Shown here: piece by piece, positions 1 to 64,000 of the stretch | How the letters are laid out: every line of letters begins with the position of its first letter | How positions within the stretch are numbered: the stretch's first letter is position 1 | Source of the DNA: Ignavibacteriota bacterium | GTDB taxonomy: Bacteria > Bacteroidota > Ignavibacteria > UBA10030 > CAVZMI01 | Reading direction: 5' to 3' | Length of the DNA: 64,000 nucleotides | Assembly (NCBI GenBank): GCA_963776275.1 | Contig: CAVZMI010000021.1 | Coordinates: forward strand, 267,183 to 331,182 | Program-made: the position numbers and the translations under genes | Notes under the pieces: generated by a model | What the model saw: the letters and a program-made list of their open reading frames with translations, nothing else | What the model was told of the DNA's origin: nothing | Database searches by the model: none

Positions 1-310
1 TTGCCATATTAGGGCCGTTTACTCCGTTGTGCTTGAAATGTTTGTAAAACGGTTTCACTCCCATCGCCCTCACTCTCTCGGCAATCAAATCGCCGATCGG
101 GTAATCGACCATTGCCGTGACGATGCCGGTATTCATACGAAAGCAATCGGCCAGGTTTGCGGCCACGTTGAACTCACCGCCGCTGACATGAATCTGACAC
201 TGGGTCGCTTTCCTGAAAGGAACTAAGCCCGGATCCAAACGATGCACCAGTGCACCCAATGAAACAAAATCCAATGCACCATCCGGACGGATTTTCAGAC
301 CGTTGCTCAT
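1..310 (-). CDS. kdgK: PfkB-family sugar kinase, probable 2-dehydro-3-deoxygluconokinase (5' part only; runs off window edge)
   Basis: Manual translation from ATG at 310 (AAGGAG RBS upstream): MSNGLKIRPDGALDFVSLGALVHRLDPGLVPFRKATQCQIHVSGGEFNVAANLADCF..., with a PfkB-type GGEFNVA motif; hexuronate context. Confidence 0.75.
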   Translation of the reverse strand, partial: MSNGLKIRPDGALDFVSLGALVHRLDPGLVPFRKATQCQIHVSGGEFNVAANLADCFRMNTGIVTAMVDYPIGDLIAERVRAMGVKPFYKHFKHNGVNGPNMA

Positions 311-360
311 CTTGTGCTCCTTCATTTCACATTTATGCTATAAATGAATTCATCCTTTTT

Positions 361-1194
361 TTATACACCCGAATAGGCCGAGAATCCGCCATCAACCGGT
401 AACACGATTCCCGTGACGAACTGTGAAGCCGGCGACAGGAGCCACAACATGGCGCCCAACAAATCCTCCGGTGTGCCGAAGCGTGCCATCGGTGTGTGAT
501 CTAGAATTTTTTTACCGCGGGCCGTCAATTCGCCTGTTACTTTGTCGGTCAAGAGAAACCGGTTTTGCTCGGTCAGGAAAAAACCCGGAGCAATTGCATT
601 CACACGGATGTTCGGCGAATATTCCTGCGCCATATGAACAGCCAGCCATTGCGTGAAGTTACTCACAGCTGCCTTCGCTGCCGAGTATGCCGGTATGCGG
701 GTCAATGGACGGAAAGCATTCATCGATGAGATATTCAGAATAACTCCTTCTTTTTGCTCCGCCATTTTCTTCCCGAATATCTGACTCGGTAGAATAGCAC
801 CGATCAAGTTCAAATTCGAGACAAACTGCAGAGCTTCGACCGGAATGTCGAAGAAGCTTTGATCTGCATTCGTTGTCGCTTTAGTATTATTCCCCCCTGC
901 ACCATTGATGAGGTAATCAATCCGTCCATATGTCGAAAATACTATGTTCGCCGCCTCCTGGACTTTCACTCTATCGAGCACATCGATGAAGAGAACAAGG
1001 TGTTTTCCTTTCGTCACGCCGAACGATTGAAGCACTTTCTCACCGAGCGTGATATCGCGGTCGAGTATGACGACATTTGCATTGCATCCAGCAAGAGCTT
1101 TTGCCATTTCGCCGCACAGCACACCGCCGCCGCCGGTGATTGCTACTGTTTTTCCTGTAAAATCAAACGCCTTGGTTACATCCTGTAAGTTCAT
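361..1194 (-). CDS. SDR oxidoreductase, probable D-mannonate/fructuronate oxidoreductase (UxuB-like)
   Basis: TGGGGVLC Rossmann motif, NGAGGN, YSAAK catalytic motif, PVDGGFSAYSGV C-terminus; likely start MNLQD at 1194 with GAGG RBS. Confidence 0.8.
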   Translation of the reverse strand: MNLQDVTKAFDFTGKTVAITGGGGVLCGEMAKALAGCNANVVILDRDITLGEKVLQSFGVTKGKHLVLFIDVLDRVKVQEAANIVFSTYGRIDYLINGAGGNNTKATTNADQSFFDIPVEALQFVSNLNLIGAILPSQIFGKKMAEQKEGVILNISSMNAFRPLTRIPAYSAAKAAVSNFTQWLAVHMAQEYSPNIRVNAIAPGFFLTEQNRFLLTDKVTGELTARGKKILDHTPMARFGTPEDLLGAMLWLLSPASQFVTGIVLPVDGGFSAYSGV

Positions 1195-1213
1195 ATTAAT
1201 CCTCGCTTTGAAA

Positions 1214-2530
1214 TTACAATTCAACTCGCTTCATTTTCGGCGCTAATGCATTGAAGATCACCCATGTAATTATATATATTGATCCGCAAAAAACAAACAA
1301 TATATAATAGCCAGTATCGATGGAGCCCGCCTCCTTATAATAGTCAAGCAGCATTCCTGCAATTTTAGAAATCAATATACCTCCAATACCACCCGCCATA
1401 CCTCCAATGCCTGTTACCGAAGCAACTGCTTTCTTTGGAAACATATCTGATGTTGTCGTAAGAAGATTTGCTGCCCATGCTTGATGAGCTGACGCTGCAA
1501 GTCCTACAATAAGGATCGCATACCAGTGATTATATTGTCCCAATGCTTGAGCAGCAATCACCGGCAGCACACACAATGCAAAAATGAGCATAGCGATTTT
1601 GCGTGCCTTAAATACCTCTAATCCTTTCTTAATCAAGTTGCTTGAGAGCCAACCGCCAAAAATACTGCCAAAGGTTGTCATCGTATATACGACGGCAATC
1701 GGAAGAGCAAGATCTGTTTTCGAAATACCGTATTGCTTATTAAGAAATGAAGGCAGCCAGAACAAATAGAACCACCAGGGCGGATCTGTTAAAAATTTAC
1801 CCATAATAAATGCCCAAGTTTGACGAAATGTCAACAATTTGAACCAACTGACTTTTTCGTTTTGTTTTTCTTTTGTTTCGGTCTCATCTATATCGCTGTG
1901 GATGTATGTATATTCCTCTTTACTTAATCTGTGATGTTTGCTTGGAATTTCATATATAGCAAGCCAGAAAAACAGCCACAGAAGGCCAACGGTACCGGTA
2001 AGAATAAATGCCCATTGCCAACCCCACCAGAAGGCAATCAGAGGGACTGTTAGCGGTGCAATGATTGCACCCACGTTTGTTCCAGAATTAAAAATCCCGG
2101 TTGCTAATGCTCTTTCCTTTTTAGGGAACCATTCTGCAACTGTTTTAATTGCCGCGGGGAAATTACCCGACTCACTAATTCCGAGTACACCACGAGCAAA
2201 TATAAATCCGAATGTACTCCTGGCAAAGGCATGGCCAATAGCTGCAAGACTCCATATTAATAGCGATAAAGCATATCCTATTTTTGTACCAACTTTATCA
2301 ATAACCCAACCTACACCAAGCATCCCAAGCGCATACGATAGCTGAAAAGCGACAACAATGTTAGCATAGTCTGATTCCGACCATTTGAATAAAGGTTCAA
2401 GATAGTCATCCTTTAAAAGACTGATGACCTGGCGATCCAGGTAGTTTACTGTTGTAGCAAAAAAGAGAAGCGCTAAAATAATCCACCGATATTCCCCGAT
2501 TTTAACTTTTTTCCTATTTAAATCCGTCAT
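1214..2530 (-). CDS. MFS hexuronate transporter (ExuT-like)
   Basis: RWIILALLFFATTVNYLDRQ, ESGNFPAAIKTVAEWFPKKERALATGIFNSG and TDPPWWFYLFWLP motifs; many TM segments. Confidence 0.88.
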   Translation of the reverse strand: MTDLNRKKVKIGEYRWIILALLFFATTVNYLDRQVISLLKDDYLEPLFKWSESDYANIVVAFQLSYALGMLGVGWVIDKVGTKIGYALSLLIWSLAAIGHAFARSTFGFIFARGVLGISESGNFPAAIKTVAEWFPKKERALATGIFNSGTNVGAIIAPLTVPLIAFWWGWQWAFILTGTVGLLWLFFWLAIYEIPSKHHRLSKEEYTYIHSDIDETETKEKQNEKVSWFKLLTFRQTWAFIMGKFLTDPPWWFYLFWLPSFLNKQYGISKTDLALPIAVVYTMTTFGSIFGGWLSSNLIKKGLEVFKARKIAMLIFALCVLPVIAAQALGQYNHWYAILIVGLAASAHQAWAANLLTTTSDMFPKKAVASVTGIGGMAGGIGGILISKIAGMLLDYYKEAGSIDTGYYILFVFCGSIYIITWVIFNALAPKMKRVEL

Positions 2531-2584
2531 TATATTCTATCCATTTTATGCAAGAAGATGTTTCTATTTAAAATCGAAGTACTG

Positions 2585-3856
2585 CTATAGTTCCATTAGC
2601 TCGAGTCTTGGAGCTAATCGTATGAAAATTAAATATGCAAGGATGTACATTGAGCCGCAGATAATAAACAGAATAAGATAACTTCCTGTAAATTCTAGAA
2701 CAAATCCTGCGATCGTAGCAATCAACATTCCTCCAATGGCTCCTGCCATACCACCAATGCCCACAATGGATCCGATTGCTTTTCGCGGAAACATATCCGA
2801 TGTGGTCGTAAAGAGATTCGCAGACCATCCCTGGTGTGCCGCAGTTGCCAGACTTAGTAATGCTACAGCCATCCACAATTTAGATGCCTCTGAAGCAAAG
2901 ACAATTGGCATTACAGAAATCGCACAAATAAGCATCGCCGTTTTTCGACCTTTATTGACACTCCAACCTCGTTTAATTAAGAACGATGAAAGCCATCCCC
3001 CACCGACACTGCCTACATCTGCCATCACATAAATCACGATAAGTGGCAATCCAATTTTGTCTAAAGTTAATCCATAGCTTTTATTGAGATACTTCGGCAC
3101 CCAATAGAGATAGAACCACCAGATCGGATCCGTCATAAATTTTGCAATCGCGAAAGCCCAGACTTGCCGGTGTCTCAGCAATCTCGACCAAGGGATCTTT
3201 TCTTGTTGATCGGGTGGATCACTTTGTATATATGCTCGTTCCTCTGCTTTAAGCCGCTTATGTTGTTCAGGCCTTTCATAGAGCAACACCCAGAACACGA
3301 TCCACATGAATCCGATGGAACCTGTAACAATGAAGGCCATCTGCCATCCATACGTAAGGGTGATCCAGGGAACGACTAAAGGAGCGGCTACAGCACCCAC
3401 ATTTGAACCGGCGTTGAATATACCTGTTGCCAATGCACGTTCTTTCCTGGGAAACCATTCGGCTACAGTCTTTATTGCGGCTGGGAAATTACCCGATTCG
3501 CCTAGCCCCAACGAGAAACGCGCCATAGCAAATCCAACCACTGAAGATGCAAAGGAATGCGCCATAGCAGCAAAACTCCAGACTGCCATGGCTATGGAAT
3601 ATCCAATTTTTGTTCCAAGCTTGTCCATAAGCCGCCCCACAACAAACATACCTAAGGCGTATGCTGCTTGAAATGCAGTTACAATATTGCCATACTCAAT
3701 CTCGTTCCAACCTATTGCCTTCTGCAGATCCGGAGCTAGAATACCCAGTACTTGCCGATCGATGTAGTTGATTGTGGTAGCAAAAAACAGCAGCGCACAA
3801 ATTGTCCAGCGATAGTTGCCTACTTTCACTTTTACTTCATTCGTTTCTGGCACCAT
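2585..3856 (-). CDS. MFS hexuronate transporter (ExuT-like), second paralog
   Basis: RWTICALLFFATTINYIDRQ, ESGNFPAAIKTVAEWFP and TDPIWWFYLYWVP motifs. Confidence 0.88.
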   Translation of the reverse strand: MVPETNEVKVKVGNYRWTICALLFFATTINYIDRQVLGILAPDLQKAIGWNEIEYGNIVTAFQAAYALGMFVVGRLMDKLGTKIGYSIAMAVWSFAAMAHSFASSVVGFAMARFSLGLGESGNFPAAIKTVAEWFPRKERALATGIFNAGSNVGAVAAPLVVPWITLTYGWQMAFIVTGSIGFMWIVFWVLLYERPEQHKRLKAEERAYIQSDPPDQQEKIPWSRLLRHRQVWAFAIAKFMTDPIWWFYLYWVPKYLNKSYGLTLDKIGLPLIVIYVMADVGSVGGGWLSSFLIKRGWSVNKGRKTAMLICAISVMPIVFASEASKLWMAVALLSLATAAHQGWSANLFTTTSDMFPRKAIGSIVGIGGMAGAIGGMLIATIAGFVLEFTGSYLILFIICGSMYILAYLIFIRLAPRLELMEL

Positions 3857-4034
3857 TGAGTCCTTTTAATAAATCGTTATATCTGTTGCCTATGAATATC
3901 CATTACTGATTAACCGTATCGTATAACAGGGACGCAAGTTCAATGCGATTAGTGTTGTTTCAAGAGTAACCGATCCGTCTCCCCCATAATCCCCGATAGT
4001 GTTAAATACTCTTTCCCATTACGTATTTCATTGG

Positions 4035-5445
4035 CTACTTAAAATCAAAAAACCTCTTTGCATTGTAGTAGCAGATATCCTGAACAATGCCGCCGATAAG
4101 TTTCATGTCGTTTGGAATCAGACCTTTTTCAATTTCGTTCCCCAAGATGTTGCACAATAACCTCCGGAAGTATTCGTGCCGGGGAAATGAAAGAAAGCTT
4201 CGTGAATCTGTCAGCATTCCCACAAATTGACTCAGAATTCCCAGGTTGGAGAGAGCCTCGATTTGCTTTTTTATGCCGTCGAGCTGGTCCAGGAACCACC
4301 AGCTCGAACCGTATTGCAGCTTGCCCGGGATGCTGCCGTCCTGAAAATTCCCGATCATTGTCGCTATCAACTCATTATCGCGAGGATTGAGATTATATAT
4401 AATCGTTTTGGCCAGCCGTCTCTGTGAATCGAGCCTGTCAAGCAATTTTGCCAGTGGTCGTGCAATCTCAAAATCGCCGATCGAATCGAAACCGGTGTCA
4501 GACCCAGCTCCGGCATCATTCGCGAATTGTTGTTACGAAGGGCACCGAGATGAAACTGCTGCACCCATCCTTTCTCATAATCCATCACTCCGAATTCAAA
4601 TAACATGGCTGACTTGAATTTCAATATATCTTTTATATCCAGGCTTTTCCGTTTTTTTAATCTTCTAAAAATATACTTGATCTCCGATTCTGTATAGTCT
4701 TCTGCATATGCTGTTTCTATTCCATGATCAGACAAACGGCAGCCGTGTGCGTGGAAATAATCGTGCCTCTGACGAATGGCCGAGATGAATGTGTCAAAAT
4801 CTTTGATATCAATTCCCGATACATTTTGCAGTATTTGAAGATAGGAAAGAAAGGTATCTACGTTCTCAACCGCCATCGCTTTATCTGCACGAAATGCTGG
4901 TATCATCTGAGTAAATCTGTTTTTACTTTTCGCATATACTTCGTGATATTCGAGCGAATCTGCCGGATCATCGGTTGTACAGACAACCTCCACATTCATT
5001 CTCTTAAGAATTCCCTGTGTGGAAAATCCCGGCATCGCCAGTTTTTTATTGCATGTATTCCAAATGACCTTTGCCGTCTTTTCATTCAGGAGTATATTTG
5101 TTATTCCGAAAGGACGCCGTAGTTCCAGATGAGTCCAGTGGAAAAGCGGATTACGAATTGTTTTCGGCACTGTACGCGCCCACATTTCGAATTTTTCCCA
5201 GTCGCTTGCATTGCCCGTTATAAAACGCTCATCGATGCCGCAGTGCGCATCGCCCGCCATTTGTAATGATCTCCGTACAACCAGATCTGCGTCAGGTTGG
5301 CGAACTGCCTGTTCTCGGCAATTTCCTTTGGTGAAAGATGGCAGTGATAATCGATGATCGGCAAAAATTCTGCATATTCATGATAGAGCCTGGATGCGGT
5401 TTTTGTTTCAAGTAAAAAGTCTTCGTGGATGAATTTCTTTTTCAT
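4035..5445 (-). CDS. uxaC: Uronate (glucuronate) isomerase; split by two frameshifts (~5255 and ~4515), likely sequencing errors
   Basis: Three consecutive ORFs carry [42 protein letters not shown] and [20 protein letters not shown]. Confidence 0.92.
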
Positions 5446-5541
5446 TTTCTCTCCTTCAATGGAAGTTCATTCATCGAATACCGTTTGCATTATTAAACAT
5501 CTCTTTTTCAACCCTCATCGCGGTTCTATCCAATAATCTGT

Positions 5542-6784
5542 TTATTTTTCAATAGCCAGCGTTATATTCAAGGGAGATCCGACTCGTTGTGAAAATTCTT
5601 TCAGATAATTATTCCAATCTTCGGAATTGTTGAAGTCGCCGCTGCGCGTCCAGCCGGCTCCTGCATAATATGTTGCGGTCTTACCCGGCTCAACAGCACC
5701 GAGGATCAGCATGTGTACATTGTCTTCCTTGATGCCGCTAAATGTCTCCTTCGTCATCACGATACCGGTGCCGAGCGAACCATTCTCGATTTTCTCGTCG
5801 GTCTGTCCCCAAAGGCTTATCCAGTGATTCTCTTTATCCGTGTAACCCATGACGCCTTTTCGTTTTACAATGCCGGCTGTAAACGGGAGCACACCTTGTA
5901 AGGAATCACACCGGTAGGTTACTTCGATCTTACTAAGGTTGGTTCCTGCGTTAAGTGTGATACGCTTGACCTCCGAAATATTTTTTCCATCAAAGTGGAC
6001 CGGTTTATATACTACCTCGAACATTGCCCGGATTGGACCCGTTGCAAGAATTTTATACGTCACAAATACACCCGGCTGATAGAGAGAATCATCTTTATAG
6101 AGCGCGCAGCTTCCTGCACCGAGTGATCCTCCGACGGCGAAGAAGTCGGCACCTTCACCGTGATCTTCATGATAAGAAATCCTGCTGCTGTCGGCTGCTT
6201 CATCGCCTCTGTACCATTTTTCGATTATGGGATAACGAACGCGCTTTGTCCAGACATCAATTCCATTATTTAGTTCCTTTGCAAACGCAGGTCCATAGAT
6301 ACGATGTGCAATCCGGTCATTCTCCCATGCTATATCTTCGCGAGGAATCATAAAGCGCACGTCGGTGAGCGATTCGGCAGTCTTCGGCCCTTTGTTCCAT
6401 GTTTCTATAATGAACTGCCTCGTTTCTTTAGCCTTGAAGTCGGAACAAAAAATCAACTCCTCCGGTGTACCGTCATGATCTTTATAAATTACCTGGGTGA
6501 CGAGCTCGTTGTCTGTTTTTGCATCAATGACACGTGTCCGAGTGGGATCCAAAGTTGAGATTTTTTGCCTGAGATCGGTCCGACTGGAGAACGACCATTT
6601 CGCTTGAACGGTTCAGATTCAATAAATTTGAGACTGTTACAAGGATCCGTGGATCTTTAGCAGAAGCGTAATCGATGATTACACAGATGAACAGTATTAA
6701 TGCGGTTATTTTCTTCGTCCGGATGAAAAAAGCCGAGATAACAGCCGTAGCTGCCTTTTTTTTAGAATATATTGCTTCTTTCAT
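5542..6784 (-). CDS. DUF4861-family secreted protein (pectin-locus associated); one frameshift near 6580
   Basis: Signal peptide in ORF 6524-6784; REDIAWENDRIAHRIYGP, GIDVWTK, YHEDHGEGADFFAVG and YYAGAGW motifs in ORF 5542-6552. Confidence 0.75.
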
Positions 6785-6795
6785 TCCTTTTCCTT

Positions 6796-7629
6796 CTAAT
6801 GTAAATCACTCATCGAGACGCCATCCATATCATCAAATACCTGATTTTCGCCGCCCATCGCCCAGATGAAGCTGTAATTGCATGTTCCGACTCCGGAGTG
6901 GATTGACCAGCTCGGATTCAGTACCGCCTGTTCATTGCGCATTACCAGGTGACGTGTTTCACCCGGCTGTCCCATAAGATGGAGTACTATTCCACCGGGA
7001 GGCATATTATAGTACATATATACTTCTGAACGTCTCTGATGCGTGTGTGACGGCATTGTGTTCCAGACACTGCCTTCCTCCAATTCCGTCAATCCCATGA
7101 CTAACTGACAGCTTTGAATGCCATTTGCAAGAATTAATCTGTTGATGGTTCGTTTGTTTGCGTCATGCTGGCTTCCAAGTTTCAATTGATCTGCATCGGC
7201 AAAGCGGGCATGAGTCGTCGGATATTCTTTATGAGCAGGATAACTGACAAAATAATACTTAGCAGGTTTCGCCGCATTTTTACTTCTGAACTCAATATCC
7301 TTTGTACCGCGTCCGATATAGAGTGCGTCTTTGTTCGACATTGTGAGGATTTTACTATCGACACCGATGGTTCCTTCATCTCCTATATTGATGATGCCAA
7401 TCTCGCGCCTTTCGGCAAAAAAATCTGCCGCCATTTCTTTCTTTGTCGCCATCAATTTCAGAGTCTTTTCTACCGGCACGGCAGATCCTGTGATTGACCG
7501 ATCTACGTCGGAGTATGTCATATGAATATCATCAATCGCGAACAGATTATCAATGAGAAACATTCTCCGAAGCGCCTCTGTCGTCATTGTTTTGAATCCT
7601 TCCGGATCAGTACCGAACCTTATATTCAT
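6796..7629 (-). CDS. kduI: 5-dehydro-4-deoxy-D-glucuronate isomerase
   Basis: SCQLVMGLTEL, GSVWNTMPSHTHQRRSEVY, WSIHSGVGTCNYSFIWAMGGENQ. Confidence 0.95.
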   Translation of the reverse strand: MNIRFGTDPEGFKTMTTEALRRMFLIDNLFAIDDIHMTYSDVDRSITGSAVPVEKTLKLMATKKEMAADFFAERREIGIINIGDEGTIGVDSKILTMSNKDALYIGRGTKDIEFRSKNAAKPAKYYFVSYPAHKEYPTTHARFADADQLKLGSQHDANKRTINRLILANGIQSCQLVMGLTELEEGSVWNTMPSHTHQRRSEVYMYYNMPPGGIVLHLMGQPGETRHLVMRNEQAVLNPSWSIHSGVGTCNYSFIWAMGGENQVFDDMDGVSMSDLH

Positions 7630-7700
7630 CCTTCGATCCTTTCTTCTAATCTTTCTATCAACAATTCATAATTTGATGCTTTAGATTTCCACATTTGTTA

Positions 7701-8660
7701 TCAAACCTGTACAAGATGAATAGCAAATCCACCGATTTCGAGATCGAGATACACGGTGGAAAGTTTTCCGTTCTTTTCGCTCTTTGTTTCCGGCTTGATT
7801 CCGATTCCCTTCAGTGACAGATAGGCAATTGCGCGCTCAATAAAATTGGTGGTAATAGCGATATGACCGTGAGTACCGAGATAATGCCGCTTCAGTACTT
7901 CAAACTGAGTTCCAACGAAGATCGAACCGTTTGTGTCCTGAGGTACGATCTGAAATATCTTTTCTATCTGGTGCGCAATGTTCAGCGCTTCATCGGGAGA
8001 AGGCGAGTTCATCCCGATATGTCTGAGTTCGAATCCCAGTATTGTAGTGACTGCCTGCCGCGATAGAGCCGCGATCTTTTCAAACTGACCTGCTTCGATC
8101 ATCTCAGGATTCACCATCCAGCTTCCGGCGCATGCAAGGACTCCTGGGAATCGAAGATAGGAGAGGAGCATCGACTGGTCAATGCCGCCGGTGGGAATAA
8201 ACTGCAGATTCCTGAATGGCGCTGCAATTGCTTTCAGGTACTGCAGACCACCGCACGCTTCTGCCGGGAAAAATTTTACAGCATCGAGACCATATTCAAG
8301 CGCATTCTGAATCTCTGTCGGGGTTGCAACGCCGGGTAAAACAGGAATTGCATTGGATATACAATACTCGACGACTTTCGGGTTAAATCCCGGCGACACA
8401 ATGAAACGTGCCCCGGCATCGATCGCTGTCCGAACCTGATCAATCGAGATAATGGTCCCTGCACCAACAAGCATCTGCGGCGAATTTGCCGTAATCCGTT
8501 CGATCACACGTGCAGCGGCCTGAGTCCGGAATGTAACTTCAAAAGAGGTCAACCCGCACTCAAGCAGTGTCTGTCCAAGCATCGCTGCTTTCTTTTCATC
8601 TTCGACGATTGCGACAGGAAGAATTCCCTGCAATCCAATCTTTTTCAGAATATCGTCCAT
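7701..8660 (-). CDS. eda: KDPG/KHG aldolase with C-terminal ~110-aa extension
   Basis: EVTFRT, VGAGT, FIVSPG, PGVATPTE, KFFPAE and PTGGI motifs. Confidence 0.9.
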   Translation of the reverse strand: MDDILKKIGLQGILPVAIVEDEKKAAMLGQTLLECGLTSFEVTFRTQAAARVIERITANSPQMLVGAGTIISIDQVRTAIDAGARFIVSPGFNPKVVEYCISNAIPVLPGVATPTEIQNALEYGLDAVKFFPAEACGGLQYLKAIAAPFRNLQFIPTGGIDQSMLLSYLRFPGVLACAGSWMVNPEMIEAGQFEKIAALSRQAVTTILGFELRHIGMNSPSPDEALNIAHQIEKIFQIVPQDTNGSIFVGTQFEVLKRHYLGTHGHIAITTNFIERAIAYLSLKGIGIKPETKSEKNGKLSTVYLDLEIGGFAIHLVQV

Positions 8661-8685
8661 TGAATTTTTATTTTTCAGTCATATA

Positions 8686-9438
8686 TCATCGTGCCATCCA
8701 GCCGCCATCGACAACGAGCACGTGGCCGTTCACATAATCGGAAGCCTGTGAGGCCAGGAATATGACCGCACCCTGCAAATCATCCGGAGTACCCCATCGA
8801 CCTGCCGGAATACGATCAAGAATTGCTTTTGAACGAACGGCATCTTCTCGAAGCGCCTTCGTATTGTTCGTGGCCATATAACCGGGCGCAATTGCATTTA
8901 TGTTAATGCCGTACTGGGCCCATTCGTTCGAGAGCGCTTTTGTAATCTGTGCAACTGCTCCTTTGCTTGCAGAATATGACGGCACTATGATGCCTCCTTG
9001 AAATGCCAGCAACGATGCGATATTAATTATTTTCCCGGATTTTCGTTTCATCATATCACGAGCAACTGCCTGGGAGAAGAAGAATACGGTTTTCGAATTG
9101 ATCGCCATGACATCATCCCAGTCTTTCTCGGAAAAATCTATTGCCGGTGTCCGGCGGATTATACCTGCATTATTCACGAGGATATCCACTTTCCCGAACG
9201 TCCGGATTGTCTCATCAACAATTGATTGAATTGGTTTGGTGGACATGAGATCAGCCTCGATGATAATGGTTTTCCGGCCAATTGCCTTGATTTCTTCGGC
9301 AGTTTCAGCACTGGAAACGTAATCGACCAGAACGAGATCTACGCCGGCTTCGGCCAATCCCAGCGACATGCCTTTGCCAAGTCCCGTACTCGCACCGGTA
9401 ACGATAGCCGTTTTACCTGAAAGATCAAACAGCTTCAT
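8686..9438 (-). CDS. kduD: 2-dehydro-3-deoxy-D-gluconate 5-dehydrogenase
   Basis: FDLSGKTAIVTGASTGLG, NNAGIIRR, FQGGIIVPSYSASK, DRIPAGRWG, VDGGWMAR. Confidence 0.93.
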   Translation of the reverse strand: MKLFDLSGKTAIVTGASTGLGKGMSLGLAEAGVDLVLVDYVSSAETAEEIKAIGRKTIIIEADLMSTKPIQSIVDETIRTFGKVDILVNNAGIIRRTPAIDFSEKDWDDVMAINSKTVFFFSQAVARDMMKRKSGKIINIASLLAFQGGIIVPSYSASKGAVAQITKALSNEWAQYGININAIAPGYMATNNTKALREDAVRSKAILDRIPAGRWGTPDDLQGAVIFLASQASDYVNGHVLVVDGGWMAR

Positions 9439-9476
9439 AGTACTCCCTCTGTCTTTCTATCCGACTTCTTTATTAC

Positions 9477-9519
9477 AAAAGAAGCATCCAGTCCACAAAA
9501 AATTGAAACTGGATGCTTC
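9477..9519 (-). terminator. Terminator-like hairpin in the region upstream of kduD
   Basis: 12-bp inverted repeat GAAGCATCCAGT...ACTGGATGCTTC followed by TTTT on the minus strand. Confidence 0.55.
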
Positions 9520-9689
9520 GAATTGGATATTGATAAAAGTTCGAGATCCAATCAATCCTCTCGAAAAATTATAATATAGAAAAATAGTGCACAAATGTAC
9601 AGGCTCTGTGAGTCCTGACCGTCTCTCTCCTTTCGGAGGAGTGTCTCACTCAATCAAGCCATCATCATATTAACCTATTGAACCCTCGT

Positions 9690-9789
9690 GTGGAGTAGAG
9701 TAACAGCGCAGCGAGGTTAGGTCAAGCATAATCTGTTTTTGCCTCTTTCGGTTGGCAGTGCCTCAGTATCTCGACCGGGTCCTGTTTCC
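9690..9789 (-). mobile_element. Degenerate group II intron domain VI / 3'-end-like remnant
   Basis: Minus strand GGAAACAGGACCCGGTCGAGATACTGAGGCACTGCCAACCGAAAGAGGCAAAAACAGATTATGCTTGACCTAACC...CTCTACTCCAC resembles the extended DVI of bacterial group II introns as I recall it; no DV or RT gene nearby. Confidence 0.55.
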
Positions 9790-9904
9790 AACCATATGTC
9801 GATTTCTCGCTCCATGCATTCAGAGCTTTTTCATGTCCGGGATATTGGAGGTGAGCGCCTCAACCTCCGCACCCGGATAGAAAAGGAATAGCTTCCCTCG
9901 GCGC

Positions 9905-12055
9905 TCATTTCACGAGCAATAATTTATTCACCTTACTGAATTTTTGGTTTCCCATCTGATCATACGCTCTGAATTTCGCGAAGTATATCCCGCCTGCCAT
10001 CGAGGAAGCGTTCCATCGTACCGTGTAATATCCGGCTTCAACATTCCCATCCACGAGTACCGAAATTTCTCGCCCGACAACATCATAAATGATCAGCGAT
10101 ACCCGAGAAGTAATCGGAAGAGCAAACCTGATCTCTGTCGAGGGATTAAAGGGGTTGGGATAGTTCTGTTGAAGAGCAAATTCCTTCGGGATTTGTGTCT
10201 TATCACGATCAATCCCGACCACAGGGCTTCCCTTCCCACTAACAGTAAGCGTATCCGGTGAACTCGATGCGTTATGCGAGAAAACGATGGAGCCGGATTG
10301 GGTAGACGTATCCTGAGGTGAAAACGTTACGATGAGATAGGCACTTCCCGACGGACTCAGTGTCATCGTTGCAGGTGTAAAAGTAAAACGGGCATTTGTG
10401 GATGAGATTGCCGTAACCTGCAGGGGCTGGTTTCCAAGATTGGAGACAAGAACACTGTCTTTCTTTGTAGAACCGACTGATACCGTCAAGAAATTGATTG
10501 CTTTACTTGAGAGAGAAAACACCGGTGCTGGTAGAACCTGCTGGGTGAATTGCCACCGCGGATCTCCCACTACCTTGCCGTCACTGCTGGTGATAATATC
10601 ATAGCTGGCATATGAGCAATTGAGATTATCCATATACCATTCTGCTGTTCGCCGGTTATAATCGTATACCCAAACATTGTTTGCCACATCATGTATAAAA
10701 TTCGTAGCGGGGACATTACTGGTGCCGTCTTTCTTTTTCCCGGCACCGGCTCCTACATTATTGATCGTGTTGCCGCCCGTCCCGGGTCCAAACGGAGTAA
10801 AGTACCACCGGATCATTTTTGTCATCAACGGCGGAACTTGCGTAACTGAAACAGTCACCTTTTTAAAAGGATCATCTATACCACCACCTGACGCTAACAA
10901 CTGTCTCCATATGTCAGACGTTATAATAGGCTCTTGATAATAGAGCCATTCTGTTGGTAAATGAAGATACGGCGAATTTAGATTACGTATTGACTGGCCA
11001 GAATCTGAAATCATATAGTAGTTATTCGAAATATCCCAAGGAGTAATATGAGTTGTCTTATTAGAACGTGCAACTATCCAGCTGATTTGATATCCGCCAT
11101 GTGGATCCATATCTGGGCTGTCGGTAAACTCACTCGCACGAATTGCATCGGTGTCGGGACCCATTGCAAAATTATCAATGAACAAGTTATTCTTGATCTC
11201 GAACGGACCATTACCGAGCGAATCGATGAGACCCAACGATATCATTCCACAATAACTCAATCCATTGACACACGTATTATGATTGAATTTAAAACTATGT
11301 ATTGGTAAGGTGGAGAGATAATGCCTGATGACACGATCTTGCCAGTTAACAAACGTATTATTTTCCACGATTATTGTATCGACCTCGGAATTCCGAAAAT
11401 CGAAGCCTCGACCGGCACCCAGATTGGAATTACCGATAAATCCCATATCCGCTATTACCGAATTCGTAACTTTAACAGTCCCGGCATGAACAGGCCCACT
11501 TGCTCCTATTTGCATAATTTGACCACTGACAGTTTTTAATAAACAACTGTCAACATAAATACTGCCATTGCCGGTATTTAGAATTTCAATCATATTTCCC
11601 TGATTTTTATCGAGAGTTCCGGCTTGGCTCTCGTCGATTCCACATATCGAAAGATGCTTAAATTTGATCGTGCCATTAGGTTGAATCAATCTTGCGAATC
11701 GTCCCGGAGGTGTGCCGGACACAGGATAACCATATATCTGCGGCATGAAATCTCCCGTACCAAGTGCGGGGATGGCATAATTTCCATCTTCCGCTCGAAT
11801 CTCCAATTTTCTGCCCGCACGAATATCAATTGAACCATCGTATGGATAATATCCATTCTTCGCCAATACATAGACGCGGGTATTGTTTTGCCAACCTGTT
11901 AGTCCATTTCCTGCAGTATCAGCGATAATAAGCCGATTAATGAACAGGCCTGTTCCATATAGATCAGGAATAAAACATGTATCTACCTGAGCATATGTCG
12001 TAAGTGGAATGAGCAAAAACAGAACCACCCAAAAACAAGATACAAAGTTTTTCAT
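9905..12055 (-). CDS. T9SS-secreted protein: beta-helix-like region, Ig-like (choice-of-anchor D) domain, T9SS sorting domain
   Basis: Signal peptide ending AQ; ENNTFVN/NHNT/KNNLF beta-helix-like rungs; VSNLGNQPLQV...FSP Ig domain; FALQQNYPNPFNP CTD. Confidence 0.75.
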   Translation of the reverse strand: MKNFVSCFWVVLFLLIPLTTYAQVDTCFIPDLYGTGLFINRLIIADTAGNGLTGWQNNTRVYVLAKNGYYPYDGSIDIRAGRKLEIRAEDGNYAIPALGTGDFMPQIYGYPVSGTPPGRFARLIQPNGTIKFKHLSICGIDESQAGTLDKNQGNMIEILNTGNGSIYVDSCLLKTVSGQIMQIGASGPVHAGTVKVTNSVIADMGFIGNSNLGAGRGFDFRNSEVDTIIVENNTFVNWQDRVIRHYLSTLPIHSFKFNHNTCVNGLSYCGMISLGLIDSLGNGPFEIKNNLFIDNFAMGPDTDAIRASEFTDSPDMDPHGGYQISWIVARSNKTTHITPWDISNNYYMISDSGQSIRNLNSPYLHLPTEWLYYQEPIITSDIWRQLLASGGGIDDPFKKVTVSVTQVPPLMTKMIRWYFTPFGPGTGGNTINNVGAGAGKKKDGTSNVPATNFIHDVANNVWVYDYNRRTAEWYMDNLNCSYASYDIITSSDGKVVGDPRWQFTQQVLPAPVFSLSSKAINFLTVSVGSTKKDSVLVSNLGNQPLQVTAISSTNARFTFTPATMTLSPSGSAYLIVTFSPQDTSTQSGSIVFSHNASSSPDTLTVSGKGSPVVGIDRDKTQIPKEFALQQNYPNPFNPSTEIRFALPITSRVSLIIYDVVGREISVLVDGNVEAGYYTVRWNASSMAGGIYFAKFRAYDQMGNQKFSKVNKLLLVK

Positions 12056-12107
12056 AACGCACTCCTTTCAATAAATGTTTTATTATTGGTTAATTAAACT
12101 ATTTTAT

Positions 12108-15100
12108 TTACAGTAATACTCGTACCGCCAGATCAACCGAGGTACCGTATAATTCCGCAGTTCGGGGGAGGTATCCCCAGTCAAAAACATTGTTTAGCCG
12201 CGATCTCGTCTCCTCCTTGTTGAATATATTATTGACGTTGAGAAATAGCGCAATATTTGATGTGACCTGCTGTTTCAGCGCAAGATCCCACTTGGTGAAT
12301 TCATCAACGATACCATCGGATGTTCCGAAGGCCGAGTATTGACTTGTATACCTTCCCTGATAATAAACCGATAACCTTGCCGAGAAGTCTCCAATATCAT
12401 ACCCCAGAGCCACATTACCATAAATCTCCGGTTGATTTTCTGAATTCCTTGTCACTAATACAGGCTCACTATTTTGTAAATAATTATATTTCTCCGGTTT
12501 ATAACGAGGTGTCCCCGGTGTTCCTGACGGGGGAGTATAAGTGGTATCTTCAACAGTTCTACCAATTATAATATTTGTCTGAGAGCGTGTTATTGAAAAG
12601 TTATAAGACAACACGACGTTTCTAAGCCAAGAGACGGGGAGAAAACCGAAATTCATCTGGTGTTCAACCTCGATTCCCCATGCGTATGAAGGATCTGGTG
12701 AATTATACGCTAAATTTACACTGTACACGGGGCTAGTATGCAGAAGGCTTGCAAAGGTTGGATTCTGTTCCCATGATGACATATTTAAATCATCGAGTAG
12801 TCGATCTAACCGGCCGTACAATCCTGCCTTTTCACTTGTAGTCCATCCCTTATATCCTACCGCGGTATTGGGACCCCCGGAGGGCCAGCTTATCAGGACA
12901 TTATTTGTTTGGTGAAAAAGATCATCGATGATTTTGTAAAATCCCGAAACTGAAAATAGCCCTATTGTATTGCTATAGATCTGTGTGTTTACTTCAAAGT
13001 TCCATGCTTTGGCATCCTTTAACTGTGGATTTCCAGCTGAAAAGACAGCGTTACCCGAGCCGGGAGCAAACTGCGGCAGACGCATATCAAAAGCCGGACG
13101 CGCCAAAGCTCTGTACGCGGCAAAACGAACGGTCAGATAATCTGTCGGCCTCACTGAAAGCTGTGCGCTAGGCAGCCAGATTGTCTCCGCATAGTGAGCT
13201 GTCGTATCGATGACCTGTCCATTAAGAGTCACAACCGCACCAGTACCTCCAACTGCTCCGTCCGAATATTTCGCCTTATAGTCATTCGATTCTTTTTCAA
13301 CCCTTAATCCGAAAATGAACGTTGTCATCTGTCCGATATCGAGTGTATTCATTATATAGGCACTCGAGATATTTTCGGTGATGTAATAATCACTAAGAAC
13401 GGAATTACCGTTGGGGCCCCAATCTTGGGCAACGGCTGCTTTTCCGTTTTTATTAAGATCCCACCATTCTTTCATTGCATCGACGTTAATAAGTGGTGAT
13501 ATATGATAGAGTCCCATGACATTACGTGAGACCACGGGCTGATCGAGGTACCATATTAGTGGAACGGCACTGTGCGCGATACCTTCAAAGCGTGTTCCTG
13601 TAAGATCGATTGGTGATCCATCGACATTTACCAGAGGATATTGTTTATAGTTATTCCATACCATATCTCCGGTGTTATACCATCTCGTTTTCGCCTTGTA
13701 CTTTCCACCGATTTTGAACTCATTTGACACAAAATTCCCGAGATTAAATATTTTGGAGACATTCAACTGGAGGGTTTGCTCCTTATCAAAGTTTTCCCTT
13801 CGCATATAATTTGTACTATCGAGTTCCACTGCCGAAAAATTATTATTGGCAAAAGGTATGATATTGATCTCAGGATGATCCTTGCATCTCTGGAAAGATC
13901 CCGCTGAGTCTGCGATAAAAGCCATACGATAATCAAAGGGATTCTTAATTCTTGATTGTGCATATGCCGCGTTCCAATCAACCGTTAATCCCAGAACATG
14001 ATTCGTACCCTGCAACGAACCGTTCAATGTACTTATTCGCTGCTCTGTATACTGATAAAGATATTCAGCCGTTCCTGATCCTGCCGGATATTCTCGTTCA
14101 TTAAGAGTGATATTTCTCCCTGTTTCACTGTACAAACCGGTTAACTTTACAGATCCACTGTCCGGTGTATTCAAATCAAAAATTACCTGGCCGCCATTTC
14201 GGTTACGAAGTTCATCGGTAAAACGGACATCAAAACTACTAAGGCTATAATCGTTACCGAAAATAGTAGAGTTGCCTTCGCGCATTGGGAATCGAATATT
14301 ATACAAAGAATCTGTATTATTTGAGGGAGTATAACCATAGGCGTCATTTTCTCTGCTCCGGATTTTGCTTTCTGCATTTCCCTGAAGTTGAATACCGAGC
14401 AGATCATTGAAAAAACGTTCTCCATATCGGAACGAAAGATCATATTGCTTGGATGATTTCATCAGAACATTGTAATCACCCTTGATATCAAAGCGAAGCA
14501 GCCGCTCAGAAGGTGCTTTTCTTGTCACCAAGTTCACCGAACCGGCAATTGCATCCGCATCCTGATCGGCTGTAAGTGTCTTGTGGAGTTCCACACCCGC
14601 CAGAGCACCCTGCGAGAGCATACTCAGGTCGACGTCCCGTGTACTTGGATCGGTGGGCGGAACTTTAACTCCGTCAACCGTAATATTGCTGAACTGCGAG
14701 CTCAATCCTCGCAGTACAATATTTGTCGCCTCACCACCACTCCGGATAATCGAGACCCCCGGCAGACGCCCGATTGCCTCTGCGGCATTTGCATCCGGCA
14801 ATTCCTGAATTTTTTCCTCTGAGACGACATTCATAATTGTCTTTGACGTAATCTGCTGGTTCATTGCTGCCAATTGACCGCGAAGTTGAGCGGTTACTAT
14901 GACTTCTACTCCCATTATGATTGCGGGTTGTAACTGAACGTTCAACACGACGGTTTTTTTCTCTGAAAAATTTATTTCAATCTCCTTCGGTTCATATCCC
15001 ACACAGGATACTTTAACTTTAAAAGATTTTTGTGGGATTCCATTGATTACATATACGCCTTCAATATCCGTTGCACAACCCAGTGATGAACCCAGTAAAA

Positions 15101-15236
15101 CAACATTGGCTCCCACAATTATTCCACGAGTTGTTGAATCCGTTACAGAACCACGTAACGTACTCTGACTGAAAGCAACTACCGGGATGAAGAGCAGAAC
15201 AAATGCAAGTCTTCTTACACGGGAAAAAGTTTTCAT
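12108..15236 (-). CDS. TonB-dependent receptor with N-terminal carboxypeptidase-regulatory-like domain
   Basis: Signal peptide; GSVTDS...GANVVL; plug motif IQELPDANAAEAIGRLPGVS; DADAIAGSVNL; GNPQL; barrel-type C-terminus. Confidence 0.92.
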   Translation of the reverse strand: MKTFSRVRRLAFVLLFIPVVAFSQSTLRGSVTDSTTRGIIVGANVVLLGSSLGCATDIEGVYVINGIPQKSFKVKVSCVGYEPKEIEINFSEKKTVVLNVQLQPAIIMGVEVIVTAQLRGQLAAMNQQITSKTIMNVVSEEKIQELPDANAAEAIGRLPGVSIIRSGGEATNIVLRGLSSQFSNITVDGVKVPPTDPSTRDVDLSMLSQGALAGVELHKTLTADQDADAIAGSVNLVTRKAPSERLLRFDIKGDYNVLMKSSKQYDLSFRYGERFFNDLLGIQLQGNAESKIRSRENDAYGYTPSNNTDSLYNIRFPMREGNSTIFGNDYSLSSFDVRFTDELRNRNGGQVIFDLNTPDSGSVKLTGLYSETGRNITLNEREYPAGSGTAEYLYQYTEQRISTLNGSLQGTNHVLGLTVDWNAAYAQSRIKNPFDYRMAFIADSAGSFQRCKDHPEINIIPFANNNFSAVELDSTNYMRRENFDKEQTLQLNVSKIFNLGNFVSNEFKIGGKYKAKTRWYNTGDMVWNNYKQYPLVNVDGSPIDLTGTRFEGIAHSAVPLIWYLDQPVVSRNVMGLYHISPLINVDAMKEWWDLNKNGKAAVAQDWGPNGNSVLSDYYITENISSAYIMNTLDIGQMTTFIFGLRVEKESNDYKAKYSDGAVGGTGAVVTLNGQVIDTTAHYAETIWLPSAQLSVRPTDYLTVRFAAYRALARPAFDMRLPQFAPGSGNAVFSAGNPQLKDAKAWNFEVNTQIYSNTIGLFSVSGFYKIIDDLFHQTNNVLISWPSGGPNTAVGYKGWTTSEKAGLYGRLDRLLDDLNMSSWEQNPTFASLLHTSPVYSVNLAYNSPDPSYAWGIEVEHQMNFGFLPVSWLRNVVLSYNFSITRSQTNIIIGRTVEDTTYTPPSGTPGTPRYKPEKYNYLQNSEPVLVTRNSENQPEIYGNVALGYDIGDFSARLSVYYQGRYTSQYSAFGTSDGIVDEFTKWDLALKQQVTSNIALFLNVNNIFNKEETRSRLNNVFDWGYLPRTAELYGTSVDLAVRVLL

Positions 15237-15370
15237 AATAGTAGTACTCCTTGCACTAGATTTAATTATATATTTACAACTCTTGGATAGATCAAGGATA
15301 TAATACGACCTCTTACTGCTCCTTTTTCTATGAGTAAAGATTAATATAATTTAGAGAAAGGAAAAATTAT

Positions 15371-16142
15371 TTATTTCAATGAGTGCTTTAGACTTTTATT
15401 AGCCGATCCGGTGCTTCGTTGTTTTTCCAGCATCTGTTCCGTATGCTGCTCGGCAATTTCAAGATGCCGTATCATTGCAGCGCGAGCACTCTCTGCATCT
15501 CGATGCAAGATGGCTGTGAGAATTTTTTCATGCCATTCAACCGCCGAACGCTTTGCATCTGCAACAGTCTGATACACCGATGATTTGATTTGCGGAACAA
15601 GTCTATGTATCGGTTCCAGTATTAAAGGGATCAAAGAATTTTCCGCTGCTTTTGCAATATCCAGATGAAATTGCATATCAAGCCTTGAGAGTTCCACGTA
15701 ATCACCGAGACTCTGGGCCAGATCATAATGATCTTTCTTTAATTTTTCAGCATCCTCTTCCGTGTGATGAAGTGCCGCTGATGCCGCTATCGGAGGTTCA
15801 ATAATTTGCCGGGCATGGACGACATCGAAAACATAATTTCGGTCAAGCTGCATTTCAAGATAAAGATGAATCGGATCTGTAACCGTCTCGGCAGATAAAT
15901 TCTGGACAAAAATTCCTTTCCCTTTCATTATAACGACAAGACCACGAGCACTTAACATACGGAGCGCTTCACCGAACCGCAGTGCGGCTTACATCAAATT
16001 GCTGGCACAACTCTAATTCTGATGGAAGTCTTACTCCCGGCAAGAGTATCTTTGCACGGATGGCTTCCTCGATTTTAGATTCGACAACCTTACTTAAAAG
16101 GTATCTTTTGCCGACAGGCGTGAATATGTTGTCACTTGTCAT
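15371..16142 (-). CDS. GntR/FadR-family transcriptional regulator; frameshift near 15972
   Basis: Manual translation from ATG 16142: MTSDNIFTPVG...RLPSELELCQQFDVSRTAVR|EALRMLSARGLV (wHTH), followed by FCD domain (DMQFHLDIAKAAENSL). Confidence 0.88.
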
Positions 16143-16165
16143 ATGTATGATATGTTATATCTTAT

Positions 16166-16194
16166 AATATATTAAACACTACCTATTCTGTCAA
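16166..16194 (-). promoter_or_regulatory. sigma70-type promoter for the FadR-family gene
   Basis: TTGACA-17 bp-TATATT on the minus strand, ending about 24 bp before the ATG. Confidence 0.6.
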
Positions 16195-16518
16195 TAGAAA
16201 TCTTAACTTTTTAAAAAAAAGTTAAAAAACCTCACAGATTATGCCAAAATCCAGATTTTAAGCTCTATCTTATACAAATCCTTTGTTTTCGGGGTTTCCT
16301 TATATATAGTGTGTCGGTAGGTAATTATCCCGGTTACCATACTTCTACAGAATAAAAGAGGCTCTTATATGTACACCTGGGTATGGTCACCTCATTTCCC
16401 CGGTGAAAGAAATCCCTTCGGGAAGTTAATGCTCGAATATAACCGACACGCTTCATGAATGCTGAAGCATGTCCGTAATGATTGGATTCAATATCCTAGA
16501 TAGCTTCTTACCACTATT

Positions 16519-17073
16519 TCAAACTATTTTGATTACATGAATACATCTCTCTCCACCGCGTAAGATCGACTCTTCAATTTCTACATCGACAGATTTTCCC
16601 AGTATGGTTTCGAATACTTCTTTATTGTATCCTCTTGAACAATTGCAGAAATCTTTCGGAGTTATCGACCCGTCGACAAACGGACAGAAGCACGATTCCG
16701 CTTTTTTGCCGACTATCCTGATCATTTTTTTCTCTTTATCATATTCAGTACTTTCAGCCCATAGTCTTTTCATTTCTTCCAGATAACCTTCAGGGTTATC
16801 CTTAAATTTCTTCAACATATCCGCATTCTCTTTTGCACACGCGCGGCCTAAGTCTTCGATAATCTTTTTCTTCTTTTCCTGATCTACCGTCGAGTCAAGA
16901 TTCTCTATGAGCTTGGCAAATCGTCTGCGGATAAAATCAAACCTCCAGTCCGATTCCTTTTTCTGGGTCCCATCAGAACCGGCAAACAGATTTCCACTGG
17001 CTAAAATTGATAATCCTGCACATGAGCACATTCCTAACGCACAGGCAGAGGTAAGAAATTCTTTTCTTTTCAT
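16519..17073 (-). CDS. Cys-containing DUF6144/V4R-like protein with Tat-like N-terminus
   Basis: MKRKEFL + hydrophobic stretch; GRACA, CFCPFV, FCNCSRG, ESILRGGERC. Confidence 0.6.
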   Translation of the reverse strand: MKRKEFLTSACALGMCSCAGLSILASGNLFAGSDGTQKKESDWRFDFIRRRFAKLIENLDSTVDQEKKKKIIEDLGRACAKENADMLKKFKDNPEGYLEEMKRLWAESTEYDKEKKMIRIVGKKAESCFCPFVDGSITPKDFCNCSRGYNKEVFETILGKSVDVEIEESILRGGERCIHVIKIV

Positions 17074-17086
17074 ATGACGGGCTCCT

Positions 17087-17226
17087 TGTCTGTAATAATT
17101 ATTATAAACATCTGCGGCCGGGACGTCGAGATAATCCCAACCGGTGAAAAAATCTTTGTATGCGTACGCTTCATCAAGTATTAATTGACGCGGTGTATTT
17201 GTATACCGGTCCCGGAATAAATTATT
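17087..17226 (-). pseudogene. Degraded fragment of a GH26 beta-mannanase
   Basis: Manual translation NNLFRDRYTNTPRQLILDEAYAYKDFFTGWDYLDVPAADVYNNYYRQ resembles the GH26 segment NNLIWVWN.NAPR...DEAY.Y..F(Y)PG.DYVDVLAADVY; no start codon, stop upstream. Confidence 0.55.
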
Positions 17227-17242
17227 TTACCGGGTCGAAGTG

Positions 17243-18643
17243 CTATTGTACATAATTCATCGATTTGCTTTTAAGCCTTTTGATGCAATTAATAAGTGCT
17301 CGAGAAGTATGGTAGTTTCCCTTCCATATAGATCCCTTGGAGGAATATCTATTTTCGGGTACGATGTCCACACCACCCCAGTACCAACCTCCATATTCGT
17401 CATCAATAAGATACTTTTTACAATACTCCCACTGGATGCAGAATTTTTTGTAATATTCTTGTTTGTCATGTGGGAATAGATCCGACATCATCAGTAAAGA
17501 GTTCAGAGCTTCTACCTGTGCCCACCATTCTTTTGTGTTTCTTACGATCGACGCCTTATAATCATTGCCGGAATAAAATCCTCCGTCATAGATCCCTCCG
17601 CGATTCTGATCCCAACCATTAGCCAGCACATGATCAACCATCTTCTTTGCAATGCTTAGCGTCGTAGTATCGTTCTTCAGCCCCAGTGTTTCCGAAGCTT
17701 CCAGAATCAAATAGGCTGTTTCCACATCATGGCCGAATGAAACATAATCAAATGGATGATTTTTCTCTCTTACGACAAAACTTGAATCCCGATAGGAAAA
17801 AGGAATCCAATCGGAACTGAAATACAGCAGCATGTATCCTTTATCGGTCGTAAAGGTATCACATATTATTTGCAGCATTGAATTAAGACGTTCTTTCAAT
17901 TCCTGAACCGGCCATACCTTATAGAGTTCGGTAAAGCATTCAAGAAGATGAATCATAGAATTGTAGTCTTTAGGAGGAACACCTTCATATCCTTCTGTAA
18001 ACGGAATTCCTTCTCGCGACAAAAACTGAAAATAACCTCCATGCTTTGCATCATAGCTGTGCTCTTCAAGCCAATGAAAAGCCTCTTGGGCTAATCGCAA
18101 TGCAGAAGTATCGCCGGAGATCTTAGAATATGCGGCTAATCCATAGATCGCAAAAGCGTTCCCGTATGCTCTTTTTATAATTTGTCCGTTCTCAGTAAGT
18201 GGTTCTCCATATCTATTGACGAGATCGTAAAAGCCCCCATATTCTTGATCCCACATTTTGTGCTTAAGAAATTCGACACCATATCCGGCTATGCCACGAA
18301 GGACGTTGTCCTTTTGATAGAACATTGCCGCATTCGCCGTTGACCACACATGGCGGGCCTGAGTCACAATCATCTTTTTCTGTTGGCCATCCAATTCCCA
18401 TTTATAATTTATGTCGCTAAAAAAACCGCCGTATGAAGTATCGAGAGATAAAGGATACCACAAAGCTAACTCGGATTTGAGTACTTGCTCCATCTCAATG
18501 GCAATTGTATCACCGTCCATCTTTAAAACAGGAAGCTGTTTCTCGGTCTTTACAACATCCTCCGTCGAGCACGAACAGAAAAAGAAAAATATAAAAAACG
18601 TCGTGATAAACGTAAGTGTCCTTTTTCTTTCAGAGGCATTCAT
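17243..18643 (-). CDS. AGE-family epimerase (cellobiose/mannobiose 2-epimerase-like), predicted lipoprotein
   Basis: KMIVTQARHVWS, YGNAFAIYGLA, KDYNSMIHLLE, SFGHDVE, WWAQVE, WKGNYHTSRA; lipobox-like FFCSC. Confidence 0.85.
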   Translation of the reverse strand: MNASERKRTLTFITTFFIFFFFCSCSTEDVVKTEKQLPVLKMDGDTIAIEMEQVLKSELALWYPLSLDTSYGGFFSDINYKWELDGQQKKMIVTQARHVWSTANAAMFYQKDNVLRGIAGYGVEFLKHKMWDQEYGGFYDLVNRYGEPLTENGQIIKRAYGNAFAIYGLAAYSKISGDTSALRLAQEAFHWLEEHSYDAKHGGYFQFLSREGIPFTEGYEGVPPKDYNSMIHLLECFTELYKVWPVQELKERLNSMLQIICDTFTTDKGYMLLYFSSDWIPFSYRDSSFVVREKNHPFDYVSFGHDVETAYLILEASETLGLKNDTTTLSIAKKMVDHVLANGWDQNRGGIYDGGFYSGNDYKASIVRNTKEWWAQVEALNSLLMMSDLFPHDKQEYYKKFCIQWEYCKKYLIDDEYGGWYWGGVDIVPENRYSSKGSIWKGNYHTSRALINCIKRLKSKSMNYVQ

Positions 18644-18690
18644 AGCTATAATATAGTAAAGACCTGGTCTATGATGACATGATACAGGCT

Positions 18691-18721
18691 GGCCGGCAAT
18701 AGTCTATATCACTTGCCGGCC
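18691..18721. terminator. Hairpin downstream of the GH5_10 gene
   Basis: GGCCGGCAA...TTGCCGGCC inverted repeat. Confidence 0.4.
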
Positions 18722-18758
18722 GTGCCGTGTCGATCAATTTTATCTTTATGGTCTGATA

Positions 18759-21193
18759 TTATTTAAGAAGTATCATTTTTTTGTTCGATGTGAAATCACC
18801 GGCTTCAAGGCGATATAAATATACACCCGAAGCCATTGCACTGGCATTGAACTTGACAGTATAGAATCCCGCATCCAAATATTTATCAACAAGTGAGGCC
18901 ACTTTTTCGCCCAGGATATTATAAACCGTCAACTTTACATTGGAAGCCTTAATCAATGAGAAGTTAATGCTTGTCGTCGGGTTGAAGGGGTTCGGATAAT
19001 TCTGGGATAAAGAATACGAGGTAGGCAATCCTCCATTCGCGATTTCAATATCTGTGGCTACAGGAAGTCCATATATGGAAATCTCTGCTATGGAATACGC
19101 TCCGCTCTTCGGTGCCAGCAGCGTGAATTTCACATATCTTCCCGTTCCTGTCAATTTGCTCAAGGTCTCTGTCCCGCCTTTGCCACTGGTGACAGTCCTG
19201 ATTGTTGACCACTGACTCAGATCGTTTGATACTTTAACCATGTACTGAGTGGCATAGGCATTATTTGCCCAATGGATAATTATAGTGTTTATTGAATATG
19301 TTCTCTCTAAATCGAGTTGAACCCATTGTTGAATAGGCGCAACCTCTGCCTGCCATCTCGTAACGCTGTCTCCATCCACGATATTCTGCGGTTGGCTAAG
19401 ATTATACGCTACAGTATCATTCGAAGAAACCGTTACAACCGCACCACCGGCTCTGTTAACCTGGTCCGGTGGAGAAACCGGAATCGTTATTGTTATTGAA
19501 TCCCGTTCATCGCCCTGTGTTACCAAGGAATAAGTATGGTGCTCCGAATCTGGATAGATAACCAATGTATCGATGACAGGAACGGCGTTGCCATTCAGAG
19601 TTACTGTAGAACCCTTGACCACCTGCCAAATCAAATCTGCATTTTCTCCAATTCCAACCTGACTCGGAACAGCCTTGAATATCATAATCCTTCCGCTTGG
19701 AAGAACCGTAACAGTTATACTTGCAGTGTCATTCACGTCTCCGTAAGTAGTGAGCGTATATGTCGTAGTGACCAGGGGAGCGATTTTAATGCTGTCATTT
19801 TCCGAGACGCTATTCCCGTCCAGTTTTACATCAGAACCTAGTTGGACATCCCATACGATCTGAGTACTGTCGGTCTTTTGAATCGTACTCGGATTTGCAT
19901 AGAATGCGTAGATGTTGCCTGTTCCCGGGTTAATAATAACATCTCTTTTGTGATTGTCGAACATATATTTCAATGATGTCCATGTGTCCGCCGCCGAACT
20001 GACTCCTCCAAAGTCAGTCCACGACCAGACGAGTGCGCCGGCGTACCCTGTATTATATAACGTTGGAATCAAATTGAGACTGCTTACGCCATCTTTGGCC
20101 TGCATGTGGAACTCGCCGATGACTACCGGCTTATCCAATCCCCATGTGGAACAGGGATGAGTAAACGGAGAAAGCACAGTACTCAGGGGCGACATTATAT
20201 AGTGTACGCAGTAAAAATCCAGCGTTCCGAGACTATCATTACCTGCCGCTATCAATTCACTATTACTGTAGTAATTCTTATTTGCCAGAGGTTCGATTCT
20301 GGCAAGATAATTCAGGTAATCTTCCACCGTAAGATTCAGCCTATGCAGCTTATTGAACTCGCTTACAAATTGCGCCTGCTGGCTGGTAGACCAATTAGCG
20401 AATCTGTCATGTGATGTCGTCGGTTCCTTCGCAAGGACATTGACATTTGTAAGAGTCTGAAAACTATTTGCTCCGGATGTCACAAGTGCTGTCGGGTCAG
20501 TCCTATGAATCGCCCCGGCCATGAGATTGACGCTCCTCTGAATACTTGCCATCGGGACGTGGTCACGCCCACCCCAGCCAAACTCGTTTGTAATGCCTTC
20601 CGGTTCATTGAAAATTTCCCAGGCAACAATCGCAGGATGACCTGCAACTGCACTTACCATGGGAATCAATGCGTTTCTGATATAGGCATTTGTATAGGCG
20701 GTGTCTGTCAGCAGTCTGGCGTTGCGATGCAGTTTTGCCGTATCCGTACCAAATTCAGATTGATTTAGCATGTCGTGTGACCACAGGCTAAGGATTAATC
20801 CGACATTATTCGCCTGCGCCAGATCAAGAATCTGGGTTAGGTTTTGAATCGCAACCGGACCGGGGCCGGTGACAAATCCATTTGCATCGAAGAACGGTGT
20901 TTGCGTACCGTTTATGTGTAACCATAGACGCAGTACATTCCCGCCATTTTCATGCACGGTTTCGAAAATAGTGGTGAAGGTTGCAATATCAACGGGCCAG
21001 CCAGGTCCCTGGCAAAATTTCCACCACTCGACCAGGCGATATTGATCCCGCTGATGAAGATATTCCTCCCCGCGTACGGAATCCTCGATTGCGAATAACT
21101 AAATTGCAGAGTCCCAATCAACGATATCAACATTAAACAACCAATAATAATACATCGGACATTTCCAAAACCGGATTTCCCAAAGGATTTCAT
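18759..21193 (-). CDS. GH5 (subfamily 10-like) beta-mannanase + Ig-like repeats + CBM32/F5-8C + T9SS CTD; frameshift near 20990
   Basis: ISGINIAW...ARD, LRLWLHING.QTPFFD.NG.VTG, AWEIFNEPEG (acid/base), KPVVIGEF (nucleophile); VDGDSVTRW...WVQLDL; LSQNYPNPFNP. Confidence 0.82.
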
Positions 21194-21312
21194 ACTACCT
21201 CCCAAGTGCTAAATAGCAGAAACATGCTTTTGATTTTTCATATGCCAATTCACAGGCGAATCAATCTTACCTATTACTTTGTAGTGTACAAAGTACACAG
21301 CAAAAAATCAAC

Positions 21313-21340
21313 AAGGCAGGATCAAAACAGATCCTGCCTT
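21313..21340 (-). terminator. Rho-independent terminator between the two GH5 genes
   Basis: AAGGCAGGATC-6 nt-GATCCTGCCTT followed by a T-rich tract on the minus strand. Confidence 0.6.
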
Positions 21341-21369
21341 TCGTTGAATTTTCAGAGATTCAACCGGAA

Positions 21370-22910
21370 CTATTTTACAACGAGCATCTTCTTCGTATCT
21401 TTATAGTGTCCTGCGACTAACCGATAAAAGTATACTCCTGTCGATAACCCGCCGGCATCAAAAACCGCGAAATGAGAACCGGCAGATTGCTGTTCATTCA
21501 CAAGGGTTACAATACGCTGCCCCAGAATATCGTATACGTTGAGTTGTACGACCGCGTTCTCCTTTAAATCATAATTTATCGTCGTGACCGGATTAAACGG
21601 ATTGGGGAAATTTTGATATAAGATGAAACGATCGACTACATTCGGCTCAACGATCCTATCCGAATCTCTCAGCAAAGCCATAAGCGTAGAATGTTCTTTT
21701 AAAGTTTTGTTCGTTGTAGAATCGGTATCGTACACGGAATTAAGTCCCTGTGCTTCCATCGGGGGATCGCACATGAATGGATCTCCCGTACGCCATTTAT
21801 AATCGACGTTGGGCGAACGGGCTTCTCCGCCCCAGCCCCAGAAATTTGTCCCGGCAATTGGCGATCCTGCTGCGGCGCTGTCGTAGATCATTTGCAGCAG
21901 AGCGGTGAAGTACTGATCACGCATAGTTGTTGTACTGCCGGCATCGTATTTCTGAAGATCTCTCGGCAGGCCGAATTCCTCCATGGCCAACGGTTTGTTC
22001 AACCTACGTGCATATCCGAAATGCTTTTGCATGTAGTCTTTTGCTTTTGCTAATGCAGAAGAATATGTTCCGGCACTGTTAGCAGGGTTGTACCAGCCCC
22101 AGTTTAAAGCCCAGAGATGGATAGTAGCATAATCGATGGATGCGCTCTGATGTGCTTTTATAAAAATAGTCGAATCCCCATTACAGCCCATTGTCCCTTC
22201 ATTTCCCGTTGTGACGAGATGATTGGAATCGAGAGAATGAATGTACTGTGCAGTTGAGTCTATCCACTGATAGAAATATGCAGTGCTTCCCCACGGGCGT
22301 GGTTCATTCGCCAGTTCCCAAGTCATGATGGCGGGATCTTCGTAGTAATGCAATCCTGTTACTGTGCTCTGCCTGCCGATTAAATCGCTAATATATTTTC
22401 GAAAAGCACTCTTCGCATTAGCGTTTTGATAGAAAGATGGGTATCCACCGCCAAACCAGGCATTATACTGGTTCATTCCGCCGGACAGGTCCAGAAATTG
22501 TTCAGAAATATAACCGCGTGCATATCTCTTTTATTCATTTCGGATAGTAAGAAATCTAATCCAATGAGAAGAGAATCATTATAGACACCGGGCGATATTT
22601 GAATAGCAGGCTGTACAGCATCCGGATACGAAGAGGATTCGGAAGCGCCGAGAATCCTGAGATTGTCGATCCCGTTGGCTTTCAACCGGTCAAGTTCCCT
22701 GATAAGCCGTTCTCTATTTCCCGTTTGTCCTGTTGAGCCCAGGTAACAGCCGTACCAGAAATTTGTACCGATATAGTAATATGGTTTCCCGTCGAGGAAA
22801 AATTGTGTGCCTCTGACCTGGACATACGTCGGCTGGGACCAGGTGTGTGCCGTAAAAAGAACACAGTGAACTACAAGCAGCACGCACCAGCCTGAGCGGG
22901 TGATTTTCAT
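21370..22910 (-). CDS. GH5 (subfamily 7-like) beta-mannanase/mannosidase with T9SS CTD; frameshift near 22480
   Basis: YYIGTNFWYG, RELDRLK..GIDNLR, LNNFW, MTWELANEPR, HLVTTGNEG, EEFGLPRD, DPPMEAQGLNSVYDTD; LYQNFPNPFNP. Confidence 0.85.
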
Positions 22911-22935
22911 GATTTTATTCTATAATTGATCGATA

Positions 22936-24177
22936 CTATTTTTTAATTAAACGGAGCATCAGAACATCATGTGTTCCGACTTCTGAAACAAGGTTCTTTT
23001 TTGTCGTTCCAATATTTTTCTTTGTCCATAGATCACGAATCAAATACGTCGCTTCATTTGTGTTCAATATTTTCTTTGAAACTTCGTCTGTAATAATATT
23101 TTTCGGCCAATCAAAATTGACCTTCTGTTTTTTTACGGAACGATTGAGGAAACAGACTGCCCAATCACCTTTCATTAGCGGTTTTACCCATACCTCGAGA
23201 CTGTCATGTGTCTTCACCATTGCAACCGAGTCGGTCGAACCGATATAGCAGAAACCCTGAATACCAAGCGAATCCTGATCGATGGCAATAACCTCGTGGT
23301 TCATCTGTATCTCTTTTGTCTCCGGTGTCATCGATCTCAAATCATTTCCCGTCATCAGAGGCGCCGCCAGGAGACACCACAACGAGAAATGTGCACGGTC
23401 TTCGCTGATGGTCATTCCCCGACCGACTTCCAACATATCCGGATCGTTCCAGTGATCGGGCCCTGCATATTTTCGGATATCTTTTCGCATTTCGACAATC
23501 TTCATGACGCCCCACTGCGACCATGTACCGTGGTTCAACTCGCAATCGAAACAATCCGTTATATCCCCGGTCGTGCGCCAGAGGTGACCGACATCTTTGC
23601 CCCATTCCCACGGATTACTATTTCCCCATTCGCACAGACTGAATACAATTGGTCTCTTTGCAGCAAATAACGCATCACGCATAGTCGTATAGGCGCCAAC
23701 GGCACTTAACCCTTCCGTATTACACCAATCATATTTGAGATAATCGACACCCCACGCCGCATACGATATCGCATCCTGGTATTCATGCCCGCGGCTGGAC
23801 GGATATCCGGCACAGCTTTTATTACCCGCGCATGAATGAATGCCAAATTTTAATCCCTTGGAATGAATATAATCGGCCAGGGCTTTCATTCCAGAGGGAA
23901 ACCGCTTTGGGTCCGGATGAATAAATCCCAGGCTATCCCGTCCACCCTCCCAGCAATCGTCGAGAACAATGTACGTATATCCGGCTTCTTTCATGCCGTT
24001 TGTTACTATAATATCCGCCATTCCGCGGATCAGCGTTTCATCGACATTGCACGCAAAAGTATTCCAGCTGTTCCACCCCATCGGAGGTGTGAGAGCCAAG
24101 CCGTTAAATTTTTGAGCGTTAAGAGAGCCGCACGTCAGTATGATCGTAATGAGTGCCGACCTGAAAAAATATTTCAT
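22936..24177 (-). CDS. GH27 alpha-galactosidase
   Basis: GLALTPPMGWNSWN, LDDCW, VDYLKYDWC, WRTTGDI, WNDPDMLEVG; likely start MKYFF at 24177. Confidence 0.93.
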   Translation of the reverse strand: MKYFFRSALITIILTCGSLNAQKFNGLALTPPMGWNSWNTFACNVDETLIRGMADIIVTNGMKEAGYTYIVLDDCWEGGRDSLGFIHPDPKRFPSGMKALADYIHSKGLKFGIHSCAGNKSCAGYPSSRGHEYQDAISYAAWGVDYLKYDWCNTEGLSAVGAYTTMRDALFAAKRPIVFSLCEWGNSNPWEWGKDVGHLWRTTGDITDCFDCELNHGTWSQWGVMKIVEMRKDIRKYAGPDHWNDPDMLEVGRGMTISEDRAHFSLWCLLAAPLMTGNDLRSMTPETKEIQMNHEVIAIDQDSLGIQGFCYIGSTDSVAMVKTHDSLEVWVKPLMKGDWAVCFLNRSVKKQKVNFDWPKNIITDEVSKKILNTNEATYLIRDLWTKKNIGTTKKNLVSEVGTHDVLMLRLIKK

Positions 24178-24280
24178 AAAAATCCTCCCTTTATTTAGAT
24201 GTTGAGTACAAATTTGCATAATATTTCAAAGTGGAGCAAGGATTAAGTCATTCAAGACCAAGAAAAAGATTTTATCGCTA

Positions 24281-26854
24281 TCAATAACTATCCACAAGGC
24301 TGATAATTTTCAATGATTGTTCGAAATCTATCCGACTCAGCCCCGTCGAAACTGTAATTATTTTCTTCACTCCGGGCAGCAGGTCAAAATAGTTGTCCGA
24401 ATAAAATCCCTTATCGTCTTTACATGCCAGGTATACATTCTTTGCAAGTGTGTTTGTCATTAGTTCAACCGCATATCCGGAGGGAGTGTCCCGAATCATG
24501 GTAATAAATTCCGGTTTTTTGAGTTCCAAATCTTTTGGAGATTCAAAATATGTGTTTTTCTCTGCAAGAATTTCTTCTCCTTTTTTCAAGCGAGACACAA
24601 GTACTAAACCGGATTCGTTTTCTTCCCCTATCAGCGATTGCTTTTCTATACTTGCGGCGACGTACGAGGTGTCGGGTTTCACGCTCACCGGAATCGACTG
24701 CTGAAACACAACCGTTCCATCGAATTTCATGAGGGAAATATCCAGTATGGCGTCAACGGTTTTCAGATTATCGGATACGATGAAAAATTCAATGCTATCT
24801 TCCGACACGACCGGTGAAACTATTATTGGTGCATATGATTCCTTTGCGGCATAGTGCAGCGCTTTCCAACGCCCATAATAATCAATACTTGACCATGAGG
24901 CGACGGGCCAGCAATCATCAATTTGCCAGTACAAGCTACCCATGCAATATGGCATCGCACGACGATGCGCTTCCATGGCCACTTTCACTCCTTCAGCCTG
25001 CAGCACCTGGCTTACATATACAAATGAAGAAAAATCCTTCGGCTCGCGATACCAACAATCCATATATCGCTGGATCAGTCGATTTCCATATTCTCTGTCA
25101 TTTCTTTCATCGGCCATACAGCGCTGGTGCGAAAGCATCACCTCGGAATGGAGCTGCCGGTCGTCCGGTTCTGCGTATTTTTCAATAGTCGACAATTCCG
25201 GATACGATTGAAATCCGTATTCGCTCACAAACCTGGCCAGATTCGATGTAAAGCTTTCGAACGGTTCCTTCCCATGCCACACTCCCCAATAATGAATATC
25301 TCCATCACCGTTTGTAATATTTTTAAATCCGGCGCTCGGACTCGTGGGGTGATAATACCTGACCGAATCTGCTTCATGCAATGCCGAAGGAATCACCTTG
25401 TAGAAAAGTTTCTCCGCGTTTCGCTCAAAGACGCTCTGTGTCTTTTTATCGTACATTTCTTTCCATCCCCATTGATTCCACCCAATTTCATTCTCGTTAT
25501 TGCCACAATACAATGCCACGCATGCATGATTGCGAATTCGAACGATATTGTCGACGATTTCATTCCGGACATTTGCCAAGAATTCATCATCGCCCGGATA
25601 CATTGCGCAGGCAAACATCATTTCCTGCCAGACGAGAATTCCATAACGATCACAGAGATCGTAGAACTGATCATTCTCATAGATCCCGCCTCCCCATACG
25701 CGCAGCATATTCATATGCGCTTCCGCTGCAGATCGAATAATATGTTCACAGCGTTCTTTTGTCACACGATTTTGAAAATTATCCTGAGGAATATAATTCG
25801 CCCCCTTCATGAACACAGGAATCCCGTTCAATCTGATGTACATACTTGTTCCACCCGAATCTTTCTCCCTGACAACCTCCACCGACCGAGTGCCAAGTCT
25901 TGTCGTATACTCCTCCCGATTTCCGGAATTGTTTTCCACAACGGCACAATATGTATAGAGATATTGTTCACCCAATCCATTTGTCCACCAGAGCCTCGGA
26001 TTATCCAGATGACCTTTCACATCGGCTTTATTAATACCCGGCAGGAGATCAATAATATCTGTTGACAGCTTCCGACCGTCCATGTAGATCGAGAGAGTGA
26101 CTTGTTGTTTTTTATCAGAGAAGAGATTAACAACTGAAACAATATTAGCGCCGGCGGCAGTAACATTTTTTTGTTGAATGTGGATTGTTTTTATCTTAAA
26201 ACTGCTCCAGGCTTCGATGGACATGGGACGCCAGATGCCGCAGGTGATCAACCGGGGACCCCAGTCCCATCCATAATGAAACTGCGCCTTTCGGGAATAC
26301 ATGGCGATTTTCACATCCGCCTGATCGTTGTTTGAAAAAGCCTGAAGCTCAAACGGGGCAGATTTGTATTTTGGTAAATTTTCATCGAAGACATTCCTGA
26401 AACGGATGGTGATGCGATTCCCCTGAATGCGCAGAATACTTTTACAGTTTACACGCCAGGTCCGGAACATATTATCCGTTTTCAGGATAAGCGAATCGTT
26501 CAGAGTCACTTCTGCATAGGTATCCAATCCTTCGAATACGAGCTCAACAACTTCTTTCTTCAGAATTTCAGCCGGTATATTAAACACCGTTTCATAGATC
26601 CAATTTTTCTCGCCGATCCACTGCAGTGAGTGCTCGTTTACGCCAAAGAATGGGTCGGGGATCAGCCCATTCTTCAGCAGATCGGTATGGACGCAACCCG
26701 GTACTTCGGCCGGATACCATTGTCCGGTTCCTTCCTGTTTAAATTTCCATTGATCGTAAATCTCTACCTTCATAGGATATTCAGCGGCTGTTATAACAGA
26801 GTATTCTGCAATCATTAGGATAACAATACATACACAGATAATAATGGTTCTCAT
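24281..26854 (-). CDS. GH2 beta-mannosidase
   Basis: FEGLDTYA, RKAQFHYGWDWGPRL, KGANYIP, LRVWGGGIYE, CGNNENE, RFVSEYGFQS, WQIDDCWPVASWSSIDY. Confidence 0.93.
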   Translation of the reverse strand: MRTIIICVCIVILMIAEYSVITAAEYPMKVEIYDQWKFKQEGTGQWYPAEVPGCVHTDLLKNGLIPDPFFGVNEHSLQWIGEKNWIYETVFNIPAEILKKEVVELVFEGLDTYAEVTLNDSLILKTDNMFRTWRVNCKSILRIQGNRITIRFRNVFDENLPKYKSAPFELQAFSNNDQADVKIAMYSRKAQFHYGWDWGPRLITCGIWRPMSIEAWSSFKIKTIHIQQKNVTAAGANIVSVVNLFSDKKQQVTLSIYMDGRKLSTDIIDLLPGINKADVKGHLDNPRLWWTNGLGEQYLYTYCAVVENNSGNREEYTTRLGTRSVEVVREKDSGGTSMYIRLNGIPVFMKGANYIPQDNFQNRVTKERCEHIIRSAAEAHMNMLRVWGGGIYENDQFYDLCDRYGILVWQEMMFACAMYPGDDEFLANVRNEIVDNIVRIRNHACVALYCGNNENEIGWNQWGWKEMYDKKTQSVFERNAEKLFYKVIPSALHEADSVRYYHPTSPSAGFKNITNGDGDIHYWGVWHGKEPFESFTSNLARFVSEYGFQSYPELSTIEKYAEPDDRQLHSEVMLSHQRCMADERNDREYGNRLIQRYMDCWYREPKDFSSFVYVSQVLQAEGVKVAMEAHRRAMPYCMGSLYWQIDDCWPVASWSSIDYYGRWKALHYAAKESYAPIIVSPVVSEDSIEFFIVSDNLKTVDAILDISLMKFDGTVVFQQSIPVSVKPDTSYVAASIEKQSLIGEENESGLVLVSRLKKGEEILAEKNTYFESPKDLELKKPEFITMIRDTPSGYAVELMTNTLAKNVYLACKDDKGFYSDNYFDLLPGVKKIITVSTGLSRIDFEQSLKIISLVDSY

Positions 26855-26858
26855 GGCA

Positions 26859-27191
26859 TTCGATGAAATTGTGAATATTTAAGTGTAATTTATCAATTTC
26901 CATGTTCTTTACACTTCATAAAATGATACGTCATCTCTGATTGGAGTACCGCGAAAAAAATTAAAGTAGCAAGGTTTTTATTAAGTACAAAGTGATTCTG
27001 TGAGATTTCTTGTCTTCAAGATACAATCAAAGATTTCTTGATTCAAGAGCTTATCACTGAGTTTATATTGGATGACGTTGTGAATGCAAGCGATATATTA
27101 TAAAACGGCAGCTTTAGAATGTGAAATAAAACCTTGCAAATTTAGAGAGTCTATATTACCTTACCTTTCAATTTTATCGACACGTCATCGA
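26859..27191. promoter_or_regulatory. Repeated GATGACGT-core candidate operator sites in the divergent mannan/arabinan intergenic region
   Basis: TTCGATGAAATTGTGAAT (26859), ATGATACGTCATC (26923), TTGGATGACGTTGTGAAT (27068), ATCGACACGTCATCGA (27176). Confidence 0.45.
27134..27162 (+). promoter_or_regulatory. sigma70-type promoter for the esterase-GH51 genes
   Basis: TTGCAA-17 bp-TACCTT. Confidence 0.45.
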
Positions 27192-27234
27192 AAAGCGTAG
27201 AGCTTTCGTTATTTTTCGTCATAGAAAATCAATC

Positions 27235-28080
27235 ATGCCAGGAAATTTATCCCTTCTACTTAAATCGTTTCTTGCACTTGGAATCGCTGCAACTGCTTGT
27301 TCACAGAATGTCGCGGATTCCATTAAAACGAGTGATCGGCTGCAGCAACTTCCTATTCAAACGATCATACTGACCACATTTTTCTCGAAATTCGTTTCAG
27401 ACAGCATTCGTCTCGATATTAGTCTGCCGGCGAGCTATAACCAGGATACTACGAAAATCTATCCGGTTATCTATTTGACCGATGGATACTGGCGTCGGGA
27501 TGCACATGAGATCATTCATAATATGAGTCAGGAAAAAGAATTACCGGAAGTAATCATTGTCGGCATCGGTTATCCTGATGGGTACGACTTCAATACTATC
27601 CGTGTACGCGATCTCATAGAAAATGCCGATATGCTTCTAATGTGTATTAAAGAGGAAGTCATCCCTTATGTTGAAAAAACTTATCGCGCTGATAATCTGA
27701 AAAGAACACTCTGGGGCTCTTCGCTGGGCGGATACTTTATCATTTATGCATTCACCGAACATGTAAAAGCAGGCAAGCTTTTTACCAATTACATCGGTGC
27801 CAGCGTCGTATTAAATCCCCGGTTTGAACATGTCGATCTCCTCAAGAATGAGCAGCTGCTCTGGGAAACAACCAAGGAACTTCCCGTGAACCTTTATCTG
27901 ACTGTCGGAGAACTGGAAGATCGCTCAATGATAAAATCATATACTCAAATTGCAGATGCAATCTATTCTCACGATTACAAAAAATTAAGATTTGAGTACG
28001 AAATTATTCCAGAGAAAGATCATATAACACTATGGAAGCCATCGTTGCTGGAAGGACTCAGAAAGTTCTTAAATGACTAA
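27235..28080 (+). CDS. Alpha/beta-hydrolase esterase (IroE/BesA-like), probable lipoprotein
   Basis: YPVIYLTDG, IIVGIGYP, WGSSLGG nucleophile motif, YLTVGELE, KDH; ATAC lipobox-like. Confidence 0.75.
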   Translation: MPGNLSLLLKSFLALGIAATACSQNVADSIKTSDRLQQLPIQTIILTTFFSKFVSDSIRLDISLPASYNQDTTKIYPVIYLTDGYWRRDAHEIIHNMSQEKELPEVIIVGIGYPDGYDFNTIRVRDLIENADMLLMCIKEEVIPYVEKTYRADNLKRTLWGSSLGGYFIIYAFTEHVKAGKLFTNYIGASVVLNPRFEHVDLLKNEQLLWETTKELPVNLYLTVGELEDRSMIKSYTQIADAIYSHDYKKLRFEYEIIPEKDHITLWKPSLLEGLRKFLND

Positions 28081-28104
28081 ATATTATCAAATAGCGAGCG
28101 TACA

Positions 28105-30093
28105 ATGAAAAAGAATATTATTTTCTTCACATTGATATTCTGTTGTGTGTTGAGCTTAAAGGCTCAAGTTCATGAGTGCAAATTGATCGTCGATGCTTCT
28201 GACTTGAGGTTCAAAATCAATAAAAACATTTACGGGCATTTTTCGGAACATCTCGGCAATTGCATTTATGGCGGTTTTTGGGTCGGGGAGAATTCAAAAA
28301 TTCCGAATACTCTCGGCATCAGAAATGACGTTGTTGAGGCATTAAGACGAGCTAAGTTTCCGGTACTGCGATGGCCCGGCGGATGTTTTGCAGATGAGTA
28401 TCACTGGAAAGACGGCATCGGTCACGAGACAAGCGCCCTACAATGATCAACACCAATTGGGGCGGCGTAACGGAGGATAATAGCTTCGGCACACATGAGT
28501 TTATGGAACTGTGCAGACAACTGGGATGCGAACCATATATAACGGGGAACATCGGGAGCGGGACAGTCCAAGAACTCGCGCAATGGGTCGAATATGTCAA
28601 TTCCAATAATGTGAGCCCTATGACGGATTTACGCAGGAAGAACGGAAGGGATAAATCGTGGGGAGTAAAATACTGGGGGATGGGGAATGAAGCCTGGGGC
28701 TGCGGCGGCAATATGAGACCGGAATTCTATGCTGACCAGGTCCGAAAATACGGAACATACTGCCGCGACTATGGGAATAACAGAGTGTTCAAAATTGCCT
28801 GCGGTTCCTCCGACAACGATTATCAATGGACAGAGATGCTGATGAAAAATGCCGACGGGTATATGAATGGATTATCTTTGCACCATTACTCGTTCAATGA
28901 CAGAAAAATCGCAACGGACTTCGATGAGTCCGGATGGTTCGATGTCCTGCAAAAGACTCTGATGATGGATGAATATATAACAAAGCACAGTGCTATTATG
29001 GACAAATATGATCCAAATAAGAAGGTGGCACTGATTATCGACGAATGGGGCACTTGGTACGGTATTGAACCCGGAACCAATCCCGCTTTTCTATATCAGC
29101 AGAATACGATGCGCGATGCAGTAACCACCGCATGCAACCTGAATATCTTTAATAATCATTGTGACCGTGTCCGGATGGCAAACTTAGCGCAAACTATCAA
29201 CGTGCTTCAGGCGATGATTCTTACAAAAGACGATAAGATTATTCTCACTCCTACATATCACATTTTCGATATGTTTAAGGTTCATCAGAATGCCATGCGG
29301 GTTCAGACGACAATTGAGTCCCCGGATTATGTCCTCGATGAAAAAAAACTTCCGGCTGTCAATTGTTCCGCTTCCATTGATGATGCCGGTAAACTCCATA
29401 TCTCTCTGTGCAACATTGACCCTAAATCTCACCAGCGAATCTCCTGTGAATTATTAAGGTTTAATGCGACCGGTGGATCAGGACAGATCCTCACCTCAAA
29501 AGAAATGAACGCACATAACTCTTTTGACCGACCGGATATTGTTGTACCCGGAAAATTTTCAGATTTCAAATTAAGCGGCAAAGGTCTTGAAATTATTCTT
29601 CCGCCGATGTCGGTTGTTGTACTTGAGCTGGAAGGAGAATATGAAATGCCTCCTGCTCTTGAAATCAAGAATCCCAAGCCGGGAATCAATTACACATATT
29701 ACGAAGGCAGATGGGAAAAACTTCCAAACTTCGATTTACTTTCTCCGAAGCGTTCAGGCACAATCGAACAATTCTTAATTCCTAAAGAAAATTCCGATGA
29801 GAATTTTGCGGCCCTATACGACGGTTATATTAATATTCCTTCTGACGGCCTATATACCTTCTATGTAATTTCAGATGACGGAGCCGATTTATTGATTGAT
29901 AAAAACTTGATCGTTGACAATGATGGCCAACATGCACCGCAGGAGCAATCAGGAACAGTCGTTTTAAAGGCCGGTTTCCATGAAATCAAGGTCTCATTTT
30001 TCCAGGGACCCGGCGGTAAGGCGCTCGACACAAGCATCGAAGGTGCCTGATATGACAAAACAGATTATTCCGGCAAACATGCTATTCCATTAA
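28105..30093 (+). CDS. GH51 alpha-L-arabinofuranosidase with C-terminal PA14 domain; frameshifts near 28425 and 30045
   Basis: [54 protein letters not shown]; PA14 [18 protein letters not shown]; corrected end ...[15 protein letters not shown] at 30093. Confidence 0.9.
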
Positions 30094-30367
30094 CCTACGT
30101 GAATCTCTTAACGGTAAATATGAAAATAAAAAAAACTTTAAAGTTCGCCGCATTTGTTTTTACGATTTAACACATTAGTGGAAATGTAATTATAAAGTGC
30201 TTATATTAAGATTTATTCGACATATTTTGCACGCAACTTACCCTTCATAATTACCATTATCTTTGGATAAGAGCTTTTTACCGTGAAAAATGAGCACCTT
30301 AGCAGATATTAACAGTGTTTGAATTCCTGTGGGACAACATATATTAATATTCTTGAAGGGACCGATA

Positions 30368-31507
30368 ATGAAAAAACGAATTTTTTATTCTGCTGTTGCA
30401 ATAGCAGTTCTCACAATCCTATCATGTACTCACAATAAAAACGGAAAATCTATGACCGAGACAACTCTCTATGGGAAACTACCGGATGGCCGTGAGGTGC
30501 ATCAATATACGCTGACGAACAGCGCCGGCAGTAAGGTAAAAATCATTAATTTTGGGGCGACAGTAACATCACTGGAGGTCCCAGATCGCAACGGAAAACT
30601 CGAGGATGTTGTCCTTGGTTATGATTCACTCCAGGGTTATATAAGCTGTAAGTCATACCTGGGTGTCATCGTCGGGCGATATGGGAATCGCATTGCAAAA
30701 GGTCGGATCCAGTTGGATGGAAAGACATATCAGCTAACGATGAATGATGGAGAGAATCACCTTCATGGAGGGAAACTTGGATTCGAAAAAAGACTCTGGG
30801 ATGCAAAGGTTGTGAAAGAAAGCAACGATCCTTCTCTCGAACTTACCTACGTCGACCCTGAGGGTGAAGAAGGTTATCCGGGGAAAGTCACAATAACAGT
30901 AACGTATATATGGACGGAGAAAAACGAACTGCGTATCGAGTACAGAGGAACAACAGACAAAACAACCATACTCAATCCCACACATCATTCATATTTTAAT
31001 TTATCAGGTTCGCCTGCGAATCCAATCTTGGACCACCTCCTGACAATTGAAGCCGATTCCATCACTCCGGTGGATAAGGGACTCATCACAACCGGTAAAT
31101 ATACGAACGTGGCAAATACACCGATGGATTTTCGTGTCCCTACAGCAATCGGCGCGCACATTAATGATCAATATGAGCAGCTGATATTTGGAAAAGGATA
31201 TGATCACAATTGGGTTCTGAGAAATTTCAATGGCAAAGTCCGCAAGGCTGCGGAACTCTATGATCCAAAGAGCGGGCGTCTCATGACCATGTACACCGAT
31301 CAGCCAGGACTCCAATTCTATTCCGGCAATTTCCTTGATGGAACAATCAAGGGGAAAAAAGGAATCGCATATCAACATAGGACCGGTCTTTGCCTTGAAT
31401 CTCAATGTTATCCCGATTCGCCGAATAAGCCGGAATTTCCTTCGGTTGTCCTGAAGCCGGGCGGCGTCTATCGTCAAACGACTATCTACCAATTCTCGAC
31501 AAAATAA
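30368..31507 (+). CDS. galM: Aldose 1-epimerase (mutarotase), lipoprotein signal
   Basis: GRYGNRIAKG, NHLHGG, NPTHHSYFNL, GYDHNW, QFYSGNFL, CLESQCYPDSPN. Confidence 0.92.
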   Translation: MKKRIFYSAVAIAVLTILSCTHNKNGKSMTETTLYGKLPDGREVHQYTLTNSAGSKVKIINFGATVTSLEVPDRNGKLEDVVLGYDSLQGYISCKSYLGVIVGRYGNRIAKGRIQLDGKTYQLTMNDGENHLHGGKLGFEKRLWDAKVVKESNDPSLELTYVDPEGEEGYPGKVTITVTYIWTEKNELRIEYRGTTDKTTILNPTHHSYFNLSGSPANPILDHLLTIEADSITPVDKGLITTGKYTNVANTPMDFRVPTAIGAHINDQYEQLIFGKGYDHNWVLRNFNGKVRKAAELYDPKSGRLMTMYTDQPGLQFYSGNFLDGTIKGKKGIAYQHRTGLCLESQCYPDSPNKPEFPSVVLKPGGVYRQTTIYQFSTK

Positions 31508-31532
31508 ATCAATACCAAAGGAGACATTTCTC

Positions 31533-33291
31533 ATGGCTATACTACACCCTATTGACTGGATAGTTATTGCCGGTTACTTCGGACTTATTATCGGCATCGT
31601 CGTTTGGGTCATGCGAAAACAGAAAAAAACATCCGACGGATATTTTCTAGCCGGTCGTGAATTAGGATGGTTCATCATAGGCGCATCAATTTTCGCCTCA
31701 AATATTGGATCCGAGCATCTGGTCGGGCTGGCGGGATCAGGAGCCACGGATGGTGTCGCAATGGCACATTACGAGCTTCATGCCTGGTGTTTACTGGTGC
31801 TGGCGTGGGTGATGGTCCCGTTCTATATGCGCTCGAAGGTATTTACAATGCCTGAGTTTCTCGAAAGGCGTTTTTCTCCGACAGCACGGACAGTGCTTTC
31901 TCTTATTTCGCTGGTAGCATATATTCTTACAAAAATCGCCGTGGGGATTTTTGCGGGAGGTGTTGTGTTTTCTGTGCTTCTTCCCGACCTGAACCTTTGG
32001 GGGATGGATAGTTTCTGGATAGGATCGGTTCTCGTAGTCGTCATTACCGGTCTCTATACGATTGTCGGGGGGATGAAAGCCGTTGCCTATACTGAAGCAA
32101 TCCAGACAATTATTTTGGTCATTGGATCCGCGCTCGTAACCGTGTTCGGTCTCCATGCACTTGGCGGATGGTGCCGTGCTTCGTGCAATCGTCTCCAATC
32201 CGAGCGGCTATTCCGAAATGTTTAACCTCTGGAAACCTATCGTCCCGGCCGGGGTAGAAAGCACATGGGCTCCTGTGAAAGAGGCCGGAAAAATGGCGTG
32301 GTATTTCAATAGTAATTATCCATGGATTGGAATGCTCGTTTGTGCCCCTGTCATCGGATTATGGTACTGGTGTACCGATCAATACATCGTCCAAAGGGCC
32401 TTAACGGCACCGAATGAGACACAGGCGAGGCGTGGTTCGATCACAGCTGCCTTTTTTAAATTGCTTCCCGTATTTATTTTCATTATTCCTGGAATAATAT
32501 GCTATGCATTGGCAACACACATGCCTAAGGCATATCCACAGTTGACGGAAATTTTGATCGATCGTGATCATGCGCAGAGTGCGTTCCCTCTTATGGTTGC
32601 TTATGTTTTACCGATCGGTATACGCGGTATTGTTGTCGCAGGACTTCTCGCCGCATTGATGAGTTCACTGGCTGGTGCGTTCAATGCTTCTGCAACATTG
32701 TTCACAATTGATTTCTATCGACGCATGCGTCCCGGGATTTCTCAGGAAAGACTTGTGTGGGTCGGTAGGGTTGCTACGGCTGTGATGGTTGTCATCGGCC
32801 TTCTCTGGATTCCAGTTATACGAGGTGGACGAGGTTTGTATGATTATCTCCAGGGCGTTCAAGCATATCTGGCACCACCGATATTTGTCGTCTTCTTCCT
32901 GGGTGTGTTCTATAAGCGATTGAATGCAAAAGGATGCCTCTGGGCTCTTACCACAGGTTTTACGTTAGGAATCATACGTCTCGCAATTGATACTCCGGTT
33001 AAACTCATGACAGGATTTCAATATGATACAGGATCATTTTTATGGATCGTGAATCATATCTTCTTCCAATACTATAGTATGATCATTCTGGCCGTATCGG
33101 CGATTGTGATGATTGTCGTCAGTTATATGACCGAGAAGCCGGACTATGTAAAGATCAGCGGATTGACCTATGCGACCAGAACAGAAACGGACAAGCAAGT
33201 CACGAGGGCGAGCTGGACTAAATCCGATGTCGTGTTATCGTGTGTCGTCCTGGTGCTCATCCTCTGCGCCTATATCTATTTTACGGGTTGA
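31533..33291 (+). CDS. Sodium:solute symporter (SSS/SLC5), probable pentose transporter; frameshift near 32170
   Basis: YFLAGR, ASNIGSEHLVGLAGSG, TMPEFLERRF, WYWCTDQYIVQR, LAALMSSL. Confidence 0.9.
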
Positions 33292-33313
33292 TCGAATTGG
33301 AGAGTAATCAGCA

Positions 33314-35014
33314 TTGGGTAAATACGTTATCGGTTTAGATTTCGGCACAAACTCCTGCCGTTCAGTTGTCGTCGATGTTGCCGACGGAAAGGAATTGGCG
33401 AGTCATGTCTTTCCCTATCCTTCCGGAAAAGACGGGGTAATCGTGGATTCTACAAATCCGAATCTGGCCCGGCAGAATCCTGCCGATTATATCAAAGGGA
33501 TAGAAGCTGCTATAAAAGGGGCAATTAAAAAAGCAAAGTCCGTCAAGAAAAAATTCTCCGCCGCCGATATCATCGGCATCGGAGTCGATACGACCGGCAG
33601 CAGTCCTTTACCCGTTGATGCTCAAGGGAAGCCCTTATGTTTTGACAGGAAGTTCAGGAAAAATCCTGCCGCGATGGTATGGCTTTGGAAAGATCACACA
33701 GGTTATGCCGAAGCCGAACAGATCACGGAATTGGCTTCGAAAATCCGCCCGCAATATCTTTCCAAAATCGGCGGCACATATTCTTCGGAATGGTGGTGGA
33801 GTAAAATTCTTCACTGCAAGAATATTGCACCGGATGTGTTCGATACAGCACACAGCTGGGTAGAAATCTGCGATTGGATTCCTGCCGTTCTGGTGGGAGA
33901 ATTATCTCCCTCTATAATTAAGCGCAGCATCTGCGCGGCGGGTCACAAGGCAATGTTCAATTCATCGTGGCAGGGTTTGCCGGATGAAGAATATCTCGAA
34001 GAACTTTCACCAGGGCTCGGTCCGCTTCGGGCACGACTCTATAACGAAGCTTACACAGCCGATAACCTTGCCGGATATTTATCGAAGGAGTGGGCAATTA
34101 AATTAGGACTTTCCACTTCGGTTGCAGTCGCCGTTGGCGCGTTTGATGCCCATATGGGCGCTGTCGGCGCCGGAATTTCCATCGGGACGCTGGTGAAGAT
34201 CGTTGGGACGAGTACCTGCGACATCATGATTCATCCGCATAAAGAAAAGCTGAACGATATTCCCGGTGTCTGCGGGATCGTCGATGGCTCGGTGATGGAT
34301 GGCTATTTCGGCATCGAGGCCGGTCAATCCGGTGTCGGCGATATTTTTCTTTGGTTCGTCAATAACCTTGTTTCTGCGAGATTTGGCAAAACGCAGGATG
34401 AAAAATTCAAGAATCTTGAAAAAGCGGCTGCTAAGTTACTTCCGGGTGAAAGCGGACTCCTCGCACTCGATTGGAATAACGGCAACCGGACTATTCTTGT
34501 CGATGTCCGCCTCACAGGATTACTGCTCGGTCAGACATTGCATACCGGACCGCACGAAATCTACCGTGCATTGATCGAAGCAACAGGTTTTGGCGCACTG
34601 GCAATTATTGACCGTATAGAAGAATACGGTGTTAAAGTAAAAGAAGTAATCAATTGCGGCGGATTGGCTTCGAAGAATACATTGATGATGCAAATCTACG
34701 CCGACATTACCGGCCGTCCGATGAAAATATCACGCAGCGATCAGACTCCGGCGCTTGGTGCCGGTATCTTCGCAGCTGTTGCAGCAGGAAAGAAAGCCGG
34801 TGGTTACGATTCCGTCGAAGAAGCGCGGAATGCAATGACCGGTACAGGAAAACAATATCTGCCGATCAAAGAGAACCACGAGACCTACAAAAAGCTCTAC
34901 AAGCTTTATCGGCAGCTCTATGACGGGTTTGGAACGAAAGAGTGGAACGGCGGAATGTATAACATAATGAAGAACCTTTTAGTATTACGTGATGAGGTAA
35001 GAAAAACAAAATGA
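33314..35014 (+). CDS. araB: Ribulokinase
   Basis: [56 protein letters not shown]. Confidence 0.92.
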
Positions 35015-35705
35015 GGCTCGAACAACTACTGGAAGAAGTCCTGCAGGCCAATCTCCAGTTAGTGAATGCCGGTCTGGTAACACTCACATGGGGCAATGTC
35101 AGCGGTATACATCGTGCGGAAGGACTGGTTGTCATAAAACCAAGCGGTGTTGGATATGATTCTATCACTGCCGCCGATATGGTTATTGTGGATTTGGAAG
35201 GAAAGGTTGTCGAGGGCAAGCTTCGTCCATCTTCGGATACGCCAACACATTTGAAACTATACAAGGCGTTTCCTGCAATTGGAGGAATCACTCACACACA
35301 TAGTGTTTATGCAACAATGTTTGCACAGGCGTGCCTTGAAATCCCGTGCCTCGGAACAACACACGCGGATCATTTCGCGGGCCGGTCCCTGTCACCCGAT
35401 TCCTCACGGAAGATGAAGTTCAAGGCGGCTATGAATCCAACACGGGAACAGTAATTATCGAGCGATTCGCACACCTGGATCCAATGAGCAATCCGGCTGT
35501 CCTGGTTGCCGGCCATGCTCCGTTCTCATGGGGAAAAAATGCTACCGACTCGGTGAAGAACAGCATCGCACTGGAATGTGTCGCGCAGATGGCGATCGGA
35601 ACACTTCAATTGAATCCGAACACGGCCTCACTTCCCAAATATATTCTTGAAAAGCATCATCAACGAAAACACGGGCCTGATGCGTATTACGGCCAAAAGA
35701 AATAA
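35011..35705 (+). CDS. araD: L-ribulose-5-phosphate 4-epimerase; frameshift near 35380
   Basis: [55 protein letters not shown]. Confidence 0.92.
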
Positions 35706-35720
35706 ATCGGAGAATTATTA

Positions 35721-37199
35721 ATGAAAAATATTCCTGCCATTAACCTTGGTATCGCTGCCGTTAGCCGCGATTGTTTTCCCATTGAACTTTCCCGAAAGCG
35801 CCGCCAAAATGTTATTACGGCATGCAAAGGACTCAATGTACCTGTTATCGAGCTTGAGACAATTATTGAAAACGAGCGCGATGTTCTAAAAGCACTGGAA
35901 GAAATACGACGAAAGAAAATTAATGCCCTGGCATTGTACCTTGGCAATTTCGGACCGGAAGGGCCGACAACGCTGCTGGCCGAGAAATTCGGCGGACCGG
36001 TGATGGTCGTCGCCGCTGCCGAAGATACCGGAAAGGATCTGATTAATGGCCGCGGTGATGCATATTGCGGATTATTAAGCGCATCGTACAATATAGGCCT
36101 GCGCCGTCTGAATCCCTACATCCCGGAAAATCCCGTTGGGGATCCGAAGGATATAGCTTTAATGCTTTCGGAATTTATTCCAGTTGCGCGAATTGTCAAC
36201 GGCGTTAAAAATCTCAAAATTATATCCTTCGGACCGCGTCCGTTCGATTTCCTAACGTGCCACGCCCCCATCCAACCGCTGTATGATCTAGGTGCTGAAA
36301 TAATGGAAAACAGCGAGCTTGATCTGCTGGATATCGTGCAGGCTGAAAAGGGAAATCCGGAAATCAAGCGCATAGCAAAAGAAATGAATGATGAATTAGG
36401 ACAGGGGAATACCTATCCCGACCTTATCGAGAAACTTGCCCAGTACGAGTATGCACTTGAAAAATTCATGAATGCAAATATCGGCGCCTCGAAATACGCC
36501 GCCTTTGCGAACAAATGCTGGCCCGCATTCGAAAAATATTTTGGACATGTGCCATGCTACCTGAACTCGCGTCTGGCTGCAAAAGGAATTCCCGTCGCAT
36601 GTGAAGCCGATATTTACGGAGCGTTAAGTGAATATATGTCCGTGTGTGCTACGGAAGTTCCTCCCGCCATCCTGGATATTAATAATACCGTTCCAAAAGA
36701 TATGTATGAAGAAAATAAACAGACAATCGGGAATTACTCCTTGACCGATCTGTGGATGGGATTTCATTGCGGGAATACTTCAGCAGGATGTCTTGTCCAA
36801 CCAATCATGCAATATCAACTCATCATGCACCGGCTGATGGAACCGGAACAAAAACCAAATATCACAAGAGGAACACTCGAAGGACAGATCAAAGCCGGTC
36901 CGATTTCAATCTTCCGGATTCAGGCAACATCCGACGCCGCGATACGTGCCTATGTTGCAGACGGAGAAGTATTAAATATCAATCCGAAGTCCTTCGGCTC
37001 TATCGGTGTGTTTGCTATTGATGAGATGGGACGCTTCTACCGTCACGTACTAATTGAGAAACGCTTCCCGCATCACACCGCTGTCGCATTCAAACATGCC
37101 GGTAAGGCGCTTTTTGCTGCATGCAAGATGCTTGGTGTAAGCGATGTATTTTTCAATTATCCTAAGGGTGTATTCTATCCATCAGAAAACCCCTTTTAA
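35721..37199 (+). CDS. L-fucose/L-arabinose isomerase-family protein
   Basis: AVSRDCFP, YLGNFGPEGP, RGDAYCG, NKCWP, CEADIYGALSE, GFHCGNT, FPHHTAVAF; follows araB-araD. Confidence 0.8.
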   Translation: MKNIPAINLGIAAVSRDCFPIELSRKRRQNVITACKGLNVPVIELETIIENERDVLKALEEIRRKKINALALYLGNFGPEGPTTLLAEKFGGPVMVVAAAEDTGKDLINGRGDAYCGLLSASYNIGLRRLNPYIPENPVGDPKDIALMLSEFIPVARIVNGVKNLKIISFGPRPFDFLTCHAPIQPLYDLGAEIMENSELDLLDIVQAEKGNPEIKRIAKEMNDELGQGNTYPDLIEKLAQYEYALEKFMNANIGASKYAAFANKCWPAFEKYFGHVPCYLNSRLAAKGIPVACEADIYGALSEYMSVCATEVPPAILDINNTVPKDMYEENKQTIGNYSLTDLWMGFHCGNTSAGCLVQPIMQYQLIMHRLMEPEQKPNITRGTLEGQIKAGPISIFRIQATSDAAIRAYVADGEVLNINPKSFGSIGVFAIDEMGRFYRHVLIEKRFPHHTAVAFKHAGKALFAACKMLGVSDVFFNYPKGVFYPSENPF

Positions 37200-37317
37200 A
37201 TTGTGACCTGTCCCTACGGGTCGTAGACCGTCGGCCTGTCCACCGTAGTGAAACGAAGGCGGAAGTCCCGATTCTTAATCCTGAGATTGTCGAAGGATAT
37301 CGGGACGTAGGCGGAGT
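37198..37317. repeat. Nested REP-like palindromic repeat cluster
   Basis: CCTGTCC(A/G)CCGTAGTGAAAC.AAGGCGGA, TCCCGA...TCGGGA and CCTGAG..TGTCGAAGGA units nested; shares AATTGTGACCTGTCC with the cluster at 43910. Confidence 0.7.
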
Positions 37318-37432
37318 TATGAATTGAGAGCTAGACCTGTGAAGAGTTCTGGCTTTTTTATAATTCTGAAAAAAACACAGCAGCCCCCCTTATTACTACC
37401 ATACATCATTGGATTGTTTTCGTTTATTTCTC

Positions 37433-37461
37433 TTGACATTGCCTGCTGTACAACCTAAATT
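37433..37461 (+). promoter_or_regulatory. sigma70-type promoter for the polyamine operon
   Basis: TTGACA-17 bp-TAAATT. Confidence 0.55.
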
Positions 37462-37517
37462 TATGGCTATTAAATTGGTCTTTATGTTAATATTCGATTG
37501 CGTAGAAAGGTAAGATC

Positions 37518-38744
37518 ATGGAGCACGGTAAAACAGAACCCGGAGGGTATAAGATGAAAGATCATTCGGGAAAAGAGAAATATCTCGCCGGAAAACGTGT
37601 CCTCCCCCAGCCTATTTCGAAGGAGAGCGATATAGCAGCCGTGATAGACAACATGGATGCTTATAATGGAGGAAGACTTCGTGCCGCCTGTCAATTATTG
37701 CGCGATAAATATTCACAGGAGGATGTTACAATCGGAGTAAGCCTTGCCGGTGCCTTAACCCCGGCCGGCCTGGGACCGTCTACCATCATTCCGCTTATGA
37801 ATCATGGATTCGTGGATTGGATGACCGCCACGGGTGCCAATATGTACCATGATCTGCATTTTGCTTTCAACATGCCGCTGTTCCGCGGCAGTCATAATGT
37901 CGACGACGCCGATCTTCGCGATAAAGGCGTTACCAGAATTTACGACATTCTATTCGATTATGAAGATGTACTGATGGAGACGGACCGGAGACTTCGCAGA
38001 ATCATGCTGCGGCCGGAATTCCAGAAAGAAATGGGAACCCGTGAATTCTACCATCATCTGGGCAAAGTGATCAATGAATATGAGCAAAAAAATAGTCTGG
38101 GCGAAGTCAGCGTCATAGCGGCGGCGTATCGTAACGGCATACCGATCTTCACATCGTCGCCCGGCGATTCCACAATAGGTATGAATGTGGCCGGATTAGA
38201 ACTCCTGGCCGAGGCATCCGAATTACTGGATAAATTCAGACTAAAAATAAATCCGAGCATCAACGTCAACGATTCAACTGCCATCATCCTGAATGCCAAG
38301 AAATATGAAAACGGAAAAACCGGTGTTATACTGATCGGAGGCGGCAGTCCTAAGAACTTCATGCTTCAGACCGAGCCGCAGATACAGGAAGTCCTGATGA
38401 TTCCCGAAGCAGGTCAGGATTACGACATCAATATTACAGATGCCCGGCCCGATACGGGCGGACTTTCGGGCGCACCGCCCAGCGAAGCGGCCAGCTGGGG
38501 AAAAATCGATCCAACGAAATTGGATGAAACCGTAACAGCGTACATCGATGTCACGGTGGGATTCCCGCTGATGGTCGCCTACGTACTGCAAACCACAAAA
38601 CCCAAGAAGTTGAAACGGCTGTACGATCGTGGGGAAGAATTAAGGAAGAAACTGATTAAATCGTATCTCGAGAACAATAAAGAAGTCGAAGAACTAAAGT
38701 CGCTTATTATGAAGCTAATCGTACCATACAAAAACGAGGTCTGA
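37518..38744 (+). CDS. Deoxyhypusine synthase-like protein (probable homospermidine synthase activity)
   Basis: SLAGALTPAGLG, TGANMYHDLH, SSPGDSTIGM, GGGSPKNF, DARPDTGGLSGAPPSEAASWGK. Confidence 0.85.
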   Translation: MEHGKTEPGGYKMKDHSGKEKYLAGKRVLPQPISKESDIAAVIDNMDAYNGGRLRAACQLLRDKYSQEDVTIGVSLAGALTPAGLGPSTIIPLMNHGFVDWMTATGANMYHDLHFAFNMPLFRGSHNVDDADLRDKGVTRIYDILFDYEDVLMETDRRLRRIMLRPEFQKEMGTREFYHHLGKVINEYEQKNSLGEVSVIAAAYRNGIPIFTSSPGDSTIGMNVAGLELLAEASELLDKFRLKINPSINVNDSTAIILNAKKYENGKTGVILIGGGSPKNFMLQTEPQIQEVLMIPEAGQDYDINITDARPDTGGLSGAPPSEAASWGKIDPTKLDETVTAYIDVTVGFPLMVAYVLQTTKPKKLKRLYDRGEELRKKLIKSYLENNKEVEELKSLIMKLIVPYKNEV

Positions 38745-38746
38745 TT

Positions 38747-38971
38747 ATGAGTCGAAAAGTAAGTGTTGTTATCGAAAAGGATGAAAATGGATATTATGCC
38801 TATTCCCCAGAGTTAGAGGGGTGTCAATCACAGGGAGATTCTTTTGAAGAGGCATTAAATAATATCCGGGAAGCCATCGAACTTTATCTCGAAACATTGA
38901 CAGATCAGGAACTTGATGAACTCCTCAGTCAAGAGATAGTAACAACATCTCTCGAGGTAAAAGTTGTCTAA
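38747..38971 (+). CDS. hicB: HicB-family antitoxin
   Basis: VVIEKDENGYYAYSPELEGCQSQGDSFEEALNNIREAIELYLE. Confidence 0.9.
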   Translation: MSRKVSVVIEKDENGYYAYSPELEGCQSQGDSFEEALNNIREAIELYLETLTDQELDELLSQEIVTTSLEVKVV

Positions 38972-39173
38972 ACAACCACGGTTGACAGCGTTGGAGGCTG
39001 AAGCGTTACTTCTAAAAGCGGGTTTTTTCCTTCTCCGCTCGAGAGGGAGTCACCGAATTTATCGAAAAAACAATCGCCGTATTGTTGTCCCTTTTCACGG
39101 TGAGAAAGCACTCCATCCAAAAATAGTCAAACAAATTCTTGATGCCTCTCAAAAAATTGATGATGGGAAATAA
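38964..39173 (+). CDS. hicA: HicA-family mRNA interferase toxin
   Basis: LLKAGFFLLRSRGSHRIY...IVVPFH; overlaps hicB by 8 bp. Confidence 0.88.
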   Translation: MSKQPRLTALEAEALLLKAGFFLLRSRGSHRIYRKNNRRIVVPFHGEKALHPKIVKQILDASQKIDDGK

Positions 39174-39179
39174 TCTTTC

Positions 39180-40319
39180 ATGAACGAAGATCTTCTGGAA
39201 CTTGTCGAGCAGCACGGCACACCGCTCTGCATACTCGATCACAACAAAATTCGTGAGAACTACAGGACGTTCAAAAAGCACCTGCCGCGGGTTCAGTGTT
39301 ACTACGCAGTGAAAGCCAATTCCACGCAGCAGATCATCGAGACATTATTTAAAGAAGGATCGAGTTTCGATGTGGCTTCATACAACGAATTTATGCAGGT
39401 ATATAAATACATCAGGAATTTCGAGAAGAAGGAAAAAAAATATTTTATATGGGACAAAATAATATTTTCCAATACAATAAAAGATAAAGCGACACTACGC
39501 AAGATAAAGGAATACAAACCGCTTGTTACTTACGACAATATTGACGAGCTGAAAAAAATTAAAGAACACTGTGAAACCGCAGGACTCGTACTGCGGCTGA
39601 AGGTTCCCGATACCGGATCACAGGTTGAGATGAGTTCGAAATTCGGTGCAGAACCGTCCGATGCCCAGAAACTGATCCAGGAAGCGTTCAACATCGGATT
39701 GAAGGTTGAAGGCATAAGCTTTCATGTCGGCAGTCAGTGTACCAATTTCGATAATTTCACCGAGGCGCTGGCTATTACATCGGTAATTTTTCACAACGCA
39801 CGTAAAAAGGGATTCAATGTGAATCTGATCGATATCGGTGGAGGATTCCCGGTTCCGTATGACCCGCAGGTCCCTGAGTTTGAAAAACTAGCGGCAATAT
39901 TGAATTCAGAGTTTAAACGGCTCTTCCCGGATGATATTGAAATACTGGCTGAACCCGGAAGGTTTATCGTTGCTACTGCTGCCACACTTGTGTCGGAAAT
40001 CATCGGTAAAGCTCGCCGTGAAGGGAAAATATTTTACCATATCAACGACGGCGTGTACCACACATTTTCCGGTGTTGTGTACGATCACTGGATTCCCAAT
40101 TTCAACGCGTTCAAAGAAGGCGAGCATGAAGTGTGTGCAGTGGTGGGACCGACTTGTGACAGCTTCGACAAGATAACTCTCTCGGCCGATCTGCCCGCGA
40201 ACCTGGAACTGGGCGATTATCTGTACACCGAGAACATCGGAGCATACGGAACCGCATCGTCGACCAAATTCAACGGTTTCGACGGGGCGAAGATCATCCA
40301 TAGCAATTTTGACATATAG
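39180..40319 (+). CDS. Type III PLP-dependent ornithine/lysine decarboxylase
   Basis: YYAVKAN, FDVAS, KFGA, SFHVGSQ, DIGGGFP, EPGRF, GPTCDSFD, GAYGTASSTKFNGF. Confidence 0.9.
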   Translation: MNEDLLELVEQHGTPLCILDHNKIRENYRTFKKHLPRVQCYYAVKANSTQQIIETLFKEGSSFDVASYNEFMQVYKYIRNFEKKEKKYFIWDKIIFSNTIKDKATLRKIKEYKPLVTYDNIDELKKIKEHCETAGLVLRLKVPDTGSQVEMSSKFGAEPSDAQKLIQEAFNIGLKVEGISFHVGSQCTNFDNFTEALAITSVIFHNARKKGFNVNLIDIGGGFPVPYDPQVPEFEKLAAILNSEFKRLFPDDIEILAEPGRFIVATAATLVSEIIGKARREGKIFYHINDGVYHTFSGVVYDHWIPNFNAFKEGEHEVCAVVGPTCDSFDKITLSADLPANLELGDYLYTENIGAYGTASSTKFNGFDGAKIIHSNFDI

Positions 40320-40417
40320 TAACAACCCCAGCTACCAACTTCATACGGGGTTTGCACAACGATACCATTTCAAGCAATCGAAATTATCTAATTCCTTTCA
40401 ATGATGGATTATCGCAC

Positions 40418-42682
40418 TCATTGTTTGGAGGAATTAATATATTCATTAAAATATTTGCATTCATTTATTGCTTTGAGATAGAATTTCGTGCTTGCATAAT
40501 TGTTCTTCAATAGTGAAAAGAAGGTACGGAATTTTGCATTCTTAATTTTCCCATCTCCATCGCTTTGGGTATTGGTAACATAATATTTATTCTGTTCGCA
40601 TTTCGCCGCCATAAAACAACACTCGGCGGCAAGCTCAACATCCCCCGACGCTTGCGCAATGGACATTCCTTGCCGGTAATGGTATTGTGCTCTTGAACAA
40701 TCAAGATATATTGGAATTTCCCCTGTTTCTATAAATATCTCATAATCCCTTCCATACCACATATTATCACAGTCATGATAATAAAGCACTACTTCTGCCG
40801 AGTTTCCAAAATAGGTAGTGTTATAGTATACATTTCCCAACAGGTAATGATATTGTGCCGCGTTATCTGGATCAGATTTTAATTTTTCTTCATACCCAAG
40901 GATAGTGGATACCAGAGTTAATTTACTATATGGTTTTTCGGTTCCCATTCTAAAGTCACAATCTCTGCAATCCTTTATTCGTATGGAAAAAGGATCTACT
41001 GAATTTATTCTCAAATTATAACTTGTCGACTTTTTGTATTCATCGATCGCCTCCTGAAGTTTATGCTGACTAAAGAGAATCGTCCCTTTAAGTTCTCTTA
41101 ATTCTTCAGGATGCGCATCCGATCGGGATATAATGTATTTTTCAAATTGTGTACTATTATGTTTGTTTTCCCAAGCAAGTAATTCTTCAACTTTTTCGAT
41201 ATTAAAAGATGGACGAAAATCCGAAATTGAATGATTACACCAAAACGCTTTAATTGTATCGCCTTCCTGAGGTGCAAGTTCTCTGAAAGCATCAACTGTA
41301 TACTGTACCAATTGGTTATGCTCTGTGCTTAGCACACATGCAAAAAGACTATCTTCGGCATATTTTGTTAGGCGAGTTGTTGCAGCAACATCAATAGCGA
41401 GTTCAATGAGAGGTAACTGTCTCTGTATGATAGAGTCTTTCGATTCTTTCAACCCTGATAAAATACTTCTTGCTTCATCATAGTTTTCTGTAAGGAAATT
41501 CAAATATCCCGAGGCAAGAGTCCATAACTCCGGATTCAATATCCTATTTTCTTTGACACAGCGGGATACAAAATTCTTCAGCATATTCATGTGTTTCGTG
41601 ACTGAGGAGTCAAATGGAATATCTTCCCCCCATCTACAATTTCCATATGGATCAACTTTGAATTTACGATCTTCATATTTATTGATTTCCCGGACGAGGA
41701 GCAGATTGAGTTTTTCCGATGAAGGATCGAGAACATATATATTCTCCATCTCTTCAAGAATATTGTTGATCGGTTCCAATCCGCGTAGGAAGTAGAGTGT
41801 TGCTTTTTCCCGGGAAGTCTTGCATAACTTAAATGTCGCCGTCCAAATACTGTCATTTGATATATTAAAACTCCGATATATAATATCTCTTCGAGCAGGA
41901 TTTAAATCGAAAAGTGTAGCAAAATAATGAGCCGCCTCCGCTTTTCTGCCAAGCTTTGCCAATGCTCCTGCTTTTTGTTCCAGCACCCAGTATTGAATGA
42001 CACTATTAACCTCCAATGGCGTGATATATTTATCATACAATTCGATGCACTTCTTATATTCCTTTGCATAATGAGCCAAACGGACTATTTGATATCCATA
42101 TCGTAATTTGATAAATTCAGATTTACTATCATGATATAGCTCTTCTCCTTTCGTTATCAAGAGATTCATTGTATCCCTGTACTGTGAATAATGCTCATCT
42201 ACCTCCCACGAATTAAAATCGACAGCAGGCTCGCATTCTTTAGCAAAACAAATATATGTAAGAAATTCTTTATCATTATTCTTGTAGAAAAAATCTTTCC
42301 AAAATATCAATTTAGATGATGGTTCTCTCTCTGATGGATTCTTAATAAGACTGTCCAATTGCTTTAGATCGTTAAGACTAAGTGAATAAATCAATATTTC
42401 TATTTCCTTTTTCCCCAACTTGCTATTAAAATATTTGCCCCATTCATCAATGTTATCTTTGCGCCCGTCCAAGCATTCATCCCAACTGTTATCGTACAAA
42501 GGATTCCATGTAAAATACAACGGCCGTAATCCTGCCGTTCCTGTCAATTCGGGATTAAAGAGAAAAGCCGGCCGTGATTCAACATCATCGCAATCGAATG
42601 AACAAAGGTTCATAATCGTGGGCAGTAACCGTATGAATGCAAGACTAGTTAAAAGCAGTAACGATCCTATGAAGATCTTCAT
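40418..42682 (-). CDS. Hypothetical exported helical/TPR-like protein
   Basis: Hydrophobic N-terminus then C-x-x-x-C; LRYGYQIVRLAHY, LLVREINKYE, LGNVYYNTTYFGNS, FMAAKCEQ; likely start MKIFIG. Confidence 0.65.
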   Translation of the reverse strand: MKIFIGSLLLLTSLAFIRLLPTIMNLCSFDCDDVESRPAFLFNPELTGTAGLRPLYFTWNPLYDNSWDECLDGRKDNIDEWGKYFNSKLGKKEIEILIYSLSLNDLKQLDSLIKNPSEREPSSKLIFWKDFFYKNNDKEFLTYICFAKECEPAVDFNSWEVDEHYSQYRDTMNLLITKGEELYHDSKSEFIKLRYGYQIVRLAHYAKEYKKCIELYDKYITPLEVNSVIQYWVLEQKAGALAKLGRKAEAAHYFATLFDLNPARRDIIYRSFNISNDSIWTATFKLCKTSREKATLYFLRGLEPINNILEEMENIYVLDPSSEKLNLLLVREINKYEDRKFKVDPYGNCRWGEDIPFDSSVTKHMNMLKNFVSRCVKENRILNPELWTLASGYLNFLTENYDEARSILSGLKESKDSIIQRQLPLIELAIDVAATTRLTKYAEDSLFACVLSTEHNQLVQYTVDAFRELAPQEGDTIKAFWCNHSISDFRPSFNIEKVEELLAWENKHNSTQFEKYIISRSDAHPEELRELKGTILFSQHKLQEAIDEYKKSTSYNLRINSVDPFSIRIKDCRDCDFRMGTEKPYSKLTLVSTILGYEEKLKSDPDNAAQYHYLLGNVYYNTTYFGNSAEVVLYYHDCDNMWYGRDYEIFIETGEIPIYLDCSRAQYHYRQGMSIAQASGDVELAAECCFMAAKCEQNKYYVTNTQSDGDGKIKNAKFRTFFSLLKNNYASTKFYLKAINECKYFNEYINSSKQ

Positions 42683-43745
42683 AACTATACCTCTTTGATA
42701 TGGTGGATTCAAGATGGTAATAAATGATGGAAGAATTTGGAGAAGGTAAATTATTCTTACGCAACAGATCCACTGATTCCAATAATTGTTTTACAGTGAC
42801 TCGATCCAGCTTCAATACATCACCCTTATATAGGTAATGACTACAAGCATAATGACTTTTCATTACGTGATAAGTGTTATGTGTATCTGTCATGTATTTT
42901 GTTGAATCAGACAGTAACTCTTCATTAAAGTCGTTGATCAAAGAGACGACCTCTCCCAATCGGAAGACAACACACCATTGAAATACCGGCAACGCAATAT
43001 CGAGAGGAACCGGATATGGACTGGATGCTTCAATATATTGCCGCCCAACGTCAAGATCAAGAATAGCACTTCCATCGGTAGAGTTTTTAATATCTCCCAT
43101 ATTATAAAACATTAAAACACCACGGTCGGCAGGAGGCACTCCTGTTTGTTCTGGTTGCGCTAATTGATGAAGTCGTAGTGTTACAGAAAGTTTAATATTA
43201 TCTTTGTCCAGAATATTTTTTAAGGTTCGCAGAAGCATGAAATAGTTATCTTTACTCTTGGTTGTCCAATCGCAATCTATTTGAATTTCCTTAATGTTTC
43301 TAATTTTTAGATCCTTGGTGATTGAATAGACCTTACGCAGAATGTTCCCCACCAAGATGGGGACAGAGTGTCTTTCAATATGCACCATTGTTCTATTCGT
43401 TATAAAAACGGTAGGTATTATCTCGATAGAATTCGGAACAGAAGATTGTACAATAAGGGGTGCAACTGGTTCAGGAGCTTTAGAATGAGGATTCCAATCG
43501 ATATCGAAATATCGAACATACAATTTACAAATATAAAGAGAATCTATAATGGATGTTTCCTTCTCACCTAGGAAAAAATTGGTTTGCCAATAATAGAACG
43601 CCGGAGTGATTCTATTCTGTTCTTCCTTCTTTTTACAGCCACCAACGGTAAAAAAAAATAATAAAAGAAAGATATAGTATCGATGTCGAGGACGGTGTCT
43701 CGTGGTAATCTCCTTGGAGTATATTATACGAAAACATACTAACAT
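42645..43745 (-). CDS. Hypothetical lipoprotein with GH18/DUF3142-like TIM-barrel features
   Basis: TVGGC lipobox; AFYYWQT, LYVRYFDID, EIQIDCDWT, VTLRLHQ, PPADRGVLMFYNMG, LDIALP; start uncertain. Confidence 0.6.
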   Translation of the reverse strand: MLVCFRIIYSKEITTRHRPRHRYYIFLLLFFFTVGGCKKKEEQNRITPAFYYWQTNFFLGEKETSIIDSLYICKLYVRYFDIDWNPHSKAPEPVAPLIVQSSVPNSIEIIPTVFITNRTMVHIERHSVPILVGNILRKVYSITKDLKIRNIKEIQIDCDWTTKSKDNYFMLLRTLKNILDKDNIKLSVTLRLHQLAQPEQTGVPPADRGVLMFYNMGDIKNSTDGSAILDLDVGRQYIEASSPYPVPLDIALPVFQWCVVFRLGEVVSLINDFNEELLSDSTKYMTDTHNTYHVMKSHYACSHYLYKGDVLKLDRVTVKQLLESVDLLRKNNLPSPNSSIIYYHLESTISKRYSYEDLHRIVTAFN

Positions 43746-43909
43746 ATAAATCTAATTTCAACAAGAATTATAGCCTTCGGGTACAAGCCAGTTGCCGAGA
43801 TTGATACCGCGTAAAAGAATTTCCTGACCATCCCTATCGACTATCACTGTACCGGAGGCTCGCAGTCCTGAAAAGTGTGATTGCGCGAAAATCATCCACA
43901 GCAATTTTG

Positions 43910-44025
43910 AATTGTGACCTGTCCGCCGTAGTGAAACAAAGGCGGAGTTTTTACCTGTCCGCCAAAGTTCGTTTTGTGAACGCAGGCGGAAGTAGAACGA
44001 AGGCGGGATCCCGACAACTTCGGGA
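43910..44025. repeat. Nested REP-like palindromic repeat cluster
   Basis: CCTGTCCGCCGTAGTGAAACAAAGGCGGA; CCTGTCCGCCAAAGTTCGTTTTGTGAACGCAGGCGGA; TCCCGA...TCGGGA. Confidence 0.7.
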
Positions 44026-44132
44026 GCAAGCGGAATGATGGGTGTAATTTAAAAGGACATCTGGATATACAACCTTGAACGTCAGACTTCCGCCTAAAAA
44101 AATGAAAGACAGTAAAGTCCGTGGCTATTTTT

Positions 44133-47100
44133 CTATTTCATAAGCACCATCGGCTTACTTGATCGGTGTCCCCCTGATTCCAACACTGCCAGATAAATTC
44201 CGCTGGGAAGTCTTGACGCTAGAAAATTCTCCTCATATACTCTTCCGGCTTCGGCAATTCCATTGAAAAGAACGGCAATTTCCTGTCCCAGGATGTTGAA
44301 AACCTTCAATGTTGCATACCCTTTCTCGGCCAGTGTAAAGTCTATCGTTGTGTTGGGATTAAAAGGATTAGGATAATTATTGTAAAGAACGAACCTCTCG
44401 GGCAGTTCATTAGTAGCTATTATATTTGAAGTTGCTCCATAAATTTCAATTTCATAGAGAGAGTATCCCCATGGCGAAGCTCGTTGTATCCCCAGCATCC
44501 GTACAAAATGTGTCTGTGCTCCGACGGATATTTTATCCGTTCCACCATCACCATTCATAAAATGTACAACATCCATCCATCCCGACATATCATCGGAAAT
44601 CTGGAGATAATACTCTTTTGCGTACGTCCCCCCCCAATGTAATACAACGTTATCGATATACACCTTCGCACCGAGATCGACGATAATGAATTGCGGATCG
44701 CTATATGTGGATGACCATTGTGTATCCATATTACCATCAACGGCATTGGCACCTTCAAGTCCGGTTCGCCTGAAAGATGATACTGTCACCGGTTTATGTA
44801 AAGCAAGATTATGCGGCGGCTCAGGATACACTGTAAATTGCGCAGAGAGAATTGTTAGTCTCCACGCATTCATCCACTGCATTATCAGGATCAACGGTTG
44901 CTTCAACCTCGTACGTACCGATTTCAGCCAACGTCCATGTATTGACGCTTTGAGGACCATGGCTGCCGCTGATCAGAACCATTCCACATGCAGGTATCGG
45001 TCATGCGATTTCGTCTGACCAACTTACGATCTGACCGTTAACATTGAATGTCATCTTGAATGCCTGACCTGCCGGTGTCGGTGCGCTTCCCTGATTTTTC
45101 ACTGTCGCATAGAAAGCAACTTGTTGCCCGGGTAGTGGATACGGCGGCACCATTCTTATATTCGTGATAAGTAGATCAGGTTTCCGCGGATTGTTTCGCA
45201 CATCGAAGTGATCCGAGAGAGGTAGATTATCGGACGAGCCTCCGATACGTACTGTATACTGTCCTGTCTCGACCTCATACGTATCGCTTATTTCATTATA
45301 ATAATATAACTCATCCGCAGTCAGTGTAAGTTCTACCGTTGTGGTCTGCCCGGGATTGATATTCACCCGTTTAAAGCCTTTAAGCTCCTTCACAGCCATC
45401 GGTACAGACGTTTCAGGTTTGCTTAAATAAAGCTGAACTACTTCATCCCCACTCCGAGCGCCTGTATTTGTTACATCCACCTCTACTGTCACCGGTTCTC
45501 CGGGTGCTACAGATGCCGGGGATATCCTCAGATTGCTGTATGAAAATGTTGTATAGCTGAGTCCGTACCCAAAAGCAAACTGCGGCACATATCCCATCTT
45601 GTCGTACCACCGGTATCCGCAGCCGTAGTCATCATTCAGGTCATCATTCCATGCAGGAAGCTGTGCGTCATTTATTGGCATTGTAACCGGCATTTTACCA
45701 CCAGGATTATAATCGCCAAAGAGTACATCGGCGAGCGCATTGCCCCCTTCCTGTCCGGGATAGAACGCATAAATTAATCCTTCGATCGAATTGATACAGC
45801 GATTGAGACTGCAGACTCCGCCGCTGAAAATAGTAACGACAAGATTGGGATTGACGGCTGCGAGTGCATTAATGAGATCCTGTTGCTTGCCTGGCAGGCT
45901 TGTCGAGCCGCCAGAACGGTCAGCTCCTTCTCCTTCCTGACTCGGATCAAGTCCGCCGCAGAAAACGACAACATCCGCACTCTGTGCATAACTCACAGCA
46001 ACAGCAAATCCGGTTGTATCGGCACTATTTATATCGCATCCCTTTGTATAGAGCACCTTCTCTGCCCCGATTTTATTTTCTGTCCCTTGTCGTGGGCTGA
46101 TACTATAATACGGAGTGACATACGCACTTCCAGTCCCATCGATTTGAGCAACAGCAGCACTTGGTCCGACGAGTGCAACCTTGGTAATAGATTTGTTCAG
46201 CGGTAAGATATTATTCTGGTTCTTGAGAAGAACCAGTGACTTCTGTCCGGCTTCGAGACACAACTGTTGATGTGCCGCGCAGTTGACATCGTCAGCATTG
46301 CCCGGCGGTTGATAATCAAGCATACCGGCAAAGATTTTCGTTCGCAGCACACGACGGACAGCGTTATCGATCACTGAGTCTGGAACTGCACCGCTGCTCA
46401 CGAGTCCGGGTAGATCGTTCCCATATTTATCTGAGCCCATACAAATATCGCAGCCGGCTTTGATAGCTAAATCTGAATGAACGATGGAACCCCAGTCGGA
46501 AACTACATAGAACGGAAATCCCCATTGTGTGCGCAGAATAGAAGTCAGTAGAGTGGGATTCTCAGCACAATATTGGCCGTTAATAAGATTATAAGCATTC
46601 ATCACGCACATCGCGCCGCCTTGTTGAACCGCCGTACGGAAGGCAAGCCCTGCCGGTTCGTTGAGTACACGCCGTGCCGCAATGATATTGTTTGTTGTCC
46701 GGCCATTCTCACGGTGGTTGGCATTATAATGCTTGACCGTCGCGATGCACGGTGTCGATTGGATACCTTTAACAACTGCCGTCGTGGTTCGTGCGCAGAG
46801 GTAAGGATCTTCACCTCCTGTTTCCGGACTTCGTCCGTTCCGCGGATCGCGATCGATATCGAGGCATGGTCCGAGGGCCTGGTGTTTTCCTTTACCACGG
46901 AATTCCTTCCCCATAGCCACACCGATTTGCTGGGCGAGGTCGATATCCCACATCGAAGCCATTCCGATACCAACGGGGAAGCTTGTCGCCATTCCGTCAC
47001 GGACACCATGCGGCCCATCCGCCATGATAAAACCGGGGATTCCAAGGCGGGCGTTATTTGGTGTATTAAATGCACCTTCCTGATGGAGCTGCAGTAACTT

Positions 47101-47232
47101 TTCCTGCATCGGCATCTGGTCGAGCAGTGTGTCGATTCTTGCTTCAACCGTCTGTGCGGCGGTTTGCATAAAAGCAAGTCCGAGAAAAACTGGAATAATC
47201 AATACTCTGATTAAGGTATAATATATATTCAT
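44133..47232 (-). CDS. GH3 beta-glucosidase + Fn3-like + CARDB + CBM32/F5-8C + T9SS CTD; two frameshifts (~45000, ~44850)
   Basis: MADGPHGV, GRSPETGGEDP, KHY, VVSDWG, EGEGADR, FGYGLSYT; bridging frame reads VDPDNAVDECVETNN (CARDB); AVDGNMDTQWSS; LYNNYPNPFNP. Confidence 0.88.
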
Positions 47233-47557
47233 TCTTCTCTCCGCATATACATTTGTTATCTTATAATATTATACAAAATTATGAAGAAAAAAATCTATGT
47301 TGAGCCAGACTTACCATAATAATATCCCTCCAGAAACGTTATATAAATCTATATATAGACCGATATCAACCTGCAAATTCCTGGGATCAGACGGTAGAAC
47401 GACATGGTATATGATATTTTCCTGTCGGATGATGAAGATGGAATTCGCCTATAAAATGACGGGAGTCCATCTTGTATGAGTACGGAGGCAAAGTGAAAAA
47501 GTTATGGTTGACATGGATAGGAAAATACACCGTATTAAGGTTTCGGAATAGTGATAG

Positions 47558-47589
47558 AAAACCCACAGCGGTTTAGCTGTGGGTTTTTT
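47558..47589. terminator. Rho-independent terminator closing the pilin-like cluster
   Basis: AAAACCCACAGC-GGTTTA-GCTGTGGGTTTT, 12-bp perfect stem with T tracts on both sides. Confidence 0.75.
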
Positions 47590-47631
47590 GTCGCGGCCTC
47601 TCTTCCGCCTTGATAAGTTGTTCGAAGCGAT

Positions 47632-47970
47632 CTATTCAGAAACCGTGAATACGAGAGTACGATTCACGGGGGTAGTATTCTCTGAAATTTGTTGATTTTT
47701 TTTGCGGTCGCTTGATTCAATTCCTGTACTGAGATTTTCTATTGTTGAAGACACTTTACTCGTCGTTACGACATTATCGATTCCAGATTGAACGTTCATT
47801 GCAATGCCAGTTCCTGCAGGTGATGTTGTATCGAGAGATGCGGTCACTTTCGGCGCCGATATTTTTACGCTAAAAGTAATTACCTGACAAGCATGGCTTG
47901 TGGTCTGTGCATTGATTACATCTATCATAGAGACAAGCACCATAACTCCTATCACAAATCGCCAAAACAT
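47632..47970 (-). CDS. Small secreted pilin-related protein (P6)
   Basis: Signal peptide ending AQ; N-terminal QVITFSV and C-terminal RTLVFTVSE strands match the cluster paralogs; Ser/Thr-rich middle. Confidence 0.55.
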   Translation of the reverse strand: MFWRFVIGVMVLVSMIDVINAQTTSHACQVITFSVKISAPKVTASLDTTSPAGTGIAMNVQSGIDNVVTTSKVSSTIENLSTGIESSDRKKNQQISENTTPVNRTLVFTVSE

Positions 47971-47983
47971 GGTCGTTTTCCCC

Positions 47984-48477
47984 TTAATCTGTCACTGTCA
48001 ACGTTACTATTCGTGTTTCATTCTCAATTTCACCGGCACTTGCATTTGCAGCAAAAGTATAGTCGATCGTTTGATTCCTGTCGATTCCTCTTGTAACACC
48101 GGAAACAGCGGTCACAGGTGCAACTGCATCCGATATATCAACGACGCCGGCGCTGTTCCATTTCGAACTCTTGAGGTTAATCATCAATTTCGTCCCTTTT
48201 GGCATAGGATCATTAATAGAAGCGACGATTTTCATGTTATCAAGATTTGTAAGTACATTATATGTCGTGCTATTATCGTTCGATTGGGCGAATTCGGACC
48301 CTGCGGCGGGTCTTGAATGAGGAATGAATGCGGATTCCCTGTTACATTGATTGAAGTAATCGGTTTTACCTCAACAATGATCTGCTGCTGTACGCTGGTA
48401 TTATTGTGCTGAGCGTAGCAAACTCCTGCCACTAAGAAGAATAACCCCAACATCACTATCGCTCGCCGCGTTTCCAT
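47984..48477 (-). CDS. Secreted pilin-like protein (P5), closest to P1; frameshift near 48290
   Basis: Joined ORFs: AQ...QQQIIVEVKPITSINVTGNP...STTYNVLTN...MPKGTKL...YTFAANASAGEIENETRIVTLTVTD, aligning by eye with 54228-54725. Confidence 0.7.
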
Positions 48478-48564
48478 TGCTTTATGCCCTCATGAAAAAA
48501 GAATCAATGATAGAAAACAGCCTTCATTCTATATACCGCCTCAACACCATACAACGTGACAAAG

Positions 48565-48580
48565 TTCAAATAGGATGCCA
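48565..48580 (-). promoter_or_regulatory. sigma54-type promoter for P5-P6
   Basis: TGGCAT-CCTAT-TTGAA on the minus strand, about 90 bp upstream of the ATG. Confidence 0.6.
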
Positions 48581-48720
48581 TCAGGATTCCGGCAAAGTTT
48601 ATTGAGGGCAGCCCTGTAAACTATTTATTGATAAAGGGTTACGGGATGTGACGAGATGGTTATGTAAATAGGGAAAAAGTGGAAATGATGTAGTTTCTAC
48701 AAATTGTATAAGGACAGCGC

Positions 48721-51700
48721 TTATTTCTTGCTTAGAATCATTTTTTCAATTGCCTCGGCTTCTTCACGGATTTTTAGCGAACCAACATAAACGCGGTATC
48801 GTAAACCAATTCCGGGTACACGGACTCTTTTAAGGAATGCAGGTTTTCCTATCAATAACTTCGCCTCTCTGATACCGGCGAGTGCTCTTCTCCTCGATCT
48901 CCATGAAGACGCCTGGACGACATAGCCGCCGCGTTTCTTATTATAACTGATAAGCGAAGGAGCCTGTGTCGGTGAAATTTGTTGAGGACGGCTTGGTTTG
49001 ATTTTCTGTGTTCCTTTCTTCTCCTCGATAACTTTCTCTTCTTGAATGATGCGGATAGCGCGGTGACGTGGAAATATTTTGAATATTGCTTCCTTTCGTT
49101 CGCCAGGACGAAGCTCGATCTCGTATGAATCCTTTTCCAAATAATGATTCTCCGGAAGCTGACCTTCGAGAAGTGTGAGTACCCACCGCCCCGGGCGGAT
49201 ATCCGTGAATGTCCATCGGCCCTGATTATCGCTTATGCGGCGGATTATTTCTGTTCCGTTCGAGAGTTGAAGAATAATGTCAGGCTGACCGCGGAGTTCG
49301 ATAATTTCCGGGGTAAGACTGTCTGCCTTCATTCTTTCACTGAGTCCGTAAAGAATGACAGAACCGGTAACAGAGCAGCTTCGGACTACACCAAGCGCGA
49401 ATTCCGAAACTCCTCCTCCAGAGAGCAGAATTTCCATTGGCAGCGGTTTCGTTGTAACACGGCCATATCCGATACTCATCCTGTCAACCTGGAGATAATA
49501 CGTTCCCGGCGGAAGACCTGGAAAACGGAAATTCCCATCATCATCTGTGAGCGCAGTCGCATCACCAATGTTCAGAAGCGCTTTCCCGACCCCCTTATTT
49601 TTCTCGACATCGACGACACGGCCGCCGATTTCCCCCAATGATCCACTTCGACCAATCGGGATAAGAATCGGTACCGAGTACCCAGCAATAAAGGCCCGTG
49701 TCCGGCCATCGACAGCAGGCGAAACAGTACTCTGGCGACCATGGAATGAAATTATGTGTCCGAATGAAAATGTATGTTCAATGGCGAAATCAATAATTGT
49801 ATATGTCTGCGTTGATGATGAGATTGCCCTGCTTCCATAAACATTGAGAGTAAAGCGTGTCTTATCGCTTAGCTGACTCAGGAGAAACAAACTAGCTGAT
49901 TGCTGTTTCTGTTCTTCGTCTGTCTCGACATTGACCTGTTTATCGTATTCGACAGTGAAATTGAGATTGTGACTATCCAGAATGCGAAAACCGGCATTCG
50001 CATAATACCGTGAGTACGGTTCGTTTTTCCCCATAAGCCTGTCTTCGACCCAGCCGATATCGGCATTAACCGAGATATTCAGCCATGAAAAATTATATCC
50101 GCTGCTGAACTGATACATATGATCAACCTGACTGTATTTTGAAACCGGAAGTAGATCCTCTCGTTTTGTGACCCTGTAACGAACAGAAACGAGATCGGAA
50201 TAACCCAATCCAGCCTCATAATATCGATCACGTGGAGCAATATACTGTAGAGTATCAAGATTGATATTTCGCCGTTCGTCCCTGAGGTAACCCTCAATAT
50301 GGAAGAGTTTCCACGGGTAGAAAGTAATGCTGGCAGCAGTCGATCGTATATCCCGGTAATATCCGCTGTAAAGTGGACCCGCATTAATATAACGGAGATC
50401 CATATTCACAAATGACGATTGGACATTGAATTGTCCTGCAAATGCATGATCGTTCCCCTGGGGATTTGAGCTTAATCCATATTCCACATCTACGCCTGTA
50501 CTTTGGAACGGCTGGTACAATGTCCGGAAGGAATAGATTGTGCTTTTCACCGATTCTTTTTTCTGCAGCGTATTGATGCTTATATTCAAATTATTCAGAA
50601 TCCGAGCTCCGAGAAAGCCTCCGTATTGTTCAAGAGCAGGTGAATAGAATCGGGTTTTGTTATAGAATCCTCCCACCGTGATCGGTGAAATAACAATTCT
50701 TCCACCTCCTCCAAATCCATATCTCGAAAATTCCGTCAATTGCGTGAGTGTATAAATTTGATCGCCGGCATAGAGATCAAGCTTTTCGCTCTTATAGCCG
50801 GCTCTATATTCATCCCGATAACCAAGGACGGATTGCTCAATCGTCTGTGGAGTGCGAATAAGCAAACTGAGGATATCTTTGCCTCCATCAGAAAGGGGTG
50901 CTGAGCTTGTCAATTCAAATTGAGTCCGATATGCCTCATCGCTCCCTGTCGGATGGATAGTAATCAACAGCGGATACCGATATATCGTGCTGCTCACATA
51001 ATCAATTCTGGGTATGATATCCGAGACTGCCGAAGCGTGTGCAACTATAGTCGTATCAGTAACACTCGATGCATATAATTCAAGAAGGGCACGCGTCTTT
51101 ACAGAAATTGAATGGCTTGTTGGGGCAATAGCTTTAATGTGACGGGTCTCGTTCGGCTTTAGTCGTATCAACGTACTGTCAACGAAGGCCGAATCGACAC
51201 CGACTACTTTCGTGTGCAATCGTATCCGGGTCAGCTCATTCCCTTTATTCACCAGGGTGAATTGCGTAATCAAGGTGTCGCCGGCGATAACATATCGCGA
51301 TGCGTCTGTGAATTGAAGTTCGAGACTCCGTATAGGAAGTATTGTAATTGGAACCGACGCTTCGACTCCGAGATAGATGGCAGTCAATGATTTCAACCGA
51401 TATCGGAAAGGATATTGACCGGCTGCCGCTTCCAGCGGGATCGAGAAACTCACCAGCAGAATATCTCTCTGCATCGGCGCGAGTTCAACTCTAGTTCTTC
51501 GCATTAACGCATGCCAGCCAGCCGGGAGAAATGCTTCACCCTCGAGACGTTGTGATTGCGAAGTATTGTTTAAAATTAAAAAGCTTACAGTAATGACTTT
51601 TCCCGGTGTTGTCTCGATCGGTGCCGTGTTCGAAGGTTGAATGATAATACCTTGCGCCCAACATAAAGTCGGCACCGCTACGGAAATCATCACCAACGTC

Positions 51701-51759
51701 ATAATATAAAAAATCCGGCTTCTGTGAACCGGATAAAATATGCTCTGTAATCTTTCCAC
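48721..51759 (-). CDS. Large outer-membrane usher-like protein: N-terminal Ig-like domains, predicted beta-barrel, two SdrD-B/carboxypeptidase-regulatory-like domains, C-terminal SPOR domain
   Basis: Signal peptide; LPAGW...IPLEAAAGQY Ig/NEW3-like; long alternating aromatic beta-strands; TDDDGNFRFPGLPPGTY and SDNQGRWTFTDIRPGRW; YVVQASSW...RYRVYVGS..REEAE. Confidence 0.6.
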   Translation of the reverse strand: MERLQSIFYPVHRSRIFYIMTLVMISVAVPTLCWAQGIIIQPSNTAPIETTPGKVITVSFLILNNTSQSQRLEGEAFLPAGWHALMRRTRVELAPMQRDILLVSFSIPLEAAAGQYPFRYRLKSLTAIYLGVEASVPITILPIRSLELQFTDASRYVIAGDTLITQFTLVNKGNELTRIRLHTKVVGVDSAFVDSTLIRLKPNETRHIKAIAPTSHSISVKTRALLELYASSVTDTTIVAHASAVSDIIPRIDYVSSTIYRYPLLITIHPTGSDEAYRTQFELTSSAPLSDGGKDILSLLIRTPQTIEQSVLGYRDEYRAGYKSEKLDLYAGDQIYTLTQLTEFSRYGFGGGGRIVISPITVGGFYNKTRFYSPALEQYGGFLGARILNNLNISINTLQKKESVKSTIYSFRTLYQPFQSTGVDVEYGLSSNPQGNDHAFAGQFNVQSSFVNMDLRYINAGPLYSGYYRDIRSTAASITFYPWKLFHIEGYLRDERRNINLDTLQYIAPRDRYYEAGLGYSDLVSVRYRVTKREDLLPVSKYSQVDHMYQFSSGYNFSWLNISVNADIGWVEDRLMGKNEPYSRYYANAGFRILDSHNLNFTVEYDKQVNVETDEEQKQQSASLFLLSQLSDKTRFTLNVYGSRAISSSTQTYTIIDFAIEHTFSFGHIISFHGRQSTVSPAVDGRTRAFIAGYSVPILIPIGRSGSLGEIGGRVVDVEKNKGVGKALLNIGDATALTDDDGNFRFPGLPPGTYYLQVDRMSIGYGRVTTKPLPMEILLSGGGVSEFALGVVRSCSVTGSVILYGLSERMKADSLTPEIIELRGQPDIILQLSNGTEIIRRISDNQGRWTFTDIRPGRWVLTLLEGQLPENHYLEKDSYEIELRPGERKEAIFKIFPRHRAIRIIQEEKVIEEKKGTQKIKPSRPQQISPTQAPSLISYNKKRGGYVVQASSWRSRRRALAGIREAKLLIGKPAFLKRVRVPGIGLRYRVYVGSLKIREEAEAIEKMILSKK

Positions 51760-51768
51760 TTTGTTAGT

Positions 51769-52590
51769 TTAGAACTTCAATGTATGCTGGGCTCCAAAGA
51801 TATCAGCTCCACCGCCGTCGACAACAACCATCGCCTTATATGTACCTGACGGGATTTTGCTGAGATCAATCATTTGCCGCACCGATGTACCGGGATACAT
51901 CCGGTATTTTGTCCCCAAAAATTTCCCGATAGACATTCCTTGTGCATCAAACAATTCGACATACATATCGGGCCGGAATCCGATATCACCGATGTTCTCA
52001 ATATCAACCTGGAGATAACGCTCACCCGGTTTAGGCGAGACAATTTTCGTTTCAAGAAATTTTATATCTTTTACACCCGTCTGCGCAATATGGGTGGCAA
52101 TTTGGATCCCATATCTGATCGTCTGCCGGATCCCCATTTGTGTCTTTCGTGGATCTACCGGAGCCGAAGATTCACCCGAGCCTTTCGGGATCGCTTCGAC
52201 CATTATCATGCTCCAGTATGTTCCGATTAGTTTTTTCGTCTCACTGTTTTGAGGAACCATGAGGGTATAACTGACCGACATTGTTCTCTGCGGTGGTACT
52301 GTCACATACGATGGACTGAATGTGATCCATTTTGCATTCGAGCGGGCTTGCAAGCCGGGTTCACCATAATTATTGGTTCCATCATACCGGAAGGTGTAAT
52401 CGGTCTGATAAATTTTTGCTTCCTGCGGTTCATTACTGTCATTCTTGATAAGTATTGAACCTTCATATTTCGCACCCGGTTGGGCTTCACGGTCATGACT
52501 GAGATCGCCGATGATGGAAATTTGTGCGACGCAGATTTGAATTACAAGGATGTAAAGCAATAAAAATACGAAAATGATTCGTTTTCTCAT
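51769..52590 (-). CDS. Periplasmic PapD/DUF916-like two-domain Ig chaperone
   Basis: Signal peptide; IKNDSNEP, SNAKWITFSPSYVTVPPQ, GTYWSMIMVE, RYGIQI, IENIGD, YPGTSVR, PSGTYKAMVVVD. Confidence 0.65.
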   Translation of the reverse strand: MRKRIIFVFLLLYILVIQICVAQISIIGDLSHDREAQPGAKYEGSILIKNDSNEPQEAKIYQTDYTFRYDGTNNYGEPGLQARSNAKWITFSPSYVTVPPQRTMSVSYTLMVPQNSETKKLIGTYWSMIMVEAIPKGSGESSAPVDPRKTQMGIRQTIRYGIQIATHIAQTGVKDIKFLETKIVSPKPGERYLQVDIENIGDIGFRPDMYVELFDAQGMSIGKFLGTKYRMYPGTSVRQMIDLSKIPSGTYKAMVVVDGGGADIFGAQHTLKF

Positions 52591-52601
52591 ACGACATCCT
52601 T

Positions 52602-53063
52602 CTAAGGTGTTAGTGTATATGTAATCCGGTGACGATCATTCCCAAGCTCGATGCTATTTCCCTTGCTGTATAAAGTCGAGGCAGTGTAATTGATCGTTGC
52701 TGTAGCGTTCGTACCACTCCTTGTTATACCTGTGATAAAATCATGAGCGTTTGTATCGGTAAAAGTGACTGTGCCTGCCGCAACGCCTCTAGTGACATTC
52801 GACGCATATACTGATAGAGTAAAATGGGGATTCACAAGATTCGTTTGTACTGTGATTCTCCATAAATTATTATTCACATTTTGCCGATAACGAAGACTGC
52901 AACCAGAATTTGTTGCATTGACCGGTTGTGTTTGTGATGTTCCTGTTATAATAGTTAACGTTGGCGCCGTTCCGAGAATCGTAAGCGTTTGGGCTTCAAG
53001 GGAATAGTGCACAAAAAAAACCAGAACAGCAATACCTATTTTTATATGGAAAAAGTATCTCAT
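52602..53063 (-). CDS. Secreted pilin-like protein (P4)
   Basis: Signal peptide ending AQ; HDFITGI, INYTAS, C-terminal HRITYTLTP shared with paralogs. Confidence 0.65.
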   Translation of the reverse strand: MRYFFHIKIGIAVLVFFVHYSLEAQTLTILGTAPTLTIITGTSQTQPVNATNSGCSLRYRQNVNNNLWRITVQTNLVNPHFTLSVYASNVTRGVAAGTVTFTDTNAHDFITGITRSGTNATATINYTASTLYSKGNSIELGNDRHRITYTLTP

Positions 53064-53071
53064 AAATGCAC

Positions 53072-53575
53072 CTATTGCGTTACGGTAAAGGTGATATGAT
53101 GTATATCTGTTCCAACTCCTGTCGACGCGAGAGCCGTTCCTGTATATCGAAGAGTACAGTAACCCATTGATCTTCCGATATTTAGAATGAAATCCTGTAC
53201 TGTCCTTGAAAGCGTCAATTCAGAGGCTGCAACCGCAGAACCGGGGGATGGATCGACCGACACGACATTTGCCGCATAGATTTTTAATGTGTACAAGGGA
53301 GATCCCAGGTCCGTCGCCACGGTTACTTTTCGGTTACTTGAATTCGTTGCCCAGTATAAATAGCTGTTCTCATTGGTCACAGTCATCGCATCTACTCCGG
53401 CGACTGCCTGAGCATCAGTGATGGAGAGAGTGACCGAGGCGGGATTGATAGTTATATAGGTAAGAGCATTAACATTTACGGTGACATTATGTCTACGGGA
53501 AACTTGAGCTCTCCCCCAGAATCCGAGAAAGATATAGAGAAGAAAAGCGAGAAATATGATCTGATATCGCTTCAT
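53072..53575 (-). CDS. Secreted pilin-like protein (P3)
   Basis: Signal peptide ending AQ; HNVTVNV, LYWATNSSNRKVTV, CTLRYT, GVGTDIHHITFTVTQ. Confidence 0.68.
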   Translation of the reverse strand: MKRYQIIFLAFLLYIFLGFWGRAQVSRRHNVTVNVNALTYITINPASVTLSITDAQAVAGVDAMTVTNENSYLYWATNSSNRKVTVATDLGSPLYTLKIYAANVVSVDPSPGSAVAASELTLSRTVQDFILNIGRSMGYCTLRYTGTALASTGVGTDIHHITFTVTQ

Positions 53576-53630
53576 GAGGTGTATCCTCCGCTTCCAATAT
53601 AGAAGGTTTCAGCTCGAAATTCAACACTTG

Positions 53631-54140
53631 CTAACTATTTGTAATAGTATAGGTCAGGATATACGATTCCGTCCCGACTCCGGCGCCAAGAGTTGTCGAG
53701 GCTGTAACACGAAGGGTACACCGGCCGGTTTTTTTCGACACACCAACAACAAGATCGTGAGGCTGATTGTCGACCAGTACTATCTCGGGTGTCGCTGTCC
53801 CGGCATTATTTGTTATATTCTGAGCTTCCATTTTTAATAGGAAGCGTGACGATTGGCGATCTGATGTTACGGTCAACTTTTTATTGTCACCATTTGTTGC
53901 CCACGATAGAAGACCGTCGGTATTGACAACCGAAATTGTATCTCCTGAATTTGCCTGGGCCTGACTGATCGTCAGCTGTAGCGTCGGGATATTGACACTC
54001 ACCTTATTGATTTCTTCAACACGCAGAGTGATCGTCTGCTGGGTGTTGGCCTGTTGTGCAAGTGTTGAAGAGCCGAAGAGCAAGGTACTCAGGATTAACC
54101 CGATCACCATCCCCACAGCCAATTTCCGTATCCTCTTCAT
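53631..54140 (-). CDS. Secreted pilin-like protein (P2)
   Basis: Signal peptide ending AQ; QTITLRV, LSWATNGDNKKLTV, HDLVVGV, CTLRVT, GVGTESYILTYTITNS. Confidence 0.68.
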   Translation of the reverse strand: MKRIRKLAVGMVIGLILSTLLFGSSTLAQQANTQQTITLRVEEINKVSVNIPTLQLTISQAQANSGDTISVVNTDGLLSWATNGDNKKLTVTSDRQSSRFLLKMEAQNITNNAGTATPEIVLVDNQPHDLVVGVSKKTGRCTLRVTASTTLGAGVGTESYILTYTITNS

Positions 54141-54170
54141 GATTGTTATTCCCCCCTGCAAATACCTTTT

Positions 54171-54213
54171 AAAAAAAATCCGCGACCGATACCGAATATC
54201 TGCCGCGGATTCT
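54171..54213 (-). terminator. Intra-operon terminator/stabilising hairpin after P1
   Basis: Minus strand ATCCGCGGCAGATATTCGGTATCGGTCGCGGAT followed by a T7-8 run. Confidence 0.7.
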
Positions 54214-54227
54214 TCAGCATCCTCACA

Positions 54228-54725
54228 TTAGTTGGTCAATGTGAGTGTTACAGTCCGTGTAGTTGAGGCTATTGTACCAGCGGATGCGTTCGCTTCTAAA
54301 GTATAGGTTATCAATTTTGCTGCATCAGCACCCTTCGCTATTCCTGTCACAAGGTCAACGGGACTACCGGACGTAAGAGTTTGTGAACCCTGACCCGTCC
54401 CACCGCTTGCACCGACAAGAGCTACCTTCAATGCCGTGCCCGCAGGCATGTCACCATTAGCAGTGATCTGTCCGGTGATCTTTAAAGCGCTATTTGAATT
54501 ATGGGTTATACTATATGTGGTTGTTGCATCACTCACCGGGGTCAAAGCATCGGTTCCTGCCGTTCCAGCCGTAATATTGAGAACACCCGGATCCCCCGAA
54601 ACTGCGAGTTTTGTCACAGCGCTTACCACAAAAGTTACTGTCTGATCATCTGCTTGAGCAAACACGCTTTGTGTGAACATCAGGCTTAAAGCCAGCACCA
54701 CGAGAACAACTAAAGACTTCTTCAT
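54228..54725 (-). CDS. Secreted pilin-like protein (P1), probable major subunit
   Basis: GGGGAGG RBS; signal peptide ending AQ; Thr/Ala/Gly-rich beta protein DQTVTFVV...YTLEANASAGTIASTTRTVTLTLTN; first gene after promoter, followed by hairpin. Confidence 0.7.
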   Translation of the reverse strand: MKKSLVVLVVLALSLMFTQSVFAQADDQTVTFVVSAVTKLAVSGDPGVLNITAGTAGTDALTPVSDATTTYSITHNSNSALKITGQITANGDMPAGTALKVALVGASGGTGQGSQTLTSGSPVDLVTGIAKGADAAKLITYTLEANASAGTIASTTRTVTLTLTN

Positions 54726-54797
54726 AACAACCTCCCCAGATTTAAAGTTTTGTAATTTCATTTTGCTACTCCCTCTTCACTCTTTAGTTGATAATTA

Positions 54798-54813
54798 CTC
54801 AACTCCCGTGCCA
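54798..54813 (-). promoter_or_regulatory. sigma54-type promoter for the pilin-like operon
   Basis: TGGCAC-GGGAG-TTGAG on the minus strand. Confidence 0.65.
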
Positions 54814-54884
54814 ATCGAAATTTCCCTTATTTCCATCATTTTTTAATAGTTATGTTTCTAGTACATGATTTATTATGAGAAATA

Positions 54885-54988
54885 TGACTCATTATGATAC
54901 ATGTTGAGAATATCATATATCTTGGCCTTTTCTTAAAGATATATTAACTTATTCTATGAATCAATATTCGTTGTCTCATAATGGTACA
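54885..54988. promoter_or_regulatory. Two candidate enhancer (UAS) sites for the NtrC-family activator
   Basis: TGACTCATTATGATACA (54885-54901) and TGTCTCATAATGGTACA (54972-54988); 14/17 identical imperfect palindromes, each about 71 bp from a sigma54 -24 box. Confidence 0.5.
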
Positions 54989-55058
54989 ATACGTTTATGT
55001 TTAGAAAATTTATCACAAAAAAGTGGTCTGAATATAAGCATTTTCCATTCAAATCACC

Positions 55059-55074
55059 TGGCATAATCGTTGAT
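55059..55074 (+). promoter_or_regulatory. sigma54-type promoter for the histidine kinase
   Basis: TGGCAT-AATCG-TTGAT, about 27 bp upstream of the start. Confidence 0.6.
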
Positions 55075-55100
55075 ATATTTATAGATAGAAAAGGAGTGAT

Positions 55101-55907
55101 GTGATGAGAACGGATGAAAATGAGAAAATAGATAAACAGGCTAAAAGAAGACAATTCGACGAGACTCAGAAGCAGATAATACTGAAAGAGCTTGATCATA
55201 TGAAGGGAAATTTTGTGTCTCGCATGTCGCACGAATTTCGTACGCCTTTGACATCGATCCTTGGATTTGCCGAGCTTATTGTCGACGATCCGGAGATGTC
55301 GGCTCAAACATGCAAGAAATTCGCGCGCATCATTCTTAGCGAAGGAGAGCGTCTCTCTGTGTTGATTAATAATCTTCTCGATCTTTCGTTGATTGAAAAA
55401 GGGGGATTGCCTACAAGGATGACCGAAGAAAATATTGTTCCTATAATTGAAGATGTTATTGTGACTCTGGTACCGCAGGCACGGCCAAAATTATTGACTA
55501 TTACATCGGACTTTCAAAGTCGATCCATCCCGGTATCCATCGATAAAAGCCATTTCCGGGAAATTATTCACCAGCTGCTTTCCAATGCAATCAAGTTCAC
55601 TCCTGCCGGCGGTCATATATGGATCGGAACTGAGATCTGCGACGGGCACATCGAAACATGGATCCGGGATACCGGGATCGGCATCTCTCCGACGGATCTT
55701 CCATATATATTTCAGAAATTCTATAGAGCCCAGCGTTCCGGGGAGGAAATGCCCGGAGCAGGATTAGGACTTGCAATTGTCAAACAACTTGTCGAACTTC
55801 AAGGTGGAAGCATCAGCGTACGGAGTAAAGAGAGTGTCGGATCGACATTTATCCTTCGCTTCCCGAGAACAGAGACAATCCTGGCTCGCTCTATGGGATC
55901 TTTCTGA
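55101..55907 (+). CDS. Cytoplasmic histidine kinase (HisKA + HATPase) lacking a sensor domain
   Basis: SHEFRTPLTSILG H-box, LLSNAIKFT, RDTGIGI, FQKFYR, GAGLGLAIVK; only ~30 aa precede HisKA. Confidence 0.9.
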   Translation: MMRTDENEKIDKQAKRRQFDETQKQIILKELDHMKGNFVSRMSHEFRTPLTSILGFAELIVDDPEMSAQTCKKFARIILSEGERLSVLINNLLDLSLIEKGGLPTRMTEENIVPIIEDVIVTLVPQARPKLLTITSDFQSRSIPVSIDKSHFREIIHQLLSNAIKFTPAGGHIWIGTEICDGHIETWIRDTGIGISPTDLPYIFQKFYRAQRSGEEMPGAGLGLAIVKQLVELQGGSISVRSKESVGSTFILRFPRTETILARSMGSF

Positions 55908-55964
55908 CCCTATCGTTCGTTATTCGATGCGGTGAAGAGGGGTAAGTTGCTATTCTTTTTCCTT

Positions 55965-56014
55965 CTTGTCCTGAGCGAGTACTTCCAGAGAATCAGGAAG
56001 TGCGAGTCGAAGGA
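55965..56014. repeat. REP-like palindromic element
   Basis: CTTGTCCTGAGCGAGTACTTCC...GGAAGTGCGAGTCGAAGGA; same CCTGAG...GTCGAAGGA family as at 37280. Confidence 0.55.
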
Positions 56015-56074
56015 TTTCTCTATGCGTGCTCTGATTGATGTTTGGTGTAATCTTTCACCTTTAGTGGACGCAAT

Positions 56075-57454
56075 GTGGCAGAAAAACTCATCTACATCGT
56101 TGAAGACGAACCATCGATTGCCACAATTTTAGAATTCACAGCGACACGGAAATGGGGCTGCCAGGCCCGAGTATTCCCGAATGGCGAATCATGTCTTCAA
56201 CACCTCGATCCCGCTCCCGATCTCATACTCCTCGATGTTATGATGCCCGGAATCGGCGGCGTCGAGACACTGAAAGAAATCAAGCGGCGACACCCTGATA
56301 TGCCCGTGATTATTCTCTCTGCGCAGGGACGTATCGAGGTTGCTCTTGAAACGATTAAGCTCGGCGCGGTAGATTATTTCACCAAACCGGTCGATTTTGC
56401 CAAACTTGAGATTTCAGTTCGTAATATCTTCCAGCTTGCCGATCTAACGCTCGAAGTCCAGCAACTCCGAGAAAGTATCGAAAAACGCGTACATTTTGAC
56501 AATATTATCTCCGGAAGCGGGGAAATGCAGGAGATTTTCACCTTGATAAACAAGGTGAAAGACAGCGACATGTGTGTACTCGTTCTGGGCGAAAGCGGCA
56601 CGGGAAAAGAATTGATAGCACGCGCAATTCACTATAACGGAAACCGCAAGAGCGGTCCTTTTGTCGTAGTAAATTGTGCATCGATTCCCAGAGATTTACT
56701 CGAGAGCGAATTCTTCGGCCATGAGAAGGGCTCGTTCACGGGTGCATTTCAACGGCGCATTGGAAAATTCGAGCAGGCCAATGGAGGCACGGTTTTTCTT
56801 GATGAAATTGGTGATCTTGATATCGCGCTCCAGGCCAAAATACTCCGGGTTATTCAATCGAAACAATTTGAGCGCGTTGGCGGGAACGAAACGCTGACAA
56901 CTGATACACGATTGATATCGGCAACAAATCGGGATCTCGGTGAAATGGTACGGCAAAAACTTTTTCGTGAAGATCTATATTTCCGTCTTGCTATGTTTCC
57001 AATTCTTATCCCGCCGTTAAGGCAACGGCGCTCAGATATTTTGCTGCTGGCAGAACATTTTCTAAAGAGATTCATGGAGGATCATCATAAAACTGGCCTC
57101 CGCTTTTCACGGAAAGCACTGAAAATTCTCTATGAATATCCATGGCCGGGAAATGTCCGTGAACTCGAACATGCGATCCAGCGCTCCGTTGTCATGGTCG
57201 ATAGCGATACGATAACAGAACGCGAACTGCCGATGTCGATTCAGACGTTTGCTGCACAACCGACATCGACTCAGGCGGCATCCCTTCTTTTCACAGAAGG
57301 AAATGCAATTGTGCCGCTCGAAAAGGTAAAAGAGGCAACCATACGTCATGCGCTGAGAATAACCAACGGCAATATTGTGGAAGCAGCGGTAAAACTGAAA
57401 ATCGGAAGGGCAACGCTCTACAGGTTGATGAAAAAATATAAGATTGCAGATTAG
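56075..57454 (+). CDS. sigma54-dependent response regulator (REC-AAA+-Fis HTH)
   Basis: LLDVMMPG receiver, GESGTGKE, ESEFFGHEKGSFTGA, FLDEIG, FREDLYFRL, WPGNVREL, LKIGRATLYR. Confidence 0.95.
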   Translation: MAEKLIYIVEDEPSIATILEFTATRKWGCQARVFPNGESCLQHLDPAPDLILLDVMMPGIGGVETLKEIKRRHPDMPVIILSAQGRIEVALETIKLGAVDYFTKPVDFAKLEISVRNIFQLADLTLEVQQLRESIEKRVHFDNIISGSGEMQEIFTLINKVKDSDMCVLVLGESGTGKELIARAIHYNGNRKSGPFVVVNCASIPRDLLESEFFGHEKGSFTGAFQRRIGKFEQANGGTVFLDEIGDLDIALQAKILRVIQSKQFERVGGNETLTTDTRLISATNRDLGEMVRQKLFREDLYFRLAMFPILIPPLRQRRSDILLLAEHFLKRFMEDHHKTGLRFSRKALKILYEYPWPGNVRELEHAIQRSVVMVDSDTITERELPMSIQTFAAQPTSTQAASLLFTEGNAIVPLEKVKEATIRHALRITNGNIVEAAVKLKIGRATLYRLMKKYKIAD

Positions 57455-57480
57455 AGAATTCTAACACCGTGTACGACATG

Positions 57481-57509
57481 ACAAGGCGATTCATTGAGAA
57501 TCGCCTTGT
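57481..57509. terminator. Bidirectional terminator between convergent genes
   Basis: ACAAGGCGATTC-ATTGA-GAATCGCCTTGT perfect 12-bp stem. Confidence 0.75.
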
Positions 57510-57528
57510 GTGCTTTTGTTCAAAGACG

Positions 57529-58401
57529 TTATTTCAGCAAACTCATTTTTCCGATACTAACGTTCGTCCCCGCCGTTAATTTGTAATAATAAATCCCGCT
57601 TGGGAATCCATTCCCATTGAAAGTCACAGAATGAGACCCCGGCTCCAACTCGCCATTCACGAGTACTGCAACTTCCTGTCCGAGCGTGTTATACACAACC
57701 AATTTGGCCATACTGTGGGATGGAAGTATAAACTCCACGGTTGTGGACGGATTGAATGGATTCGGGTAATTTTGTTCGAGATGGAAAATGATCGGCTGTG
57801 AAGTCGTGCTTTGTGCTATACCGGTTGTTCCTGAGAAAACCAGATCATCCAGAAGAAAATATGAACCGACATGCGGTGTCGCGTCTAATCCGGTACCTGG
57901 CCCAACTATCTGAATTTGAATAATACAGGTGTCTGGAGTTTCACCGTTGAAGTATGTGAACGGAGTAGAAAATTGTGTCCATGACGATACGTTCGTTGAA
58001 AGTGCTGCGGCGGCAAGTGCGACACTAGTTCCCTCTATTCCTCCCTTAAAAAGGGCCACATTAATAGCGAACCGATCACCGCCTGTGGGAAAGAACTGAT
58101 AGTAACCGGTAAAAGCGGCAGGTCGCTGAGTATAAGCATATCCTCTAGCGTCCGGGCCTATCTGAAGCACCGGTTGGAGCACGGTTGTGAACAAAGAAAT
58201 TACCTCTCCACGTGCTGAGTGACTCCCAGAATGTGCGGTGTTCGATGCAGTAACAGTAATTAATTCCCCGGCATTACTGGTAGCCCAGCCGTCGGGATTA
58301 TTACCTGCCCAATTTTCAAATCCCGAGTTTGGAATTTGTGCAAGGGCGATCGAGACACAAAGAAACAGGAGAGCGGAACAGCGAAGTAACAGATTAATCA
58401 T
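57529..58401 (-). CDS. T9SS-secreted protein with carbohydrate-binding-like (PCMD-like) domain
   Basis: AQIPNSGFENW..PDGWAT, RPAAFTGYYQF, WTQFSTPFTY, LLDDL; LEQNYPNPFNP CTD. Confidence 0.75.
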   Translation of the reverse strand: MINLLLRCSALLFLCVSIALAQIPNSGFENWAGNNPDGWATSNAGELITVTASNTAHSGSHSARGEVISLFTTVLQPVLQIGPDARGYAYTQRPAAFTGYYQFFPTGGDRFAINVALFKGGIEGTSVALAAAALSTNVSSWTQFSTPFTYFNGETPDTCIIQIQIVGPGTGLDATPHVGSYFLLDDLVFSGTTGIAQSTTSQPIIFHLEQNYPNPFNPSTTVEFILPSHSMAKLVVYNTLGQEVAVLVNGELEPGSHSVTFNGNGFPSGIYYYKLTAGTNVSIGKMSLLK

Positions 58402-58631
58402 GATTAGATCTCCCGGAATGTTATGAAAGAAAATAGAGTGAATAACGCGATCTGCGATAATTAATCACCCATCAGGTTGTCTACTAAAATCTTTCTACTT
58501 GATAGTTGATATATATCAAATTAAAATATCGATCACATTTATTGTAACAACTGTAACTCTATTATGGTTCAATAGTATTTCTGATAAATTTTTCTTATAT
58601 TACGTGTCAATTCTTTTTATTATGGAGTTAT

Positions 58632-59705
58632 GTGGAACAGATTTCGGATGATACGGTGAAACGGGGTGAAAACCCGCCCTCCGGTGGGGGAAGTCAACCA
58701 GGTCAGAACGATATTGACCTCATGCCGGTCGGTGGGCAGGCCCGCCTAAGTTCGGAGAACGTCGGCGGGCAGGCCGTCATTGAAGGTGTGATGATGCGTG
58801 CGAAGGGGACCATCGCTACAGCAATCCGCAGACGCAACGGCGAAATCTACGTAAAAAAAGAGCCGTTCCACTCTATTACTCAACGCTATCCCTTTCTTAA
58901 ATTACCGGTTTTACGTGGTGGGATCGGTTTAATCGAAATGCTCATTATCGGCATAAGGACTCTAAACCTTTCAGCCGAGATCATGATACAAGACCTTGAG
59001 ATGGGGGAGAATGGGCATAGCGAGAAAAAAAAATCTTCGTTCTCTCTGGTTATCACTATGATTTTGGCATTAGCTCTTGGAATTGCTGTTTTTTTTGTCG
59101 GTCCTTTATATATAACAACACATTTCTTCGATATCGAATCACATGTGGTCGCTTTCAACCTTGTGACAGGTGCAATACGCATCGCATTTCTCATCGGTTA
59201 TATGGCACTAATCGGAACGTCAAAAGAGCTGCAACGTGTTTTCCAGTACCATGGCGCAGAACATAAATCGGTTTTTACATATGAGGCAAAGGCAGCTCTC
59301 ACGCCCCCCATGGCGATGGGATACACGCGGTTTCATCCACGATGCGGGACGAGTTTTCTTCTTATCGTAATGGTTACGGCGATCGCTTTTTTCAGCATTC
59401 TGGATGGATTTTTAGTCATAATGTTTGGCTTTATCTCTCTTCCGGTACGATTGCTGACGCATCTTCCTTTAATTCCAATTCTGGCAGGAGTGTCATACGA
59501 ACTAATTAGGTTTTCAGCAAAACATAGTAAAACAACCATCGGCCGGATTGTCATCGCCCCGGGGCTGTGGCTCCAGAGAATCACAACGCGCGAACCCGAT
59601 GAAATGCAGGTTGAGGTTGCACTTGTAGCTTTGAAGGCTGCAATAGGAATCGAAGAGATGGAGCAAAAGGTAGATGAAGTGGCACAGATAGAAACCGAAG
59701 TTTAA
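58632..59705 (+). CDS. DUF1385 (YqhQ-like) membrane protein
   Basis: GGQAVIEGVMMR, RVFQYHGAEHK, RFHPRCGTSF, PGLWLQRITTREPD; usual neighbour of prfA. Confidence 0.9.
   Translation: MEQISDDTVKRGENPPSGGGSQPGQNDIDLMPVGGQARLSSENVGGQAVIEGVMMRAKGTIATAIRRRNGEIYVKKEPFHSITQRYPFLKLPVLRGGIGLIEMLIIGIRTLNLSAEIMIQDLEMGENGHSEKKKSSFSLVITMILALALGIAVFFVGPLYITTHFFDIESHVVAFNLVTGAIRIAFLIGYMALIGTSKELQRVFQYHGAEHKSVFTYEAKAALTPPMAMGYTRFHPRCGTSFLLIVMVTAIAFFSILDGFLVIMFGFISLPVRLLTHLPLIPILAGVSYELIRFSAKHSKTTIGRIVIAPGLWLQRITTREPDEMQVEVALVALKAAIGIEEMEQKVDEVAQIETEV
58741..58773 (+). repeat. 33-bp palindromic repeat inserted in frame in the DUF1385 gene
   Basis: CCCGCCTAAGTTCGGAGAACGTCGGCGGGCAGG resembles CCGCCAAAGTTC...GAACGCAGGCGG at ~43959; duplicates VGGQA in the protein. 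Confidence 0.65.
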
Positions 59706-59857
59706 AAGGCTAAGAGATTTCTGATTTTTGATTTATGATTTCCGAGTTTATTGTATAATTATGGAGTGTTATTTTTCCACTCTTCCTCCTAACCGCTTAG
59801 AATTTGATCTGTATTAGAACCTGAAACCCGAGATTCAGAACTAAAGACTATTTCTTT

Positions 59858-60925
59858 ATGATTGAAAAATTAGAACAAATACAGCAACGTTACGACGAAG
59901 TAACCCGTTTACTTTCCGATCCGGCCATCGTCGGCGACCAGAAGATGTTCCGCGAACTAGGGAAAGAACATACCGAACTTACACCGATAGTTAAAGCTCT
60001 CGAGCGGTACCGGCGAATACTGAACGATATCAAGGGAAACAAAGAAATTCTGGAAACACCCGGCGATCCAGAGCTCACCGATCTGGCCCAAACCGAACTC
60101 AGAGAACTTAAAGTCCGGCAAGAAGCCATTGAAGAAGAACTGAAAGTACTTCTTATTCCTAAGGATCCGAATGACAGCAAGAATACCATCGTTGAAATCC
60201 GTGCCGGGACGGGAGGCGATGAAGCGGGCCTTTTCGCCGCAGATCTCTTTCGAATGTACACACGTTTTGCCGAGCGAAAAGGATGGAAGGTTGAATTGAT
60301 CGATGCAAACGATACCGGACAGGGGGGATTCAAAGAAGTGGTGTTCGGCGTTACGGGCGAAAATGTTTACGGGATGATGAAATTCGAAAGCGGCGTCCAT
60401 CGTGTCCAACGCGTTCCAGCGACCGAGGCACAGGGACGTGTACACACATCGGCTGCCACCGTAGCGGTGCTACCTGAAATCGAAGATGTAGAAATCGATA
60501 TTAATCCTGCCGATCTGGAATTCGATACATATCGCTCCGGCGGTAAGGGGGGACAGAATGTGAACAAAGTAGAAACCGCCGTTCGCATTACTCATAGGCC
60601 CTCGGGTATTATTGTCGCATGTCAGCAGGAACGCTCACAGCTGAAGAACCGCGAGAAAGCGATGAAGATGCTCCGTGCAAAACTGTACGAGATAAAAATC
60701 CGGGAACAGGAATCCGCCGTCTCGGAACAGCGACGCCTCATGGTAAAGAGCGGTGACCGGAGCGATAAGATCCGTACGTATAATTTCCCTCAAAACCGAC
60801 TCACCGATCACCGCATCGGTCTGACTCTTTATAACCTTGCAGAATTCATGGAAGGGAAAATCGAAGAAATTATTGAGCAGCTTCAGATGGCCGATCGTGC
60901 AGAAAAATTAAAAGCAGATAAGTAA
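59858..60925 (+). CDS. prfA: Peptide chain release factor 1
   Basis: [21 protein letters not shown] (PxT motif), [20 protein letters not shown]. Confidence 0.97.
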
Positions 60926-60937
60926 CATCTCTACTTT

Positions 60938-61402
60938 CTATTCTTTCCCTGCATTCCTGCGTGAAGCAAAAAACTCTTTCAAGATGGCATTACATCGATC
61001 GTCGAGCACTCCGCCAATGAGATGGATACGATGGTTTAACCGCTGATCCTGGGCGATATTATATAGCGTACCGCATGCACCTGCTTTCGGATCATAAGCA
61101 CCGAAGACGACGGTCGGGATCCGCGCCAGCACCAGAGCTCCGGTACACATTATACACGGTTCGAGAGTGACATATAGCGTACATTGCTCGAGCCACTTCG
61201 AGCTAAGATAGCCGGAGGCAGCCGTTACGGCGATCATCTCGGCATGAGCCGTCGAATCATGAAGCGATTCAATCTGGTTATACCCTTTCCCGATAATTGT
61301 CCCCTGATATACAACTACAGCTCCGACAGGCACTTCATTGGAGTTAAGTGCTTTATGTGCCTCACGCAAGGCAGCTTCCATCCATCGTTCATGCTCAGTC
61401 AT
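60938..61402 (-). CDS. tadA: tRNA adenosine(34) deaminase
   Basis: EVPVGAVVV, TAHAEM, LYVTLEPCIMC, YDPKAGACG, LNH; likely start MTEHE. Confidence 0.92.
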   Translation of the reverse strand: MTEHERWMEAALREAHKALNSNEVPVGAVVVYQGTIIGKGYNQIESLHDSTAHAEMIAVTAASGYLSSKWLEQCTLYVTLEPCIMCTGALVLARIPTVVFGAYDPKAGACGTLYNIAQDQRLNHRIHLIGGVLDDRCNAILKEFFASRRNAGKE

Positions 61403-61648
61403 AATATCACTTGTAGGATTAATCGATTTGATGCCTTTATGCATCTAATATGCAGAAAAAAAATATATCCTGTCTACGGAATGACACAGATAGTGTCTAC
61501 TTCGATAGACAGGAAAAAACTATAAAGTGATTTCAGGATAAAAAACAAATAAAAACAGGGTTTTTTTGACAATCAATAAGTCTTGTACATCTGGCACGAC
61601 TCATGTATAAATAATCCGGGGAACGCAGAAGAGGGGATATGTTACTTG

Positions 61649-61722
61649 TACGCCCGGAGGGACTTGAACCCCCAACCCTTGGTTCCGAAGACCAATGCTC
61701 TATCCAATTGAGCTACGGGCGC
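61649..61722 (-). tRNA. tRNA-Arg (anticodon TCG), CCA not encoded
   Basis: GCGCCCGTAGCTCAATTGGATAGAGCATTGGTCTTCGGAACCAAGGGTTGGGGGTTCAAGTCCCTCCGGGCGTA; anticodon arm TTGGT-CTTCGGA-ACCAA. Confidence 0.93.
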
Positions 61723-61808
61723 ATACGATGAGAGAAATATCCTTAGAAATACTACGAAAATCAAGTTTACTTAATTCTTTCATTGGTAATATTAAAAAGG
61801 GGGACAAA

Positions 61809-62318
61809 ATGAAAAACATAGCAGTAACGGTGGTTATGGCTTTCGGAGTCCTCTTATTCAGCGGATGTATGGCTGGATACGAGAGCACCTCCGATCATAA
61901 CCAACGTCAGATGACGACGCAGGATATTGTGACGATGACAAAAGAGGGTGTCAGCGACAGTCTGATCATTACACAGATTCGGGCGACACACTCCAGGTTT
62001 AAATTGTCTACTCAGGATATTCTGAACCTTAAGAAGGATAGCGTGGCCGACGGTGTCATCGGGGAAATGATTTCTACATCCGATCATTCAGTGTCCGGCG
62101 AATATTATCCGCGGGATTATTATTACTTAAACCTCGGATATTTATATGGGGACTGGTGGTGGGATTCGTGGGGAATGCCGTTCTATTATCCGATGTACCA
62201 TTTCCCTGTTCTGTACCGATCATATTATTACGACCAGCCATATATCCATTACGGACATTTTTATCAACCACACAATGTCGGAGGAAGAATGCCCCGACAT
62301 GGTGGTCACCGTAGATAA
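61809..62318 (+). CDS. Hypothetical lipoprotein with Tyr/His-rich C-terminus
   Basis: AAGGGG RBS; MKNIAV...LFSGC lipobox; MTTQDIVTMTKEGVSDSLIITQI...LSTQDILNLKKDSVADGVI internal repeat. Confidence 0.7.
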   Translation: MKNIAVTVVMAFGVLLFSGCMAGYESTSDHNQRQMTTQDIVTMTKEGVSDSLIITQIRATHSRFKLSTQDILNLKKDSVADGVIGEMISTSDHSVSGEYYPRDYYYLNLGYLYGDWWWDSWGMPFYYPMYHFPVLYRSYYYDQPYIHYGHFYQPHNVGGRMPRHGGHRR

Positions 62319-62419
62319 AGACCTCTCTGACATAAACGGACTGGCGCCTCATGCCTGAGTATTAGGAGTACGGGGCACTCCTCCATAGAGTCTCAACGCA
62401 TGGGGTGCAGTCCGATTTA

Positions 62420-62448
62420 TTGACATTCATACAACCCTGACGTACATT
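62420..62448 (+). promoter_or_regulatory. sigma70-type promoter for the PAS kinase
   Basis: TTGACA-17 bp-TACATT. Confidence 0.55.
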
Positions 62449-62531
62449 TATAGTATTATATCTTTGAAAAGCTACGTCGTCGGCACGACAAATTCATTTT
62501 CGTCCGAATCTCATCATAAGTTACTATAAGC

Positions 62532-64000
62532 ATGCAAAATTCTCTCCTTGCCAGGTCTCAATCTATTATTGTAAGACTTGCACTTCCTGCAGGTATTATA
62601 CTTGCAGTTATGGGATTTTTATTCCACTTCCTTTTTGGCCCCTTTTTAGTTCTCTCGGGAGTTTTTTCTATTTTTGATCTTCTCTTTATCATTGGCTGCG
62701 GATTTATTTTTTATGGAATGCATACAATATGGTTTAATAGTCAGTTTACAAAATCGGAAGAAAATTATAAAGTATTTCTCGATCAGTCTCTGGACGCGAT
62801 ATTTCTTGTACAAAAAGGAACTTTAACATTCGTCAACAACGCCTTTTTGCAGCTTTTCGGTTATAAGACATACGATGAGGCCATCAATCGGGAGTTCGAC
62901 GAATATATTACTACTGAAGATCGTGAAATCGTAAAAGAGAACCTTAGAAAGCAATTTGCCGGTGAAGTCGATATACTTCAATATACCTGTACCGCCATTC
63001 ATAAAAACGGATCCACATTTATTGTTGAATTACGCGGCCATCGGATCTTATATCGCGGACAACACGCTGTACTTTATGTGGCACGTGATGTGACTACAAC
63101 AACGCGGCTCCTTGAACAATCACAGGAATCCGAAGAATGGTACCGCACTCTTTTTATGGAGTCCAAGGATGCATTATTTATTTCGACTGTCGATGGTCAT
63201 TTTCTGGAAATCAATCCTGCAGGTTTGAAACTTTTCGGATATACATCGGAAGAAGAAATTCGAAACACTTCGATTCCGGAAAATATTTATTGGGATCCGA
63301 AAGACCGCATTCAATTTCAAGAACTTATCGAGCAGCAGGGTTTTGTCAAAGATTACGAAATCACTCTTCGTCGGAAGGATGGTTCAAAGGTAATTGTTCT
63401 GGAAACGAGCATGCCAATCCGCGACAGCAAAGGAACTATTACCGGCTACCGGGGATTTGCCCGTGATATCACCGAGCAGAAACAACTTCTCGAACAGCTC
63501 CGCAAAACAAATATACGCTATGATAATTTTATCCGGAACAGTCAGGAAGGTATCTGGCGATTGGAGCTTTCCGAACCGGCCGACATTACACTCCCTGCCT
63601 GGCAGCTCGCGGAATGGATTCTAGAAAAAGGAAAATTTGTCGAAGCAAACACCGTACTCGCCCGCATGTATGGATTCGACACTCCGGTAGAATTTATGAA
63701 TCAGAAAGTCTCCGATGTTGTTGCCGACCGCGAAGCGCACATCCGCCGGACACAGACATTAATTGAAAACGGATTTGTTGTCAGCAACATCCCTACAATT
63801 GAGAAAGACCGATTTGGTGTCGTCCACCATTTTGAGAACTCTTATACCACCGAAATCGTCGGCGGCAAACTCTTTAGCATATGGGGTGTCCAGCGCGACG
63901 TCACACATCAGGAACAGCTCATGAACCGGCTGATCGAGAGTCAGAAAATGGAAAGCATCGGGAATCTGGCCGGTGGAATTGCCCATGATTTCAACAATAT
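62532..64000 (+). CDS. Membrane-anchored multi-PAS sensor histidine kinase (partial; runs off window)
   Basis: Manual translation from ATG 62532: two TM segments, SEENYKVFLDQSLDAIF..., SEEWYRTLFMESKDALF..., ending in frame at SQKMESIGNLAGGIAHDFNN (H-box). Confidence 0.88.
   Translation, partial: MQNSLLARSQSIIVRLALPAGIILAVMGFLFHFLFGPFLVLSGVFSIFDLLFIIGCGFIFYGMHTIWFNSQFTKSEENYKVFLDQSLDAIFLVQKGTLTFVNNAFLQLFGYKTYDEAINREFDEYITTEDREIVKENLRKQFAGEVDILQYTCTAIHKNGSTFIVELRGHRILYRGQHAVLYVARDVTTTTRLLEQSQESEEWYRTLFMESKDALFISTVDGHFLEINPAGLKLFGYTSEEEIRNTSIPENIYWDPKDRIQFQELIEQQGFVKDYEITLRRKDGSKVIVLETSMPIRDSKGTITGYRGFARDITEQKQLLEQLRKTNIRYDNFIRNSQEGIWRLELSEPADITLPAWQLAEWILEKGKFVEANTVLARMYGFDTPVEFMNQKVSDVVADREAHIRRTQTLIENGFVVSNIPTIEKDRFGVVHHFENSYTTEIVGGKLFSIWGVQRDVTHQEQLMNRLIESQKMESIGNLAGGIAHDFNN

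Follow-up and report, generated by a model that had tools for sequence, protein, structure and literature searches.

What does an Ignavibacteriota bacterium build with an operon of six small secreted paralogs, a chaperone-like protein and a large outer-membrane-type protein? In the 64,000-nucleotide stretch of DNA analysed here (the window), the minus-strand interval 47632–54761 encodes the paralogs P1–P6 together with a periplasmic protein of 273 aa and an outer-membrane-type protein of 1012 aa. A histidine kinase gene and the gene of an NtrC-type activator adjoin it (Table 1). A first-pass annotation had proposed an uncharacterised chaperone-usher-like system that forms a donor-strand fibre. 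The fold of the chaperone, the fold of P1, the co-conservation of the genes and the promoters support this proposal, and we consider it probable (roughly 0.68) that the operon lets this diderm bacterium assemble a surface fibre (pilus) by a pathway that works in a chaperone-usher-like manner with different protein families.

Table 1 Features of the operon and its regulatory genes (positions in the window).
Feature	Position	Strand	Basis
P6, secreted, 112 aa, subunit-like N- and C-terminal strands	47632..47970	minus	ORF translation
P5, P1-like subunit with its own sigma-54 type promoter	47984..48477	minus	frameshifted in the assembly
Sigma-54 type -24/-12 element TGGCAT-N5-TTGA, upstream of P5	48566..48580	minus	
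1012-aa outer-membrane-type protein	48721..51759	minus	domain matches in its own sequence and 35 homologs
Two-Ig-domain chaperone-like periplasmic protein, 273 aa	51769..52590	minus	AF2 fold, structural matches
P4, subunit paralog, mature N-terminus without donor-strand segment	52602..53063	minus	class alignment
P3, putative minor subunit paralog, N-terminal amphipathic strand	53072..53575	minus	BLASTP paralogy
P2, putative minor subunit paralog, N-terminal amphipathic strand	53631..54161	minus	BLASTP to P3, 2.3e-24
P1, predicted major fibre subunit	54228..54761	minus	model with pLDDT 96.3; best structural matches are almost all donor-strand pilins
Sigma-54 type -24/-12 element TGGCAC-N5-TTGA, upstream of P1	54799..54813	minus	
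Sigma-54 type -24/-12 element, 28 nt upstream of the kinase start	55059..55073	plus	
Histidine kinase, 268 aa	55101..55907	plus	Pfam: HisKA 63.4 bits, HATPase_c 96.1 bits
NtrC-family response regulator/sigma-54 activator (receiver, AAA+, Fis-type HTH)	56075..57454	plus	Pfam

All eight co-oriented genes of the first-pass annotation were found in the ORF translations at the positions it gave, as were the N-terminal strands (QTVTFVV, QTITLRV, HNVTVNV, QQIIVEV and QVITFSV) and C-terminal strands (RTVTLTLT, ILTYTIT, HITFTVT, RITYTLT, RIVTLTVT and RTLVFTVS) that it had listed. Its description of the subunits as paralogs stood. BLASTP linked P1 to P5 (2.6e-19), P2 to P3 (2.3e-24), P3 to P4 (2e-11) and P2 to P4 (7e-8), and a P1-class HMM, searched against a database of eight sequences with signal peptides included, matched P2, P3 and P4 at 1e-14 to 1e-16. 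As the same HMM reached P6 at 2e-5, P6 is the weakest member of the set; its BLAST matches fell only in the related loci L001 and L007. P5 is not intact in the assembly, where it is split into two ORFs (48232–48477 and 47984–48235). Compared with the 164-aa intact ortholog in L001, P5 lacks one nucleotide of a G-run, and the extra base, behind position 48298, is present in contigs from two other runs (X1 and X2). The P1 ORF measures 177 aa from its first ATG, and its start is likely to be the second Met at 54725, which gives 165 aa and a mature protein of 142 aa. P1 matches no Pfam family, and P3 has a weak match to DUF7137, under the family cut-off. No adhesin-type or lectin-type tip domain was found in any subunit (translations and Pfam), and the system has no LPxTG or sortase anchor.

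One refuting observation named for the proposal was a lack of co-conservation, and the genes proved to be conserved together across phyla. We found 114 relatives and compared 80 loci from Ignavibacteriota/Bacteroidota, Planctomycetota, Deltaproteobacteria/Thermodesulfobacteriota, Spirochaetales, Zixiibacteriota, Verrucomicrobiota and others. The large gene directly follows the chaperone gene in 60 of the 61 loci with room downstream, in several diderm phyla, and 65 of 69 loci have one or more subunit genes upstream. Across these loci one major subunit class occurs in tandem (P1 class, one to five copies) together with fixed minor classes. An orthologous P2 class comprises 29 related genes, and a P5 class sits after the large gene. 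A tandem major class with fixed minor classes is the typical layout of a pilus operon. When the window was aligned with L001, the flanks were 93–98% identical in most 300-column bins, whereas 54985–48862 was only 54–75% identical outside a gap-rich stretch that holds a second P1 gene in L001. The subunit genes, the chaperone gene and most of the large gene thus form a hypervariable cassette, a pattern expected for exposed structures.

The AF2 model of the 273-aa protein (pLDDT 94.6, pTM 0.86) consists of a signal helix and two Ig-like beta-sandwich domains; the protein carries a signal peptide but lacks a membrane helix at its C-terminus. Its best Foldseek matches were Enterococcus WxLIP structures (9i25_C at 5.6e-13, and 9i1y), followed by CfaA, YadV, CsuC, Caf1M, FimC and EcpB. 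VIA-align gave the same picture: 9i25_C scored Z 16.9 over 230 aligned residues (rmsd 6.3) and the chaperones of chaperone-usher systems (CfaA, FimC, CsuC, Caf1M and PapD) 10.3–13.0, with the chaperone-type fold 4 Z units clear of all others and about 40 rows of pilus chaperones below. A PapD-like fold had been predicted for this protein; a two-domain donor-strand chaperone fold is indeed present, but its nearest relative is WxLIP, not PapD. Sequence profiles give a weak link to it. PF06030 (WxLIP_PGBD) was found in 8 of 57 chaperone-family members at E<=0.01, and a distant relative in locus L085 scored 27.8 bits (cut-off 27.3); PapD_N was found in none of the 57 at that threshold, DUF3324 was not among the matches listed for the family, and hhalign gave E. 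coli FimC a probability below 1%. The family is large (1647 clusters at E<=1e-3), and every name shown among 120 listed relatives is 'hypothetical protein'.

P1 is modelled as a pilin-like sandwich (pLDDT 96.3) with residues 1–14 outside the sheet and not in a strand. Conservation is about equal in this extension and the core (0.54 versus 0.55) and highest in the C-terminal strand (0.77), and positions 7, 9 and 11 of the extension are hydrophobic in all 55 sequences. Residues 1–10 have a pLDDT of 83, and the confident N-terminus could reflect packing on its own subunit. A search of 48,161 chains, independent of Foldseek, placed CfaB (Z 8.1), CooA (7.9), EcpA (7.6) and the cannula protein CanA (7.6) at the top, then TLP-1b (7.2) and CS17 (6.8), with no value above 8.1, and the tool regards Z 7–8 as usual when a model has no clear relative. 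A second structure list ranked similarly, and donor-strand polymer subunits make up the tops of both lists almost purely. Foldseek gave no match at E<=1e-3 (best 6.8e-3), and hhalign placed E. coli FimA below 1%. An incomplete Ig fold had been expected; the model shows a pilin-like fold with a free, conserved N-terminal strand, but the structural matches are middling. In the P4 class the consensus of 49 sequences begins ..GGNxTLxITTG and aligns to P1 positions past the extension, which would make P4 a candidate distal cap or tip.

The 1012-aa protein starts with a signal peptide, followed by an Ig-like region (about 40–260), a central beta-rich region (about 270–700), two transthyretin-like domains (about 710–900) and a SPOR domain (943–1004). 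Its Pfam matches are CarboxypepD_reg (42.5 bits), SpaA (38.7 bits) and SPOR (20.4 bits, cut-off 21). Among 35 homologs we found CarboxypepD_reg in 35, NPCBM_assoc in 25, FixG_C in 21, SPOR in 12 and Porin_4 in 7. Of 13 homologs examined one by one, 4 scored above the Porin_4 cut-off, over residues 263–548 or so; in the window's own protein Porin_4 is absent at E<=1, and a crude scan marked only 13 amphipathic segments. These domain matches suggest a porin-type barrel with Ig-like domains on one side and transthyretin-like and SPOR domains on the other, and the protein may serve as an assembly and secretion platform. Usher (PF00577) is not among the families listed for the 35 homologs at E<=0.01 and is absent from the organism's own genome (96.4% complete), and hhalign with E. 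coli FimD gave a probability of 0.7%; together these results speak against membership in the Usher family. Profile searches of the subunits, chaperone and large protein returned no signal for the Usher, PapD or Fimbrial families.

The proposal that the system has its own sigma-54 circuit is supported. HisKA and HATPase_c are the sole recognised domains of the kinase, and the activator scores 230.2 bits for Sigma54_activat, 90.9 for Response_reg and 31.1 for HTH_8; of the 34 loci that extend 7 kb or more upstream, 22 have a large sigma-54 activator there, and the genome encodes rpoN. The window contains four copies of TGGCAY-N5-TTGA where 0.38 would be expected (none of 100 shuffles reached four). 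The strict TGGCAC-N5-TTGC with one mismatch is not enriched (3 versus 2.98 expected); most sites have TTGA rather than TTGC as the -12 element. In related loci the looser TGG[CT]A[CT]-N5-TTG[CA], with a background of 0.014 per 300 nt, was found upstream of 34 of 79 P1-class and 16 of 23 P5-class genes, and upstream of 0 of 25 P2-class, 1 of 55 P3-class and 1 of 49 P4-class genes. The element before the kinase gene is possibly a site of autoregulation.

From these data we infer how the machine might work. Sec would export P1–P6, pilin-like beta-sandwiches that (P4 excepted) carry a conserved amphipathic N-terminal extension, and the soluble two-Ig-domain protein, a WxLIP/DUF916 chaperone relative, would bind each subunit and cap its open fold. 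The 1012-aa protein may form the outer-membrane platform, its periplasmic Ig-like and transthyretin-like domains docking the chaperone–subunit complexes, its porin-like barrel providing the pore and conduit to the surface, and its SPOR domain tying the machine to peptidoglycan. Donor-strand exchange would join the subunits, with P1 as the major subunit, extension-less P4 at the distal end and P2, P3, P5 and P6 as minor or adaptor subunits. The adjacent kinase and activator would turn on the sigma-54 promoters before P1 and P5. A precedent for such priming is the Elr/WxL pilus, in which, according to bioRxiv 10.64898/2026.10.17.759780, a WxLIP-type chaperone primes donor-strand exchange.

How far do known systems resemble this one? 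The helper shares its two-domain fold (PDB 9i25 and 9i1y, top Z 16.9) with the Elr/WxL pilus of Enterococcus faecalis and the WxL-WxLIP (Csc) clusters of Bacillota, with a weak sequence link through the DUF916 domain PF06030. The WxL operons likewise combine a chaperone gene with genes for small paralogous subunits whose N-terminus carries an amphipathic strand, and tipless forms occur as here (bioRxiv 10.64898/2026.10.17.759780; PMC10599100). The chaperone described here differs in being soluble, with a signal peptide and neither a C-terminal membrane helix nor a listed DUF3324 match; its subunits lack a WxL Pfam match and tryptophan, and WxL chains are absent from the top 50 structural matches of P1. 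The LPxTG/sortase anchor is missing, an outer-membrane protein of about 1000 aa is always present, and the hosts are diderm, whereas bioRxiv 10.64898/2026.10.17.759780 reports the WxL system in Bacillota only. Chaperone-usher pili of Proteobacteria (classical, alternate class 5 such as CFA/I, and archaic Csu) match in operon logic, in the periplasmic two-Ig-domain chaperone (Z 10–13), in the subunit fold (nearest CfaB, CooA, EcpA and CsuA/B) and in having tip subunits that, like the P4 class, lack the N-terminal extension. They differ in their Usher, PapD_N and Fimbrial sequence signals; here the outer-membrane protein combines a CARDB/FixG_C-like N-terminus, a porin-type centre, two transthyretin-like domains and SPOR, there is no lectin-type tip domain, and control is by sigma-54. 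Distant chaperone relatives (profile E 9e-18 and 1e-16) occur in DUF4402 (PF14352) clusters of Bacteroidota, on which we found no paper and which are uncharacterised. There the relative has small secreted proteins, DUF4402 or DUF4402-like, on one side and a protein of 1166–1175 aa (with a SPOR domain in L086) on the other, and these clusters therefore have the same three-part architecture. The P1 family, however, has no PF14352 match, and only the signal peptide and first strand align with the DUF4402 family (hhalign, 47 columns, probability 84%). The chaperone-free donor-strand fibres TasA (Foldseek E 3.4e-2), archaeal bundling pili (Z 6.5) and Pyrodictium cannulae (CanA, Z 7.6–7.8) are all among the structural matches of P1 but have no dedicated two-domain chaperone or outer-membrane platform.

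The same observations bear on other readings. We think it unlikely that the products form a non-filamentous envelope or surface complex without a donor-strand polymer. In such a complex the small proteins would be a coat, adhesin or ligand-binding set of monomeric or oligomeric beta-sandwiches, partnered structurally by the two-Ig-domain protein, and the large protein would act as a porin-like anchor or exporter tethered to peptidoglycan. In favour of this reading, Ig-like sandwiches are widespread and the best Z for P1 is about 8; the P1 monomer model is confident throughout, including its N-terminus; the Ig-like, CarboxypepD_reg and SPOR domains are shared with many non-pilus envelope proteins; and the WxL cluster was itself, according to PMC10599100, long interpreted as a static platform. 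Yet such a complex does not lead one to expect P1 lists topped by donor-strand polymer subunits, a chaperone-type fold so clear of others with pilus chaperones next in rank, an N-terminal strand conserved outside the sheet and missing from one subunit class, or a pilus-typical gene layout.

An extremely diverged classical chaperone-usher member, with the 1012-aa protein as usher homolog (24-strand barrel and plug) and the 273-aa protein as PapD-family chaperone, strikes us as quite improbable. The absence of PF00577 from homologs and genome, the negligible hhalign probabilities, the Porin_4 scores of the central region in homologs and a chaperone nearer to WxLIP than to any PapD-type protein, with no PapD_N match, outweigh an equal gene logic (subunits, chaperone, large outer-membrane protein, further subunits), the alignment to CfaA, FimC, CsuC, Caf1M and PapD, the proximity of P1 to class 5 and archaic pilins, and the usher-like flanking of the central region by beta-sandwich domains. 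We give very little weight to a fibre kept inside the envelope as a periplasmic or wall-associated scaffold, SPOR-tied to peptidoglycan and with no external pilus. The SPOR match, just under its cut-off here, recurs in about a third of the homologs and reaches 65.7 bits in a distant system, the non-barrel domains are all likely to be periplasmic, and the subunits have no adhesin-type tip; but the cassette varies as exposed structures do, and the central porin-type region offers a plausible exit route.

The surface-fibre reading thus concerns protein families that are unannotated, in an operon that is widely conserved. If a strand-swapped fibre is formed, its helper looks nearest to a Gram-positive WxL pilus chaperone and its outer-membrane protein looks unrelated to known ushers, in an uncultured Ignavibacteria-type bacterium.

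Eight co-oriented genes lie on the minus strand of the window, in the layout that the first-pass annotation had described, and every strand motif quoted there was recovered from their products. The same annotation counted six subunit paralogs. P1–P5 are clear paralogs (E values of 2.6e-19 between P1 and P5, 2.3e-24 between P2 and P3, and 2e-11 between P3 and P4), but P6 is linked to them weakly. P5 is one base short in a run of G compared with the intact 164-aa ortholog of the close relative L001, and its reading frame is broken. Contigs from two other public sequencing runs (X1 and X2), one 94% and the other about 99% alike over the compared part, carry the extra base behind 48298; the break therefore stems from a fault of assembly or else is confined to this strain, possibly through phase variation, and is no feature of the system itself. 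Just past the P6 stop codon, at 47560–47590 on the minus strand, an inverted repeat (AACCCACAGC ... GCTGTGGGTT) may serve as the operon terminator. Neighbouring secreted proteins (44133–44960, 57529–58401, 18759–20957 and 21370–22476) carry a C-terminal segment of the ...NYPNPFNP... type, which we take to be a type IX secretion sorting domain; we likewise take 45001–47232 to resemble a family 3 glycosidase.

Genes of the operon, divergent regulatory genes and TGGCAY-N5-TTGA elements in the window
Feature	Position	Strand	Remark
P1	54228-54761	-	mature protein 142 aa
P2	53631-54161	-	
P3	53072-53575	-	
P4	52602-53063	-	
Chaperone-like protein, 273 aa	51769-52590	-	
Large protein, 1012 aa	48721-51759	-	
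P5	47984-48477	-	two ORFs in this assembly
P6	47632-47970	-	
Histidine kinase, 268 aa	55101-55907		divergent from operon
NtrC-type sigma-54 activator	56075-57454		divergent from operon
TGGCAY-N5-TTGA	54799-54813		upstream of P1
TGGCAY-N5-TTGA	48566-48580		upstream of P5
TGGCAY-N5-TTGA	55059-55073		28 nt ahead of kinase start
TGGCAY-N5-TTGA	18842-18856	+	within minus-strand ORF, no plus-strand gene behind

The most likely function of this locus, to which we assign a probability of about 0.68, is the production of a sigma-54-controlled, chaperone-assisted donor-strand fibre that is exported through an outer-membrane platform other than an usher. The chaperone-type two-domain fold expected for the periplasmic Ig-like protein was found by structure prediction. 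Its AlphaFold2 model, built from a 57-sequence alignment (pLDDT 94.6, pTM 0.86), consists of a signal helix and two beta-sandwich domains; the signal peptide is the sole helix, and the final beta-strand runs to residue 272, with no C-terminal helix. Foldseek placed Enterococcus faecium WxLIP, the chaperone of the Gram-positive WxL/Elr pilus, on top (9i25_C, 5.6e-13; 9i1y), followed by the chaperone-usher chaperones CfaA, YadV, CsuC, Caf1M, FimC and EcpB. VIA-align gave Z values of 16.9 (230 aligned residues, rmsd 6.3) and 16.1 for WxLIP and of 13.0 down to 10.3 for chaperone-usher chaperones, which fill the list.

The predicted structure of mature P1 (55 sequences, pLDDT 96.3) leaves residues 1–14 (QADDQTVTFVVSAV) outside any strand, and the core begins at residue 15. 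In all 55 P1-family sequences, positions 7, 9 and 11 of this extension carry hydrophobic residues, alternating with Thr/Ser. Conservation is equal in the extension and the core and peaks in the C-terminal strand. The P4 class (49 sequences) begins after the extension segment, and P4 would thus fit a subunit at the distal end, which has no neighbour to donate a strand to. Foldseek found no match for P1 at E<=1e-3, and its best matches, from 6.8e-3 onwards, were CfaB, FimA/FimI, CS17, the FimH pilin domain, CsuA/B, Caf1 and TasA. We ran VIA-align both on this list and, independently, on 48,161 representative chains. The top matches were the CfaE pilin domain and CfaB (8.1), CS17 (8.0), CooA (7.9), CanA (7.6–7.8), EcpA (7.6) and TLP-1 (7.2), and most alignments started at model residues 12–17. 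As Z values of at most 8.1 are middling by the program's own note, it is from the uniformity of the match list, not from the scores, that we argue that the modelled P1 is pilin-like.

Pfam domains in the window copy of the large protein comprise CarboxypepD_reg (42.5 bits), SpaA (38.7 bits), a weak match to NPCBM_assoc and, at residues 943–1004, SPOR at 20.4 bits against a cut-off of 21. Among 35 homologs, CarboxypepD_reg was found in all 35, NPCBM_assoc in 25, FixG_C in 21, SPOR in 12 and Porin_4 in 7; when 13 homologs were checked singly, Porin_4 exceeded its cut-off in 4 and spanned residues ~263–548. A crude scan for amphipathic strands on alignment A5 gave 13 segments, a count that decides nothing about a barrel. 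On our reading, a signal peptide and periplasmic Ig-like domains come first in the protein, a porin-type barrel stands in the middle, and a pair of transthyretin-like domains and a SPOR domain that binds peptidoglycan follow. The barrel of ushers is also flanked by beta-sandwich domains, and the arrangement read here would follow the same logic.

Proteobacteria have donor-strand pili that assemble with the help of a chaperone, the chaperone-usher systems, and the locus had initially been described as chaperone-usher-like. Layout and predicted folds are indeed shared, yet not one of the three sequence families that define those pili was found. PapD_N and PapD_C are absent from the six Pfam families matched by the 57 chaperone members at E<=0.01, and hhalign detected no relation between the chaperone and Escherichia coli FimC (probability 0.7%); membership of the PapD type by sequence family was therefore rejected, the fold alone being common to both (Z 10.3–13.0). 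Fimbrial and SCPU Pfam families matched neither P1–P6 nor, among the families listed (25 of 33), the 48 P1-family members. For the large protein, the usher family PF00577 is absent from the families listed for the 35 homologs at E<=0.01 (25 of 29, the last listed having one member) and had no match in the organism's own genome (96.41% complete), with a positive E. coli control; the hhalign probability against FimD was 0.7%. Together, the PF00577 and FimD comparisons rule against usher membership by sequence.

The other known system to be weighed is the WxL/Elr pilus. A preprint of October 2026 (10.64898/2026.10.17.759780), which in its own account reports the system from Bacillota only, describes how Enterococcus WxL clusters make a pilus through donor-strand exchange, a step that ElrE, a chaperone anchored in the membrane (DUF916/DUF3324), primes; WxLIP had earlier been read as a static platform (PMC10599100). 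The likeness to our locus lies in the chaperone fold and in an assembly logic that we infer here from genes and models. The chaperone N-terminal domain leans toward PF06030 (DUF916/WxLIP_PGBD): the window copy scores 15.6 bits, under the cut-off of 27.3, 8 of the 57 family members match at E<=0.01, and a distant relative in locus L085 reaches 27.8 bits against the same cut-off. Whereas the WxL/Elr chaperone has DUF3324 and a C-terminal transmembrane helix, the protein here is soluble and lacks both, and PF11797 (DUF3324) is not one of the six Pfam families found at E<=0.01 among the 57 members. WxL-domain subunits carry a double Trp-x-Leu motif, in contrast to the non-WxL subunits found here. 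P1 is without tryptophan; PF13731 (WxL) had no match in P1–P6 at E<=1 and is absent from the families listed (25 of 33) for 48 P1-family members. The one link of the subunits to WxL is a lead for P1 from a language-model search of a protein atlas (0.91, 163 shared features); WxL chains are absent from the top 50 structural matches of P1, which does not show that the two folds are distinct. WxL/Elr pili are anchored through an LPxTG base subunit and sortase, and the system of this diderm has neither: no LPxTG motif occurs in P1–P6, all of which end in ...T-x-T-x. Finally, an outer-membrane protein is obligatory here. The system stands between chaperone-usher and WxL/Elr pili. A tie of the P1-family subunits to DUF4402 was also considered and rejected at the profile level. 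PF14352 had no match in P1–P6 at E<=1 or among the families listed (25 of 33) for the 48 members, and hhalign aligned the leader region only.

We next consider conservation. A scan of species-representative genomes found 114 chaperone relatives, and 80 loci were compared; L071 was left out of the counts because its chaperone ORF was not called. The survey of gene neighbourhoods revealed the co-conservation that the first reading had anticipated: of the 61 loci that extend 3.2 kb or more downstream, 60 have the large gene directly after the chaperone gene, and in the single exception (L078) the large gene is upstream. At least one subunit gene is found upstream in 65/69 loci, a P1/P5-like gene after the large gene in 26/47 and a large sigma-54 activator upstream in 22/34. 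Relatives have one to five tandem P1-class genes. Five are present in L012 (30–4272), where a sigma-54-type element precedes four of them and the fifth has too little upstream DNA. To judge from gene content, more distant systems preserve the architecture. L082 contains a subunit, a chaperone and a large protein, and L086 (4894–12380) and L087 (4906–11656) combine four small DUF4402 or DUF4402-like proteins with a chaperone relative and a protein of 1166–1175 aa, which in L086 has a strong SPOR domain. The latter two systems adjoin genes with products that we take to start like type IV minor pilins.

According to record titles, the hosts belong to Ignavibacteriota/Bacteroidota, Planctomycetota, Deltaproteobacteria/Thermodesulfobacteriota, Spirochaetales, Zixiibacteriota, Verrucomicrobiota, Gammaproteobacteria, Bacteriovoracaceae and Rhodothermales. 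Three loci (L039, L055 and L074) hold the full system under Synechococcus or Clostridia labels, odd assignments that may point to binning errors or, failing that, to gene transfer. The genome of the window carries a single copy, and a match at E<=1e-3, often a distant one, turned up in 74 of the 301 genomes sampled from its phylum (34 of 144 genera). In a FastTree tree (sequences below 240 aa removed, the rest cut to their last 255 residues, phylum labels from record titles, support values not displayed), clades broadly track phyla, which we take as a hint only.

The claim that the locus has its own sigma-54 circuit holds at the level of components, which we identified by sequence: the activator has a Sigma54_activat AAA+ domain (230.2 bits), -24/-12 elements are present and the genome encodes rpoN (188.5 bits). 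The window contains four TGGCAY-N5-TTGA sites, against an expectation of 0.38. The site at 18842–18856 is probably due to chance because it falls within a minus-strand ORF and has no gene downstream. When the looser pattern TGG[CT]A[CT]-N5-TTG[CA] was sought upstream of genes in related loci, it was found for 34/79 of the P1 class and 16/23 of the P5 class, and for 0/25, 1/55 and 1/49 of the internal P2, P3 and P4 classes, against a background of 0.014 per 300 nt. The strict sigma-54 consensus in its TTGC form, with one mismatch allowed, was not enriched in the window. No RNA run was listed as carrying this DNA.

Comparison with L001 revealed a variable cassette of 6.1 kb (54985–48862) that comprises the P1 promoter, P1–P4, the chaperone gene and, as far as its SPOR region, the large gene. 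DNA identity here is 54–75%, except for a gap-rich segment that corresponds to a second P1 gene in L001. The flanks, including kinase and activator, are 93–98% identical in most 300-column bins, with a few intergenic or edge bins at 80–92%, and P5 and P6 are 95–98% identical. The cassette looks like the product of allelic replacement or diversifying selection, a pattern that suits an exposed, selected structure. Near-identical flanks around so variable a segment suggest strong diversifying pressure, for example from phages or grazers.

Current annotation passes over these genes. Pfam and NCBIfam hold no above-cut-off family for P1–P6 or the chaperone, and NCBIfam has none for any structural gene. 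The chaperone has 489 relatives among 90% clusters (every name displayed for the 120 listed is 'hypothetical protein') and, at 50% identity, 1,647 clusters at E<=1e-3, 434 of these at E<=1e-30. P1 has 250 relatives; the 120 listed are without any Pfam domain and are named 'hypothetical protein' except for two evident mis-annotations. In the protein atlas, P1 fell among otherwise unnamed clusters, one bearing the automatic name 'Fimbrial assembly protein', and the large protein among COG1470 and CarboxypepD_reg clusters. Profiles searched against PDB sequences matched nothing meaningful for the chaperone (best E 0.7) or P1 (best E 0.14, herpesvirus gH), and for the large protein matched NOMO transthyretin-like domains only. 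Among the papers listed by our literature searches there was no account of this diderm system, and for DUF4402/PF14352 there were 0 papers.

The first reading as a whole is thus supported, with refinements. The system combines a chaperone of the periplasm, WxLIP-like but soluble, with a family of pilins that lacks annotation and an outer-membrane platform other than an usher. A bolder reading, which we advance tentatively and consider somewhat less probable than its opposite, is that diderms possess an ancient pathway of their own for chaperone-guided donor-strand pili, the third of its kind, present in Ignavibacteriota/Bacteroidota, Planctomycetota, Thermodesulfobacteriota, Spirochaetota and other phyla. 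Its chaperone would share ancestry with WxLIP/ElrE, its pilins would form a new family, and its platform of porin-type barrel, Ig-like and transthyretin-like domains and SPOR would have arisen independently of ushers. Were this true, the WxL-type assembly principle would extend beyond Bacillota, and chaperone-primed strand exchange would be older than the split between single- and double-membrane envelopes. The system is kept in many poorly studied environmental phyla (1,647 chaperone clusters; 74/301 genomes of the window's phylum). If confirmed, the fibre would be a surface organelle of these organisms that all current annotation misses; it would also offer a natural experiment in building usher function from other parts and bear on the origin of donor-strand assembly.
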